Shown here: positions 1-64,000 of the stretch, piece after piece | How positions within the stretch are numbered: the first letter of the stretch is position 1 | Layout of the letters: each line of letters starts with the position of its first letter | DNA from: Nitrospirota bacterium | Lineage (GTDB): Bacteria; Nitrospirota; JACRHJ01 | DNA: 64,000 bases | Direction of reading: 5' to 3' | NCBI GenBank assembly: GCA_963733375.1 | Contig: CAVTDB010000026.1 | Span: 160,001 to 224,000 of the forward strand | Translations under genes and position numbers: made by a program | The notes under the pieces: model-generated | Seen by the model: only the letters and a program-made list of their open reading frames with translations | Told to the model about the DNA's origin: nothing | Databases searched by the model: none

Positions 1-107
1 GTATAACATAACGCTTCCCCTTGCCCCTGCTATGCTAAGGCGCATACTTTTCATCTTCGGCCCCTTCGCGGGCAAGGTGGCTAAAGTAGCGGGAAGGGCA
101 GGCGGAT

Positions 108-1202
108 TTACAGTACTGCCCCCAGGTCCTCGTACACTCCCTGCGATACGGGCGTCTGCCCGGAGCGGGCCACCAACAGCCTTTTCGCGCCGGGAAAGAA
201 GATTACGCTCTGCACCGTCGTCCGGTTCCCGACCGGTTCGGCGGACAAAACGGAAACGGCGTCGGATACGGCGACTTTATCTTTTGACGCCAGGGCCATT
301 ACGGAATCGTAACGCATTTTTGAGTACGCGTAGGAGAAATATTCCTCAGGCACGTCCGTCCTGGGCGGCTTTTTTACACTACCCTGAGAGCCGGCCATGA
401 GGGGGGTCTCAAAGTGGTTCGTGCAGGCGAGGATGTTATCCGGCGCGCTTCTTGAGACTACCTGCCTGGCGGAAACCTCAAGCACCCGCGCGTCTTCCGG
501 CGATGCGATCAGTAGATTTTTGCCCACTGTGCGCTTTGCTTTGCGTAGGATATCCTCCATCTCGTCCAGCGTCCGGCTTTGCTGTATCGCGATGCGGTTT
601 TGCAGCAGGGCGGGCGTGCCTTTCAGTGTCCTGTCGCGGGACAGAGAAGTCAGGTCTGCGATGAAGAGGCCGGAGGCATTCATCCCCGTGACGACGGCGC
701 AGAATCCGGGCCATGCGACGGAGACGAACGGCTGGCCCTTTTCAGGGTGAATTTTGAATACGGTGTTGAGTGTTGGAAGCGTATCGTGGAACAGGGGATA
801 GTCGAGGTTCCGGGCCACGAATAGCTGTCCGTTTTCCGAGCGGGATGCGGGGACGGCGAACGACGAGCAGGCGAGGTTCACCAATACGTCGTCCAAGGCG
901 TTTATCAGAAAGATAAATTTGAAGCTCTGCCCGGAGCCTTCCGCAACGCCGCGCATCTCGTCGATCAATTCGTCCGGGACATACCGCACCATCCTCAAAG
1001 CAAGCTTCTCAAAATACCAGAGAAGAAACCTCCCGCCGATGCCGAGGGAGATGGAGGACAGATAATCCATCAGCCGCTTTTTCATCAAGGCGATCTCCGG
1101 CGCAAACGCCTTCCCGTGCGCGAGACCTATCTCGCGAGGGGAGCCGGAAAGCTCGATTACCGTGAGGCCGGGGAGACGTTTGACGATGCGGTTTTCGTTC
1201 AT
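108..1202 (-). CDS. C45-family autoproteolytic acyltransferase/Ntn hydrolase
   Basis: 364 aa ORF; N-terminal GSPREIGLAHG, autocleavage-type motif LA|CSSF...ARNLDY, GMNASGL and CTNHF are typical of C45/AAT Ntn hydrolases. Confidence 0.8.
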   Translation of the reverse strand: MNENRIVKRLPGLTVIELSGSPREIGLAHGKAFAPEIALMKKRLMDYLSSISLGIGGRFLLWYFEKLALRMVRYVPDELIDEMRGVAEGSGQSFKFIFLINALDDVLVNLACSSFAVPASRSENGQLFVARNLDYPLFHDTLPTLNTVFKIHPEKGQPFVSVAWPGFCAVVTGMNASGLFIADLTSLSRDRTLKGTPALLQNRIAIQQSRTLDEMEDILRKAKRTVGKNLLIASPEDARVLEVSARQVVSRSAPDNILACTNHFETPLMAGSQGSVKKPPRTDVPEEYFSYAYSKMRYDSVMALASKDKVAVSDAVSVLSAEPVGNRTTVQSVIFFPGAKRLLVARSGQTPVSQGVYEDLGAVL

Positions 1203-1225
1203 TTGTTTATTCTATCATTGAACGG

Positions 1226-1263
1226 AAAAAAAAAAGCCCGCAACGAAAAATTGCGGGCTTTTT
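1226..1263. terminator. Bidirectional rho-independent terminator
   Basis: A-tract, gcccgcaa-cgaaaaa-ttgcgggc stem-loop, then T-tract. Confidence 0.75.
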
Positions 1264-1269
1264 ATTTAA

Positions 1270-2296
1270 CCCTCTCCCGGGAACCCATTCATATTGGTCG
1301 GTGGGAGAGGCAGGGAGAGGGTGAAAATCCTACTGCGTCGGGATCCTGGTCACGCTGTTGTTCCCTGGTTCGTCACCCAGAATTGGCGCCGTCATAGGCT
1401 ATGCTACAGGGATATTACCCCGACGGGGTAAGTGCCCAGGACGGCCTCCGTCGCTGGCGCGCAACTTTGCTTACGTCACTCACGGGTGCTTGTCGTCAGC
1501 GTTAGCCACCCACATATGTGCGCCGTCGAAGGCTATGCCCTAGGGGTCCGACTCCCCACTTGTAGGTGCCGGGGATGGTGCCGTGCTGGGACTACGGTCC
1601 CGGTCACGGAAGCAGCGGTAGCTGCCGGTGCTGTTGCCAAAGTTAGTCACCCACATATCGCGTGCCGTCGAAGGCCATGCCCGCGGGGGACGAAAGGCCC
1701 CGCAGGGGCCGGTAGTAGGCCCTTCGGTGGCCCAAAGCCGTGGCGGTCGCCACGGTCACGGAGTCGTTGCTAAAGTTTGCCACCCAGATATTCGTACCGT
1801 CGAAGGCTAAGGCATCGGGCCGGGGCCCCACCGCAGACTGGGCACCGGCGACGCGCGCCACCACTGTCGGCGTACGACCCGGACGCGCGTGCTTGGTTAC
1901 GCCCCCCTCGTTCGTCACCCAGACTATGTCCGTCGAAGGCTACGGCATTGGGAGCATCCCCCACTGCCATGGGGCTCCCGGTTAGCTGGGTCCCGTCACT
2001 GGCGTTAAATGCGGCCACGCTGTTGCTACGCCTGGTTCGCCACCCAGATATGCGTGCCGTCGAAGGCTATGCCGACTGGGGAGGCACGGTCCCCTTCCCA
2101 CGGTAACAGGGCCAAAGCTCACGGGAACCCCGGTGCTGGCGTGCAGCTCGGTCACGGTCGTTGTCGTGCTCGTGTTCGCCACCCAGATGTTCGTGCCGTC
2201 GAAGGCTATGCCCTGGTGGAGCTGGATCCGATTCCGGTCGTGATGTGTCTGAGGATACCATTGCAGTGTCGCCGCCCTCTCATTTCCTAAGGCCAA
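1270..2296 (-). pseudogene. Beta-propeller repeat protein (YncE/YVTN-like, about 7 GIAFDGxxIWVAN repeats), multiply frameshifted
   Basis: Seven copies of a ~35-nt motif spaced ~130-140 nt apart translate on the minus strand as G(I/M)AFDGT(N/H)(I/M)WVAN with third-position variation; frames are broken by indels (probably read errors). Confidence 0.65.
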
Positions 2297-2525
2297 TCAA
2301 TATATAAATGGCTTATGCCCCGAATTTTATCGCGCATCAAAAAAGCGGCCTTTTTTGCCGTTTACGACGCTATTTCGGGGGTCAGGGAGGGGTTTTTGAG
2401 ACACGTGTTTTAAAGGGGCCGGAGGGATTATTTCCTTTATATAATAAGGAGTTGCGTCCTATTTTCGGCCCGTTTTCGGATGGCGGAAAATCGGGTTCCT
2501 GATTCTGCAACTAATTGATATAAAA
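2296..2525. repeat. Dispersed ~230-bp non-coding element (inverted homolog of 56897-57120)
   Basis: Exact shared blocks: atcaatatataaatggcttat (2296-2316 vs 57100-57120), gcccgttttc (2468-2477 vs 56941-56950) and ctgcaactaattga (2505-2518 vs 56909-56922), colinear with similar spacing. Confidence 0.75.
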
Positions 2526-2588
2526 GGATATTTTTTAACGGCTAATAAGCGGTTTTCCGTTTCCGGCGAGGATATATATGGAAGATAT

Positions 2589-3167
2589 TTATCTGACCAG
2601 TTCCCGTCCCGTCTCGTACGCCTCTTTCATCGCCGTGAGATGGGATTTTATCTCGCCCTTATCGTCGATTTTTCCGTACAGGAGGTTCTTCCATGGCACG
2701 ACGCCTACCGCGTCGAAGAAATATTTCATCGTGAATACCGCGCCGTCGAACGCGCCCGGCACTCCGGAGCCCGCGGTGGATATGAAAACTCCGCGCCTCT
2801 GTAGGCTGCCGCGGTACTGCGGCACAGGCTCCTTCAGAATGTATTTCTTCGCCCAGAAGCACTGGCAGCGGTCGATTAAGGTTTTAGCCCAGGCCGTGAC
2901 GCCCATGAAGTAGATAGGGGAGGCGAGGACGATATGGTCGGCTTCGACTATTTTATCGTAGATGGGCTGGAAGGCGTCCTCCACCTCGCACCGCCCGGTC
3001 TTGAAGCACCGGTTGCAGGAGATGCACGGGTCAAACCGGACCTTGCGGACCTGTATAAGCTCCGTATCCGCGCCAGCGTCAGACGCCCCGCGCAGGAGTT
3101 CCTTTAAAAGAAGCTCCGTATTTCCGTTTACCCTTGGGCTTCCCGAAAAACCTAAAACTTTCATCAT
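2589..3167 (-). CDS. Iron-sulfur flavoprotein (flavodoxin/NADPH-dependent FMN reductase family)
   Basis: GSPRxxGNT FMN loop, CxxCxxCx5C (CISCNRCFKTGRC), ASPIYF. Confidence 0.88.
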   Translation of the reverse strand: MMKVLGFSGSPRVNGNTELLLKELLRGASDAGADTELIQVRKVRFDPCISCNRCFKTGRCEVEDAFQPIYDKIVEADHIVLASPIYFMGVTAWAKTLIDRCQCFWAKKYILKEPVPQYRGSLQRRGVFISTAGSGVPGAFDGAVFTMKYFFDAVGVVPWKNLLYGKIDDKGEIKSHLTAMKEAYETGRELVR

Positions 3168-3186
3168 GCTCTCATGAAATCCCCGT

Positions 3187-3513
3187 CTATTTTACCGACC
3201 TGATGTACATGACGAGCGAGTCCATCCTCGCGGAATTTTCCGGCAGAGGCTTGCCCTTCAAATTTCCCTCTATGCAGCCGTTAATTACATTTTTAAGGCT
3301 GGCGTCATCCGGGTGTTTGGCGGCGTCTTTCTTGATGTTCTCATCCGTGTTATGGCAGGACGCGCATGATTTTCCATTCGTTCCGAGGGATGGGTCGTTG
3401 AAAAGCTTCTTTCCAACCGCGACGGAAGGCGGATTATCTGCATAAGCCACATATGACCCGTGACAAAACGCGATAACGGCCAATGCAGCCCAGACAAGCG
3501 AGATATGTTTCAT
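3187..3513 (-). CDS. Periplasmic monoheme cytochrome c
   Basis: Signal peptide, GKKLFNDPSLG, single CASCH heme motif. Confidence 0.8.
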   Translation of the reverse strand: MKHISLVWAALAVIAFCHGSYVAYADNPPSVAVGKKLFNDPSLGTNGKSCASCHNTDENIKKDAAKHPDDASLKNVINGCIEGNLKGKPLPENSARMDSLVMYIRSVK

Positions 3514-3613
3514 TGGATGGTCCCTCCTGAAAATGTAGACACCGATTCATTGGGCGGTTTGTAAAAACGCCGAAAACTGGCCTGATTAAAGATTATTATA
3601 GCAGAGAGCGGAA

Positions 3614-4540
3614 TTATGGGTTGCACTTCCCGCAGATGGACTTGAATAACGTGGTGCTCAGGTAGCGGTCGCCCCTGTCCGGGAACAGGGTGACGACGGT
3701 GCCGGATTTAAGATTTTTTGCTATCTGGATTGCCCCGGCCATCGCCGCACCGGAAGACATCCCGACGAATATGCCTTCTTTAAGAGCTAAGTCGCGGGCG
3801 GTTTCGTAGGCCAGGTCATCCTGGACGACTATTGTGTCATCCAGTTTTGATGGATCGAAAATACTTGGGACGATTGCCTCTTTCATGTTCTTAAGACCCT
3901 GGATCTTGTGTCCCTTGATAGGCTCGACGCCGATTATTTTAATAGAAGAGTCATATTCTTTCAGCCTTTTCCCCACGCCCATAATAGTTCCCGTGGTCCC
4001 GATACCGGCGACGAACGCGGCGATATCTCCCCGTGTCTGATTATATATCTCCGGCCCGGTGGTCTCGTAATGGGCGCTGACGTTGTAGCCATTTGCGAAC
4101 TGGTTCGGCATGAAATATATTTCGGGTGCGGCATCCAGTATCTTGTGCGCCTCGCGTATCGCCCCATCCGTACCCTCTTCCGCCTTCGTCAGGACGATCT
4201 CCGCCCCCAGGGCCTCGAGGATACTTCTGCGCTCCATCGATACGCACGCCGGCATTGTTAATTTCAGGCGATATCCTTTGGCCGCGGCTACCATGGCAAG
4301 CCCAATGCCGGTATTGCCGGAGGTTGCTTCCAGTATTATCTTATCCCTGGTCAGAACGCCCTGCTCCTCCGCCTTCAGTATCATATACAGGGCAGGCCTG
4401 TCCTTGACGGAGCCGCCGGGATTCGCGCCTTCCAGCTTCGCCATTATACGGACATTCGGGTTCGGGTTTATGTTCCTTATCTCGACCAGGGGGGTATTCC
4501 CTATGGAGTCCAGTACGCTCATCTGCTGCCGTCCTTTCAA
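3614..4540 (-). CDS. cysM: Cysteine synthase (CysM/CysK, PLP-dependent)
   Basis: IGNTPLV, NPGGSVKDR (PLP lysine), EATSGNTG, GIGTTGT, PDRGDRYLS. Confidence 0.9.
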   Translation of the reverse strand: MKGRQQMSVLDSIGNTPLVEIRNINPNPNVRIMAKLEGANPGGSVKDRPALYMILKAEEQGVLTRDKIILEATSGNTGIGLAMVAAAKGYRLKLTMPACVSMERRSILEALGAEIVLTKAEEGTDGAIREAHKILDAAPEIYFMPNQFANGYNVSAHYETTGPEIYNQTRGDIAAFVAGIGTTGTIMGVGKRLKEYDSSIKIIGVEPIKGHKIQGLKNMKEAIVPSIFDPSKLDDTIVVQDDLAYETARDLALKEGIFVGMSSGAAMAGAIQIAKNLKSGTVVTLFPDRGDRYLSTTLFKSICGKCNP

Positions 4541-4611
4541 AAAAGTTCCTACAATGAATCCATTATCAGTATAAATTCATGGACAGAAGGTGTCAACTTC
4601 CGTTTAAACGC

Positions 4612-4640
4612 AAAAGAGGGGCTTTTAGCCCCTCCCTTTG
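4612..4640. terminator. Stem-loop, probable terminator
   Basis: caaaagaggggc-tttta-gcccctccctttg hairpin between the YfaP-like gene and cysM. Confidence 0.5.
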
Positions 4641-4702
4641 CGGAATCGCAAGTGACGGTGTCCCGGAAATTCTGCGGAATTGTGAATTCTGTCGCCGTAA
4701 TT

Positions 4703-5598
4703 CTATTTCATGAAAATTAAGGTGATGCGTTTTTTTAAGTCAACTGCAGGGGGAACGGATGTCTTTATATTAATTTTATCCTTTGGTGGTGTTCCGAATT
4801 TAACTTCAAAAGGTATACCGCTCTTTGTTTTTACCAGTGGCTGCATCGATAGTGGAACCGAACTCTGGCTATAGAACGTTATATAACAAACATCCGCCCA
4901 GTCCCAACCAGTAGCATTAGGACCGGTATTACTACTGTCGCTGTATGCCAAATTGCCTCTGAAGGTATAATTACTCTCCAAGTCAGTACCTTCATTAAGC
5001 TTGACATTAACGGTATAATTACTCGGGCTGTTGCCGTGGTCGCTGTAATAATGAAGCCTTACGTAATAGGGGCTGTCAAGGCTAAGGGTGTCCGTGTCCA
5101 TGAGAGTCCAGTGTTCCGGGCCGTAACCAGTAGTGCAGTCATAATCAAGTTCGCCACCGTCGGCGGTAACTTTATGATAGTAGCATGAATAATCACCGGT
5201 AGGATCTATGACATACGTGTCGATATCCGTATCGTAAGTATCCACGTGGTGGTGACTAGTATGAGAGATTTAGGAAGGTTAAGATTAAGCACAAAACCGC
5301 TGTATTCGATATTGTTGTGAAGCGTTATTGGCCTAAACTTTTGCTCTGACAGGCTGTATACATCCCCGGTTGTTACAAATTGCAGATAATTATCACCGCT
5401 TACGAGATTAACGGCCACGGAAAAATCCCCGTTTGGGGCTACGTCCGTTTTATAACATGTATCTCCTACGAATACCTCCAAACTGTTTACTAAGATATCG
5501 CCGCTGTTTTCAATATTGCCGTCAATAAAATGTGCGGTGGAACTGCTGACAGAAACGGGTGAAGTGATATTTATTGTTACTGGTACACCGTCACTCAT
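4703..5598 (-). CDS. YfaP/DUF2135-domain extracellular protein (C-terminal part; frameshift ~5240; 5' part lost in poor-quality sequence)
   Basis: DTDIDTYVIDPTG...GGELDYDCTTGYGPEH...YYVRLHYY motif preceded by an Ig-like segment; AT-richer than the flanks. Confidence 0.6.
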
Positions 5599-6392
5599 AA
5601 TATCTTCATAATTTTCGAAACGAATAGAACCGTCACCGCATATCTGATTAGATCATAACTACCACCAAACCCCAAAGTATGAATAGCATCAAAGTATTAT
5701 TTGCATAATTATATTTTATGCTTCTATTTTCGCCTGGTAAATTTGGGTCATATATCAATATTTCCCCTGAAGGGCCATTCACCCATAGGCAAGGACGGAA
5801 TGAGTATCACGTTGATTACTATCTTTGTGTCCAATAATATAAACACGGGATTTTGTGTGTCTTTAATATTTTTATATATTAAATTGAAAGTATCTTATCG
5901 TCTAACTTGTTGATTATCATCAAAAGGTTCTGAAGGTACGAAACCATCTGCTGAATTGAAGTTTCTGCCTTATAGAATTAAATCTTGCCAGTAAGCGCTG
6001 TTCATCACGTTAGCCACTATATTCATATAATTAGGGGTAAATGCCAAGGTTGCCTTTTTGCTCATAAAATACCATAATGAGAAAGAAGTCATTCCGAAAC
6101 ATTATTGGACGGGTAAGCGTTATTATTTTTTTGAATCCATCGTCCGCTGGATGATATTTGTAGGACATTTCATAACCGTAATTCGTAGGCGATTTCATTC
6201 CATGTGTAAGACGCTGAAATGTATCTGTAAATGTGTGGGCTACCGGTCATATTTATTAACTGGACAGGGCGTAGAATTGCCTTGATGTCACGTATATGGC
6301 GCGTACATTGTTCCCGTCATCGGCAAATGGTACCGTTACCTGTACAGGCTGATCAACTGATATACTACCGGAACATTAATATAAAGAAGTTT

Positions 6393-7478
6393 GGGCGGCA
6401 CGCGCGGAAAAGCGCCAGACGCGACAGGAGACCAGGCGGACGGCGCGCCGGGGGAACCAGACGGCGACGGCGGCCGCGCGGCCACGCCGGAAAGCGGGAC
6501 GGGGGCACCGGACAAGCCGACGCGAAGCAACGAGCGCCCAAGAGGAGCGGGAAAGAGCAGCCGCGGAGGAGCAAGAGGGAGAGGAGGGACAAAGACAGCC
6601 GGGAGCAAGAAGAGAGAGCAGCGGAGCCGCCCCAGGGAAGGAAGCCGGGCGAAAAGGCAGCGGGCCCGCGGCGAACACACCACCCGGCCGCGGACAGAAA
6701 GACGGCCGAAGCGCGGCCGCACGCAAACGGAGAGACAAAACGGGGCCAAGCGCCGGCAGCCACAGAGCACCCACGGCCAGCGGCACAACGACGCGCAACA
6801 GAAGGACACGCCAGCGGCCCGCGACAAAGGAACGACCCCAGAACGGGGGGGGAAGGACGGAACGCCAGGGCAGGCGCGCCCGACAAACGACCCGGCACCA
6901 AGCCGCCCCCAGCGCAGAGGGCGACCGGCAGGCCGCGGACGAAAAAGGCGCGACCGCAGGCCGGCAAGCGAAAAAACAAAAGGAAAAAACACGCCCGGCA
7001 GAACGGGCGCGGACCAACACGCCCCAGGACAGCGAAACACACGAAGGCCGAAAGAAACCAGCCGGCCGCACCAGCGGAAACCAACACCGGGCCGACCGAC
7101 AACAGCAGCGCAGGCAAGGGCCGGGAAGGCGGGCGACGAGCACGCGCGAACCCGCACCGACGCACGCGAGGACGCCAGCGCCCACGGGGCCAGCGCCGGG
7201 CCGGGCCCAGGCCCACGGCCCCACGCCGACACCAGACAGGCCAGGGCACGGCAAGACCAGAACAACAACGAACAAGAGGAAAGCGGAGAAACAAAACAAC
7301 AAGACAAAGACCAACACAGAAAAGCAAAAAGCGGGCACAGGGCAGGGAGGAAGAAGAAAGGAGGAAAAAGAAGAAAGAAAGAAGGGGAGGAAAAAGAAAA
7401 AAGAAAAAAAAGAGAGGGGAAAAAAAGAAAAAAAAAAAAAAAAGAGAAAAAAAAAAGGGAAAAAAAGAAAAGAAAAAA
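6393..7478. other. T-free low-complexity tract (~1.09 kb), probable basecalling/assembly artefact
   Basis: No T seen on the + strand across the span; grades into pure A/G homopolymer runs at 7350-7478. Confidence 0.8.
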
Positions 7479-7519
7479 TTCATGGACAACCCTGTCAACC
7501 GAAGTTATAATGGCACGTT

Positions 7520-8890
7520 ATGTATTTATCTATTCCAAGACTCACGATATCAGCCCCGCACCGGAGCTCCGGCAAAAGCACCGTCACTATCGGCCTGTGC
7601 GCCGCGCTTTCGGCAAGGGGCCTGAAAGTGCAGCCGTTCAAGAAAGGCCCGGATTTCATAGACCCCATGTGGCACGAGGCCGCGACGGGCAGGCCGTCAT
7701 ATAACCTTGATTTTTTTATGATGGGCCCTGAAAAGATAGAAAAAAGCTTCCAAAAACGTGCGAAAGGCGCCGATATATCCATAATAGAGGGCAACATGGG
7801 CCTCTATGACGGGATAGATATAGAGGGATCGGACTCCACGGCGGGCTTGGCAAGGCTCCTTAAATCGCCCGTCATCCTGGTGGTCGACTGCTCCGGCATG
7901 ACCAGGGGTATTGCCCCGCTGGTCAACGGGTTCTGCAAATTCGAGCCGGAGACTAACGTCGCCGGGATTATCCTTAATAAGGTAAAAGGTTCAAGGCATG
8001 AAAAGAAGCTCCGGGAGGCTGTAGAGCGTTTTTGCGGAGTGCCGGTGCTTGGTGCGCTGCCGCACCAGGAGGAAATGGGCATCAGAATGCGCCACCTCGG
8101 ACTTGTTCCCCTGAAGGAAGAGGAAGGGCTCCTGCCGGTGGTTACGGAGATGCAGAAGGTCATAACCGAAAATCTGGACCTTGATAGGGTAATCGACATA
8201 GCCTCTTCCGCCCAATCCCTTGAGGAACTTCCGCAGGAGGATATATTAATTCCGGAGCCGGTGGTCCGTATAGGGGTGGCGATGGATAGGGCGTTTACCT
8301 TCTATTATCCGGAGAATTTAGAAGGGCTGCGGGCGGCCGGTGCGGAATTGGTTCCCTTTTCACCGCTTGAGGACAAGGACCTGCCTGCGGTGGACGCGCT
8401 ATATATAGGAGGGGGGTTCCCTGAAGTTCATATGGAAGCCCTGGAAAAAAACGCCTCTATGCGGAAAGCGGTAAAGGATGCCGCAGAGGGGGGTATGCCT
8501 GTTTACGCCGAGTGCGGGGGGTTGATGTACCTTTGCGGCAGCCTTGTCTGGGAGGGGCTGATGTGCCGGATGGCGGAGGTTTTTCCCTGCGCCATAAGGA
8601 TGTCGAAGCGGCCCATGGGCCACGGCTACGTCCTGCTCCGTCCGACGGCGGAGGGCTCCTGGCCCGTCTTTGCCGAAGAGATAAGGGCGCACGAGTTCCA
8701 TCACTCCAGTATTGACAGGGCGGGTGAGGATATAAAATTCGCTTTTCAGGTCCTTAGGGGCAGGGGAGTGGACGGCAGCCATGACGGGATGGTCTATAAA
8801 AATGTCCTGGCGGCGTATACGCACATACATTCCCTTGGGACGCCGGGGTGGGCCCCGTCTTTCGTGCAGTTCGTAAAAAGCATATGTTAA
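7520..8890 (+). CDS. dsrN: Cobyrinate a,c-diamide synthase-like siroheme amidase DsrN
   Basis: SSGKST P-loop, FKKGPDFIDP, EGNMGLYDG, YAECGGLMYL glutaminase motif, HEFH; directly upstream of dsrC. Confidence 0.88.
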   Translation: MYLSIPRLTISAPHRSSGKSTVTIGLCAALSARGLKVQPFKKGPDFIDPMWHEAATGRPSYNLDFFMMGPEKIEKSFQKRAKGADISIIEGNMGLYDGIDIEGSDSTAGLARLLKSPVILVVDCSGMTRGIAPLVNGFCKFEPETNVAGIILNKVKGSRHEKKLREAVERFCGVPVLGALPHQEEMGIRMRHLGLVPLKEEEGLLPVVTEMQKVITENLDLDRVIDIASSAQSLEELPQEDILIPEPVVRIGVAMDRAFTFYYPENLEGLRAAGAELVPFSPLEDKDLPAVDALYIGGGFPEVHMEALEKNASMRKAVKDAAEGGMPVYAECGGLMYLCGSLVWEGLMCRMAEVFPCAIRMSKRPMGHGYVLLRPTAEGSWPVFAEEIRAHEFHHSSIDRAGEDIKFAFQVLRGRGVDGSHDGMVYKNVLAAYTHIHSLGTPGWAPSFVQFVKSIC

Positions 8891-8952
8891 AACCTATTAA
8901 TTAAAATTATAATGACTTTAAAATTATCTATATAGTCACTTTTCAAAAAAGC

Positions 8953-8982
8953 TTGACAAACGCGCTTTGACGGACTTATAGT
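8953..8982 (+). promoter_or_regulatory. Putative sigma70 promoter of the dsrCMK operon
   Basis: TTGACA-18 nt-TATAGT in the AT-rich dsrN-dsrC intergenic region. Confidence 0.5.
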
Positions 8983-9191
8983 ATCACTGAAAATAAACAG
9001 CGTTTTAAAATTAACCCTTAAGTAGTATAACCTTCGGCAATAAAACGCAAAGTTTATAATTTCCCGTCTGTCCATTCAGGCTCAATTAAGGTCTGAAAAC
9101 AAGATAGAATGACCAAGTATTTTAAAGAATCACAGGTGTCGATGGGGCGTCTGTGGGTGACAGGGTAACTCTCTAACAGGAGGTAAGTAAG

Positions 9192-9527
9192 ATGCCGAAT
9201 ATCGAATTTAAGGGCAGATCCTATGAAGTGGACGAGGACGGGTATCTCATTAACCTGGACGACTGGAACGAAGATGTCGCGGGTTATTTAGCGGAGCAGG
9301 AAGAAGTCGAGATGACCCCCGCCCACTGGGAAGTGGTCAACTTCCTCAGGGATTACTACGCCGAATACAAAATAGCCCCGATGATCAAGATCTTGGTCAA
9401 GGCCCTGGGCGCGAAACTCGGACCGGAGAAGGGCAACACGAAGTACCTTTACGAGCTCTATCCGGCCGGACCCGCGAAGCAGGCTTGCAAGATCGCAGGG
9501 CTTCCCAAACCGACCGGCTGCGTATAA
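9192..9527 (+). CDS. dsrC: Sulfur carrier DsrC
   Basis: VDEDGYL...HWEVVNFLRDYY; C-terminal GPAKQACKIAGLPKPTGCV with both conserved Cys; SD GGAGG. Confidence 0.97.
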   Translation: MPNIEFKGRSYEVDEDGYLINLDDWNEDVAGYLAEQEEVEMTPAHWEVVNFLRDYYAEYKIAPMIKILVKALGAKLGPEKGNTKYLYELYPAGPAKQACKIAGLPKPTGCV

Positions 9528-9549
9528 GGCAATCGGAAACGTTCCCCTG

Positions 9550-9579
9550 TCCCGTCCCGCCTGAAAAGGCGGGACGGGA
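9550..9579 (+). promoter_or_regulatory. GC-rich 13-bp stem with GAAA loop between dsrC and dsrM
   Basis: tcccgtcccgcct-gaaa-aggcgggacggga, no U-tract. Confidence 0.6.
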
Positions 9580-9612
9580 TAAGCGTCAACCGGTCTGGAA
9601 GGAAGGATATCG

Positions 9613-10344
9613 ATGGAATTCTCTCTTATTACGGTAATCTTTTCCCTGATGGCCTATGGAGCGGCGGCCATTTTTATCTTCGGCCTTCTCTCGAAGATAA
9701 TAAATTACGCCAGAACCCCATCCCCGCTTATAATCCCTACGACCCCGGCCCCCACGACTTCTTTCGGCGCGATGGTCCGGGTCCTGAGTGAGGTATTTCT
9801 GTTCAGGAGCCTTTACAAGGGCAACAAATGGACATGGGTAGGCGGCGTGGTCTTCCACTGGGCCTTCCTGTTCGTGATACTCCGGCACCTCCGTTATTTC
9901 TTCTTTCCCGTGCCAGCCTGGGTTATGGGACTCCAGAATATAGGCATCTATGCCGGGATAATCCTTCCCATAGGCGTGCTGTACCTGCTGATGAGGCGCA
10001 CCACGGTAGACAGGACAGTTTTCATTTCATCCCTGGCGGATTATTTCGCGCTTGCCCTTATTTTCTTTATCGCCGGGACCGGCCTCATTATGAAATACTA
10101 TGAGCGGCCGTTCATGGTGGACATAAAAGGCTTCGTGTACGGCCTTATGACCTTTAATCTCTCTACCATGCCGCTGGACCCGCTCTTCCTCGTACACTTC
10201 ACCCTGGTGCTGATGCTGCTTGCGTACTTCCCGTACAGCAAGCTGGTGCACGCGGCAGGAATATTCTTCAGCCCGACGAGGAACCAGGCGGACAACCCGA
10301 GGGAGAAAAGGCATGTAACCCCCTGGTCGCCGAACCTTACTTAA
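9613..10344 (+). CDS. dsrM: DsrM membrane diheme cytochrome b (NarI-like)
   Basis: YARTPSPLIIPTTPAPTT, FHW...RHLRYF, HFTLV...FPYSKLVH; short 243 aa form. Confidence 0.93.
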   Translation: MEFSLITVIFSLMAYGAAAIFIFGLLSKIINYARTPSPLIIPTTPAPTTSFGAMVRVLSEVFLFRSLYKGNKWTWVGGVVFHWAFLFVILRHLRYFFFPVPAWVMGLQNIGIYAGIILPIGVLYLLMRRTTVDRTVFISSLADYFALALIFFIAGTGLIMKYYERPFMVDIKGFVYGLMTFNLSTMPLDPLFLVHFTLVLMLLAYFPYSKLVHAAGIFFSPTRNQADNPREKRHVTPWSPNLT

Positions 10345-10356
10345 GGAGATTTCAAA

Positions 10357-11860
10357 TTGGCTAAAGTAAAGTTTGAGGCCCCGGAATTAACCGGTGAGTT
10401 AACGATACCCGGCCTGAAAGAAGACGCCGCCGCATCCGCCCAAAGCCAACATGCGCCGGTAAAGGATATGATCGACCTGGGCTTCCCCACGGAGCTTGTT
10501 CCGGATTGGCAGGAGAAGGCGATCGCCAAGTTCGACGAGCTTCTCAAGAAGTACCGCTCACTGAAGGTCTTCCTGGATATCTGCGTCAAATGCGGCGCAT
10601 GCACTGACAAGTGTCAGTTCTACCTTGGCACTAAAGACCCGAAGAACATGCCGGTGGCGAGGGCGGAGCTCCTCCGCAAGGTTTACCGCCGCTACTTTAC
10701 GACTGCGGGAAAAGTGCTGGGCAAACTGTCCGAGGCAGATGACCTGACCAAGGAAGTGCTGGACGAGTGGTATACCTACTTCCACCAGTGTTCTGAGTGC
10801 AGGCGCTGTTCGGTATTTTGTCCTTACGGCATCGATACAGCGGAGGTAACCATGGCCGCGAGGGAGATCATGGACACCGTAGGCTACGGTGCAAAATATC
10901 CCCTCCAGACCATCAACAAGGCCATCACCGTAGGCAACAACCTCGGCATGCCCGGCCCTGCTATCCAGAGCACGCTGGACTTTATGGCTGAAGAAGTACT
11001 GGAACAGACCGGCGTTCCGGTGAAATTTCCGATGGACGTAAAGGGCGCGGACGTATTGCTTGTAACTCCCTCGGCGGATTTCTTCGCCAGTCCGCACGTA
11101 GAGTCGCTTGCCGGATATGCAAAGGTATTTCATCAGGCGGGTATAAGCTGGACGCTCTCGTCGTATGCGTCCGAGGCCGGCAACTTCGGCATGTTCAACG
11201 GCAACTATGAGCATATGCGCAAGATAGCCGCCAGAATCAAGGTGGCCATAAATGAATTAAAGCCAAAGAGGCTTATACACGGCGAATGCGGTCATGCATG
11301 GCGCGTAGCCTACAGCTTCTGGAACACGCTCATCGGGCCGTTTGATACGCTCGACCCGAAATACCCCGCCCCGCAGCACATCTGCGATTTCACGAACGAC
11401 CTGATTAAGAGGGGAGCCTTGAAGCTGGACAAGACGGCAAACGACCAGTTCGTCGTCACCTTCCACGACTCCTGCAACGTCGCCAGGGCCACCCGGATAG
11501 GCAGCTATGCCGGCAGCCAGTTCGAGATACCCAGGGAAATAATAAGGGCGACCTGCAACAAGTTCGTGGACATGCGCGCCGGACACCATACGCGAGAGGA
11601 CATTCTGCTGCGGCGCCGGCGGCGGGCTCCTCGCGGACGAGATTATGGATCTTCGTCTAAAAGGGGCGATGCCGAGGATGCAGGCGTACAAGGAAATCAA
11701 GGACAAGGACGGCGCGAATTTCTTTGCCCTCATCTGCGCCATATGCAAGGCGCAGTTCACCAAGGTCTTCCCGTACTACGGATACGATATGGAAGAGGTC
11801 GGCGGTATACACCAGCTCGTGGGCCGCGCGATAGTGTTGGGCGGGAAGGAGGGGATATAA
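10357..11860 (+). CDS. dsrK: DsrK (HdrD-like Fe-S protein); single frameshift near 11580
   Basis: CVKCGACTDKC, CSECRRCSVFCP, GECGHAWR, FHDSCN; continues in another frame as TFCCGAGGG...ICAICK to the stop at 11860. Confidence 0.95.
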
Positions 11861-12166
11861 ATGAAAAAATCGATCTTGGCCGTGCTGTTCATATCCCTCC
11901 TGGCAATGGTAGCCGTCGGCTGTTCGAACAAGCGGGTGACGAAGCCCGAGCTTAAGGGTACGGGGCCGCTGGCACTTAAACTTCCCGCGGGAATACTCTC
12001 CCCGGAATACCACCAGCCGGTCGATTTCTGGAAACAGCATCACATGGACATCCTTAAAAGGGGCGACTACAGCAAGCACGAGTGCATGCTCTGTCACGAC
12101 GCGGACACCTCGTGCAACAACTGCCATGAATATGTGGGCGTCGCAAAGGTCGAAGGATACGAATAA
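11861..12166 (+). CDS. Small diheme cytochrome c lipoprotein
   Basis: Lipobox AVG-C; two CxxCH motifs (CMLCH, CNNCH); ATG immediately follows the dsrK stop. Confidence 0.8.
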   Translation: MKKSILAVLFISLLAMVAVGCSNKRVTKPELKGTGPLALKLPAGILSPEYHQPVDFWKQHHMDILKRGDYSKHECMLCHDADTSCNNCHEYVGVAKVEGYE

Positions 12167-12183
12167 TAGGGGAGCCCAATACG

Positions 12184-12669
12184 ATGGAAGAGAAGAAAGA
12201 TACGGCTCAAGCGGGCGCCGCACCGGCGCCTGAGGAACATCACGGCGGAAAATTCATGGCCGGAAGGCGCGCCTTTCTGGGCGTTTTCGCCGGATGCATA
12301 GGCGCTCTGGGCGCCGGGCTCGTCGGTGTCCCGCTCCTGGCGTCGTTTACGCCGGTCCAGAGGGGCAAGCCGGAGCCCGCGGTAATGAACCTGGGGGACA
12401 TACCTCTGGGTGGTTACGCGCAGGGTGTTTATGCCGGATACTCGTTCCTGGTATTTAACAGGAAGACCGGAATCGAGTGCATATCCTTGAAATGCTCTCA
12501 TCTGGGCTGCACCGTCAAATGGGTCGAGGCGGAGAAGAAGTTCAAATGCCCGTGCCATGACGGCACGTTCGACGAGCACGGGATAAATAAGAGCGGCCCT
12601 CCACCAGTGCCGCTCGATAAGCTGGATTATAAAATCGCCGGCGACAAACTAATAGTCGGAGGTGCATAG
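12184..12669 (+). CDS. petC: Rieske [2Fe-2S] protein of a Rieske/cytochrome b complex
   Basis: Tat motif RRAFL plus TM helix; CSHLGC and CPCHDGTF boxes; GPPPVPL. Confidence 0.92.
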   Translation: MEEKKDTAQAGAAPAPEEHHGGKFMAGRRAFLGVFAGCIGALGAGLVGVPLLASFTPVQRGKPEPAVMNLGDIPLGGYAQGVYAGYSFLVFNRKTGIECISLKCSHLGCTVKWVEAEKKFKCPCHDGTFDEHGINKSGPPPVPLDKLDYKIAGDKLIVGGA

Positions 12670-12670
12670 G

Positions 12671-13327
12671 ATGAGCAAGGTGATTGATTGGGTTGATTCC
12701 CGAACGGGGGTCTCCGAACTGCTGGACGACGAGGTATTTTCCAAAAAGGCTCCGAGGCTCGCGAAGTGGTACGAGTTCTTCGGCTGTTTTGGGGGGATGT
12801 CGCTTATACTCTTCATAATCCAGGTGCTATCAGGTACCTTCCTCCTGATCTACTATACGCCTTCTCCAGCGGATGCTTTCTCCAGCGTCGTCTTCATCGA
12901 CAACGGCGTCTACTTCGGCTGGCTCTTCAGGCGTCTGCACGCGGTCGGCGCGAATGTGATGATCCTCCTGGTGATGATACACATGCTCAAGGTTATAATC
13001 ACCGGGGCGTACAAGGCTCCCAGGGAGTTTCACTGGATATCCGGCTTCGTCCTTCTGATGCTCACGCTGATGATGGGCATCTCCGGTTATCTCCTGCCCT
13101 GGACCCAGCTCTCGTACTGGGCGGTCACCGTGCTCACGACCTCGTTCTCGGTCGTCCCCGTTCTCGGGCCCACAATGATGAAGGTTATACGCGGAGCTGA
13201 TACCGTCTCTGGACCGACCTTGGGCAGGTTCTACGCCCTGCACCTGGCGCTCCCGGTGGTCATGTCGCTCTTCTTGGCTTTCCATTTCATGATGATAAGA
13301 AGGTCTGGTATCCAGGAGCAGTTATAA
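12671..13327 (+). CDS. petB: Cytochrome b6-like (split cytochrome b, N-terminal subunit)
   Basis: CFGG, RRLH...IHM, GAYKAPREFHWISG, GYLLPWTQLSYWA, RFYALH...FHFMMIRR; four heme-ligand His. Confidence 0.93.
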   Translation: MSKVIDWVDSRTGVSELLDDEVFSKKAPRLAKWYEFFGCFGGMSLILFIIQVLSGTFLLIYYTPSPADAFSSVVFIDNGVYFGWLFRRLHAVGANVMILLVMIHMLKVIITGAYKAPREFHWISGFVLLMLTLMMGISGYLLPWTQLSYWAVTVLTTSFSVVPVLGPTMMKVIRGADTVSGPTLGRFYALHLALPVVMSLFLAFHFMMIRRSGIQEQL

Positions 13328-13342
13328 GGAGAGGATGGGAGA

Positions 13343-13775
13343 ATGAAATACAACAAAGACAACTGGAAGGGCGAGCTCGAACCTTTCTGGCCGCACGATG
13401 TCATCGACAAGGGGTTAATAGCCTGCATCGTAATAGGCATCTTCTTCGCGATAGCCTTCTTCATGCCGGACCTCTTCCTTCCGCCCCATGAAATGCCGGC
13501 GGACTCGACGAACACGCCTCTGGCCGTGAAACCTGAATGGTACTTCCTGGCGGCTTACCAGACGCTGAAGCTATTCCCGACGAAAATTTTTCGGGGGCGC
13601 TGCCGAGCTGATGGGGATGGGCGTGCAGGTAATAGCCATCACGGGTCTCTTCCTCCTGCCGTTTCTAGACAGGGGCAGCGAGAAGAGGTGGAAGATGCGG
13701 CCCACGTTCCAAAAGGGAGTCATAGCCGGGGTAATAGTATTCGTAGGCCTGACCATTTGGGGCCACTTATCTTAA
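13343..13775 (+). CDS. petD: Cytochrome b subunit IV (PetD/QcrC-like); frameshift near 13590
   Basis: PFWPH, TPLAVKPEWYFL (Qo-site PEWY); the shifted frame continues ...LLPFLDRGSEK...GLTIWGHLS*. Confidence 0.88.
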
Positions 13776-13797
13776 TTTTGCACGGAAGGAGCAACCA

Positions 13798-14334
13798 GTG
13801 ACAGGGAGAGTAAGAGGACTTCTTTTCGTAGCGGCTCTCGCCGTACTTCTCACTCCCGCTTTCGCGGCGGCGAAGGACAACTACTGCGGAGAGTGCCATA
13901 CCGCAAGAGAGATTGCGTCCTTCGGGAGTCTGACGAGGTGGGACAGGAGCATATACCAGCAGAAGGACACGCTCTGCCCGGGGCTCTTTGAGATTAAGAA
14001 AGAGCAGTACTTCACGGAGAGCAGGCTCCTGAAGTACGACAACTTCCTCACCGTGATGGAAGAGCAGACGCGGAGATACCCGGAATATTTAAAAGAGGAC
14101 CTGGTTAAATACGGAGTGCAGTACGCGGATCTGAAAAGCCAGAATGTAGATTCGATAGATGCATTCGCGGTACCGAACTTGAAGATCAAAAAGAACCTGG
14201 GGGGGGTGTACGAGACCTTCAACAAGCTCCGTGAAGACTACAAAATGGAAAAAGTGATCGGACTGGGGCTGCTGGCGGTAGTCATTATCTCCCTGCTCTT
14301 CTTCATGGGGCTCAAGAAAACCGTAAAGGAATAA
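13798..14334 (+). CDS. Membrane-anchored monoheme cytochrome c
   Basis: Signal peptide, N-terminal CGECH, C-terminal TM helix. Confidence 0.7.
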   Translation: MTGRVRGLLFVAALAVLLTPAFAAAKDNYCGECHTAREIASFGSLTRWDRSIYQQKDTLCPGLFEIKKEQYFTESRLLKYDNFLTVMEEQTRRYPEYLKEDLVKYGVQYADLKSQNVDSIDAFAVPNLKIKKNLGGVYETFNKLREDYKMEKVIGLGLLAVVIISLLFFMGLKKTVKE

Positions 14335-14347
14335 CGAGGTCTAAAGG

Positions 14348-16136
14348 ATGCTCAAAAGAATATTCGCAATAACATGTGCTGTTGCACTTCTGGCAGTCCT
14401 TGCCTCCTGCAATGAGAAGGAAGGCAAATCAGTAGACCCCAAGGTGGTAGCGGCCGCCGTCGAAAAGGCGGGTAAGACCGCCGACGCTCTGGACAACACG
14501 AACCTGAAGGCTTATGAGCTTGGAAGGCTTGGAGCCGCGATGGCGGAGCAAGGCGTACCCGGCGCGTCCGAGACCCTTGACGAAGCCCTGAAGCTGGCAA
14601 CGGGCGTGCGGGCGCCGTCGAACCTGGCGCTGGCGACAGAGCTTCGCGACCAGTCGAAGGACTGGGGGCCGAAGGACCGTGAAGCCATCGATCCCGCACT
14701 GGAAAGAATTACCAACGACTCCACCCGCGTCTGGGTAATCCGCTCCATAGCGGAAGGCATTGCAAAGTCAGACCGGGCGAAGGCCGTTGGAATTCTGGCA
14801 CAGGCCGCAAAAGATGCGCAAACCATCCCTAACCCGAGATATCGCGACCTGGACCTCCGGGGAATATCAGCGGCGCTCGCCGAGCTTGATTTTTCGGCCG
14901 GGATGGGCGTGGCCGCGAATATCTCCGACCCGAGGGTCAGGTCCTGGGCTTTAATGGAAGCGGGGAAGGCGGCAAAGGCCAATGGCTCAAAGGACGCAGC
15001 CCAGGCGTTTACGGCCGCTGGCGACGCGGCGGAGGCGGTTTTGAAGATGGAGCCTTCGAGTGAGCTGATAACCGATGCGACTCCTGCGGACGTGAAGGCG
15101 AAAGTCCTCGCTGCGGATAAGGGGAGGCTCGAGGCATATGCGGCCAGGGCAATGGCCAACGCCGCCCTTGCGATGAAAGATTACGACCCGGCAAAAGTCG
15201 TCGGCGATGTTCGCCAAGGCGGAGGAAATCGCCGATTCGATAGAGCAGCCGTACACCAAGTCATACGCGATGAGCGACGTCGCTATAGCGCTTGCCGGAT
15301 CGAACGCGACCGAAGCGGACGCCTATGCCTCCAAGATTGCGGCGGGCCATGAAGACGCGAAGTTCGCGGCGATGATGAAGTCCGGGGCCTCGGAAACCGA
15401 CAAATGCCGCGCCGGCTGCGATTCCGGCGAGATGGCCAAGGCTGTCAGTGTCGCGGAATCCATATCCGATCCCTACGACAGGGCGAAGGCGCTGGAGCTT
15501 ACGGCAACCGCCCTGGCGGCCTGTGACCCGAAGCAGGCCGAGGAAATTGCGGGGAAGATGGAGTATGTCGCGCTTAAAAATTCGGTATTGGCATCCCTTG
15601 CGGTCGCGGCCTCAAAAGGGGGAGATGAGCAGTTTAAAAAGGCCCTCGATAAGATAGATGAGCCGAGGTTCGCCAAGGATGAGGCGGTTTACGCCAAAGC
15701 CTGCGCGCTGGTCGGCGCCGCCGAAATAAAGGCGAAGACGGAACCAGCCGCCGCCGTAAAGATCTACGGGAAGGCCGCCACGGCAGCGGCCGATGCAAAA
15801 AGCCAGGCGCTCCAGTGGAAGATAGCGGTGGAACTTTGCAGGCTGGACCCGGACAAGCTTGTGAATTATGCCGCAAAGCTCGAAGGGGACGACGCTACCA
15901 AGGCAGCCGCTCTCACCGAGGTCGCGGCGGATTGGTCGGCTAAGGGCGATTACCGTTCTCCCATGGTCTGGGACATGGCGGTGAAGTCCGCGATGGCAGT
16001 GGATGACAAGACCGCTTCGGCGGAGCTTCTGAGCAAGATCGCTTCGTCCTGCGCGAAATATGATAAGGCCAGGGCCGCAGCCATATTCAGCAAAGCCCTT
16101 GAGAAGGCCGGGAAAATAGGCGTAGTCCAGAGTTGA
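14348..16136 (+). CDS. Large Ala-rich helical-repeat lipoprotein (~595 aa; frameshift near 15200)
   Basis: Lipobox LAS-C; repeated A..I.DP..R..AL helical motifs; two overlapping ORFs with the same composition and codon usage. Confidence 0.65.
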
Positions 16137-16164
16137 CGGCAAGAACCTTAAGAGGAGGAACTCA

Positions 16165-16521
16165 ATGAAAATAGGCGTAATGATACAGGAAGGCCCGTAC
16201 AACCACGAGGCCTCCGACACCGCCTACAATTTTATCGAAGCGGCAATGGCGAAAGGCCATTCCATCCAGGGTGTTTTCTTGTATGACGACGCAGTAACGA
16301 ACGTCGCCAAAAGCATGGAGCCGCCCATGGATGACAGGCATATAGCCAGGAGATGGTCGGAATTGGGAGCGAAAGGCGTGGATATAATAGTCTGCGTAGC
16401 GGCGGCCAAGAGGCGCGGCATAAGCCCAAGCCTTATCGTGGACAATACCAGGATTTCCGGCCTGGGCCAGCTTAGCGAGATATGCACCGAAGCTGAGCGC
16501 GTCGTCACCTTCGGCGACTGA
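16165..16521 (+). CDS. dsrE: Sulfurtransferase DsrE
   Basis: EGPYNHEASDTAYNF, PPMDDRHI, active-site VCVAAAKRRG, ISGLGQL. Confidence 0.95.
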   Translation: MKIGVMIQEGPYNHEASDTAYNFIEAAMAKGHSIQGVFLYDDAVTNVAKSMEPPMDDRHIARRWSELGAKGVDIIVCVAAAKRRGISPSLIVDNTRISGLGQLSEICTEAERVVTFGD

Positions 16522-16538
16522 GGAAAGGAGACTCAAAA

Positions 16539-16895
16539 GTGGCAAAGATAATGTTCGTAAACAGAAATGCACCCCACGGGACGATATATGCCTGGGAGGG
16601 TCTCGAGGTCATCCTTATCTTCGGCGCGTATGAAAACGAACTCGCTGCGGTATATATGGACGACGGCGTATTCTGCCTGAAGAAGGGCCAGGATACCTCC
16701 GGAATAGGCATAAAAGGGTTTATCAAGACCCTTCCGGTGCTCGAAGATTACGGCTGCGAAAAGATATACGTCGATAAGGAATCGATGGAGAAAAGGGGCC
16801 TGACGCCGGACGATTTCGCGATACCGGTTGAGGTGATGGATTCGGCGGGGATCGGGAAGGTTATGGCGGAGCAGGACGTTATCCTGCCGTTTTAG
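16539..16895 (+). CDS. dsrF: DsrF
   Basis: MFVNRNAPHGTIYAWEGLEV, MDDGVFCLKKGQDT. Confidence 0.95.
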   Translation: MAKIMFVNRNAPHGTIYAWEGLEVILIFGAYENELAAVYMDDGVFCLKKGQDTSGIGIKGFIKTLPVLEDYGCEKIYVDKESMEKRGLTPDDFAIPVEVMDSAGIGKVMAEQDVILPF

Positions 16896-16911
16896 ATAAG
16901 GAGGAGCAACC

Positions 16912-17205
16912 GTGCTTCATATAGTAAATAAATCTCCGTACATGAAGGGTAGTCTGGAGAGCTGCATAAGGGTCGCGCAGAAGGACGACCCGATCCTGCT
17001 GATTGAAGACGCCGTACTCGGCGTCGCCGCCGGCGGAGGCATTGAGAGCCTGATTCAGGGCGCGATGAAAGATCATCAGATCTATGCCCTGGGCGCGGAC
17101 CTCCTGGCGAGAGGCATAGACGGCCTGACTCCTGGCGTGAAGGTGGTGGACTACGGCGGGTTTGTCGAGCTTGTCGAACAGCACAGGACGATGACCTGGC
17201 TTTAA
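16912..17205 (+). CDS. dsrH: DsrH
   Basis: MLHIVNKSPY...LESC, LLIEDAV, DLLARG, VDYGGFVEL. Confidence 0.95.
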   Translation: MLHIVNKSPYMKGSLESCIRVAQKDDPILLIEDAVLGVAAGGGIESLIQGAMKDHQIYALGADLLARGIDGLTPGVKVVDYGGFVELVEQHRTMTWL

Positions 17206-17879
17206 TGAGTATGGACAGGAACATCCTGTCGGACCTTCTGCTTGCGCGAAAATATCGGGAAGCGATGGACCTGATAAAAAAAAGACATAGCCGTTTAAGG
17301 ATCCTCCTGGGCCTTTTGTATTCCGAGGAAGAGCTGGTCAGGTGGAGGGCCGTGACATTGCTGGGGCTGATTGCCGCCGACGGCGAAACCGACCTGGCCC
17401 CGGCGGTGAAGAAGCTGCTGTGGTTTCTTAACGAAGAATCCAGCACGGTCGGCTGGTGTTCCGCGCAGGCTATCGCCGAGATATACAGAAATAATCCGGG
17501 CATGGCCAGGGACGCGATACGGGTCGTGCTCCACCTGTCGGACGATCCGGAGATATCTCTGCCCGCCAACAGGAACACTCCTATACTCGCGGGGTCCATC
17601 TGGGCCATCGGGATACTGGCGGAAGACGAGCCGGCGCTTGTCTCGGAGATGGGTCCGGCGCTGACGGAATTTTTAAAAGACCCCGACCCCTCGATAAGGG
17701 GCTTTTCCGCATGGGCCCTGGGCAGAATGGGTTTCCAGGAGGCGGAAGAAGGACTCAGGGCGCTTGCCCATGATGACTCATTCGTTAATCTTTACGAGGA
17801 TGATTCACTTAAAAATATTACTGTAGCGCGCGCCGCAGGAGACGCGCTTGAGAATATTCAGAAAAAAAACGGAGAATGA
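17205..17879 (+). CDS. HEAT-repeat protein (DVU0298-like)
   Basis: [37 protein letters not shown]; TAATG overlap with dsrH. Confidence 0.7.
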
Positions 17880-17953
17880 AGGAGGTGAGGAAAGCCAGGC
17901 CGGCTTTAGATTTTAGAGGTCTATTTTATACACCAGAAAAGGAGAAAGTACTG

Positions 17954-19138
17954 ATGTCTGATACCCCATTGATTGACCAGCTTGAAACCGGCCCATGGCC
18001 GAGCTTCATCAGCGACATTAAAAGGATGGCCAAAACGAATGCCATGTGCAAGGACCTTCTGGGGCTCCTCGAAATGTCCTACAAGGACAAGAGGACGCAC
18101 TGGAAACACGGCGGCATAGTCGGTGTCCGCGGCTACGGCGGCGGCATCATAGGCCGCTATTCCGATTCTCCGGAGATGTTCCCGAACGTATCCCACTTCC
18201 ACACCGTCCGCGTCAACCAGCCGGCCGGGTGGTTCTACAACACGTCTTCTCTCCGTTACCTCTGCGACCTCTGGGAGAAGCACGGCTCGGGCCTCACGAA
18301 CATGCACGGCTCGACCGGCGACATGGTCATGCTCGGCACCACCACCGAACACCTTGAGGACATCTTCACCGACCTCTCGGAGCATGGCTGGGATCTGGGC
18401 GGCTCCGGCTCGGACGTCCGCACCCCGTCCTGCTGCAACGGCATGGCCCGCTGCGAGTACGCCTGCATCGATACCATGAACATATGCCACGACATAACGA
18501 ACGAGTACCAGGACGAGCTTCACAGGCCGGCCTTCCCGTACAAGTTCAAGTTCAAATTCTCGGGTTGCCCGAACGACTGCGTCGCATCCATCGCGCGTTC
18601 CGACTGCTCCGTCATCGGCACCTGGAGGGACGCCATCCAGCAGGACGACGCCGCCGTGGCCGAGTACGCCAAGGGCGGAAAAATCGACATAGCGAACGAC
18701 GTCGTCGGGAAATGCCCCACGGGCTGCATGTCCTGGGACGGCTCGAAGCTCTCGATAGACAACTCCAACTGCAACCGCTGCATGCACTGCATAAACCTCA
18801 TGCCGAAGGCGCTCCGCCCCGGCAAGGACAAGGGCGCGATGGTACTGCTTGGCGCGAAGGCCCCGATCGTCCAGGGCGCGCTGCTCGCATCCGTTGTAGT
18901 GCCGTTTATAAAGATGGAAGCCCCTTACACCGAGTTCAAGGAGCTTATCGCGAAGATATGGGAAGTATGGGACGAGCACGGCGAGAGCAGGGAGCGCATA
19001 GGCGAGATGATCGTGCGCATAGGCAAGGGCAACTTCATCGAAGAGGTAGGCCTGGAGCCGGTCCCGTCCATGATAAAGGAGCCGAGGTCCAACCCCTACA
19101 TCTTCTACGAAGAGTTCTTTGAAGAAGAAGAGGCGTAG
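17954..19138 (+). CDS. dsrA: Dissimilatory sulfite reductase alpha subunit (reductive bacterial-type signature)
   Basis: [51 protein letters not shown]...GCPNDC; start at ATG 17954 after an AAGGAG SD. Confidence 0.98.
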
Positions 19139-19220
19139 GCGGGAGGTTCATCCGGGTTGTTGTGGTAGTTTAATATAAATAAACTGATGAATAAATAAAT
19201 CAGACGGAGGGATTAAGAAA

Positions 19221-20297
19221 ATGGCAGCTCCGAAGAGAAAGACAGACATAGGGCCACCCCATTACGAACAGATGCTCCACCCGACGGTGAAGGCCAATTA
19301 CGGAAAATGGAAGTACCATGAGAATATCAAGCCGGGCGTCCTCATGCACGTCTCCGAGACCGGCGACAAGATCTACACCGTCAGGGGCGCGTCCTCGAGG
19401 CTTATCAGCATCGAGAAGATAAGGGATTACTGCAACCTGGCCGACAAGTACTGCGACGGCTACTTAAGGTTCACAAGCCGCAACAACGTCGAGTTCCTGA
19501 CCGAAAAGGAAGCCAACGTCCAGCCGCTGATCGACGAGATGAACAAGCAGGGCATCCCCGTCGGCGGCACCGGCAACAGCATATCCAACATCGTCCATAC
19601 CCAGGGCTGGGTACATTGCCACAGCTCCGCGACGGACGCCTCCGGCGTGGTCAAGGCCACGATGGACGAGCTGATGGACTACTTCACGTCCATGACCCTG
19701 CCCGCGCATTTAAGGATAGCGGTCGCCTGCTGCCTGAACATGTGCGGCGCCGTCCACTGCTCGGACATCTCGATCCTCGGCATACACAGGACCCCGCCGA
19801 CCATCGACCACTCCAAGCTCGGCAACATGTGCGAGATACCGTCAACCGTCGCCTCCTGCCCGAAGGCCGCCATACGCCCGAAGATGGTCGATGGCAAGCA
19901 GTCGGTCGAGGTCATCGAAGACCTCTGCATGTACTGCGGCAACTGCTACACGGTCTGCCCGGCGATGCCGATAGCCAACCCGCTTAACGACGGCATCTCG
20001 ATATGGGTCGGCGGCAAGGTCTCGAACTCCAGGCACGAGCCGATGTTCTCGAAGCTCGCGATACCGTACCTCCCGAACAACCCGCCGCGCTGGCCGGAAG
20101 TCACCTCAGCGGTAAAGAACATCGTCGAGACCTACGCCGGTGACGCGAAGAAGTACGAGAGGGTCGGCGAGTGGATAAACAGGATAGGCTGGCAGAAGTT
20201 CTTCGAGAAGACCGGCCTCGAGTTCACGAAGTACCACATTGACGACTTTACCCTGGCGTCCAGCACGTACAATTCCTCTACACATGTCAAATTTTAG
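19221..20297 (+). CDS. dsrB: Dissimilatory sulfite reductase beta subunit
   Basis: [59 protein letters not shown]. Confidence 0.98.
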
Positions 20298-20303
20298 GGG
20301 GGT

Positions 20304-20555
20304 ATGATCATGGCGTCCATAGAAGAGATCAAAGACTACATATTCCACAAAGTGGAGTCTTACGCTGGCAAGAAGCAGGTGAAGGTGCCGATTCTCAGCC
20401 AGGAAGTGATCGAACATTTCGGCGAGGCCGAATGCTCGAAGAAGGACGTGAAGCAAGCCCTGAAGGAGCTTATAGACGACGAGAAACTCGTATATGGCTA
20501 CTTCGGCGGCACTACACTCGAAATACCGCACACAGAAGGAAGCGCGAACGCGTAA
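20304..20555 (+). CDS. dsrD: DsrD
   Basis: ~80 aa winged-helix-like ORF directly after dsrB; KQALKELIDDEKLVYGYFGGT. Confidence 0.82.
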   Translation: MIMASIEEIKDYIFHKVESYAGKKQVKVPILSQEVIEHFGEAECSKKDVKQALKELIDDEKLVYGYFGGTTLEIPHTEGSANA

Positions 20556-20568
20556 ACGGAGATGAACA

Positions 20569-22246
20569 ATGGCGTTAGTTAAGAAGAAAAAGAAGGATTA
20601 CGGCGCAAAATCCGGCTCCGACTCAGACCTCTACCCTGAGGCCTAAGTACCAGCCGAAAACGCCGCCGTGCACGTTCAAATGCCCGTCGGGAGTTGACGT
20701 CAGGGGCTATGTGATGCACATCAGCCAGTCCGAGATGTACGGCAGGACGGTTGAGCAGTCGATTAACGAGGCATGGTACATGCTGACGGACAAGAACCCG
20801 CTCCCGGCGACGACGGGAAGGGTATGTCCGCACCCCTGCGAGAGCGAATGCAACAGGGGGGGCATAGAGGGCCCGCTCAACATCAACAACATTGAGCGGT
20901 TCATGGGAGATTTCGGAATAAAGAACGCCCTCCCGCTCAAGAAGATGACCGATGAAAAAAAGGCCGAGAACGTTGCGGTAGTCGGCTCCGGACCGGCAGG
21001 CCTTTCCTGCGCCTATCAGTTAGCCAGGCGCGGCTACGGTGTGACTATCTATGAATCCTTCGAAAAGGCAGGCGGAATGCTGCGCTACGGCATACCGGCC
21101 TACAGGCTGCCGGAGGATGTGCTGGATGCCGAGATCAAGAAAATCCTTGACCTGGGCGTACAGCTTAAGCTGAATACGAAGGTAGGCAAGGACGTCCCAT
21201 TCGATGAACTCCGGAAATCCAACAGCGTCGTATTCATGGGCATAGGCGCCCACGCTGGAAAGAAGCTCGGAGTCCCCGGAGAAGACGCGGCGAACGTGAT
21301 GACCGGCGCGGAGTTCCTCCACAAGGTCAATAGCGGCGAAAAGGTCGAGATAGGGGACAAGGTCATAGTAATCGGCGGCGGCAACAGCGCCATCGATGCA
21401 GCCAGGGTCGCAGTCAGGCTCGGCGCTGACGTTACTCTATCCTACCGCAGGACCCGCGCGGAGATGCCCGCCATCGAGCACGAGATCCATTCCGCGGAAG
21501 AGGAAGGGGTCAAGTTCGAGTACCTTACCGCCCCCGTCGAGGTGGTTGTAAAGGACGGCAAGGCTGCGGGCCTGAAGCTCCAGAGGATGGAGCTTGGCGA
21601 GCCGGACGCATCCGGCAGGCGCAGGCCTGTCCCGGTCGCGGGTTCCGAGTTCGTGGTGGACGCGACATTTGTCTGTCCGTCCATCAGCCAGGAGCCTGAG
21701 TTCGACGGCCTGGATACGCTGAAGAACGAGAAGGGCTGGATATCGGCGGACGCTGGCGGGAAGACCGCGGCCGAAGGCGTATTCGCGGCCGGCGACGTGA
21801 CCAACCAGCTCGGTCTGGTGACTGAGGCCATAGGCCTTGGCAGGAAAGCGGCGGAAGCCATCGACGACTTCATCCAGAAGAAGGAGAAGCCGGAAGTGGC
21901 CCCGCTGGCGGTAATCCGCTATCAGAACATGTACCGCGACTTCTTCCCGAAGAAGGAGAGGACTTCCACGAAGTTCCTCTCGGCGGCCGAGGTAAAGGGG
22001 AGCATGACGAAAGAGCCCATGCTGCCTCTCTCGGACGAAGAGTTCAAGGAAGAAGTATCCCGCTGCATGAGCTGCGGGCTCTGCTTCGACTGCGACAACT
22101 GCTGGATGTACTGCTCGGACGGCGCCGTGCAAAAGACGTCGAAGGACCTGCCGCGAGGCACGCATTACGAGTTCATCCTGGAGAAGTGCCAGGGTTGCAA
22201 GAAATGCGCTGAAGCCTGTCCCTGCGGCTACATAGACATGTTATAA
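20569..22246 (+). CDS. dsrL: DsrL (DsrL-2 type NAD(P)H:acceptor Fe-S flavoprotein); frameshift near 20625
   Basis: LRPKYQPKTPPC..KCPSG, GRVCPHPCESECNR, GSGPAG, GGGNSAID, YRRT, RCMSCGLCFDCDNCWMYC, CQGCKKCAEACPCG. Confidence 0.92.
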
Positions 22247-22264
22247 AAATGTTCTGTTTCGTCT

Positions 22265-22308
22265 CCCGGGGGGCCGCCCGTCCAAGGGGGCCCTCCGGGT
22301 TGTTTTTT
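22265..22308 (+). terminator. Probable intrinsic terminator after dsrL
   Basis: cccgggggggcc...ggccctccggg stem followed by ttgtttttt. Confidence 0.55.
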
Positions 22309-22330
22309 AAGGGCATATCAGGAGATCTGA

Positions 22331-22801
22331 ATGGAAGATATTACGCTGAGAGAGATCATCGACTACGCCAGGATAAACGAGGAAAACTCCAAGCGCTTCT
22401 ATTCCGAAGCCGCGGAAAAGTCCACAGTGGAGAACGTCCGGGCTTTCCTGACGCACCTGGCGAAGGAAGAGCAGAAGCACATCGACCATTTAAACGATCT
22501 GGATAAGACGGTCGATAAGGGCGGAGCGATACCGAAGCCGCATGAGGTGGCGAAGCCGCTGGGATATGCCGAGTTCGTCGGCAATGTAAGGCTGGACGAC
22601 ACGGCGAGCTATCAGGACGTGCTCAAGGCGGCTATGGCTAAGGAGAAAGAGGCGCTGGAGTCTTACAAGAAGTACGCCGCTCTGTCTGACGACCCGAAGG
22701 CGAAGGAGCTGTTCCTTTTCCTGGCGGCCGAAGAGAGCGTGCACTTGAGGGGCTTCGAGGAGAAGTATGATGATTTCATGAGAGAGATCGAAAACAACTA
22801 A
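22331..22801 (+). CDS. Ferritin-like/rubrerythrin-family di-iron protein
   Basis: Duplicated E..FY...LAKEEQKH and EKEA...LAAEESVH di-iron motifs. Confidence 0.85.
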   Translation: MEDITLREIIDYARINEENSKRFYSEAAEKSTVENVRAFLTHLAKEEQKHIDHLNDLDKTVDKGGAIPKPHEVAKPLGYAEFVGNVRLDDTASYQDVLKAAMAKEKEALESYKKYAALSDDPKAKELFLFLAAEESVHLRGFEEKYDDFMREIENN

Positions 22802-22812
22802 GGGTGGGCTGA

Positions 22813-23664
22813 ATGTACGAAATCTTAAAGAAGACAATTTGGTCTGCGCAGGAACCGAGGATAACGGAGTTCGTGCTGGATGCTCCGGAGATTGCGAGGG
22901 CGCACAAGGCAGGGCAGTTCGTCATCATCATCCCATGCGATACGGGCGAGAGAATTCCTCTTACGATTGCCGATAAGGACGCCGAGAAGGGCACCATAAG
23001 CATCCTGTTTCAGGAAGTTGGCGCCTCCACAATGCTCCTGGGCTCGTTTAAGGAAGGCGACAAGTTGATGCACGTGGCGGGGCCGCTTGGCAAGCCCACG
23101 CACGTGGAGAAATTCGGCACGGTTGTCTGCGTCGGAGGCGGCGTTGGCATTGCGCCGGTCCATCCGATAGCGAAGGCGATGAAAGATGCGGGCAATAAGG
23201 TCATATCCATCCTGGGAGCCAGGACGAAGGACCTTTTAATATATGAGGACCTGATGAGGAAGGCCTCGACCGAAGTGCGTATCACTACGGACGACGGCTC
23301 ATACGTGAAAAAAGGCTTCGTGACGGACGAATTGAAGCAGATGATAGAGGTCGAGAAAATCCCCATCGACCTGGTGGTGGTAATCGGTCCGCCGATCATG
23401 ATGAAGTTCGTCTGCAAGGTCACGGAGCCGCACAAGATAAAAACCTTCGCCAGCCTCAACACCATAATGGTGGACGGCACCGGGATGTGCGGCGCGTGCC
23501 GCGTGACCGTAGGCGGGAAGACAAAGTTCGTCTGCGTGGACGGGCCCGAGTTCGACGGCCACGAGGTGGATTACGACGAGATGATGGCGCGCCAGAGGCA
23601 GTACCTGCCGGAGGAGAAGCAGGCCGTCGATATCTGCAAGAAGAAACTCTGCCATTCGGCTTAG
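22813..23664 (+). CDS. nfnA: Electron-bifurcating transhydrogenase small subunit NfnA (SudB)
   Basis: GQFVII, ERIPLTIAD, GPLG, GGGVGIAP, MVDGTGMCGACRV...CVDGPEFD. Confidence 0.9.
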   Translation: MYEILKKTIWSAQEPRITEFVLDAPEIARAHKAGQFVIIIPCDTGERIPLTIADKDAEKGTISILFQEVGASTMLLGSFKEGDKLMHVAGPLGKPTHVEKFGTVVCVGGGVGIAPVHPIAKAMKDAGNKVISILGARTKDLLIYEDLMRKASTEVRITTDDGSYVKKGFVTDELKQMIEVEKIPIDLVVVIGPPIMMKFVCKVTEPHKIKTFASLNTIMVDGTGMCGACRVTVGGKTKFVCVDGPEFDGHEVDYDEMMARQRQYLPEEKQAVDICKKKLCHSA

Positions 23665-23683
23665 GAATAAAGGAAGGGTAACG

Positions 23684-25132
23684 ATGACCGAAGAGAAAAA
23701 GGAAGGTAAGGGCAAGCCTAAGGTCCCAAGGCAGGGCATGCCGGAGCAGGACCCGCACGTAAGGGCGAAAAATTTTGAAGAGGTTACGCTTGGTTATACC
23801 GAGGAGCAGGCGCTCCTGGAGTCCTCCCGGTGTCTTCAGTGCAAGAAGCCTTTCTGCACCACGGGCTGTCCGGTAGGCATCGACATCAAGTCTTTTATCG
23901 GCCTTATCCAGAGCAAAGAGTATCTGGCGGCGCTGGGAAAGATTAAGGAGTCGAGTCTTCTTCCGGCGGTCTGCGGCCGGGTCTGCCCGCAGGAGATCCA
24001 GTGCGAGAAACTCTGCGTCCTGGGCAAGAAGGGCGATTCCGTCGCCATAGGCCGGCTGGAGAGGTTCGTGGCGGATTTCCAGGCGAAGCACGGCGGGGGC
24101 GAACTCCCGAAAGCCGCGGCGCCATCCGGCAAGAAGATAGCCATAGTCGGCGCGGGCCCCTCCGGACTGACCGCCGCTTTCGACCTCACGATCATGGGCC
24201 ACAAGGTAACGGTTTTCGAGGCGCTGCATAAGGCCGGCGGCGTGCTGGTATATGGCATACCCGAGTTCAGACTCCCGAAGGCGATAGTGGACCGCGAAGT
24301 GAAGGTCTTAGAGCAGATGGGCGTGGAGATAAAGCTGAATTATGTCATAGGCAAGATAAAGACGATCGACCAGCTCATGGAAGAGGGTTTCGACGCCGTA
24401 TATATCTGCAACGGCGCGGGCCTGCCGTGGTTCATGGGCATCCCCGGCGAAAACCTGAACGGCGTCTATTCCGCAAACGAGTTCCTGACCCGCTCAAACC
24501 TGATGAAGGCCTTCCGGTTCCCGGAGTACGAGACGCCGATAAAGAGGTTCAAGAATGTCGCGGTGGTCGGCGGCGGAAACGTGGCAATGGACTCGGTGCG
24601 CACGGCGCTTCGCCTCGGCGCGGACAACGCATATATCGTATACAGGCGCTCGAAGGACGAGCTCCCGGCCAGGAAGGAAGAAGTCGAGCACGCTGGGCAC
24701 GAGGGTGTAAAGTTTCAGCTTTTGACCGCGCCGGTGAAAGTCCTGGGGAACGAGCAGGGCTGGGTACGGGGCCTTGAGTGTATAGAGATGGAGCTTGGCG
24801 AGCCGGACGAGTCCGGAAGGCGCAGACCCGTCGCAAAACCCAATTCGGAGTTTGTGCTTGAGGTGGACGCGGTAATCGTTTCCATCGGGACGAGCTCAAA
24901 CCCGCTCCTGTTCCAGACCACTCCGGGCCTGGGCCAGACGAAGAAGGGATATATCGAGGTGGAGAACGAGCAGACCTGCCGGACGACCAAAAAGGGCGTA
25001 TTCGCGGGCGGGGACATCGTTACCGGCTCGGCTACGGTCATCCTGGCGATGGGCGCGGGCCGGAGCGCCGCCAAGAGCATAGACCAGTACTTGAACACCG
25101 GCGAATGGTGGAGCAAGGAAGCTAAAGCGTAG
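23684..25132 (+). CDS. nfnB: Transhydrogenase large subunit NfnB (SudA; GltD-like)
   Basis: RCLQCKKPFC..GCPV, CGRVCPQEIQCE, YGIPEFRLPK, GGGNVAMD, YRRS, GGDIVTGSATVILAMGAG; follows nfnA. Confidence 0.9.
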   Translation: MTEEKKEGKGKPKVPRQGMPEQDPHVRAKNFEEVTLGYTEEQALLESSRCLQCKKPFCTTGCPVGIDIKSFIGLIQSKEYLAALGKIKESSLLPAVCGRVCPQEIQCEKLCVLGKKGDSVAIGRLERFVADFQAKHGGGELPKAAAPSGKKIAIVGAGPSGLTAAFDLTIMGHKVTVFEALHKAGGVLVYGIPEFRLPKAIVDREVKVLEQMGVEIKLNYVIGKIKTIDQLMEEGFDAVYICNGAGLPWFMGIPGENLNGVYSANEFLTRSNLMKAFRFPEYETPIKRFKNVAVVGGGNVAMDSVRTALRLGADNAYIVYRRSKDELPARKEEVEHAGHEGVKFQLLTAPVKVLGNEQGWVRGLECIEMELGEPDESGRRRPVAKPNSEFVLEVDAVIVSIGTSSNPLLFQTTPGLGQTKKGYIEVENEQTCRTTKKGVFAGGDIVTGSATVILAMGAGRSAAKSIDQYLNTGEWWSKEAKA

Positions 25133-25138
25133 CGTGGG

Positions 25139-25167
25139 AGGCCGCACGGTTCAAGTGCGGCCTTTTT
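25139..25167 (+). terminator. Intrinsic terminator after nfnB
   Basis: aggccgcac-ggttcaa-gtgcggcct followed by T-run. Confidence 0.75.
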
Positions 25168-25207
25168 ATTAAAATTTCCGGTAAATCCGGGAGAAGGGGG
25201 TTATAAT

Positions 25208-25441
25208 ATGGACATCAAGGCTGATCAGGTATTAGATTGCTCGGGAATGGTATGCCCGGAGCCGATACTGAAGACCAACATGGCCGTAAAGAAGATGGAG
25301 TCCGGGAAAATCCTGGAGATGATAGGCACGGACCTCGGCACCGTCAACGACATGGTCGCCTGGGCGAAGAGGACGGGCAACGAGCTTCTCGGCACGGAAG
25401 ACATTGACGGCAAGCAGCATTATTTCGTCAAGAAAAAATAG
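25208..25441 (+). CDS. tusA: Sulfur carrier TusA
   Basis: LDCSGMVCPEP (CPxP), D..AWAKRTGNELL. Confidence 0.9.
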   Translation: MDIKADQVLDCSGMVCPEPILKTNMAVKKMESGKILEMIGTDLGTVNDMVAWAKRTGNELLGTEDIDGKQHYFVKKK

Positions 25442-25596
25442 TTTTGGGCAGCACGGGGCCCCGGAAGGCCGGGGCCTCCAGATCCCGGCAAGGCGGCAGG
25501 CCAAGAGGGCGGATAAGGTTTTAGACAAGAGAGGGGCAAAAGGGGCGAAGAGTTACAGGCGAAGCGGGCAACGAGGTTACAGGCAAAGGGGGGTAC

Positions 25597-26040
25597 ATGA
25601 AGATTAAAGATATTCTTGATACCAGCAGGGGCCTCATTACGGCAAACGTGGACCAGAAAGTCTCGGAGGCTCTTAAGACCCTCATTGTCAACAAGATTAG
25701 CTGCCTGCCCGTTATTGACAGCAATGGTGACCTGAAGGGCATTATATCGGAGAGAGACCTGCTCCGCGAAATCAATGAAAACCCTAACGGCTTCTCCGTC
25801 CGCAAGGTCAGCGAAGTAATGTCCCACAACATCCTGATCGGCCTGATCGAGGATGACCTCGACTATGTCATGAACATCATGAGCCAGAACAACATCCGCC
25901 ATATGCCCGTAATGTCCGGGCAGAACCTGACCGGCATCATCTCCATAAGAGACGTAGTCAAAGGGCTGATGCACAAGGTGACGGCGGAGAACCGGTATCT
26001 TAAAGACTATATCGAAGGCAAGTACGAAGGCTATCAATAA
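25597..26040 (+). CDS. CBS-domain pair protein
   Basis: GIISERDL, RHMPV...GIISIRDVVK. Confidence 0.88.
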   Translation: MKIKDILDTSRGLITANVDQKVSEALKTLIVNKISCLPVIDSNGDLKGIISERDLLREINENPNGFSVRKVSEVMSHNILIGLIEDDLDYVMNIMSQNNIRHMPVMSGQNLTGIISIRDVVKGLMHKVTAENRYLKDYIEGKYEGYQ

Positions 26041-26057
26041 CCGGAGGACTGAAACTG

Positions 26058-26408
26058 ATGCCATCGCTAAAATATGAAGGCGGTACCGTAGAGCTGGACA
26101 AAAATGGCTACCTGACTAACATTAACGCCTGGAACGAGGCCGTAGCGGAAGCTATCGCGAAGCGGGAAGGCATTAAAAAGCTGACCGAAGACCGCCTGGA
26201 AGTAATCAGGTTCCTCAGAAGTTATTACATGAAATTCAACTCTTTCCCGCTGCTCGATATGGTATGCACCAACGTGCACCAGCCAAAAAACTGCACGTCG
26301 AAGCCGTTCAAGATGGACCCGCTGAAGGCATGGAAGGTGGCGGGGCTGCCATATCCGGGTGAAGAAGTCCTGGTATATCTCCAGGGGCCGCTTCATCCCG
26401 AAGAATAG
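26058..26408 (+). CDS. DsrC/TusE-family protein lacking the C-terminal cysteines (RspA-like)
   Basis: LDKNGYL...WNEAVA...FLRSYY fold; the arm reads AWKVAGLPYP with no CysA/CysB. Confidence 0.8.
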   Translation: MPSLKYEGGTVELDKNGYLTNINAWNEAVAEAIAKREGIKKLTEDRLEVIRFLRSYYMKFNSFPLLDMVCTNVHQPKNCTSKPFKMDPLKAWKVAGLPYPGEEVLVYLQGPLHPEE

Positions 26409-26415
26409 GATTTAA

Positions 26416-27219
26416 ATGAAAGAAGCTGCAAAAATCGGAACTGTTTACCTTATAGGCGCGGGTCCGGGAGACCCGGAGCTTATAACCCTTAAAGGCGCGG
26501 CCATCCTTAAAAAGGCGCAGGTGGTGGTTTATGACGCGCTGGTGCAGGAGTCGCTCCTTTCGCTTGCGCCGCAGGACGCGCGGCTCATATACATGGGCAA
26601 GCGCGCGGGGAGGACGTGTCCTTCGCAGGAAGAGATAAACCGGACGCTCATCGAGCAGGCGCTCGCGGGTAAGATGGTCGTGAGGCTGAAAGGCGGCGAC
26701 CCATTCGTCTTCGGGCGCGGCGGCGAAGAAGTCATGGCGTTAGGCGAGGCGGGCGTGCCCTGCGAGGTGGTGCCGGGAGTGACTTCGGGTGTCGCGGTAC
26801 CAGGTTCCCTGGGTATTCCCGTAACGCACAGGGGCGTCTCCGGAAGCGTCGCGTTTGTCACCGGACATCCGGGAAGCGGCCTTGATGACCCGGTAGACTG
26901 GGAGGGTCTCGCGACTGCGGTAGGCACGATAGTAATTTATATGGGGCTTACACGTCTGCCGGAGATAGCGGAGCGCCTGATTTCGGCGGGCCGCCCGGCC
27001 AGTACGCCCGCGATCGTCATCAGCCACGGGACCTCGCACGAGCAGCGGCAGATAGTCGCTCCGCTCAACGAGCTTTTCGCGGCGGCATGCTCGGCTGGGC
27101 TCGATACGCCGGCGCTTATCGTCATTGGGGACGTGGTAGAACTCCGGAAGGAATTCAAGACGCTCCTGTCCGCATACCTTCCGGCGGAAGTTAAGCCGCA
27201 GAAGGAAAGCGCGAAATAA
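26416..27219 (+). CDS. cobA: Uroporphyrinogen-III C-methyltransferase (SUMT, siroheme synthesis)
   Basis: GAGPGDPELITLKG, RLKGGDPFVFGRGGEE, VPGVTS, IPVTHRG. Confidence 0.93.
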   Translation: MKEAAKIGTVYLIGAGPGDPELITLKGAAILKKAQVVVYDALVQESLLSLAPQDARLIYMGKRAGRTCPSQEEINRTLIEQALAGKMVVRLKGGDPFVFGRGGEEVMALGEAGVPCEVVPGVTSGVAVPGSLGIPVTHRGVSGSVAFVTGHPGSGLDDPVDWEGLATAVGTIVIYMGLTRLPEIAERLISAGRPASTPAIVISHGTSHEQRQIVAPLNELFAAACSAGLDTPALIVIGDVVELRKEFKTLLSAYLPAEVKPQKESAK

Positions 27220-27267
27220 ATTCCGCCCCCGTAATGCCCGCCTGAAAATAATAAGGAGCCTTTCAAT

Positions 27268-27747
27268 ATGGGAAACGATCCGGAGCTTCAACTCGAAAAT
27301 TATAAAGAGAAAGTGAAAAGTTCCATGAAGGGTTTCCTCTTCTGGGAGAGGGATCTGCTCTTCAAGGGTATGACCCAGTCTGGCTATGAGATAGAGTTCG
27401 ATGCGGAAGTCCAGTGGGGCTGCATGCCAACTGAGTCCCTGATGCTCTCGCTCGCCGGGTGCATGGGGATAGACGTCCTGAGCTTCCTTAAAAAGATGAA
27501 GTGCAAAATCGCGAAGTTCAAGGTGGATATCGACGCCGAGAGAAACGCCACCCCGCCACAGTATTTCAAGGTCATAACGATGCAGATACACGTGAGCGGA
27601 AGCGGCATTACCGAACGGCATTTAGAGCGGGCCGTATCGCTGTCGCAGGATAAATACTGTTCCGTCTATCACTCCCTCAGGAAAGACTTGAAGGTGAAGG
27701 TCGGCTGGACGATAACGGACGTGGAAGTCCCGCACGAGGTTAAATGA
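27268..27747 (+). CDS. OsmC/Ohr (YhfA-like) family protein
   Basis: PTESLMLSLAGCMGIDV...LSQDKYCSV two-Cys pattern. Confidence 0.85.
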   Translation: MGNDPELQLENYKEKVKSSMKGFLFWERDLLFKGMTQSGYEIEFDAEVQWGCMPTESLMLSLAGCMGIDVLSFLKKMKCKIAKFKVDIDAERNATPPQYFKVITMQIHVSGSGITERHLERAVSLSQDKYCSVYHSLRKDLKVKVGWTITDVEVPHEVK

Positions 27748-28319
27748 AGTACTCCGGGATGAACCATCTCGCGTTCGCTACCGGCGATATGGACATGACG
27801 GTACGCTACTGGCGCGACCTTCTGGGGATGAGGCTTGTCGCGGGACATGGAGACGAAAAGCACAGGCAATATTTTTTCCAGGTTTCACCTACGGAGTTCG
27901 TGGCGTTCTTTGAATGGCCGGAGGTGCGGCGCGTGCCATACAAGCGGCACGGCGAGCCGGTAAAAGGTCCGTTCGTTTTCGACCACTTCTCTATCGGTGT
28001 GGCTTCGGACGAGGATTTATGGAGCATCGCGGACAAGCTGATTTCGGCTGATTTCCCCTGTTCCAACCTGGTGGACCACGGCTTCATCCATTCCATATAT
28101 ACCTTTGATCCAAACGGGATTCCGCTTGAGTTCTCCGCGTTCGTTCCCGGAGTGGACCTGATAAACCACCCGGTGCTGGCGGATTCAGGCAGGGGGAAAG
28201 CGGGTCTTCAGGGGACGGAGCCGGTTAGTTTCTGGCCAGCGGCCGATTCGCCTTTTTCCGAGGAAGAAAAGATATTAGTGCCCGGAGAGGGCAGCGAGGT
28301 CTTCGGCCTTAAAAAATAA
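27744..28319 (+). CDS. VOC/glyoxalase family protein
   Basis: NHLAF...DLLGMRLV, DHFSI, HSIYTFDPNGIPLEF. Confidence 0.85.
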   Translation: MKYSGMNHLAFATGDMDMTVRYWRDLLGMRLVAGHGDEKHRQYFFQVSPTEFVAFFEWPEVRRVPYKRHGEPVKGPFVFDHFSIGVASDEDLWSIADKLISADFPCSNLVDHGFIHSIYTFDPNGIPLEFSAFVPGVDLINHPVLADSGRGKAGLQGTEPVSFWPAADSPFSEEEKILVPGEGSEVFGLKK

Positions 28320-29155
28320 TCCCTGCGTAACCCACCGCCATTTTGAACTCTCTTTCCGGCCGTACGTCATAGCTCGTCACATGTTCCAATAATATCCCTT
28401 CCCGCGCGCCCATCGATTTCGCGGCGGATACCGTCGCGGCTATCGCACCGGCCCCGCATGCGTTCAAGTTCGCATCGGCCTCGGGGATTATCTCGTCAGC
28501 CCGCATATCGAGCACGGTCCTGATAATCTTCAGGTCGTTTCCCAGCATCCATCTTTTTGCGTCTTCTCCATAACCGGCGGGGGTAAAGCCGTAGTCGTCG
28601 CCGTAATGCGTGAGGTCGGAGGAGCCTATGACCACTGCGTCCATCCCCGCAATTATTTTCCCTATCCTGCCGCCAAGCTCTACCGCGCCATCCATCGGCG
28701 GGACCGCGACCGGCAATATCTCCGCATCCGGAAACAGGTACTTTATCATCGGAACCTGGACCTCTATCGAGTGTTCGTATGCATGAGCGCGCGGGTCTGA
28801 AACTATTAAATCCCGCATCTCGTCCAGCAGTTTTTCGGCCAGATCATGGTTTACCCGCACTTCGCCTATCGGAGTTTGCCAGGCGCCGTTCGGATAAAGA
28901 GCGAAAGACCGGACGCCGGGGACGTGTACCGCCCCGAACAGTACGAAGACTTTTGGAGACTGCCTTTGTTTAATGGAAAGATATACCTTGGACGCGGTTC
29001 CGCCTGAGTAGTACCACCCGGCATGGGGGACAATCCCGCCCGCAATCCTGTCCGGTAGTCCCGGAGAAGGTTTGAACATCCTTTTCAAATTCCCCCATCT
29101 GCGCGCGGACGTCGCCGGAATAAAAAGGCGCTGCAACCGGAACTCTGACAGGCAT
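28309..29155 (-). CDS. amrB: AmmeMemoRadiSam system protein B (MEMO1 family); frameshift near 29090
   Basis: VPHAGWYYSG, HAYEHSIEVQVP, SSDLTHYG, NACG, VGYAG; N-terminus MPVRVPVAAPFY in the adjacent frame. Confidence 0.88.
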
Positions 29156-29205
29156 AAAAATTTACCTCCGAATGTTAAGGTATTATACCGTACGCCGGTT
29201 ATAAA

Positions 29206-29234
29206 ATAAAAAGGCGGCCTCCGAAGAGGCCGCC
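29206..29234 (-). terminator. Intrinsic terminator of the hydrogenase operon
   Basis: ggcggcct-ccgaag-aggccgcc stem with an A-run on + (U-tract on -). Confidence 0.7.
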
Positions 29235-29250
29235 AGATGTTACCTTTCTA

Positions 29251-29874
29251 TTACTCCATCTCCCGATAACAATACCCGTCCACCATGGACATTAGCGACC
29301 TGTCTTTGTCAACCGCAGTCTGCCTGATCGCGAAATAGAGGTGGATGAGCGACAGGACGATAAGCGCCCACATCCCGAAGAAATGCACGAGGCGCGTATA
29401 GACCAGTCCGCCCAGCAGGCCGTTCACCCAGGCGAACTGGCCGTGCAGCCAGCCGCCCGAAAGCGCGAAGCCGGTGCATGCCATCACTATGACACATAAG
29501 CCCATGCAGGTATATGCCAGAGCCTGGAGCGGGTTGTACCTGTGGTAATGCCTATGCGTGTCCTTCATGAACAGGTAATAAGCTGCAATATCCGGGATGT
29601 GTTTTACGTTCCTCCAGAGCGGCAGTATCTCACGCCAATCAGCCCCCTCATAGGAATTGAACATGAGGTACACTCTGAAGATAAACGCGAACACCAGCAC
29701 GTATGCGCCTATTAAATGAAACCACTTGTTCCACGCCATCGACTCGCCCGTCCCGGGATAGAAGGCGGAGTGAATATAGAAGCCGGTAAAAACCAGCGTC
29801 AGTATCGCGGCCAGATGGAGCCAGTGCTGGATCCTGAAGGCCGCCGACCAATGATAAAACCGCTGCTTCGCCAT
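29251..29874 (-). CDS. cybH: Ni/Fe-hydrogenase cytochrome b subunit
   Basis: RIQHWLH...TGFYI, WFHL, YNPLQ, RLVH...IHLY; downstream of the large subunit. Confidence 0.88.
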   Translation of the reverse strand: MAKQRFYHWSAAFRIQHWLHLAAILTLVFTGFYIHSAFYPGTGESMAWNKWFHLIGAYVLVFAFIFRVYLMFNSYEGADWREILPLWRNVKHIPDIAAYYLFMKDTHRHYHRYNPLQALAYTCMGLCVIVMACTGFALSGGWLHGQFAWVNGLLGGLVYTRLVHFFGMWALIVLSLIHLYFAIRQTAVDKDRSLMSMVDGYCYREME

Positions 29875-29886
29875 GTACGCCTCCCT

Positions 29887-31483
29887 TTAAGAGACCCGGA
29901 ATTTATAGACCTCGTTCGTGCCGGGGTCTATCACGTGTACCGTACAGGCGAGGCACGGGTCGAAAGAATGCACCACGCGCAGGATTTCCAGGGGCTTCGC
30001 CGGATCCACGACGGGAGTCCCGATGAGGGCCTCCTCTATCGGCCCGCGTATGCCCTTGTCGTCTCTCGGCCCCACGTTCCAGGTAGTCGGTACGACCAAC
30101 TGGTAGCTTTTCAGCACCTTGTTCTCGATGGTGTTCCAATGTCCTAACGCGCCCCGCGGCGCTTCCCAGAGGCCGATGCCGCTTGCCTTGTCCGGCAGCT
30201 CGTACTGCTGGAAGAGCTTGGTATCGCCGGCGCCTAAATTCTTTGCGAGCTGGGCCGTCCAGCCCACCATCGCATCGGCGACAATCTTCGTCTCAAGCGC
30301 CCTTGCCGCGATTCGGCCAAGCACGGACATCAGGACCTCCGGCTTTCCCGCCACTCCCAGCGCTTTCAGCGTGCCGTCGATAAGTTCCTTCGCCTGCGGC
30401 TGTCCTGAAACATATGCCACCAGCATTCTGGACAGTGCGCCGACTTCCATAGGCTTGCCGTTAAGCCTGGGAGCCTTTGCCCAGGTATATTTGGAATTTG
30501 TATCAAAACCGGTATAATCCGGCAGCGTCTCGCCCTGCGCCGGGTTGAGGGCGGGGCCCTTCTTGTAGAAGCCGTGGGTGACGTCCTCCGTGACCATCTC
30601 CGGGCCGACCTTCTGAGGCGTGAGGCCCTTGTCCGCAAACACCGCGCCGCGGGGCAGAAGCCTCTTGTACGGGTCCCTGGTCGCCAGGTCTTCGAACACG
30701 CCCCAGGCCAGGTAATTTCCGTGCCCCTTGCCTATGCCCGCCCAGTCGAGATAAAAAGGCGCCACGGCAAGGACGTCCGGGATGAACACAGTTGTCAATG
30801 AACGTTTGAAGCTTCTTCAGCCTGTAAAGGAAGTGGGCTATCAGATCCAGGTTGACTATCGCGTTTACGCCTCCGGGCGGCGAGGTCATGGTCATGGGCA
30901 TCCTGCCGCCGAACAGGGCGGACATGCTCGCGGCTTCCGCCTGCATGTCGAGCGCGTCCAGATAATGCGAGACTGCCAGCAGGTTAACCTCCGGCGGCAG
31001 CTTATATGCCGGATGTCCCCAGTAGGCATTTGCAAATGGGCCGAGCTGGCCGGACTCCACGAACGTCTTCAGCTTGCCTTGTACGGCCAGGAGTTTCGGG
31101 TCGCTCGTTTTCGCCGAGAGCGCGGAAACCACGTCCACGTAATCCAGCGCCGCCAAGTGGTAAAACCAGAGTATGTGCGAGTGCAGGAACTGGCAGCCTT
31201 CTATCATGTTCCTCAGTATCAAGGCGTTGTCCGGTATCTTCACCTTGAAAGAGTCGTCCAGGCTCATCGAGGCGGTATGGCCATGGGAGGTGGGGCAGAC
31301 GCCGCATACCCGCTGGGTAAACTGCCAGGCGTCCCTGGGGTCTCTGCCCTGGAGAATTATCTCGAATCCCCGGAAGAGAGTGCCGGAAGTCCAGGCGTCT
31401 TTTACCTTGCCCCCTTCAACCTCGACTTCGAGCTTTAAGTGGCCCTCTATTCTGGTTATGGGATCTATTACTATTCTAGCCAT
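29887..31483 (-). CDS. Group 1 [NiFe] hydrogenase large subunit; frameshift near 30795
   Basis: IDPITRIEGHL, L1 RVCGVCPTSH, EAPRGALGHW, L2 HSFDPCLACTVH plus C-terminal extension. Confidence 0.93.
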
Positions 31484-31484
31484 A

Positions 31485-32549
31485 TTATTTCTCCTCCTTC
31501 TTGCTGCCTTTGCCGGCAGTAATGGCGGCATGTGCCGCAATACCGACAACCGTCGCGGCGCCAACTACTTTGCCTATGGTGTCGGCGGAGGTTTCGCCGC
31601 CGAAGCCGGGAACCGATACGTTCTTTAGTTGGGCGTAGAACGGGTGGAATACGTCCGGCCACTTCATGTCGTAACAGCCTATGCACGGCCCGCCCGCCAT
31701 GATGCACCAGCTCGCATTGTCGTTGTAACGGATAGTGGGGCAGGGGGCGTACGTCATCGGGCCCTTGCAGCCCATCTTGTACAGGCAGTACCCTTTATCC
31801 ATTTCAGGGGTGCCGAAAGCCTCCACGAACTTGCCCGCCTCGAAATATGCCCGGCGCTCGCATTGCTCATGGATGGTCTTGGAATAGAACATCTTGGGCC
31901 TGCCCATCTCGTCCAAATCCGGGAGCTTGCCGAAAAGCAGGTAATTCACGATTACCGCCACCAGCATCTTCGGGTCCGCGGGACAGCCCGGAAGGTTCAC
32001 GTTCTTTATCCCCATCGGCCCAAGGACATCGGGTACGCTCATGAGGCCCGCCGGGTTCGGCGCCGCGCCCGGTACGCCCGTATTCGTCGCGCAGGAGCCT
32101 ATCGCCACGACGGCGGCGGCCTTCGGTGCGGCCTCCTTGACAATGTCTATAAAATCCTTGCCATGAATGGTGCCGTAGCCCTTTTTGGAAGGCATGGAAC
32201 CCTCGATGACGAATATGAACCCGCCCTTGTCCACCGCGTTATGGAAATTTTCCTCCGCCTGATCGCCGGCCGCGGCCATAACCGTATCATTGAAATCAAG
32301 ACTGATTATGTCCAGTATTATCTCGGCGGGGCCAGGGTTTTTGGCCTTGATGAACATCTCGGTGCAGCCGGAGTCGCAGGCCAGGGTCAGCCATACGACG
32401 GAGGGCCGCTTTGCAGCGGTAGTCACGGCCTGAGCGATTTGAGGTATGTATGCCTCGGACAGCCCCAGGATAGCGGCGGTGGCGCCGCAGAACTTGAGGA
32501 AGTCTCTCCTCTTCATGTGTTTTAGGGCATTCTGTGAATTGCTCCGCAT
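31485..32549 (-). CDS. [NiFe] hydrogenase small subunit (Tat-exported, C-terminal anchor)
   Basis: RRDFLK, GSCA, PGCP, IHEQCERR, CLYKMGCKGP, CIGC, C-terminal TM with His. Confidence 0.93.
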   Translation of the reverse strand: MRSNSQNALKHMKRRDFLKFCGATAAILGLSEAYIPQIAQAVTTAAKRPSVVWLTLACDSGCTEMFIKAKNPGPAEIILDIISLDFNDTVMAAAGDQAEENFHNAVDKGGFIFVIEGSMPSKKGYGTIHGKDFIDIVKEAAPKAAAVVAIGSCATNTGVPGAAPNPAGLMSVPDVLGPMGIKNVNLPGCPADPKMLVAVIVNYLLFGKLPDLDEMGRPKMFYSKTIHEQCERRAYFEAGKFVEAFGTPEMDKGYCLYKMGCKGPMTYAPCPTIRYNDNASWCIMAGGPCIGCYDMKWPDVFHPFYAQLKNVSVPGFGGETSADTIGKVVGAATVVGIAAHAAITAGKGSKKEEK

Positions 32550-32864
32550 TTTCCCGTTCCTTTCGCTTGGGTTAAACGCAATGTTCCCGAAGGCGCATCA
32601 CTCCTTCAAGGCCGCTCATCCCCCGAAACTCAAAACCCCCGGGTCCTTCAGCATGGAGACATCCCCCAAATCGGATAAGCCCTGTCCTCACATTATTTCA
32701 ATTTCTTAAATTTCTTATAGGTATGGCAGTGTCTGGCGGATTACTATTAGAGAACAGTATAGCAAAAAAATAAAAATTTGGGCAAGAAAATCCATTGTTT
32801 AGCGAAATTAGCTTCTTTGGCGGTCAGCGAAAGGAGTTTTTGAGTCACCGGCTGGGAAAAACTT

Positions 32865-35420
32865 TTAATTTAACCCGTATTTTCCGGCAAGAAATTCGGC
32901 GGTATACCGAGTTACCAGCTCGTCAGAGTTCAACATGGCATCGAGCTGTCTGGTGTAAGATATAAGCCTGCCGAGCTGGTCGAGCAATTCCTGGACCCTG
33001 TCCTGGCTTATATTAGAGAGCCTGGCGACCAGAAGGTCTCCCTTTATGTTAAGGCCGAACCCATGCTCCTTTAAAACCTCCGCTATGAAGGTCACCCTCC
33101 TTGAGCGCTTCACGATGTCGGTAGCGCCTCCGACGAACCGGAAGTAAATGTGGTTATTCCGCGCTTTTTCGCTGCAGTAGCAGTCGATCATGTTGAAGTG
33201 ATAGCCGAACCGCAGATTCAAACTTACATATTCTCTCGAAACCACGGCCAGATTGTATCCTACGTAACTTTCCGCATCATTCCGGATATCGGGCATACGG
33301 ACCATGCTTGAAAGAAAATCCCTGACATTCAGCGAGACCGTTTCCGAATGCCACACGCCAGGATAAGTCATCCCCTTTAATATACTGGCAAGCGGTAAGG
33401 ACGACACCTGTTCGATGCCGATTTTATCTTTCTTGTCAAGAAGAGTGAGTCCGCCGCCGATATCGACCACCATCAACGCCGCCGGTATCGGGAGTTCAAG
33501 TCTTACGGTTGCCTGACTCTTTGCATTTACGCCTCTGTGCCTCGCCTCATCGATAAGCTCTGTAACCGACTTCTCGTGCATAAACCTCAGTACGTCATGG
33601 ATAGTCCGGCATCCTTCTACCGTAAAATCCTCCATCAGCGGGTCAACGAGATGAAGGGGCGAGATATATCTCAAAAGCTGCCTTTTCTTTCGATACTCGC
33701 CGATACCCTCCATGCCGAACACGCTTTCCCTGGAGGCCTTTACCAGTTCTTTGATAAATCCTTCATAAACTCTGGCGTTACCTTCCTTATCTATATGTAA
33801 GGTTACAACCTTGCCTTCCTTCAGTATTTTTGTCGCATCGCCGGCATTGACCAAAGTCGGGATTTTGAATTCACGGCAGACTGAAGCCATGTGGCTGACA
33901 GGCGCGCCCGTATCCGTTATGATGGCGGAAATGTACGGCATGACCTTTACGAATTTCGAGGAGTCGGTCCTGGCGACCAGGACTGCCCCTCTGGGGATAT
34001 TTTCGATCTCGTCGTCACGGTTTATTATGAAAACCGCCCCTGCGCCCGTACCCCTCTGGACTACGGTCCCCTTGCCTTCCATTATGACGGCGGCTTCGGC
34101 GGGTACGGAATATCCTGGTCCCGTTCCCGGCCCTCCTCCAACCGAAGCGGCCTCGCCTGGAGAATATATATAACGCCATCTTTGTCCGCCGCCCATTCAA
34201 TATCCTGCGGCCCTCCAAAATGCCTTTCTATTAAAACGGCCTGGGACGCAAGCTCGTATACCTGCTCGTCCGTAAGGCAAGGCGTATTAATTTTATCGGC
34301 CGGCGTGGCCATGGCTTCTATTCCGCCGTCGCTCAAAAGCACGGCCATCGAATCTTTTCTGCCCGTCTTTCTATCCGTTATTTTAAAGCCCGGATTTTTA
34401 TCAGTGGGTTTTTTTACCATGAACAGGTCGGGCTCCACCGTTCCGTCGACCACCGAGACGCCGAGCCCCCATGAGGCGTTAATCATTATATCCGCCGCGT
34501 TATCGGGACTACTCGAAAATATCACGCCGCTTGAAACCGCATCTATCTGCAGGACGCACCCTACCGCCATCTTCATGCTTCCCGCGTCATGGCCCGTATT
34601 CTTCAGATACGCGGCCGCGTCCCTGGAAAAGAGACTTGCTATTACCTCTTTGTAGGCCGCTTCTATCGAATTTTTCTCGGCAGGCACGTTAAGGACAGTC
34701 TTGAACTGTCCGGCAAAAGTAAATTCGCCGTCCTCCTCTTCCGCGCTGCTTCTCACTGCGACAAAACATGGGGTCTTGCATACCCGATTTTAAAATTGCA
34801 AGAGCGTTGCCTATATCGTCCGAGACTGCCGGAGGGATTTCCCCGTTTAACACCAGATCGCACAGCCTGTCGAGCTGTTCATCCTCTAGAGAGCCTGCGC
34901 TGGACAGGCCTTCTATCATTGTCTCGAGATGGTTATGCTGGGTGAACATTTCGTAGGCGCGGGTCGTTATGGCGAAGCCGGGCGGGACGTTCAGTTTCAG
35001 CTGGTTTTTCATTTCCGCGAGGTTTAAATTTTTGCCGCCTACCTCGTGCGTCATGTCCCAGCCTATATCATCGTATGATACGACAGCCTTCGCGAAAACG
35101 ACGGCCGTGTCTTTTATGGCCGCATTTATCCGGGAGTCGATGCCGTCAAAAGTTTCCTGAAGGCGTGAATATTTTTTTTGGGTGAGCGCGTCGAACTTTT
35201 GAATTGAAGCGCCGACGGCATTATTGAGTTTATGATAGGCCGATTTGATGTAAATTATATCGAACAGGTAGTCCCCGCCGAGTTTCTCTCCCAAATCGGT
35301 GATGATATCAAGAGCCCTGTTGTTGCTGTCGATGATTTCTTTAAAAAGTTTGAACTGGTCCTGCCATGGAGGTTTCTTCCCGTTAAACTTTTCAGTTAAA
35401 AAGCTTTTAAGGTTAAACAT
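32865..35420 (-). CDS. PEP synthase/PPDK-like (PEP/pyruvate-binding) protein; two frameshifts (~34760, ~34100-34190)
   Basis: VGGKNLNL, VPPGFAITT, RSSA..ED..FTFAGQF, QDIEWA..LQARPL, SHMASVCREF, LRFGYHF. Confidence 0.8.
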
Positions 35421-35484
35421 GGATTGCTCCGGGGTCCCTTTTCAAAGACGCCTTATCATAACTCCGGCAGTCTTTGCTCCGCCA

Positions 35485-36889
35485 TCATTTTACCACTTTA
35501 CTGGTTGGAAGCTCTATAGAAAAGGTAGTGCCGGTCCCCAATCCGCTGTCAACCTTAATATTGCCGCCATGGTTCTTGATTATGCCGTAGCTGACGGATA
35601 AACCAAGTCCGGTGCCTCGCCACGCCCTTGGTGCTGAAAAACGGGTCGAATACGTGCGGGAGAAATTCCGGAGATATCCCCAGGCCCGTATCCGTTACGC
35701 ATATCTCAATCATGTCCTTTTTCTTATTATGTTTTGCCCCGATATTCAGCCAGCCGCCCTCCGGCATCGCCTGCGAGGCATTTACCAGAAGGTTTACAAG
35801 GACCTGTTGTATCTGGTGCTGATCGACCATGACGTGAGGAAGTTTGTTCTTGAGGTTTGCACGGACTTCTATCTTGTTTATATCCAGCATGTTTTGTACA
35901 AGGTTAAGGGAGGTGCGAATAACGTCTTTAATATCGGCGTCCCCGAACACCGCCATCTTTGGCTTTGAGAAATCGAGCAGGTTTTTAACTATCTCCTTAA
36001 TCCTGTCGGCCTCCGACTCGACCTTCTTCATAAACTCTATGCGGTCCTGCCGGCTCATGCTGTCATAGACTTCGGCATAGGTCTGGGCTATCATGGATAT
36101 GTTGTTCAACGGGTTTGTTATTTCGTGAGCTACGCCCGCGGTCAGTATGCCCATTGAGGCCAATTTTTTGGACTGGAGCAGTTCCTCTTCGTGGGTCTTC
36201 AATTCTTCGGACATGGAGTTTACTGCCTTTATGACGGAACCAAGCTCATCGTTGGACTCCACTCCGTCAATCTTTTCAAAATTACCCGATGCTATGGTGT
36301 TGGCCAGGGCTTCTATTTTTCTTAGCGACCTTAAAATTTTTTGCGAAACAAGATGGCTTACGGCAATCGCGGAGAGGATTATGCCTATTACGGAAAACAG
36401 CATAATTTGCTTCGTGCTGGAGAGGATGTTTCCCACCCGTATCCGCTCTAAATGGACCATTGATTCAGAGAATTCCCGAAGTTTTTTGCCTTCGGTCCGC
36501 AGCTTTGTCTCACATCTCCGGTTCTTATTATCGCAAGTTACAATCGACTCGTTGACCGCGCGGTAGTAGTTATCGATGTATGTCTTGATTTTAACGAGGT
36601 TTTCGTTTCCAACCGCGCGGGAAATATCTTTACTCGCAGAGTCCACGGTACTTTTCGCGGTTTTTAACTTGTCCTGTATTTCGGTCAGCGCGGAGGGGTT
36701 ATTATAGAGGAAGTAGTTCTTCTCCGAAAGCCGCATTTCCAGGAAGGATGCGTTCAAGTCGTCGGCAATCTCCACGAACCTAAGCTTTGTAAGCACGACA
36801 TTCAGCGACTGAACGGCAAAAAAGCCTATCAGCATCATGAGGCCAACATTTACAATGTTGGACATCACTATCTTCTGCTCTATTTTCAT
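35485..36889 (-). CDS. Sensor histidine kinase (HAMP); frameshift near 35615
   Basis: Two TM helices, [35 protein letters not shown]; GTGLGL in the adjacent frame, stop at 35485. Confidence 0.88.
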
Positions 36890-36998
36890 ACATCCCTCAG
36901 GCGGCAGGCTGTATTAAAAACCCGGCCTGACTTCGGGAAAGCGGCCGTCATGAGATACGTGCCGACCATCGGATTGATTCCTTCGCGTTACTAAACCG

Positions 36999-37781
36999 TC
37001 AATGCGCACCCCCACCGCCCTTGCCAAAAATGATCCCGACGCCAAAGCCCGCGCTTATCGCCGACACGATGGCGAGTATGCCGTATAAAGCGCCCTGGTT
37101 TTTGGCCATATCCGCAAGCTTCTTTACAACACCCACCTGCTCCACGGTCACTTTGGACGAGGCTTGTTCGACTATTTTCCGATCTTTTACCGCATAGACC
37201 GTGACCAGGTAATCTCCGGGGGGGGCCTGATAAGGCCAATTGAACTTCATGGAATACTTCTGTTTGCCGCCTTCGCTGGAGACCTGAAATTTGGCGCAGG
37301 AATTAGCGAAAAGTTTCTTTGATTCCTTATATCTTACAAATTCGCCGAACCATTTATTCTTTTCCGTCTGGTCTTTTGCCGGCTCCATGTTCATGTGCCG
37401 TTGCAAGGCGGGATAGCCGAGCACACAGCGGTCCTGTTCGCATACGGCCAGCATCTCGTCGAGCTTTTTTGAACACTGGACGAAATACAGGTTAGGCACC
37501 TTCTCGCATTTTAGTTCGCCGACATTCATCCACAGCGCTCCGGCTACCTTGCCCTTCATCTTCAGGGCCTGGTGGCATTCCGGGGAGGTCACGGCTATTA
37601 TATAGTCATACCCCGGGTCGGACAGGCCTGAGACGCTGAGCTCGGTCCCGCTGTAAAAGAAGCCAATGGATATGTTGTCGTTGCTTGTTTTCTCGGTAAG
37701 AAATGCGGAAGCCCCGGTCGAGAACGCCGCGATGAATAAAGTGGTTAACGCAAGAGATAATATTTTAATTTTAATTTTCAT
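36999..37781 (-). CDS. TIGR02186-family membrane-anchored protein
   Basis: ISIGFFYSG, KGKVAGALWMN, WPYQAPPGDY, C-terminal TM; downstream of tauE. Confidence 0.75.
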   Translation of the reverse strand: MKIKIKILSLALTTLFIAAFSTGASAFLTEKTSNDNISIGFFYSGTELSVSGLSDPGYDYIIAVTSPECHQALKMKGKVAGALWMNVGELKCEKVPNLYFVQCSKKLDEMLAVCEQDRCVLGYPALQRHMNMEPAKDQTEKNKWFGEFVRYKESKKLFANSCAKFQVSSEGGKQKYSMKFNWPYQAPPGDYLVTVYAVKDRKIVEQASSKVTVEQVGVVKKLADMAKNQGALYGILAIVSAISAGFGVGIIFGKGGGGAH

Positions 37782-37783
37782 GA

Positions 37784-38713
37784 TTAATGGCCTCCTCCCA
37801 TACCAAGAAGCAGTGACGGCGTAAGCGTTAGGTCGAATATCATCTTCACCGTTACGATGAGCGCGATCGCCGCGAGGAGTATCTTCAGCTGGTCCGCCTT
37901 CAGTTTTCTGCCGAAGTAAGTCCCTACCTGCGCGCCGAGTGTCGAACCCACAAGAAGCAGGACGGCTAAAACAAAGTCCACGCTGTGGTTTGTGTAGGCT
38001 TGCAGGAACGTGACCTCGATACAAGTGAACAGTATCTGGAACAGGCTTGTGCCGACAACGACATGCATGGGCATCCTTAAGATGTAGACCATTACCGGGA
38101 CCATCAGGAAGCCGCCGCCCACGCCCATAATTGCGGCCAGGACGCCGACAATCCAGCCGAAGAATATCGGAACTATCAAGGAATGCGTGACGCCAGACTT
38201 GTCGAACCGGGTCTGGAGCGGAAGGCTGGCCAGGAATCTGACCATCGCCGATTCGCCGGCGGGCTTTGCCTTCTCCGTGGTGGCCGCTTTGTTCTTTTTC
38301 ATGCTGGCAAAGCTCTCATAGAACATGTAGCCGCCGATTATGCCAAGCATTATTACATAGGTCATTTTGATTACAAAATCAGCGTTGCCCGTGGCCTTGA
38401 GGATCTTTATGGCCTGCACGCCGAAAAGGCCGCCGGTGAAACCGCCCACCAGAAGGTAGGCGCCCATTTTGAAGTCTACGTTGCCTACCTTCCAGTGCGC
38501 GTAAGTCCCGGAAGACGAGGCCGCCACTATCTGGTTCGAGTCAGTCGCCGCCGCGACCGTGGAAGGTATTCCGAACATTATCAGGAGCGGGGTCATAAGC
38601 CATCCGCCGCCCACGCCAAATAGGCCGGAAAGAAGCCCTACGGCCAGCCCGAGGCCGACCGGGACCAGTATGTTTATGCTTGTGAGAGCGACAGGCAGAT
38701 ACAGGTGCATCAT
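37784..38713 (-). CDS. Sulfite exporter TauE/SafE family permease
   Basis: GLFGVGGGWLMTP and GVGGGFLMVP duplicated motifs, GTSLFQ. Confidence 0.9.
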   Translation of the reverse strand: MMHLYLPVALTSINILVPVGLGLAVGLLSGLFGVGGGWLMTPLLIMFGIPSTVAAATDSNQIVAASSSGTYAHWKVGNVDFKMGAYLLVGGFTGGLFGVQAIKILKATGNADFVIKMTYVIMLGIIGGYMFYESFASMKKNKAATTEKAKPAGESAMVRFLASLPLQTRFDKSGVTHSLIVPIFFGWIVGVLAAIMGVGGGFLMVPVMVYILRMPMHVVVGTSLFQILFTCIEVTFLQAYTNHSVDFVLAVLLLVGSTLGAQVGTYFGRKLKADQLKILLAAIALIVTVKMIFDLTLTPSLLLGMGGGH

Positions 38714-38759
38714 TTTAATCCTCCATGTTTTTGAGGCCGGTTTCCAAAGCCGGGCCCGC

Positions 38760-39128
38760 CTATGCCGATTTTGCCGGCTTGGCGATTGTGACCACTTGCG
38801 TAGTCGCTGATTTTAAAAGCCTGTTCAGCTCTTTTGACGAAAGCCTCTCGTTTCCGGTCACGGTCGCGCCCAGCAGCACCGTCTCGACGTTCAATTGTTT
38901 CAAGGCCTCGCGTATCGCCGGGAGAAATTCTTTTTCAGAACTGATTATTTCGGTCTTTATTCCGCCGTTGCCATTATTATTGGGCGCCGTGGCGCTTGTC
39001 TCGGATTCGGACGCGGGAGACTGTATCAGCAGGATTGACAGGTCCTTGTCGAGCGTCCTGGCAAGCTCTATCGCGTAAGACAGCCCGTCGTCGTTCTGGC
39101 AAGTTACAAAAAGCAGGCTTCTCCTCAT
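38760..39128 (-). CDS. Hypothetical protein (USP-like small alpha/beta)
   Basis: 122 aa ORF with GGAGG SD; LSYAIELA...LSILL; first gene after the sigma54 promoter. Confidence 0.6.
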   Translation of the reverse strand: MRRSLLFVTCQNDDGLSYAIELARTLDKDLSILLIQSPASESETSATAPNNNGNGGIKTEIISSEKEFLPAIREALKQLNVETVLLGATVTGNERLSSKELNRLLKSATTQVVTIAKPAKSA

Positions 39129-39160
39129 TCCTACCTCCGGTTAAACTAACCCGATATAAT

Positions 39161-39177
39161 AGCAATAAGGATGCCAG
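39161..39177 (-). promoter_or_regulatory. Sigma54 (-24/-12) promoter
   Basis: Minus strand CTGGCATCCTTATTGCT = GG-N10-GC; IHF-like TAACTTATTGAAA at 39182-39194; the adjacent gene encodes a sigma54 activator. Confidence 0.8.
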
Positions 39178-39260
39178 AATGTAACTTATTGAAAAGACAT
39201 GGATTTTACTAAGAAAGTCAAAAGAGGAGATTGTTGCAATATGGAACTGCGTTGAACGGC

Positions 39261-40592
39261 TTATTCGTTTTTCAATATCCTCCAAAGGCTCGTCCGCGAT
39301 ATCCCCAATGCCTCCGCAGCCTTTGTTTTATTGCCTCCGAGGATATCCAGAACCTTTTCTACATAAGCCCGGTTCAACACCTCGATAGTCTTTATGTCAC
39401 CAGGTTCGAATGTATCAATCTGAAACATCTTTAGACTTTGCGGCAGGCTTTCCGGGGTTATCTCATGGCTTCTTTCAAGGATGGTCGCGCGCTCGATAAT
39501 ATTTTCAAGCTCGCGTACATTGCCCGGATATGTGTATTCTTTCAGAATTTTCATCGCTGCCTTGTTTATCCCGGAAATTTTCTTTCGGGATTTCGGCAGG
39601 TGCTTTTCGAGCAGGAACCTGGCGAGAGGCTCTATATCGTCCTTCCTTTCGCGAAGCGGCGGGATGAATATTTCCATCACGTTCAGCCGGTAGTACAAGT
39701 CCTCGCGGAACCTGCCTTCGGCAATGATAGACTTCACGTTCCGGTTGGTTGCGGCTATGAACCGGACATCGACGCTTACCGTCTTTGTCCCGCCCACGCG
39801 GTAAAACTCGCCCTCCTCAATGACCTTGAGTAGCTTCGCCTGGAGGCTGGGGGCCATTTCGGCAATCTCGTCTAAAAAAAGAGTGCCGGTGTTCGCAATC
39901 TCGACCAGGCCCTGCTTTTTCTTTACCGCGCCCGTGAAAGCCCCCCGTTCGTGGCCAAACAGCTCGCTCGCCAGCAGCTCCTCCGTAAGGGTGGCGCAGT
40001 TCAGGGACAGGAAGGGAGCGTCCTGTCTCCGGCTCGTATAGTGGATTATCTTGGCAAGGAGGCTCTTGCCTACGCCGGACTCGCCCGTCAGGAAGATGTT
40101 GCATTCCGATTCCTTCAGGCTTTCGATGGTCCTGAGGATCTCGTTCATGCTGGCGCTCTTGGCTATTATGGAAATCTTTCGCAGTTCGCTTGAGATGGTG
40201 CGGACAGGCAGGCTCTGCTTGATAAGCCCCTTCCGCTCGAATATCTTCCTGACCGTCGTAACCAGCTCGTCCAGCACGAAAGGCTTCGTAATATAATCCA
40301 GCGCTCCAAGCTTGATCGCCTCCAGTGCCGAATCAATGCTGCCGTAGCCGGTGATTATAATAACATCGACCTCCGGGTGTTTCTCTTTCACCTTGGGCAG
40401 CAAGTCAAGACCCGTCATCCCCGGCATTTTTACGTCCGCGATAAGAAGGTCGAAATCGCGCTCCTCGAGCAAAGCCCAGGCGTCCAGCCCGTTATATACG
40501 GACATCACCCTGTGGCCTTCCCTTTCCAGGGTGCTCTTCAAGTGCTTCTGCGTTATCTCCTCGTCCTCGGCTATCAGAATGTCATACGGCAT
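39261..40592 (-). CDS. Sigma54-dependent response regulator (NtrC/AtoC family)
   Basis: Receiver domain (DVKMPG), GESGVGKS, ELFGHERGAFTGA, FREDLYYRLNV, Fis-type HTH. Confidence 0.93.
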   Translation of the reverse strand: MPYDILIAEDEEITQKHLKSTLEREGHRVMSVYNGLDAWALLEERDFDLLIADVKMPGMTGLDLLPKVKEKHPEVDVIIITGYGSIDSALEAIKLGALDYITKPFVLDELVTTVRKIFERKGLIKQSLPVRTISSELRKISIIAKSASMNEILRTIESLKESECNIFLTGESGVGKSLLAKIIHYTSRRQDAPFLSLNCATLTEELLASELFGHERGAFTGAVKKKQGLVEIANTGTLFLDEIAEMAPSLQAKLLKVIEEGEFYRVGGTKTVSVDVRFIAATNRNVKSIIAEGRFREDLYYRLNVMEIFIPPLRERKDDIEPLARFLLEKHLPKSRKKISGINKAAMKILKEYTYPGNVRELENIIERATILERSHEITPESLPQSLKMFQIDTFEPGDIKTIEVLNRAYVEKVLDILGGNKTKAAEALGISRTSLWRILKNE

Positions 40593-42186
40593 TTATTTCT
40601 GTCTCCTGGATTTTCTTCGGCAATGTTATTTCAAACACTGCGCCGCCGTTTTTGTTGCCGGCCTTTATCTCCCCGCCGTGCTTTTTTACGATATTGAATA
40701 CTATCGCAAGTCCAAGTCCGGTGCCCTTGTCCTTGGTGGTAAAAAACGGCTCGAATATCTTTTCCAGGTGTTGTGGTGAAATCCCCGGACCAGTGTCCGA
40801 TACCGTTATCTTAACGGCGTCCGCCGCGTCCTGTATCATAACGGCCAGGTCGCCCTGGCCTGCCATTGCATCTATCGCGTTTGCGAAAGTGTTTATGAAT
40901 ACCCGCTCCATCTGGCCTGCGTCCACCGGGATAACACATACGGGCGGGGCCTCAAACCGAAATTTTATCCCTTCGCGGCCGTATGCGCTGGCAGTATTAG
41001 CCAGCCCATACGCTTCCCGTATCAGCGGCACGATATCCGTCGGTGCAAGCTTCGGCTCCTGCCCCCGGGCGAAATCCAGGAGGTCCCCGATTATTCCCTT
41101 CACACGCTCGGTCTGTCCTACTATGTCTCCGACTACCTCTTTTATCTTCGGCGGCGAATCATCGTTAACCAGTTCTGCGAGTACCTGCGCCGACAGGTAT
41201 ATATTGTTCAGCGGATTATTAAGCTCGTGCGCCACACCCGACGCAAGGGTGCCTATCGCGGCGAGTTTCTTATTCTGCATGAGTTCTTCTGTTTTCTTCG
41301 CAAGCTCCCGTTCCCTTTGCGCGAGCTCATTTTCCATCGTGTTAAACTTCTCTACCAAAACATCTACCTCGTCTTTGTGCGTGGGATCCGCAGGCATGAG
41401 CGGCACCCTCGGATAGACCCCCCTGCCGGTGTGCTCGACTACGTTTGTCAGCATCTCAAGCCTCAGAGTTACGCTGCTCAGGATCAAGAAAATCGACCCC
41501 AGGCCTATCAGAAGAAATAGCGGAAACACGATCAGCAGGGCGAGTTGCGAGAGCTTAATCGTGTGCTCGACCCTGTCCCTCGCCGCCTTGTCCAGTTCCT
41601 TGATGCTGTCTATTATATCCTCGCCTGTCTTCCGGAGCCCCTTGATATCGCCGTCTACCGCCTTAAGACCCGAGACAAGCCTCTCATTCGGCGGCAGGCC
41701 GGCATTCTTTGTCAGGTATTCCGAGCTTTCGAGGGGACGCTCCATGAAAGTCATCTCTATCAGTGGGATAGACTTTGCGTATTTTGAATTTGCCGGTTCT
41801 CTGTGCCGCTGCATCTCTCTGTCAAGCGAGTCAAGCGAAGCTTCAATGCGGTCGAATTGGTCCCTGTATTTCGCCGTCAGGGAGTGAAGCCTCAAAAATT
41901 GTCCTCCCGCGTACGTTCGCTTAGTCACCGATAGGGTACCCAGTATCTCCTTCAGATATCTGTGCACCTCGGCTGATTCCTCAGCCGACTTCTGCGGGCC
42001 GTACAGGAAGAAGTTCTTTTCATGCCTTCTTATCTGAAGAGATTTTGTCCGGAGGGTATCAGTCAGTTCAAGAAAGGTGATCTCGTTTCGCATCTGGATA
42101 AAATTAACATATTCGAAAATAACCAGAAGGGCGATAATGGACGCGCTGATTAGAAATCCATATGTTATCTTCTTTTTCAGGAACAT
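40582..42186 (-). CDS. Sensor histidine kinase
   Basis: TM helices, SGVAHELNNPL, DTGPGI, FEPFFTTK, GTGLGL. Confidence 0.92.
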   Translation of the reverse strand: MFLKKKITYGFLISASIIALLVIFEYVNFIQMRNEITFLELTDTLRTKSLQIRRHEKNFFLYGPQKSAEESAEVHRYLKEILGTLSVTKRTYAGGQFLRLHSLTAKYRDQFDRIEASLDSLDREMQRHREPANSKYAKSIPLIEMTFMERPLESSEYLTKNAGLPPNERLVSGLKAVDGDIKGLRKTGEDIIDSIKELDKAARDRVEHTIKLSQLALLIVFPLFLLIGLGSIFLILSSVTLRLEMLTNVVEHTGRGVYPRVPLMPADPTHKDEVDVLVEKFNTMENELAQRERELAKKTEELMQNKKLAAIGTLASGVAHELNNPLNNIYLSAQVLAELVNDDSPPKIKEVVGDIVGQTERVKGIIGDLLDFARGQEPKLAPTDIVPLIREAYGLANTASAYGREGIKFRFEAPPVCVIPVDAGQMERVFINTFANAIDAMAGQGDLAVMIQDAADAVKITVSDTGPGISPQHLEKIFEPFFTTKDKGTGLGLAIVFNIVKKHGGEIKAGNKNGGAVFEITLPKKIQETEINAV

Positions 42187-42370
42187 GAAGGCCTCATTTG
42201 TTCAATTTGAAACATTATAAGCTTTAAGGCATTGGATGTCCAAAAATTTTTTCACCTTCGGGTCGATGAGTTTAAGAAAAGCAGTAGGGACTTTGGGGGG
42301 CAGGGGGGGCGCAAAAAAGGGGGTTAAACAAAAAAAGGAATTGCAAGTTCGCAACCCCTTTTGGTAAATT

Positions 42371-42448
42371 TGGCGTCCCCCGGGGGATTTGAACCCCCGT
42401 CGCCGCCGTGAAAGGGCGGTGTCCTGGGCCAGGCTAGACGAGGGGGAC
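42371..42448 (-). tRNA. tRNA-Glu (TTC)
   Basis: GTCCCCCTCGTCTAGCCTGGCCCAGGACACCGCCCTTTCACGGCGG...GTTCAAATC...CCA cloverleaf, anticodon TTC. Confidence 0.95.
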
Positions 42449-42618
42449 GGGTTTTGGCGTGCAGGTAAATATACAGAAAGACATGACTTCCTGTCAAGCC
42501 ATATTTTTGAACGCCGGCAGGATTATTTAGCTGGACTTTTGGCATTTTCATTAATATAATCAAAACGCGTTTTGCGCCTCGCCCGGCAAGATACCCTTCC
42601 TTCGGGCAAGATAATTAT

Positions 42619-42633
42619 TGATAATTATTATCA
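42619..42633. promoter_or_regulatory. Fur-family box (perfect 7-1-7)
   Basis: TGATAAT-T-ATTATCA with an extra GATAAT hexamer upstream; lies just before the FDH operon. Confidence 0.65.
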
Positions 42634-42680
42634 TTTCATGATAGGATTACAGAAACTGTAATTCTAATACGCGGAGAGCC

Positions 42681-43220
42681 ATGAGAAGCGTAATGGAAAT
42701 CAAAAAGCTCAATAAAAAAAACCCGGAAAAGGCTTCAAAACCCCGGAAAAAGGTGAAGCCGAAGGTGGACCTGTCTCTGATAGAGAAGGTGCTGGAGGGA
42801 ATAGACACCAATGCCAGGGACATATTCCTGCCGGTCCTGAGGCGCACCCAGGAAGTATATGGATTTATCCCGCAGGAGGCGGTTACGGAGCTGGCGAAGC
42901 GGCTTAAAACCACCCCCGCCCATCTTTATGGGGTAGCCACTTTTTACGACCAGTTCTCGCTCGCCCCGCAGGGGAGAAACGTCATCAGGCTTTGCACGAA
43001 TATGGCCTGCAACGTGAACGGGGCGGAGACGCTCCTTGGCTTGCTGCGAAGCAAGCTGAAGCTTACAAAGGGCAATACCACCGCGGACGGCAGATATACG
43101 GTTATCGAGTCCGAGTGCATAGGCTCCTGCGGGCGGGCGCCCGCGATGATGATAAACGACGACTTTCACTACGACCTGACTCCCCAGAAGATAGAAAAGA
43201 TACTGGCGAGGTATAAATGA
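42681..43220 (+). CDS. NuoE-like [2Fe-2S] subunit of NAD-linked formate dehydrogenase
   Basis: YGVATFY, CTNMAC...CIGSCGRAP. Confidence 0.88.
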   Translation: MRSVMEIKKLNKKNPEKASKPRKKVKPKVDLSLIEKVLEGIDTNARDIFLPVLRRTQEVYGFIPQEAVTELAKRLKTTPAHLYGVATFYDQFSLAPQGRNVIRLCTNMACNVNGAETLLGLLRSKLKLTKGNTTADGRYTVIESECIGSCGRAPAMMINDDFHYDLTPQKIEKILARYK

Positions 43221-44497
43221 GCAAGGTGCTCCTTAAGAACATAGACACTCCGAACAGCCAGGACATAGACGTTTACCTCTCGTCCGGCGGATACACCGCG
43301 CTGAAGAAGGCATACTCCATGACGCCCCGCGAGGTCACGGACGAAGTAATCAAGTCCGGCCTTAAAGGCAGGGGCGGCGCGTGGTATCCGGCCGGGAAGA
43401 AATGGGAAGTAAGCCTTGACATAGACAAGAAGCCGAAGTACTTAATCGCCAACGCCGACGAGGGCGAGCCCTGCACGTTCAAGGACCGGCCCTTCCTCGA
43501 GAAGGACCCGCACATGCTGATCGAGGGCATGTTGATCGCGGCCTACGCCTTTGGCGCGGAATTCGGCTACATCTATATCCGGGGCGAATATCCGGAAGGC
43601 GCGGAGGTATTGAACGCCGCCATAAAGCAGGCCGAAAAGAGGGGCTACCTTGGGAAAAATATTCTCGGCACGGCAAATAATTTTGAGTTGAAGGTTTACA
43701 GGGGCGCGGGCTCCTACGTATGCGGAGAGGCCTCGGCGCTTATCGAGTCTTTGGAAGGCAGGCGCGGACATTACCGCACCAGGCCGCCGTACATGGCCGT
43801 CGAAGGCGCCTTCTCCATGCCGACCGTGGTGAATAACGTAGAGACCCTGGTGAACGTCCCGCATATCATAGAGCGGGGCGCGGAATGGTTTGCCGCTATA
43901 GGCTCTCCGAAATCTCCGGGCCCAAAAATATTCAGCCTGAGCGGGAATGTGGAGCGGCCCGGCCTCTACGAGCTGCCGACCGGGATTACCTTGCGCGAAC
44001 TGATTTATAAACACGGCGGGGGTATCAGGGGCGGCAAGGAACTGAAGGCCGTAATACCGGGCGGTCTCGCTACTTCCGCGCTGACAAAAGAGCATCTGGA
44101 CGTCAGGATGGACGTGGACTCGCTCCGGGCGGTCGGGACTTCCATAGGCTCCGGCTCGGTCACCGTCATGGATGAGGACGTCTGCATGGTCCATGCGGCG
44201 AGACGGGCCGCGAAGTTCTTCTCTCACGAGTCCTGCGGCAAGTGCGCCCCGTGCAGGGAAGGCACCAAAAGGATGCACGAGCTTTTAATAAAGATAACGG
44301 ACGGGAAGGGCAAAGAGTCCGACCTGGAGCTTATGCGCGAACTGGGCGAGACGGTCCAGGGGACGGCGCTCTGCGGCCTGGGCGAGAGCTGCGCGAACTT
44401 CATCCTGTCCACCCTGAAATATTTCAGGCATGAATATATGATGCATATAAAGGAAAAGGCCTGCCCGGAGAAGTCATGCAAGGCCCTGGCGGTTTAA
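43217..44497 (+). CDS. NuoF-like FMN/NADH-binding subunit
   Basis: GLKGRGGA, NADEGEP, GAGSYVCGE, ESCGKCAPCREG, LCGLG. Confidence 0.92.
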   Translation: MSKVLLKNIDTPNSQDIDVYLSSGGYTALKKAYSMTPREVTDEVIKSGLKGRGGAWYPAGKKWEVSLDIDKKPKYLIANADEGEPCTFKDRPFLEKDPHMLIEGMLIAAYAFGAEFGYIYIRGEYPEGAEVLNAAIKQAEKRGYLGKNILGTANNFELKVYRGAGSYVCGEASALIESLEGRRGHYRTRPPYMAVEGAFSMPTVVNNVETLVNVPHIIERGAEWFAAIGSPKSPGPKIFSLSGNVERPGLYELPTGITLRELIYKHGGGIRGGKELKAVIPGGLATSALTKEHLDVRMDVDSLRAVGTSIGSGSVTVMDEDVCMVHAARRAAKFFSHESCGKCAPCREGTKRMHELLIKITDGKGKESDLELMRELGETVQGTALCGLGESCANFILSTLKYFRHEYMMHIKEKACPEKSCKALAV

Positions 44498-44513
44498 GCC
44501 TTAAGGAGAGGCG

Positions 44514-45278
44514 ATGCACGAACTGATAATCGACGGAAAACCGGTTGCCTTTAATTCCGGTGAGACCATCCTCCAGGCGGCGAAGAAGGCCGGGATCTAC
44601 ATCCCGACGCTCTGCTGGGACGAAAGGCTGAAACCATCCGGCGCGTGCAGGATGTGCGTCGTGGAGGTGGAAGGCAGCCACAGGCTTGCCGCCGCCTGCC
44701 ACACGCCCGCGAGGAGCGGCTGGGTGGTGCATACGGCCTCGCAGAAGGTGCACGAGGCAAGGAAGCTCATAGTCGAGCTGATGCTGGCGTCGCACCCGGG
44801 CGAGGAGGAATGCTCCGACTGCGTGAAATGCGGCAGCTGCGTGCTCCAGAGCTGGGCTTACGCGTACGGCCTCCGGGAGCCGGCGATGCCGATGACCTGC
44901 CGCCACTGCGAGAAGCCATATTGCAAGGAAGTCTGCCAGAGCGGCGCGATAATAAAAAAGGGCAATGTCGTCTTTATCGATTATAAAAAATGCAACGGTT
45001 GCAGAGAGTGCGCGATGGTCTGCCCGTCCGGGATAATCATGTGGGACGGCAAGAAGATGACCGTCCGCAAATGCGACCTCTGCATAGATGAAACTTCCAA
45101 AGGCGGTCTGCCCGCCTGCGCCAGCGTCTGCCCGTCCGGTGCCCTGGAATTTGACGACATGGATGTCATAACGGGCCGGAAAAAGAAAAAGGCCGCGGAA
45201 AAAATCCGCACGGCGGCATTGGCAGGAAACTCCAAAAGAGGACAGGTAACGAGGGGACCGCATAGATGGCGAAAGTGA
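44514..45278 (+). CDS. Fe-S subunit: NuoG-like N-terminus fused to the C-terminal part of a HycB/CooF-like ferredoxin
   Basis: IPTLC...GACRMCVVE...AAC; H..CSDCVKCGSC; CRHCEKPYCKEVC, CNGCRECAMVCP, KCDLC...PACASVCP. Confidence 0.8.
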   Translation: MHELIIDGKPVAFNSGETILQAAKKAGIYIPTLCWDERLKPSGACRMCVVEVEGSHRLAAACHTPARSGWVVHTASQKVHEARKLIVELMLASHPGEEECSDCVKCGSCVLQSWAYAYGLREPAMPMTCRHCEKPYCKEVCQSGAIIKKGNVVFIDYKKCNGCRECAMVCPSGIIMWDGKKMTVRKCDLCIDETSKGGLPACASVCPSGALEFDDMDVITGRKKKKAAEKIRTAALAGNSKRGQVTRGPHRWRK

Positions 45279-47748
45279 ACAAAGTTCTTTTTACGCACCC
45301 GGATAAATGCATAAACTGCAAGACCTGCGAAGACGCCTGCGCCGAGGCCCACGACGGCATATCCAATATCGAAGTGGTGGCCTTCCCGAAAAAAGGCAGG
45401 TTCGGCGGCGAGAACCACAAATATGAAACCGTCCTCACCGACCCCTTCATAGTCAGGGACAACAACAAGTGCGTGATGTGCGGCAAGTGCGTCCGCATCT
45501 GCCAGGAGGTCGAGGGCAGGGGAGTCCTGACGCTGTCCAACCGCGGTTTCGGGACAAAGGTGGAGCCCGCGTTCAACCTGCCGCTTAAAGAGACCGGCTG
45601 CAGTTTCTGCGGCCACTGCGTCTCCGTCTGTCCGGTCGGCGCCCTTGTCGAGAAAGATACATTTACAAAGGACCGTACCTGGCGCGATTTCCTGCTGAAG
45701 AAGACGGAGACCACCTGCGCGTACTGCGGCTGCGGCTGCGTTATGGAGATAAATTCCAAGGACGGGGTCATAGCCAAGATAACGTCGCTCCGTCGGCAAG
45801 GGTTCCAACAACGGGAGCCTGTGCGTCAAGGGGCGTTTCGGGTATGAGTTCGTGAACAGCCCGGACAGGCTCAAAATACCGCTCATCCGCACCAGTTCGA
45901 AAAAAGCCGCGCCGAAATTCCGGCAGGCGTCATGGGGCGAGGTCCTGAAGCTTATAGCGAAAAAGTTTTCCGCCGCAAAGAAGAAAAATCCCGATTCGTT
46001 CGCCGCGCTCTCATCCGCCCGCTGCACCAACGAAGAGAACTATATCTTTCAGAAGTTCGCCCGCATGGGGATGGGGACGAATAACGTCGACCACTGCGCG
46101 AGGCTCTGTCACGCGTCCACGGTAACGGGTCTCCTCGATGGCCTTCGGCAGCGGCGCTATGACGAACTCCATCGCCGACCTGGAAAATGCGGAGATAATA
46201 TTCGTCATCGGCTCCAATACCACCGAATCTCATCCCATAATCGGTCTTCGGATAAAGAAGGCCGTGCGGGAGCGGGGCGCGAAGGTTATACTCTGCGACC
46301 CGAGGAAGATTGAGCTTGCCGATTACGCATCTATATGGATGAGGCAGAAGCCCGGCACGGACGTTGCCCTGCTTAACGGGTTGATGAACGTCATCGTCCA
46401 CCAGCACCACCAGAAGCACAGGTCGTTCATAAAAGACCGGACGGAAAATTACGAAGAATTTTATAACTCGATAAAGGATTTCACTCCGGAGATGGCATCC
46501 GAAATTACCGGAGTCCCTGCCGAGCAGATCCGCAATGCCGGGACCATGCTTGCGCGTTCAAATGCCGCGTGCTTCGTCTATTCCATGGGCATCACCCAGC
46601 ACACGACCGGCGTTGACAACGTCCTCTCCGTGGCTAATATCGCAATGCTTACCGGCAACATCGGCAGGACCGGGACGGGAGTCTATCCGCTCCGGGGCCA
46701 GAACAACGTGCAGGGCGCATGCGACATGGGCGCGCTCCCTAACGTTTATCCCGGATACCAGAACGTCGCGGATGCGGCGGCGAGGGAAAAGTTCGAGAAG
46801 GCCTGGGGGACAAAGCTGCCCGAGGCGCCCGGCCTTACAGTCACCGAGATAATGGACGCCGTTTCGCACGGGACAATAAATACCCTGTATATCATGGGGG
46901 AGAACCCGGTGCTTTCCGACCCGGACTCAACCCATGTGAAGAAGGCGCTCAAGAAGGTGGACTTCCTGGTAGTGCAGGATATATTCCTGACCGAGACGGC
47001 GCAGCTCGCGGACGTCGTCCTGCCCGCGTTCTCATGGGCGGAGAAAGACGGCACTTTCACCAATACGGAGCGGCGCGTCCAGCTTGTCCGTTCGGCTATA
47101 CCGGCGCCGGGGGAGGCGAAGGCGGACTGGGAGATTGTAAAGCTTATCGCGGAAACGATGGGGCTCGCCGGATTTAAATTTAATGCCGCGCGCAACATAT
47201 TCCGCGAAATGGCGACCCTCACGCCTCAGTACGCCGGCATGGGACATGGGAGGCTGGAGGAGACCGGCGGACTATGCTGGCCGTGCCCGACGCCGGACCA
47301 TCCGGGGACGCCGATACTTCACACGGAGAAATTCACGCGGGGTCTCGGCAAGTTCCACGCCGTGAGTTTCAGGCCGCCCGCCGAAAACCCGGACAAGGAA
47401 TATCCCTACCTCCTTACGACCGGCAGGATACTCCAGCATTACCATACCGGCACTATGACGAGGCGCGTCGGGGGCTTAAACCATATCGTCCCGGAGGCGT
47501 TTGTCGAGATAAATCCGAAAGACGCCACAAAATTGAAGGTAGGCGAGGGAGATTTTCTGAAGGTTGCGTCGCGCCGGGGCGAGATAAAGATAAAAGCGCG
47601 GGTCACCGAGCGCGTGACAAAGGGAGTAGTATTCATACCCTTCCATTTCGCCGAGGCGTCCGCGAACGTCCTGACCTCGGCCAACGTGGACCCGCTGGCG
47701 AAGATACCGGAGTACAAAGTCAGCGCGGTAAAGATCGCGAAGGCATAA
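45266..47748 (+). CDS. fdhF: Formate dehydrogenase alpha subunit (Mo/W-bisPGD, Cys-type); frameshifts near 45790-45850 and 46135
   Basis: CVMCGKCVRIC, CSFCGHCVSVCP, TTCAYCGCGC, SARCTNEENY, DHCARLCHAST, RGQNNVQGACDMG, PEYKV. Confidence 0.88.
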
Positions 47749-47768
47749 GAAAGCTGATTTCTAATTAT

Positions 47769-47799
47769 AGGGGCCGACCGCAGTGTCGGCCCTTTCTTA
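47769..47799 (+). terminator. Intrinsic terminator after the fdh operon
   Basis: agggccgac-cgcagt-gtcggccct followed by ttcttatt. Confidence 0.7.
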
Positions 47800-47856
47800 T
47801 TTGCCGCCCCCCAAAGATTCCTTGATTACCGGTTCCATTATCTTTTAAAATAATAC

Positions 47857-48714
47857 ATGGACGAAATAGAAAAAAGAGTCCGTGACGCCCTCGATGCGGA
47901 TACGGACGGCATCGGCAAATTCCTGAAAGACCCCTCCGACAAGGTCATCCTCTCGCTGCTCGCTAACCGCAATATTAACGAGGAACACCTGGTCGTCCTG
48001 GCGAAGAGGCGAGATTTGGCCGGCGTCATCCTGGAAGCGGTGGGGGCAAGGAAATTCGGGCCGGAGGGCTACCGGGTAAAGCTCGCGCTTGTCACGAACC
48101 CGAAGACTCCGAGGCGGATGGCGCTTTCTTTCCTGAGAGATTTAAGGCTGCGGGATCTGGGGTTCGTCACGCGGAATAAGGCGATTCCCACCGAGCTCAG
48201 GCAGGCCGCGGAGGGGATAATAAAAGAGAAGCTTCCAATGCTGCCGCCGGGAATAAAAATATCCCTTGCCAGGCAGGTCTCGGAAGAGGTGGTGAAGTAC
48301 CTGCTTGCCGAGGGAAACCCGATGGTGGTAAAGGCGTGTTTTGAGAATACCATGATGAATGAGGCGGTGGCGCTGTGGGCGATAAACCATAAAAAAACGC
48401 CGCCGACCACGATAGAAAATATCTCGGCGCATCAGAAATGGTCCGCGTATAAATCCGTCAGGTTCGCGCTTTCACGGAACCCGCTTACGCCAGTTGAGCG
48501 GGCGATTGAATTCGTGCGGGGGATGAACTCGTTTGACCAGCGCTACCTGTACAATGACCCGTCGGTCCCGGCAGCCGTAAAGGTGCAGGTGGAGATAGAA
48601 CTCGAAAGGAAGGGACAGCCGCTGTTTCCGCCGAATGAGGCGGGGAGGGTGATAGGCGTGCCGGAGCCGCCGGAAGCGCCGGAAGCGCCGGAAGCGCCGG
48701 AAGAAGAGGAATAA
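47857..48714 (+). CDS. Hypothetical protein with LRV-like helical repeats
   Basis: Repeated V..AL..NP.TP motifs; C-terminal PEA tandem repeats. Confidence 0.6.
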   Translation: MDEIEKRVRDALDADTDGIGKFLKDPSDKVILSLLANRNINEEHLVVLAKRRDLAGVILEAVGARKFGPEGYRVKLALVTNPKTPRRMALSFLRDLRLRDLGFVTRNKAIPTELRQAAEGIIKEKLPMLPPGIKISLARQVSEEVVKYLLAEGNPMVVKACFENTMMNEAVALWAINHKKTPPTTIENISAHQKWSAYKSVRFALSRNPLTPVERAIEFVRGMNSFDQRYLYNDPSVPAAVKVQVEIELERKGQPLFPPNEAGRVIGVPEPPEAPEAPEAPEEEE

Positions 48715-48831
48715 TCTCAATCTCGGCCCAATAACCCTCCGGCCCAAAAAAGGCGACCTGAGGTGCCTCCGGACACGAACTTCGCCCCAATATCCGGCTT
48801 TAACAGTCCTGCCCCGGTGCCCCGGGCCCGG

Positions 48832-49041
48832 TTATTTTTCTACTTTATACCCTGCCTCCGCGACCGCTTCCGCCATCTTATTTGTATCGACCGCCGCTTC
48901 ATCATAAGTGACCTCGGCTGATTTCGCCTTCAGGTCCACCTTTGCGGTAGAAACTCCAGCCAGGTCCTTGAGCGCGTTCTCCACGTGCATCGCGCAGTGG
49001 CCGCAGGTCATTCCAGATACTGAAAGCTTAACCGTCTTCAT
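48832..49041 (-). CDS. copZ: Copper chaperone CopZ (HMA)
   Basis: GMTCGHC metal-binding motif, 69 aa. Confidence 0.9.
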   Translation of the reverse strand: MKTVKLSVSGMTCGHCAMHVENALKDLAGVSTAKVDLKAKSAEVTYDEAAVDTNKMAEAVAEAGYKVEK

Positions 49042-49044
49042 ATA

Positions 49045-49776
49045 TCAGACTCCGATTTTAAGATAATGCATTATATTGCCGGAAAGGGACTCGAACTGCC
49101 CGAAGAACATAAGCGCGCCCACGGAAATAAGGAGCAGGGCGGTCGCGACTTCTATAATCCTGAAGTGGTGTTTTACGCGGTTAAAGAGGGGCATGAAGAA
49201 ATTTATCGCAAGAGACGTCAGGAAAAACGGCAGCGCAAGGCCCAGCGTGTACAGTGAGAGGAGCCGTATGGCTTCCCATTGGCTCTGGGAGGAAAGGCCC
49301 ATGCCGACAATGGAAGCGAGTATAGGCCCGACGCAGGGCGTCCACCCTGCGGAGAAGGCTATGCCGACGATGAACGAGCCGAGATAGCCGGAGGGAATTT
49401 TGTGGATATGGGCCCGCTTCTCCTTGTACAGCCATTTCAATTTGAATACGCCCAGGAAATGCAGCCCGAACAAAAAGATCAATACCCCGCCAATCTTCCC
49501 GACAAGACTCCTGTGTTCCCTGAGCGCCCCGGAGAGAAGGGTGGTCCCCGCGCCGAAAACGACTATAAAAATAAAGGCGAACCCGGCGATGAAACAAAGA
49601 GTCTTCAGCACCACCCTGCGCTGGGCCGATTTTCCAAGGTTACTCTGGTACTCCTGTATGGACATCCCTGTGATGTATGAGAGGTAAGCCGGAATAAGCG
49701 GCAGGACGCAAGGCGAAAAAAAAGACAGAAGTCCCGCGGAAAAGGCCATCAGGTAAGTGACCCCATACGTGAACAT
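49045..49776 (-). CDS. ccdA: Cytochrome c biogenesis/thiol-redox protein CcdA
   Basis: AGLLSFFSPCVLPL and GWTPCVGPIL motifs. Confidence 0.92.
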   Translation of the reverse strand: MFTYGVTYLMAFSAGLLSFFSPCVLPLIPAYLSYITGMSIQEYQSNLGKSAQRRVVLKTLCFIAGFAFIFIVVFGAGTTLLSGALREHRSLVGKIGGVLIFLFGLHFLGVFKLKWLYKEKRAHIHKIPSGYLGSFIVGIAFSAGWTPCVGPILASIVGMGLSSQSQWEAIRLLSLYTLGLALPFFLTSLAINFFMPLFNRVKHHFRIIEVATALLLISVGALMFFGQFESLSGNIMHYLKIGV

Positions 49777-49781
49777 CTATT

Positions 49782-50372
49782 TTATTTCGCCCCTTTCGAG
49801 ACGTAGTCGTCCCACGTCATATCCTTGTATTTTCCGGTCTTTACGAACTGCAGGTATTTGAGAAACTCGTCCGGCGCAAGGTAGCCGTTCAGCACGGCGG
49901 CCTTGTTCCCGTCCTTGTCCAGAAAATATACGGTGGGATAGCTCGCTACCTTGTACTTGTCCGCAAGCTCGGACATGGTTATCTGGCGCATCTCGTAGGT
50001 CACTTTATTCTTCGACTCGGAATCCACCTTCACCGGCACGAAGTCCGCGTTTAAAGCCTGGGCCACCTTAGGGTCGGAATAAGTGGTTTTGTCGAGTTCC
50101 TTGCACCACTTGCACCACTGGGCAAAGAAATCCACCATCACGAATTTATTCTCTTTCCTGGCCTTCACGAGCGCATCGTCGTATGAAGACCACTGGACCG
50201 TATTCTTCTCCGCCTCCGCCTCATTTACGGCCTCCTGGTGGAGGTCTTTCACCGGATTTGCCTTCTGCTCCACTTCGGACTTGTCTACCGCTCCAGCGCA
50301 CGAGGGCAGGACAAGAGCCGCCAGCAGAAGAGCGAATAAAACTGCCGTCTTAACCGCCGAATGGTGACGCAT
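49782..50372 (-). CDS. Periplasmic thioredoxin-fold lipoprotein (SoxW-like)
   Basis: WCKWC, cis-Pro YPT, GYLAP. Confidence 0.82.
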   Translation of the reverse strand: MRHHSAVKTAVLFALLLAALVLPSCAGAVDKSEVEQKANPVKDLHQEAVNEAEAEKNTVQWSSYDDALVKARKENKFVMVDFFAQWCKWCKELDKTTYSDPKVAQALNADFVPVKVDSESKNKVTYEMRQITMSELADKYKVASYPTVYFLDKDGNKAAVLNGYLAPDEFLKYLQFVKTGKYKDMTWDDYVSKGAK

Positions 50373-50956
50373 TATTTTCCCCCAACAGATTTAAGGTAGT
50401 CTTCGAATTTGATACCCTTCCCGTAAGCGCCGCTCGAAATGTAAGTGAGCTTGGGCTTGAAGTCCTGAGCGGATTCGTAGCCCGGGATCTGTCCGATTTT
50501 CTGTTGTTTTCCGTCAAGGAACCAGATGCTCGGAAAGCCTGTCACGCCGAACTTTGAGGCCAGGTCCCTCTCGGTCATCGATGTGCCCTCGTACGTTACT
50601 TTGTTTTCGCCTTCCGCGTTGACCTTGATCGCTATAAAGCTGCCGTTGACAGTCTGCGCGACCCCTGCGTCTTTATAGGTCGTATCGTCGAGCAGTTTAC
50701 AATATTTGCACCAGGTGGTGTAAAAGTCGATCATGACCGGTTTTCCGGTCTTTTTTGATTCGTTGATGCCGTCGGTATAACTCATCCATTTTATAGCGCC
50801 GGCTGAAGCCGGGTCCGGCGACGGCATGGCCGCCTGCGTGTTTTCACTTGGCGCGTTTGTCTGCGCTTCCTTCTTCTGGCAACCGAACTGCAAAAATAAA
50901 AATACCGCTACCGCCGCTACCGCCGCCATTTTGAGATAGGACATTGAACCCCCCAT
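50372..50956 (-). CDS. Periplasmic thioredoxin-fold lipoprotein (SoxW-like paralog)
   Basis: Lipobox FGC, WCKYC, FPS, PGY. Confidence 0.82.
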   Translation of the reverse strand: MGGSMSYLKMAAVAAVAVFLFLQFGCQKKEAQTNAPSENTQAAMPSPDPASAGAIKWMSYTDGINESKKTGKPVMIDFYTTWCKYCKLLDDTTYKDAGVAQTVNGSFIAIKVNAEGENKVTYEGTSMTERDLASKFGVTGFPSIWFLDGKQQKIGQIPGYESAQDFKPKLTYISSGAYGKGIKFEDYLKSVGGK

Positions 50957-50995
50957 TGATTTCTTCTGGCCCCAATGATTTTCTTTTGGCCCCTT

Positions 50996-51283
50996 TTATT
51001 TCTTATTTTGCTCTTTGCCAATGTATTTGGAAGGATTCTTATCAAAAGCCTTCTTGCAGTTAGCGCTGCAGAAGTGATAGGTCTTCCCGTCGTACTTTTC
51101 CTGGTATTTCGAGTCCTTCGCGTCCATGCCGCATACCGGGTCAACCGTGGTTTCCTTCGCGGCCGCCGCTTTTTCTTCCATACCGCATGTGCCTTTGGTG
51201 CACTGTTTCGGCGCGTCCGCCCAGGCCGGCGAAAAAACCGCCGCAAGAGATATTACTGAAATGACTAGCAAAAAGTTCTTCAT
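50996..51283 (-). CDS. Exported YHS-domain protein
   Basis: DPVCGM...YHFCSANC...FDKNPSKY. Confidence 0.85.
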   Translation of the reverse strand: MKNFLLVISVISLAAVFSPAWADAPKQCTKGTCGMEEKAAAAKETTVDPVCGMDAKDSKYQEKYDGKTYHFCSANCKKAFDKNPSKYIGKEQNKK

Positions 51284-51549
51284 AAAACCCTTCCTCCATT
51301 TATCTGAATATAATCAATCATGTCCTTTTTCATCCTCCCATGCGGCAAGGTCCTCCCGGAAACAGACGCGCCTCCTGTTTAGGCACCGGAAATGGGATGA
51401 GAAAGAACCTTATATGCACGCGTCAAGTATAACAATGAAAACGCGCAAACGCAATGGTTTATGTTGACTCTATTGACAAAACGGCGGCAGGAGGTTTAAA
51501 ATGCGACAGATTCCGAATTCTTTTATTAAACATGAGGGTTACAAAAAAG

Positions 51550-52627
51550 ATGATACCTGCGATAGAATGGAAGGACGGAAAAGTCTGCATGCTGGACCAG
51601 ACGAAGCTTCCCGGCGAGGTGGCTTACGTGGACTGCACGGACTATATTACCATAGCAAAGGGCATTAAGGAGCTTTGGATACGCGGCGCGCCCGCTATCG
51701 GGATTGCCGCGGCAATGGGGGTCGCGCTTGCGGCGAACGATATAGAGGCGAAGGATTTCGATAGCTTTTACCAGAAATTAATGCCTGCATGCGACCACTT
51801 AGCCGCCCAGAGGCCGACCGCCGTCAACCTCTTCTGGGCGATAGACAGGATGAAGCGCTTTGCTCTCGCGCACCGCGACGCGGGCGTAGATAAGGTAAAG
51901 GAGTTGCTGGCCCTTGAAGCCCAGAAAGTACTCGAAGAGGACGTTAAAATAAACCGCGCCATAGGGGAGTTCGGCGCGGGGTTCATCCGTGACGGTGATA
52001 CCATACTTACCCACTGCAACGCGGGTTCGCTGGCTACCGGAGGATACGGGACCGCCACCGCTCCTATCCGGGTGGCCGTGGAGCAGGGGAAAAAGATAAA
52101 GGTATTTGCGGACGAGACGAGGCCGGTGCTTCAGGGCGCCAGGCTTGACCGCCTGGGAGCTAATGCAGGACGGCATAGACGTGACCCTTATCACGGACAA
52201 TATGGCCGGCTATTTCATGAAGAAAGGCGAGATAGACCTGGCTATAGTGGGGACGGACAGGACGGTACGGAACGGGGACGTGGCGAATAAAATCGGCACT
52301 TATACCGTCGCCGTCCTTTGCAGAGAGCACGGGATACCTTTTTACGTCGCCGCGCCGACCTCGACGATAGACCTCTCCATGCCGTCCGGCGAGCACATCC
52401 CGATCGAGGAAAGGCCCCCCGGCGAAGTTACCGACATCTGCGGGAAGCTCTGCATTGCGCCTCTTGGGGTAAAGGTAAAGAACCCCGCCTTTGACGTAAC
52501 TCCGGCTAAATACATAACGGCCATTGTAACGGAGAAAGGGGCGTTCAGGCCCAGGGATATAAGGAAGCTCGGGGACGGCGGGATAGACCTGGACAAGGTC
52601 AGGATCAAGCGGGAGGGCGGTTCGTGA
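51550..52627 (+). CDS. mtnA: Methylthioribose-1-phosphate isomerase; frameshift near 52140
   Basis: [53 protein letters not shown]. Confidence 0.93.
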
Positions 52628-52672
52628 TAAGGGGACTCAGAGTTAAAACTCGGGATTGTCATCGTATGTCTG

Positions 52673-54296
52673 ATGATAATGTGGTTGGGCGCCTTCATCT
52701 ACCTCTCCGCCAGTCATCCTTCCTGGATTCTCCCGGTCGTATCGGTGCTTGCCGTATTCACCCTGCTCGTCATGATGTACAGCTTTGACAGGATAGTGCT
52801 TCGGCCCGTGCTCAGGATGAAGGATATGATGGGCAATATGGCGGGGAACGAGGCGGACCTTACGCAGAGGCTGGACCTTTCCACTAACGATGAGTTGGGC
52901 GAGATGGCGGCATTTATAAACCTTTTCATGGAAAGGCTGCACGACCTTGTGGCGAGCACGGGCGATAAATCCGATCTCCTGCTTAAGCTTACGGATGAGA
53001 TACGGAAAAAAACAGATATTTTCGCATCCGGCGCCAAAGAGCAGGGGGATGCGACGAATGAGAATTTCCGGGCTTTGGAGAGGATGGACCGTTCTGTCCA
53101 GGACGTAGCCGGCAGCGCGGAGAGCCTTAACATCACATCCGCCGACAGCTCCGCGACAGTCACTGAAATGGCCGCGCAGGTGGACGTCGTCGCGGAGAGC
53201 ACGGCGAACCTTTCGGGTTATGTCGATGAGGCGTCTTCATCGATTTCTGAAATGAACGTGTCCATAAAGGAAGTAGCCGAAAACGTGAAGATGCTGTCGG
53301 AGCTTGCGTCGAAGACGGCTGACGGGGTTGGACATATACACGTGACGACCCGGGAGGTCGAAGGCAAGGCGAAAATGTCCGCGGCGCTTTCACAGGAGGT
53401 CTCCCGTGACGCGGATACTCTGGGGAACGAAGCGATCGCCAGGACGATGGGGGCGATGGATATGATAAGAGAGACCGTGGAACAGGCGTCGGAGGTCATA
53501 GAAAGCCTCGGCCAGAGGTCCGCGGAGGTGGGAAAGATAATAAAGGTCATAGACGAGATAACCAACCAGACCTCGCTCCTTGCGCTGAACGCGGCGATAC
53601 TGGCGGCGCAGGCGGGAGAGCACGGCAAAGGATTTTCGGTCGTGGCAAACGAGATAAAAGAGTTGGCTGAGCGCACTTCTTCTTCCACCGGGGAAATAGC
53701 GAAGCTGATATCAGTCCGTCCAGGAGGAATCCCAGGCCGCGGTGGAGTCGATGCGCGCCGGGAAAGAACGGGTTATCGAAGGGGCTAAGACGGCCTCGGG
53801 AGCGGCGGATGCGCTGGCAAAAATAATAGAGTCGTCCAACCGCTCAATGAAGACGGCCGTGGAGATAGAGAAGGCGACCACAAGGCAGGCGGAGGCCGTA
53901 CAGCAGGTGGCGGAAGCAATCATAGACGTGCATGAGAGGATTCAGCAGATAGAGAAGGCGACCCAGGAGCAGAGCAAGGGAAGCGAACTCATCGCCTCCG
54001 CCGCGGAGAAGATAAGCTACGTTTCCAGGGAAGTCCGGAAGGCAATGGACGAGCAGGCCAGAGGCATCAAGGAGTTCGCGAAAAGCCTCGACGATACCCG
54101 CGAGATGGCCGGCACCATCGCCCAGGCGACGAAAAGCCAGAGCGATGAAAGCGGCAGCATCGTTAAGTCCATGGAGAAGTTCCTGGAAATCGCACAGAGC
54201 AATTCGGAAATATCGAAAGACATGGAGGAGGCGGTCGGCAAGCTCCTCAGGCAGGCCGGATACCTCCGGGAAGATATGGGGAAGTTCAAGGTTTGA
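52673..54296 (+). CDS. Methyl-accepting chemotaxis protein; frameshift near 53715
   Basis: TM plus HAMP (DLTQRL...DELG), [31 protein letters not shown]. Confidence 0.9.
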
Positions 54297-55525
54297 GAAG
54301 GAAGTTATTTATCCTGCTCATGGTTTTTGCCTCCATCGCCGCGTGTGCCGGGCCGAAAGAGGTCTCCCGGAAGCCGCGGGGCGAAAAGCCCCCAAAGCCG
54401 GTGGCGCCGTCGGCGCTTGTCAGGCTAAGGCAACAGGATTATCCGGATTTTCTCGATGGCGCGGAGCCTTTCTCGCTCGCCCGGGCCGCCGCAAATTCGA
54501 TAGATTATTTCTTAAAGCTCCCGCGTAAACAAATAATGTTCGGACATGACAGATATTCCGCGCGCGGCATGGCGAAATCGCTCTCGGATTTCAGGGAGTT
54601 CCTTCTTGCAGGCCCTTCGGCTGGCTTGATTAAAAAATACGTGACGGAAAAATTCAACGTATATGAATCCACGGGTTCGAACGGCTCAGGCCGCGTCCTC
54701 TTTACCGGCTATTACTGTCCCGAAATCGAGGCGAGCCTCACTCCGGACGAAAAATTTAAATATCCTTTATACAAAAAGCCGGACGACCTTGTCCTTGCGG
54801 ACCTGGGGCGGTTCAGGAAGAATATGAAAGGGACGCTCCTGGGCAGGGTGGAAAACGGCAGGTTCGTGCCGTACCATAAAAGGAAAGAGATTCGGGAAGG
54901 AGCCTTGGACGGCCGGGGCCTTGAGATAGCCTGGTGCGCCGACCCGACGGAAATATTCTTCCTTCAGGTCCAGGGCTCCGGTGTGCTGTCCTTCCCCGAC
55001 GGCTCCAGGAAACACATCAATTACGCCGGGGAAAACGGCAGGGCATACAGGAGCATCGGGGCTGTCCTGATGGACAAGTGCCGCGCGGAAGGGGGCGTGA
55101 TGTCGCTTGAGTGGCTTAAAAACTACCTGCACTCTCACCCCGAGGAAATGGACTCCGTAATGGACCAGGACGATAGCTACGTCTTCTTCACCCTGGCCGA
55201 TGACGGCCCGTTCGGCTGCCTCGGGGAGCCCGTAACCGGCGGGAGGAGCATAGCGGTAGACCACGCCGTATTCCCTTCCGGCGCGCTGGCGTACGTGGAT
55301 ACGGAAGCCCCCGATTTTACAGGCGCTGACAGCCCCTCCGGCTGGTCCGCCTTCAAAAGGTTCGTTCTCGCCCAGGATGCGGGCGGCGCCATAAAAGGGC
55401 CTGGAAGGGTTGACGTCTATTTCGGATACGGAGATGACGCCGGGAAAAAAGCGGGGTGGATGAAGAGGGACGGGAGACTGTACTTCCTGGCGGCGAAAGA
55501 CGCGCTTATTGTATCTCCTCGATAA
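54293..55525 (+). CDS. mltA: Membrane-bound lytic transglycosylase A
   Basis: FTGYY, FFLQVQGSG, YRSIG, SIAVD, AQDAGGAIKGPGRVD. Confidence 0.92.
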   Translation: MRRKLFILLMVFASIAACAGPKEVSRKPRGEKPPKPVAPSALVRLRQQDYPDFLDGAEPFSLARAAANSIDYFLKLPRKQIMFGHDRYSARGMAKSLSDFREFLLAGPSAGLIKKYVTEKFNVYESTGSNGSGRVLFTGYYCPEIEASLTPDEKFKYPLYKKPDDLVLADLGRFRKNMKGTLLGRVENGRFVPYHKRKEIREGALDGRGLEIAWCADPTEIFFLQVQGSGVLSFPDGSRKHINYAGENGRAYRSIGAVLMDKCRAEGGVMSLEWLKNYLHSHPEEMDSVMDQDDSYVFFTLADDGPFGCLGEPVTGGRSIAVDHAVFPSGALAYVDTEAPDFTGADSPSGWSAFKRFVLAQDAGGAIKGPGRVDVYFGYGDDAGKKAGWMKRDGRLYFLAAKDALIVSPR

Positions 55526-55802
55526 AGATTTGAAGCCCCGAATCTTCCAGCATTTTCTTGAACCTCGCCAGATCCGCCTCGAACTCGCTCACCGCCTGGC
55601 GCTTCTCGTTTACCCGGTTCAGTTCCAGGACCTTCCCGTCTTTATCGCTTTTCCCGTAATAGTTTATCGCCACCACCATGCCTTCTCTGTCCAGACGGCT
55701 TGCCATCAGGCGGATATACCCCTTCTCCAGGGGAATGAAATACCCCTTGTAAGGTTTTTCTCCCTCGCCGACTTCGGCCAAAGCTAAGAAATTGAACTCC
55801 AT
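55506..55802 (-). CDS. Hypothetical protein
   Basis: 98 aa ORF with genome-typical codon usage, convergent with mltA. Confidence 0.55.
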   Translation of the reverse strand: MEFNFLALAEVGEGEKPYKGYFIPLEKGYIRLMASRLDREGMVVAINYYGKSDKDGKVLELNRVNEKRQAVSEFEADLARFKKMLEDSGLQIFIEEIQ

Positions 55803-55916
55803 AGATTAATTATACCGCTCTCATATCCTTTGACAAATAAAGGTAAATATTATAACGTAAACCCAGTCCCGATAACTTAGTTTATAGCGTTTAAAAATTT
55901 TAGAAGGACTTAAAAA

Positions 55917-56351
55917 TTGGCCTCTGTAATCGCGGTAAGCGTAAGCGAAAAGAAGGGGATGCGCAAGAAAAACGTGGAGAGCGTGGTGCTGATTGCAAAT
56001 TTCGGCATCGAGGGCGACGCGCACGCGAGTTCCGAGTGGCACCGGCAGGTGAGCCTTCTGGCGATAGAGAGCATAGACAAGATGCGAAAAGCGGGGCTGA
56101 ACGTGAATCCCGGCGATTTTGCAGAGAATATTACTACTGAAGGCATCGACCTGGTGACGCTGCCTGTCGGGACGAAGATAAAGATAGGCCCGGCGCTGGG
56201 CGAGGTGAGCCAGATAGGGAAAGAGTGCCATACCCGCTGTGCGATATATTATCAGGCGGGGGACTGCGTAATGCCGAAAGAGGGAATTTTCATAAAAGTT
56301 CTTCAGGGCGGTACGGTCCGGCCGGGCGACGAAATATCGGTGGCCCCATGA
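55917..56351 (+). CDS. MOSC-domain protein
   Basis: GIEGDAH, RQVSLL, GDFAENITT, QIGKECH...C.MPKEG. Confidence 0.9.
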   Translation: MASVIAVSVSEKKGMRKKNVESVVLIANFGIEGDAHASSEWHRQVSLLAIESIDKMRKAGLNVNPGDFAENITTEGIDLVTLPVGTKIKIGPALGEVSQIGKECHTRCAIYYQAGDCVMPKEGIFIKVLQGGTVRPGDEISVAP

Positions 56352-56836
56352 TCAAGGCGGCCGTTTTTACTATATCCGACAAGGGTTCGCGCGGCGAGCG
56401 GGAAGATTTTTCTGGTCCTGCCGTGATGGAGATGCTTAAAGGAGTGGCGGCGGAAATAGTCCATTACGAGATAATCCCGGACGAGGTTGAGATTATCATG
56501 GACCGGCTTATAAGGTTCTCGAAAAGTGGCATGGCAGACCTCATCGTGACTACCGGCGGCACCGGGGTCTCGCCCAGGGACGTGACTCCGGACGCTACAA
56601 AAGAGGTAATCGACAGGGAACTTCCGGGGATGGCGGAGGCGATGCGGGCCGAGTCTTTAAAGAAGACTCCGCATGCGATGATCTCCCGCGCCGTCTGCGG
56701 GATACGGGGCAGGACGCTTATAATAAACCTGCCGGGCAGCCTTAAGGGGGCAACGGAAAACCTCGCCGTAGTTCTGCCCGCGATACCGCACGCAGTCGAA
56801 AAAATTTGCGGAAGCGATGCCGAGTGCGGCCGTTAA
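56348..56836 (+). CDS. mogA: Molybdopterin adenylyltransferase MogA/MoaB
   Basis: ISDKGSRGEREDFSG, TTGGTGVSPRDVTPDAT, INLPGS. Confidence 0.92.
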   Translation: MIKAAVFTISDKGSRGEREDFSGPAVMEMLKGVAAEIVHYEIIPDEVEIIMDRLIRFSKSGMADLIVTTGGTGVSPRDVTPDATKEVIDRELPGMAEAMRAESLKKTPHAMISRAVCGIRGRTLIINLPGSLKGATENLAVVLPAIPHAVEKICGSDAECGR

Positions 56837-56896
56837 ATAAAAAGTCCTTTATTTAATAGTGCCGGGATAGCGAAATTCCGAAAATTCTTCAAATAA

Positions 56897-57120
56897 AGTC
56901 TTTATTTTTCAATTAGTTGCAGTGCGGTTTTCCGGTTTTTGAAAACGGGCGATTATGCGGCGTAACTTAACGTAAGATAAAGGTAAATAGCCTAAAAAAC
57001 CCCTTAAAAACGATGTATCCAAACCCCCCTTTTTTGTATCAAAAGTGGCCCCTGATGCCGCAAAAATGGCTCAAAATGATGCATAAAAAAAAACGGCGGA
57101 TAAGCCATTTATATATTGAT
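56897..57120. repeat. Non-coding element, inverted homolog of 2296-2525; partial tandem copy at 57325-57450
   Basis: Exact blocks shared with 2296-2525; cgtaagataaa.gtaaatagcct...aagtggcccc...tgccgcaaaaatggctcaaaatgat repeated at 56971 and 57325. Confidence 0.75.
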
Positions 57121-57485
57121 AGCCGTCAATAAACGACGAGTTGCGGCGGTAAACGGGAAGAGCTATTAAGAGCAGGTTTTTGTCGTTGACTCATAACCAG
57201 GCCTGATGTATAGTCGGGACTGCGAGGTTCGAAAACAAACGGAATCGTCATTTTTGAAGAGTTCAAGGGTTGAAACTCGGATTTTCTCACGTTTGAAAAT
57301 GAGAAATTTTGAGGCCTAACCTACCGTAAGATAAAAGTAAATAGCCTTAAAAGCCGCTTAAAAACAATGCCTCCCCAACCCCATTTTTTGCCTCCACAAG
57401 TGGCCCCAACTGCCGCAAAAATGGCTCAAAATGATACCCGATAAAAAATCGACGAACGATTTAAAAAAAAAAATCGGAGGAACGC

Positions 57486-57705
57486 ATGATTCGAAGAGGT
57501 GAAGCGGCATACCGGTGTTCTAATCGAGGCCGTCGAGCACAAGATTGATATTGTCATTGAAGGTGTAATGGGGGTGAACGAGAGGCTGGACAGGCACGGC
57601 TGAAAATAAGCAGGAGCACTCCCGGCTGGAGAAGATGACGCTTGTCAACCTGGCCGACATTCAACGCTGGACCAGCGGGTGGGCGGATTGGAAGAGAAAA
57701 TTTAA
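57486..57705 (+). pseudogene. Degraded small coiled-coil protein
   Basis: Fragments EEVKRHTGVLIEAVEHKIDIV...LDQRVGGLEEKI* broken by indels. Confidence 0.4.
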
Positions 57706-57813
57706 CCAGAGTAAGCCTTGACCGCAAGCTTACATTTCATCGAAGCCCATCTCTGAAACGGGGGTGGGTTTTTTATTAACGATGAGTTGAGGCACGGAAC
57801 AGGAAGAGATTAA
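57666..57813 (+). repeat. ~150-bp direct repeat, copy 1 (contains a terminator hairpin)
   Basis: Near-identical to 58438-58589; includes aagcccatctc-tgaaac-gggggtgggttttt. Confidence 0.9.
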
Positions 57814-57899
57814 GAGACAAAAAATATGATGTTTCCTGATTTTTCATGGAAATAGTTTCTTCTATCCATTTATGTATTATGTTATTAATTTAAGCAGGA

Positions 57900-58047
57900 T
57901 TTCTAAGTACATCGAATACTCACTAAACAGGAGCGGTAGATGGACATGTCCGGCGGAAATACATTATGAAAAAGGGAAGCGACGGAAATGCGAAGCTATT
58001 TTAAGGAAAGCGGGAAAATAGTTGAATGGCTAAACGGGCAGTTATAA
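57900..58047 (+). pseudogene. Truncated HEPN-like remnant
   Basis: ...EAILRKAGKIVEWLNGQL* overlaps the MNT start, like HEPN C-termini in HEPN-MNT pairs. Confidence 0.35.
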
Positions 58048-58376
58048 ATTCGTTAAAAAAATATCTTAACCTGCTCCGCGAAAACGGTTTGCCTGTTACG
58101 GGGGGAGTTTTGTATGGAAGCTATGCGCGCGGAGAGGAAACTCCTGATAGCGACATAGACCTTCTCGTGCTTTCGCCGCTCTTCGACAAGGACAAGCGTG
58201 CAATGGTGGGAAAGATGTGGGCGTTGGCCCGGCTTATTGACATAAAGATCGAACCGGTGCCGGTCGGGGAGAAACGTTATGAAACAGACAACGTTTCACC
58301 GTTTCTTTTGATGGCGCGGAAGGAAGGAATATTCCTGCGGGTTGACGAAACGAAAGAAAAAGTGAAAGCTTCATAA
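58026..58376 (+). CDS. Minimal nucleotidyltransferase (MNT, antitoxin-like)
   Basis: LYGSYARG...DSDIDLLV motif, 116 aa. Confidence 0.88.
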   Translation: MAKRAVINSLKKYLNLLRENGLPVTGGVLYGSYARGEETPDSDIDLLVLSPLFDKDKRAMVGKMWALARLIDIKIEPVPVGEKRYETDNVSPFLLMARKEGIFLRVDETKEKVKAS

Positions 58377-58437
58377 AATTTAGGAAGACTGGAAGTAAAA
58401 TCATCCCGTCATTAAAATATGGGATGTGGCCCTCAAA

Positions 58438-58589
58438 GCTGGACCAGCGGGTGGGCAGATTGGAAGAGAAAATTTAATCAGAGCAAGGCTTGACCGCAAG
58501 CTTTCATTTCATCGAAGCCCATCTCTGAAACGGGGGTGGGTTTTTTTATTAACGATGAGTTGAGGCGCGGAACGGAAAAGGGTATTAAA
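58438..58589 (+). repeat. ~150-bp direct repeat, copy 2
   Basis: Near-identical to 57666-57813. Confidence 0.9.
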
Positions 58590-58623
58590 GCCGAAAATTT
58601 TCTCTAATAGAAAGGAGAGAACT

Positions 58624-58818
58624 ATGCTATGGGCAATCTTAGCAGTTGTCGTAATAATTCTTTTGGTTTTATTAGTAAACATGTTTAAACTGCAAGAAAT
58701 CCATGAAACCCTCTCTGATATTAGCAATCATCTCGGGGGCATTAAAACAAGGATGGAAATAGAGAGTTATTCAAAGGCAACCGATTGTTTAGGTTTACGA
58801 AAGGAAGGCAGCAAATGA
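58624..58818 (+). CDS. Small single-TM hypothetical protein
   Basis: AAGGAG SD, N-terminal TM, KLQEIHETLSDIS. Confidence 0.6.
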   Translation: MLWAILAVVVIILLVLLVNMFKLQEIHETLSDISNHLGGIKTRMEIESYSKATDCLGLRKEGSK

Positions 58819-58949
58819 ATTGGTTTGCATTCGCCTGTGTAGCAGTCGGTTTCATTATGCTTTATAGAATCCTCGAAAGACTTGAAGGTATACATATTAC
58901 CTTGGCTCGCATCTCTTCAAAGATGGAGGAGCCGCGACGAATGGATTGA
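58815..58949 (+). CDS. Small single-TM hypothetical protein (44 aa)
   Basis: ATGA overlap with the upstream gene; MNWFAFACVAVGFIMLYRILERLEGIHITLARIS. Confidence 0.5.
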   Translation: MNWFAFACVAVGFIMLYRILERLEGIHITLARISSKMEEPRRMD

Positions 58950-59023
58950 TAATAAAGGCACGTCCGATTAATGGATTAGCCTATGGTTGGCAGTATATGA
59001 GGAAGAGATTCATGGTAACTTGT

Positions 59024-59732
59024 ATGTCTAATGATGTTCCAAAGAGACAATGCTTTGTTGGCCTACTCGATATTCTGGGCTATAGTGATATTGTTAAAAA
59101 TAGCGAAGCATTGGAATCTGTTTGGAAAACATACAGTGAGATAAAATCTTCGGCATCATTTATAAAAGCCAATCTGGAATCACTTCTGGAACGAGAAATC
59201 ATAAATGTTGATACTTTTTCTGATACGTTTCTACTGTATACATCAGATTATAGTAATAAAGGGCAAAAAGACATTGATGAATTATTCAATGCAATGCTGG
59301 GAGTATGTGATGCGCTTTTCCATTCGGCGAATTCAAATGGGATTCCGATTAGAGGCGCGATAACGGCTGGAGAAATAATAATCGATAAGGGAATACATAT
59401 CGGCAAACCTATTGTAGATGCTTACGAAATGGAGCAAAACCAAGATTGGATAGGATGTTGGATAAGTGATGATGCAATAGCACGTATCAGCAAAGAATTG
59501 ATTGAAAGACATATGAACGGCAATCTTATTTTAAAGTATGAAATTCCATTTAAAAGCGGTGAAATCAGGGAGTGCTGTGTGTTTAATTGGGTTAATTTTC
59601 CTGATGCTTATGACTTTGGTATTCGTAAGAAGAAAAGACGGCCAAGACTGGTCGGTGGAAAGAAAACACCGTAATACCCGTGACTTTATCAAATTTGTCC
59701 AGAGTTCCATTTTCAATAAATCGGGGAAATAA
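59024..59732 (+). CDS. Class III nucleotide cyclase-like protein; frameshift near 59630
   Basis: LLDILGYS...FSDTF metal-binding Asp pair, IRGAITAGE, GKPIVDAYEME; AT-rich. Confidence 0.65.
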
Positions 59733-59839
59733 CGACTTTCCAAACCGTCCCGTCCCCGCTCTATCAATTTCCTTGCAAAACACGCCTGATTATTGTATAA
59801 ATTCCTCTACTTTAAAGGAAAAGGCGGTGTTCGGCCCTG

Positions 59840-60917
59840 ATGCCCAAGATAGAGGACTTAAGGAAAAAAATCGACGAGATTGATGACGAGCTCCTGGGGC
59901 TTCTGAACAGCCGCGCCAAGCTGGTCATCGATATAGGCCGGATCAAGAAGGAGCAGAATACCGTCTTCCACGTGCCGGACCGCGAAAAGCAGATCCTTGA
60001 GCGGCTGGCAAAAAAGAATAAAGGCCCGTTCCCTAACGGAGTCCCTTCAGGCGGTGCTGAAAGAGATATTCTCCGCCTCGCTTTCGCTTGAATCGCCCGC
60101 AAAAATAGCGTATCTCGGCCCCAGGGCCACGTTCTCGCACCTTGCCTGTATCCAGCAGTTCGGGTACTCCGCGCAATACGTCCCCGTGAACAGCATAAAG
60201 GAAGTCTTCGCCGAGGTCGAGCGCGGCCTGGCGGAATACGGCGTAGTGCCGATAGAGAACTCCACGGAAGGCGTCATCAGCTACACGCTGGACATGTTCA
60301 TGGACTCGGACTTAAACATATCCGGCGAAATAATGCTGGAGGTCTCGCACTACCTGATGAACCATACCGGGAAGCTTTCGGACGTGAAGAAGATATACTC
60401 GCATCCCCAGCCGCTGGCCCAGTGCAAGCACTGGCTGGAACAGAATATGAAAGACGTACCCGTCGCGGAGACTTCATCCACCACGAAGGCCGCAGAGATG
60501 GCCGTGGAAGACCCCTCTCTTGCCGCTATAGGCAGCAAGCTTGCGGCTGATATATACGGCCTCAAAATCCTGCGCGAGCGCATTGAGGACAACGTCAACA
60601 ACTATACCCGCTTCCTCATAATCTCAAAAAAATCGCCCGCCCGGACGGGGAAAGACAAGACCTCGATACTGTTCTCCGTGAAAGACCGCCCCGGCGCGCT
60701 GTACGATATGCTGAAGCCCTTCGCCGAGCGCGGCATAAGCCTGACGAAGATAGAGTCCAGGCCCTCCCGCAAGAAGGCGTGGGAGTACCACTTCTTCGTG
60801 GACATCGAAGGCCATTACGAGGACCCGGAGGTCAAGGAAGCCATCGAGGAGCTAAGCCGGAACTGCCTGTTCATCAAAGTCCTGGGGGCGTATCCGGCGG
60901 CCAGGATCAATAAATAA
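59840..60917 (+). CDS. pheA: Chorismate mutase/prephenate dehydratase; frameshift near 60045
   Basis: LRKKIDEIDD, VVPIENSTEG, YSHPQPLAQC, NYTRF, TKIESRPS. Confidence 0.95.
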
Positions 60918-61020
60918 AAACCTTTGTTACCTTTTTGGAAAAAGGTAACGCCAAAAACTTTTGGGTTTAACACCCCGCTTTTCTTTGTGTTACTTTCTTT
61001 TCACGTGAAAAGAAAGTAAC
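60912..61020. repeat. REP-like palindromic elements after pheA
   Basis: gttaccttttt-gg-aaaaaggtaac within a ~50-bp unit, plus a perfect 32-bp palindrome at 60989-61020. Confidence 0.75.
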
Positions 61021-61031
61021 GGTTTTAAAAT

Positions 61032-62115
61032 ATGAAAAAACTTACATCCGAATATATAGAGAGACTGACGCCTTACGCTCCCGGGAAACCGATAGATGAG
61101 CTTGAGCGCGAGCTTGGCTTGACCGGCTCCATAAAACTCGCCAGCAACGAAAACCCCATCGGGCCTTCACCTAAGGCAATCGCCGCAATCGCGGGTCATC
61201 TCGCAAGCCTTAACCGCTACCCGGACGGCGCCGCGCATTACTTAAAAGATGCGATAAGCAAAAAATTCGGCCGCCCGATGGATGAGATAATCCTGGGCAA
61301 CGGCTCGAACGAACTTCTGGACATAATCGTCCGCACGTTCCTTCTTGACGGCGAGGAGTCGATATTCGCGGAGCCGTCGTTTGTCGTCTATAAAATGTCC
61401 ACGCAGGCGGCGGGTAGAAAAGGCGTGGCCGTGCCCCTGAAGGACGGGCGGCATGACCTCGCCGCGATGGCGGACAGGATAGACGGCAAGACGAAGATAA
61501 TCTTCATCGCCAACCCAAATAACCCGACCGGCACGATGAATACCGAAGGCGGAGATGGACGAGTTCATGTCGCGCGTGCCGGAGGACGTGCTGGTGGTGG
61601 TGGACGAGGCGTATTTTGAGTACGTAACCAGCCCGGAATATCCGGATACGTTCAAATATTTAAGGGACGGCAGGAACATAATAATACTCCGGACGTTCTC
61701 GAAGATTTACGGCCTTGCCGGACTTCGTATAGGTTACGGCTTCGCGCCTCCGAAACTCGTGGACCTGATGAACAGGGTACGCGCGCCTTTCAACACCAAC
61801 TCGCTCGCACAGGCGGCGGCGCTTGCCGCCCTCTCGGACGACGGCCACGTGCGGGAGTCGGTAAAGGTGAACGAGGAAGGCAAGAAATACCTCTACGCGG
61901 AAATGTCGAAGATGGGCCTGGACTACCTGCCCACGCAGGCAAATTTCATCTGGATAGACCTCCACAGGGAAGCGCGTGGGGTTTACGATGCGTTACTTAA
62001 AAAGGGCGTTATCGTCAGGCCGATGGGGCCGACGCAGATAAGGGTGACGGTGGGCCTTCCACAGGAAAACGAGAGATTCATTAAAGCGCTTTCCGAAGCG
62101 CTACAGGGGGCATAA
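61032..62115 (+). CDS. hisC: Histidinol-phosphate aminotransferase; frameshift near 61550
   Basis: KLASNENP, GNGSNE, NPNNPTGT, DEAY, RTFSKIYGLAGLRIGY. Confidence 0.95.
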
Positions 62116-62122
62116 AGCAGTT

Positions 62123-62983
62123 TTGAGCGCTCATTTTAATCAGGCGACAGTAATCGGAGTAGGGCTTATCGGCGGCTCTATCGCCGGCGTGATAAAGGCG
62201 CGGGGTATTGCGCAGACCGTCGTCGGCGTGGGAAGGAACAAGGATAACCTTGAGAGCGCCGTCCGGCTGGGCTTAATCGACCGCTATTCGCAGGACGCGA
62301 AGAAAGGCGTCATCGGCTCCGACCTCGTGGTGCTGTGCTGTCCCGTGGGCTCTTTCGAGCAGGTAGCGAAGGAAATAAAGCCGTACTTAAAGGACCAGGC
62401 CGTCGTGACGGACGCGGGGAGCGTCAAGGGCAGTCTCGTTGAGCGGCTGGAAGAGATATTTTATTTAAAGGCCCGGTATGTCCCGGCGCACCCCATCGCG
62501 GGAGGCGAGCGTTCAGGCGCGGAGGCGGCGGATTTAAAACTTTTCCAGGGAGCGCGCTGCATACTTACCCCGACAAGGCATACCGACATTCAGGCGCTGG
62601 AAGCGGTTTCCGACCTCTGGGAGGCGGCGGGCGCGAAGGTGGAGAGGATGGACCCGTTCGACCACGACCGCGTGTTCGGGATGGTAAGCCACCTCCCGCA
62701 CGTCGCGGCATATGCGATGGTCGGCGCGCTGACAAAGATGGACGGCGGCGAAGACGCGATATCCTATGCCGCGGGCGGCTTCAAGGACTTCACCCGCATC
62801 GCCGGAAGCCACCCCGGCATGTGGCGGGACATCTGCCTGCTGAACGCCGGGAACATAAAAGCCGCGCTGGATGTTTATATAAAATCACTTGAGGCCTTAC
62901 GCGGCCTGATAGAAGCAGGCGACGGCGATGCGCTGCAGGCGGAGTTCGAAAAAGCGAAGACGCTAAGGCAGAAGATAAAATAA
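62123..62983 (+). CDS. tyrA: Prephenate/arogenate dehydrogenase
   Basis: GVGLIGGS, TDAGSVK, HPIAG, HD...VSHLPH, GFKDFTRIA. Confidence 0.93.
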   Translation: MSAHFNQATVIGVGLIGGSIAGVIKARGIAQTVVGVGRNKDNLESAVRLGLIDRYSQDAKKGVIGSDLVVLCCPVGSFEQVAKEIKPYLKDQAVVTDAGSVKGSLVERLEEIFYLKARYVPAHPIAGGERSGAEAADLKLFQGARCILTPTRHTDIQALEAVSDLWEAAGAKVERMDPFDHDRVFGMVSHLPHVAAYAMVGALTKMDGGEDAISYAAGGFKDFTRIAGSHPGMWRDICLLNAGNIKAALDVYIKSLEALRGLIEAGDGDALQAEFEKAKTLRQKIK

Positions 62984-63029
62984 AAACCTTTGTTACCTTT
63001 TTGGGAAAAAGGTAACGCCAAAAACTTTT
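62978..63029. repeat. Second copy of the ~50-bp palindromic unit, after tyrA
   Basis: aaataaaaacctttgttacctttttgggaaaaaggtaacgccaaaaactttt, near-identical to 60912-60962. Confidence 0.85.
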
Positions 63030-63049
63030 CTAAACTTTCGGTTATTTTT

Positions 63050-64000
63050 ATGGAAAACTTGAAAATTAAATAATTCTCGGGGCCGCTTAAAGGCTCCGTG
63101 CGCGTGCCGGGCGATAAGTCCATTTCTCACCGGGCCGTCATGCTGGGCGCTATCGCGGAAGGGACGAGCCGGGTATCGGGTTTCCTTACCGGCGAAGACA
63201 GCGTGAATACGGCAAAGGCGCTTGCCGCGATGGGCGTGGAGATAGAGGGCCTGGGCGGCTCGGAGCTTGATTATACACGGCGTCGGACTCCATGGACTTA
63301 AGGCCCCGAAGGACGTCCTCGACCTGGGCAACTCCGGGACGAGCATCAGGCTTCTCTCCGGGCTTCTTGCGGGGCAGGGTTTTCAGGCGACTGCTTACGG
63401 GCGACCAGTATCTTCGGAAGCGCCCCATGACCCGCGTGGTGAAGCCGCTTTCCATGATGGGCGCGCTTATCTCCGGAGAGGGGGACAAAAATTATCCGCC
63501 GCTTACCATAAAGCCGTCTGGCGGGCTTAAGGGTATAAACTATTCGTCTCCTATCGCCAGCGCGCAGGTGAAATCCGCCGTGCTGCTGGCCGGGCTTTAC
63601 GCCGAGGGTGAGACGACGGTCACGGAACCGATGAAGTCGCGCGACCATACCGAGCGGATGCTCAGGTACATGGGGGCGGAGCTGAAGACGGACGGACTGT
63701 CCGTTTCCATTGCAGGCGGACAGCGGCTTAAGGCCAGAGATTTCATGGTGCCGGGGGATTTATCTTCGGCGGCGTTTTTCATGGTCGCGGCGGCGGTCGT
63801 GCCGGATTCGAAGGTAGTAATAAAAGACGTGGGTCTAAATCAGACGAGGACGGGCATAATCGATATCCTGCGGCTGATGAACGCCCGCATTAACGTTGAT
63901 AACGTGCGCGAGGACGGTCCGGAGCCGGTGGCGGACATAACGGTCGAGCACTCGGACCTTCGCGGGATAGAGATAGGCGGGGAATTATTTTTGCGCGCTA
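63050..64000 (+). CDS. aroA: EPSP synthase (partial, runs off the window; several indels)
   Basis: [47 protein letters not shown]. Confidence 0.92.

Follow-up and report, generated by a model that had tools for sequence, protein, structure and literature searches.

The link of DsrMK-type proteins to the quinone pool, and the energy conserved at that step, are the subject of this report. In DsrMKJOP, which is known from the Archaeoglobus fulgidus structure and from biochemistry in Desulfovibrio and Allochromatium, quinol is oxidised at DsrP and the electrons pass through DsrO, DsrJ and DsrM to DsrK, DsrJ being seated on DsrM and relaying the electrons of DsrO; the 2026 structure paper, in the part of its text used here, leaves the partner of DsrMKJ without OP as an explicit question (bioRxiv 10.64898/2026.08.25.746951). 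The cable bacteria are described, in the excerpt considered, as carrying dsrTMKJ and a separate dsrOhPh-tetrahaem locus (PMC13047784). It was also reported in 2023 that petBCD replaces dsrOP in the dsr operon of Ca. Tariuqbacter arcticus (Electryoneota), and two other Electryoneota MAGs are given as having 'cytochrome b6f instead of dsrJOP'; the passages concerned take petBCD, as we do below, as an electron-transfer substitute (PMC10439189).

The locus studied here lies in a 64-kb stretch of Nitrospirota DNA, referred to as the window, and its Rieske/cytochrome b6 genes occupy the usual position of dsrOP, as the sequence-only reading of this DNA had proposed. The further claim in that reading, that no such dsr operon had been described, does not survive the Electryoneota report (PMC10439189). 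The locus and the Electryoneota operon, compared by description, share Rieske/b6 genes inside a dsr operon with DsrO and DsrP undetected; they belong to different phyla, and the two-sentence account consulted for Electryoneota contains no DsrJ-like protein and none like p178, the monoheme cytochrome c of the window (PMC10439189). With DsrMKJOP the locus shares DsrC, a diheme-b DsrM, a CCG/FeS DsrK, a DsrJ homolog (here called J') after dsrK, and then a membrane module that oxidises quinol and includes a periplasmic Fe-S protein. It differs from DsrMKJOP in that the operon lacks DsrO and DsrP, DsrM is short, and quinol is handled by a Rieske/b6 complex that has Qo and Qi sites. As in the cable bacteria, so far as their excerpted description goes, DsrMKJ is present without an adjacent OP, and the same split is seen in J'-bearing genomes of other Nitrospirota families; unlike in the cable bacteria, Rieske/b6 genes are inserted in the operon and the class to which the window belongs has no DsrP above the model cut-off.

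Operon layout and frame changes

The gene content, order, common strand and tight spacing are as the earlier reading gave them, and the order is kept in relatives. The features, in window coordinates, are as follows.

7520-8890, + strand: dsrN
8953..8982, + strand: promoter-like site TTGACA-18-TATAGT upstream of dsrC (11/12, a consensus match alone)
9192..9527, + strand: dsrC (PF04358 159 bits, TIGR03342 166 bits)
9613..10344, + strand: dsrM, short type, 243 aa (best match NF038037, 187 bits, below the cut-off of 300; alignment A4)
10357..11860, + strand: dsrK with a 1-nt frameshift (NF045796, N-terminal part, 461 bits against a cut-off of 400)
11861..12166, + strand: J', two-heme DsrJ homolog (heme motifs CMLCH and CNNCH)
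12184..12669, + strand: Rieske [2Fe-2S] protein with Tat signal (PF00355, TIGR01416; CSHLGC and CPCH)
12662..13327, + strand: cytochrome b6, 221 aa (PF00033 181 bits; aligned to 6rqf and 2zt9)
13343..13775, + strand: subunit IV with PEWY and a 1-nt frameshift
13798..14334, + strand: p178, monoheme cytochrome c (CGECH)
14348..16136, + strand: large Ala-rich helical-repeat lipoprotein with a 1-nt frameshift
16165..17205, + strand: dsrE, dsrF and dsrH (TIGR03012, TIGR03010 and TIGR03011, each above cut-off)
17205..17879, + strand: DVU0298-family HEAT-repeat protein (NF045662 146 bits)
17876..22246, + strand: dsrA, dsrB, an ORF in the dsrD position and dsrL (TIGR02064 585, TIGR02066 523 and PRK12771 554 bits)

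The dsrD-position ORF (83 aa) is named from position and size alone. The gap between dsrK and J' is 0 nt, the Rieske and b6 genes overlap by 8 nt, and the sole strong promoter-like site is the one upstream of dsrC. The b6/subunit IV junction is spanned by one RNA-library contig, and further such contigs cover dsrC, dsrM, dsrK, J', dsrE, dsrF and dsrH; these contigs are no proof of a single transcript, DNA carry-over being possible in RNA libraries.

When the reading frames were examined it was found that this assembly carries 1-nt frame changes in dsrK (about 11575-11579, just upstream of the CCG motif), in subunit IV (about 13582-13591, within a T5/G5 run) and in the lipoprotein gene (about 15195). 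In short-read relatives each of the three genes is one uninterrupted frame; in the related locus L013 the intact ORFs encode 500, 143 and 592 aa, respectively, and short-read contigs of related strains have one base fewer at 11579 and at 13582/13589. Given these intact frames and the missing bases, the most likely explanation for the frame breaks is homopolymer error in long reads.

The DsrMKJ' and Rieske/b6 components

DsrM is a NarI-type diheme cytochrome b in which the heme histidines H82, H92, H195 and H213 are invariant, and it lacks the inserts found in the DsrM of genomes with DsrMKJOP. The insert in the TMH3 region of the DsrMKJOP type is said to block the quinol site. DsrK is an HdrD-like Fe-S/CCG protein, and its CCG motif is regained when the gene is read across the frameshift, as in L013.

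The sequence-only reading had found no dsrJ. Comparison by hhalign shows that the diheme lipoprotein directly 3' of dsrK is in fact a truncated two-heme homolog of DsrJ (probability 96.9 %, E 1.4e-10, 70 columns), which DsrJ model NF038038 does not match. J' is probably lipidated at Cys21. Unlike DsrJ, it has two CXXCH motifs and not three, the C-terminal one being lost, and it has no Cys heme ligand, as the invariant ligand Cys of DsrJ aligns to Tyr50/His51 of J'. Outside the window's class J' lies directly 3' of dsrC-dsrM-dsrK in 7 of the 9 loci fetched. J' is a previously unrecognised two-heme type of the DsrJ family that is annotated everywhere as 'hypothetical protein', and this bears on metagenome surveys in which 'DsrMK only' and 'DsrMKJOP' are told apart automatically.

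The Rieske protein has the CxHxGC...CxCH motifs, and cytochrome b6, aligned end to end with 6rqf and 2zt9, has all four heme histidines and the heme-ci cysteine. These features, the split of cytochrome b into b6 and a subunit IV with PEWY, and the Tat export of the Rieske protein are shared with cytochrome b6f and the Firmicutes-type b6c complex; the window b6 is about 40 % identical to its plastid and cyanobacterial counterparts, and outside the class the sequences nearest to it carry the labels Tectomicrobia and KSB1. What sets the locus apart from b6f and b6c is its dsr context and its c-type partner, since a cytochrome f or c1 subunit is missing. In its place stands p178, which has a signal peptide, an invariant Cys60 and a C-terminal membrane anchor, matches no Pfam or NCBIfam family, and resembles cytochrome f/c1 in topology only (one heme, C-terminal anchor). 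The large lipoprotein likewise matched no Pfam or NCBIfam family. Among 401 genomes of the phylum p178 was found in 12, all of the window's class or of family f20, and in f20 it comes after a DsrM-like cytochrome b and J'. Outside the class, p178 and the lipoprotein occur only alongside J' and a DsrM-like cytochrome b, sometimes fused: genome G117 has the fusions [DsrM-like+J'] and [p178+lipoprotein]. As p178 and the lipoprotein are thus tied to J' and DsrM-like cytochromes, the Rieske, b6 and subunit IV genes of the window lie within a DsrM-J'-p178-lipoprotein unit.

Conservation in the lineage and the search for DsrJOP

The host lineage is a deep-branching, class-level Nitrospirota clade of soil and peat with 12 species genomes. 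The arrangement is kept across 5 genera; it was found in 7/7 related genome loci, in genome G003 and, as far as the contigs extend, in 10/10 metagenome loci, some of all these loci probably being one contig present in two collections. The adjacency of dsr and Rieske/b6 genes, which had been noted from one contig, therefore recurs in other genomes and is not due to chance. Over the 12 species genomes J' was found in 10, the b6 ortholog in 9 and p178 in 10; the DsrJ and DsrP models gave no match above cut-off in any of them.

That the window has no dsrO or dsrP, as first read, holds for all 64 kb, and the genome from which it comes (81 % complete) has neither DsrP nor DsrJ above the model cut-off; its sole DsrO match above cut-off is inside a ttrBCA-like molybdoenzyme cluster. 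Other J'-bearing Nitrospirota retain dsrMK-J', and in four of these genomes from other families (G013, G105, G261 and G240) DsrP is found above cut-off at a distant locus, while in G379 it is not. The replacement happened once, in a single lineage; for the anticorrelation with DsrOP this means n = 1, which weighs against the leading reading given below.

Candidate wiring and its alternatives

Our leading reading, held tentatively, is that in this class Rieske/b6/subunit IV may have taken the place of DsrOP at the junction of DsrMKJ' with the quinone pool, periplasmic hemes forming the wire between the two modules. The analysis shows which genes are present and what they are homologous to, that the arrangement is kept through the lineage, that DsrOP is lacking, and that J', p178 and the lipoprotein are linked to DsrM-type cytochromes; from this we infer that the two modules would be in physical contact, with the following carrier order, flow direction and energetics. 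On the model of the DsrMKJOP structure, menaquinol would be oxidised at the Qo site and its electron passed to the Rieske [2Fe-2S] centre, onward to the monoheme p178 and over the heme pairs of J' and then of DsrM to DsrK, which would hand it to DsrC-bound sulfur; the same path could be used in reverse. With reductive flow, a Q cycle would raise the protons released per electron from one to two; with oxidative flow, J' and p178 would take electrons from DsrC-bound sulfur to the cytochrome c chain. A Rieske centre in a menaquinol system usually has a far higher potential than the hemes of DsrM and DsrJ, so the reductive flow from Rieske to DsrK may be uphill, which counts against this reading. 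It also counts against it that a DsrM without the TMH3-region insert may let DsrMK oxidise quinol unaided, so that no partner is needed.

The same short DsrM agrees with a different account, in which DsrMKJ' meets the quinone pool via DsrM and Rieske/b6/p178 is an ordinary menaquinol:cytochrome c oxidoreductase that re-oxidises menaquinol from sulfur oxidation (DsrMK, Qmo-Apr) and passes the electrons on to a heme-copper oxidase or NO reductase, the operon position reflecting co-expression only. Five high-quality class genomes fit this, with heme-copper oxidase in 4/5, cytochrome bd in 0/5 and AprA in 4/5, as does the presence of dsrEFH and dsrL, hallmarks of oxidation, in the same cluster. 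In G006 (97 % complete) the dsr-linked cytochrome b is the only one found and a heme-copper oxidase is present, so an ordinary complex III role fits there. Most class genomes, however, have two more cytochrome b loci, one of which, beside sdh and suc, resembles a housekeeping complex; p178 is absent from the many other Rieske/cytochrome b loci of the phylum and keeps company only with J' and DsrM-type proteins; and Rieske-b6-IV are inserted between J' and p178, not appended. We regard two co-regulated but separate complexes as somewhat unlikely.

Two other routes are far less probable. It had been proposed from the sequence that Qo bifurcation sends the low-potential electron through bL, bH and ci to the DsrM hemes and DsrK within the membrane, the high-potential electron leaving via Rieske and c cytochromes. 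The retained heme histidines and heme-ci cysteine of b6 would allow this, and similar ideas exist for the multiple Rieske/cytochrome b complexes of anammox bacteria. But we found no feature indicating contact of b6 with DsrM in the membrane, the high-potential electron would need a further sink, and the extra genes encode periplasmic c-type cytochromes, one of them a homolog of DsrJ, which is known to wire DsrM from the periplasm. J' and the monoheme cytochrome suggest a periplasmic heme wire instead, and the b-heme route is left unsupported and highly improbable. It is very unlikely, too, that the Rieske/b6 genes are passengers and J' is fed from a distal locus, present in 12/12 class genomes, where the genes for a tetraheme c (four CXXCH), an NrfC-like and an NrfD-like protein are grouped. 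This module could serve J' as a counterpart in function to the dsrOhPh-tetrahaem locus that cable bacteria keep apart; both they and G013 have dsrMKJ and a distal OP-like module. The NrfD-like protein gives weak matches to the DsrP model in all 12 genomes. These matches are of 25-33 bits against a cut-off of 350, though, and its identity to the DsrP of G013 is 20 %. Other families have the same module alongside a true DsrP, so it is not Dsr-specific, and the OP-like module of cable bacteria has itself been argued, in the excerpted account, to be a separate complex.

The periplasmic-heme reading can be carried further, to a single reversible, Q-cycle-coupled DsrC-sulfur oxidoreductase supercomplex of DsrMKJ', Rieske/b6/IV, p178 and the lipoprotein, which as a whole we consider unlikely. 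In such a supercomplex the heme missing from J' would be exactly the DsrO-dependent one, and p178, with one heme and an invariant cysteine, may be a new low-potential heme source; the same solution may have arisen independently, or spread, in Electryoneota. If the supercomplex is real, the protons moved per electron would be doubled at the last step of sulfite reduction and, in reverse, electrons from sulfur oxidation would go straight into the cytochrome c chain, in a class of peat and soil Nitrospirota where markers of the 'reductive' (dsrD) and the 'oxidative' (dsrEFH, dsrL) kind occur together. A Rieske/b6 module in the place of OP, flanked by three lineage-specific periplasmic proteins, offers a concrete and testable alternative wiring.

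The dsr cluster and its conservation in the class

ORF listing together with Pfam and NCBIfam scans gave a single same-strand cluster in the window that runs from dsrN to dsrL.

Genes of the dsr cluster (coordinates in the window, strand, product)
7520-8890, +, dsrN
9192-9527, +, dsrC
9613-10344, +, dsrM
10357-11860, +, dsrK
11861-12166, +, J', a 101-aa lipoprotein with two CXXCH motifs
12184-12669, +, Rieske protein with Tat signal
12662-13327, +, cytochrome b6
13343-13775, +, subunit IV with PEWY
13798-14334, +, p178, a 178-aa monoheme cytochrome c with a C-terminal anchor
14348-16136, +, large Ala-rich lipoprotein
directly before the HEAT protein gene, +, dsrE, dsrF and dsrH
17205-17879, +, DVU0298-family HEAT-repeat protein, between dsrH and dsrA
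3' end of the cluster, +, dsrA, dsrB, an 83-aa ORF in the dsrD position, and dsrL

The intergenic spacing from dsrM through dsrH is -8 to 28 nt and the sole strong promoter-like site in 8800-22400, identified as a consensus match, lies upstream of dsrC. Over its full length the b6 aligned with its plastid and cyanobacterial counterparts, and it retains the heme-ci cysteine and all four heme histidines. The MAG is 2.39 Mb in 26 contigs, 81 % complete and 5.2 % contaminated, and the contig with the window is 497 kb long. There is one frame switch each in dsrK (~11575-11579), subunit IV (~13582-13591) and the lipoprotein gene (~15195), and many comparable frame breaks occur across the remaining genome. 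In the related locus L013 each of the three is one uninterrupted ORF (500, 143 and 592 aa, respectively), and short-read contigs from 90-99 % similar strains have one base fewer at 11579 and 13582/13589, within homopolymer runs. These intact ORFs and the missing bases point to single-base insertion errors of the assembly rather than pseudogenes.

Around the cluster, ~1.2 kb of purine-rich low-complexity DNA (6231-7500, AT skew 0.46, with A/G tracts at 7346-7478) lies immediately 5' of dsrN; its 464-aa Arg/Lys-rich ORF matches no family and is probably not a real gene. For a 108-aa ORF at 3187-3513 (-) the domain match was to SoxA/TsdA cytochrome c (PF21342, 33 bits); this ORF is possibly a piece of a larger gene broken by an indel. 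A second DsrC/TusE-like gene (PF04358, 73 bits) is at 26058-26408 (+), a few kb 3' of the cluster, followed by a membrane-bound [NiFe] hydrogenase at 29251-32549 (-) with small, large and cytochrome b561-type subunits, and by genes for a NuoE-like protein, a NuoF-like protein and a molybdopterin oxidoreductase at 42681-47748 that together look like a formate dehydrogenase. Several dsr loci of other Nitrospirota likewise have a DVU0298-family HEAT gene, there adjoining dsrC (e.g. L029 9379-9996).

The gene arrangement noticed in the sequence-only reading, Rieske and cytochrome b genes behind dsrMK, is real and is conserved in the lineage. The order dsrK-J'-Rieske-b6 was present in 7/7 related genome loci found by b6, four of which span dsrN to dsrL, the arrangement in G003 was identical, and J' was followed by the Rieske gene in 10/10 metagenome loci found by J' patterns (dsrK upstream in 9, dsrA reached in 3), with the reservation that some genome and metagenome loci are probably one contig duplicated across collections, as the figures for L015 and L039 are identical. 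Identities at related loci were as low as 42-59 % for the lipoprotein and J' and therefore the gene order has been kept over real divergence. The class, order and family of the organism coincide and comprise 12 species genomes in 6 genera. J' and p178 were each found in 10/12 of these and a b6 ortholog (at least 81 % identity) in 9/12, while the DsrJ and DsrP models scored over cut-off in 0/12. The misses are explained: G005 is also without DsrK, and contigs of G010 and G011 stop within or beside the cluster. A DsrO-model match at C25:98079 of the window's own genome (G000) was rejected as DsrO because it lies within a B-C-A molybdoenzyme cluster. This cluster (C25:96000-102000, L009) is ttrBCA-like, with NrfC-like, NrfD-like and Tat molybdopterin subunits after a NapC/NrfH-like cytochrome, and its molybdopterin subunit is interrupted by several frameshifts. 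Among five high-quality class genomes, a COX1-type heme-copper oxidase and AprA were each found in four and cytochrome bd in none. Soil metatranscriptome contigs of 90-99 % identity covered parts of dsrC, dsrM, dsrK, J', the lipoprotein gene, dsrE, dsrF and dsrH, and one RNA-library contig bridged the b6/subunit IV junction; 2 of the 3 runs are apparently the same data. This is a hint that the cluster is expressed and no proof of a single transcript.

The short DsrJ, p178 and the lipoprotein

By sequence alignment, the diheme lipoprotein encoded directly after dsrK is a short DsrJ. The whole of J' aligned in MAFFT with true DsrJ of DsrMKJOP-bearing Nitrospirota, and a profile-profile comparison of nine J' with six DsrJ gave a probability of 96.9 % (E 1.4e-10, 70 columns), although the NCBIfam DsrJ model did not detect J'. 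Compared to DsrJ, J' retains the first and second CXXCH but is missing the third, C-terminal one and an internal stretch of ~18 residues. The invariant Cys of DsrJ corresponds to Tyr50/His51 of J', two alignments disagreeing by one column, and His51 and His61 of J' are invariant in 17/17 sequences. In a collection of 5.8 billion proteins the J' profile matched 53 clusters, and all the named ones are Nitrospirota 'hypothetical protein'.

J' was found in 27/401 sampled genomes of the phylum. Outside the class it lies directly 3' of dsrC-dsrM-dsrK, with no Rieske/b6, in seven of the nine loci fetched. In family f18, J' is a tandem double domain, and this double J' (172-226 aa) follows dsrK in 9/9 f18 genomes and in G249; the source names of the double proteins include Ca. 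Magnetomonas and Ca. Magnetominusculus.

Loci with tandem double J' directly after dsrK
L052 (genome G261)
L053 (genome G249)
L054 (genome G105)

DsrP scored over cut-off at a distant locus in G105, G261 and G240, and likewise in G013, where it occurs together with a multiheme c and a DsrO-like protein; in J'-bearing G379, also outside the class, no DsrP exceeded the cut-off. The J'-bearing Nitrospirota with distal DsrP thus show the same split as cable bacteria, for which the available part of PMC13047784 gives dsrTMKJ and a separate dsrOhPh-tetrahaem locus.

The p178 family was present in 12/401 phylum genomes, confined to the window's class and family f20, and its 53 clusters in the 5.8-billion-protein collection are all Nitrospirota hypotheticals. 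Some cytochrome b was found in 38/41 genomes of a first sample, and p178 was not at the many other Rieske/cytochrome b loci of the phylum. Cys60 (TLCPG), Lys56 and Tyr138 are invariant in 11/11 p178 sequences, which have no invariant Met or His besides the CXXCH histidine, and His/Cys ligation of its heme is conceivable. Cluster-atlas leads for p178 and the lipoprotein were low-scoring only, to generic multiheme c and TPR-like clusters. When p178 (24-152), J' (22-101) and three hemes were modelled as a complex, both scores were 0.00, the mark being 0.32, which speaks neither for nor against binding. At two f20 loci a DsrM-like cytochrome b is followed by J' and homologs of p178 and the lipoprotein.

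f20 modules without DsrK
L050 6528-9870 (genome G183)
L055 7838-10978 (genome G117)

This DsrM-like cytochrome is without a DsrK partner and without the second TM5 histidine, and so it probably binds one heme. The four module genes of G117 are joined in pairs that encode proteins of 274 and 771 aa. The G183 module adjoins cytochrome bd oxidase genes, and ORFs of 510 and 367 aa beside the f20 module are apparently spurious frames on the opposite strand. From the f20 modules and the distribution of p178 it follows that J', p178 and the lipoprotein go together with DsrM-type cytochromes. The DsrM-J'-p178-lipoprotein unit of the window's class has the Rieske-b6-IV genes in its middle.

Origin of the Rieske/b6 module

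The window's own genome has two Rieske/cytochrome b loci besides the dsr-linked one, the first encoding a 418-aa Rieske-b6 fusion, the second a Rieske and full-length cytochrome b pair directly 3' of sdhAB and sucCD.

Further Rieske/cytochrome b loci (L022, L023)
G000 C2:85473-86729
G000 C1:94279-96179

In a maximum-likelihood tree of b6 with 70 rows, restricted to matches of 200-245 aa and with the near-identical P0054-P0086 thinned to every fifth, the dsr-linked b6 formed a clade (support 100/99) whose sister is a group in which one member is labelled Tectomicrobia (100/98). The next group outward has members labelled KSB1 (98/95), and outside all of these are the in-phylum homologs (46-48 % identity) and the paralogs from the genome itself. 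This rules against a recent duplication of a resident complex as the source of the module, and its lateral acquisition is likely, though not proven. The closest in-phylum b6 relative, in family f2 (L019 11942-13798, genome G029), lies in a Rieske/b6 operon with ExtKL-like and NrfH-like multiheme cytochromes. A few genes separate this operon in G029 from one for a DsrL-like NAD(P)-binding Fe-S flavoprotein, and in G021 the operon adjoins a Qrc-like complex.

A proposed module swap and its alternatives

In the DsrMKJOP cryo-EM structure, as described in the available part of a preprint (bioRxiv 10.64898/2026.08.25.746951), DsrP is the site of quinol oxidation, from which electrons run through DsrO, DsrJ and DsrM to DsrK, with one DsrJ heme taking a histidine ligand from DsrO. 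According to the same text, the quinol site of this type of DsrM is blocked by two arginines and a TMH3 loop insert, the DsrM of DsrMK-only complexes appears NarI-like, and DsrMKJ of cable bacteria requires an unknown partner. The window's DsrM is without the inserts present in DsrM of DsrMKJOP Nitrospirota, and a PDB sequence search with it returned only NarI, weakly (E 0.007). The best-supported reading, which we put forward tentatively as somewhat short of an even chance, is that of a module swap in which Rieske/b6 has replaced DsrOP. The b6 and subunit IV would stand in place of DsrP, the Rieske protein plus p178 in place of DsrO and J' in place of DsrJ, and J' and p178 would form a heme wire to DsrM on the periplasmic side.

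The main competing explanation, less probable but to be taken seriously, is that the genes encode an ordinary menaquinol:cytochrome c reductase that is co-regulated with dsr and takes part in the oxidation of sulfur by oxygen or nitrogen oxides. In its favour are that the dsr-linked cytochrome b is the only one in G006, that the short DsrM may itself have a quinol site, and that Rieske centres are usually more positive than Dsr hemes. That J' is instead partnered by a distal tetraheme-NrfC-NrfD module is very improbable: this module is present in all 12 class genomes but is only distantly related to DsrOP and occurs alongside true DsrP in other families.

Tetraheme-NrfC-NrfD module
L060 5540-8052 (genome G006)
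G000 C25:113367-114922, -

It is made up of a membrane-anchored tetraheme c (four CXXCH), an NrfC-like and an NrfD-like protein, with a rubrerythrin-like gene ahead. The mechanism proposed in the sequence-only reading, sideways electron transfer from the b hemes to DsrMK, found no support and we consider it very improbable.

That reading knew of no described dsr operon with such an architecture, but one has already been reported: in the available part of PMC10439189, Ca. Tariuqbacter (Electryoneota) is described with DsrO/DsrP not found and petBCD within the dsr operon, and two other MAGs with 'cytochrome b6f instead of dsrJOP'. Among papers pairing Rieske with DsrMK in full text none was on the dsr-Rieske/b6 arrangement, and Rieske/cytochrome b is unmentioned in the main text of Zecchin 2018, Diao 2023, Neukirchen 2023 and the 2026 DsrEFH paper. 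Some Nitrospirota combine dsrD, dsrEFH and dsrL, a mixed set that has been termed 'transitionary' (PMC11406059, available part). The dsr-Rieske/b6 feature is thus of a kind noted once before, in another phylum, and is present here as a variant. What is new is the two-heme DsrJ family, the p178 and lipoprotein partners with their fusions, the class-wide loss of DsrOP, and the split state of dsrMKJ' and distal dsrOP in other Nitrospirota.
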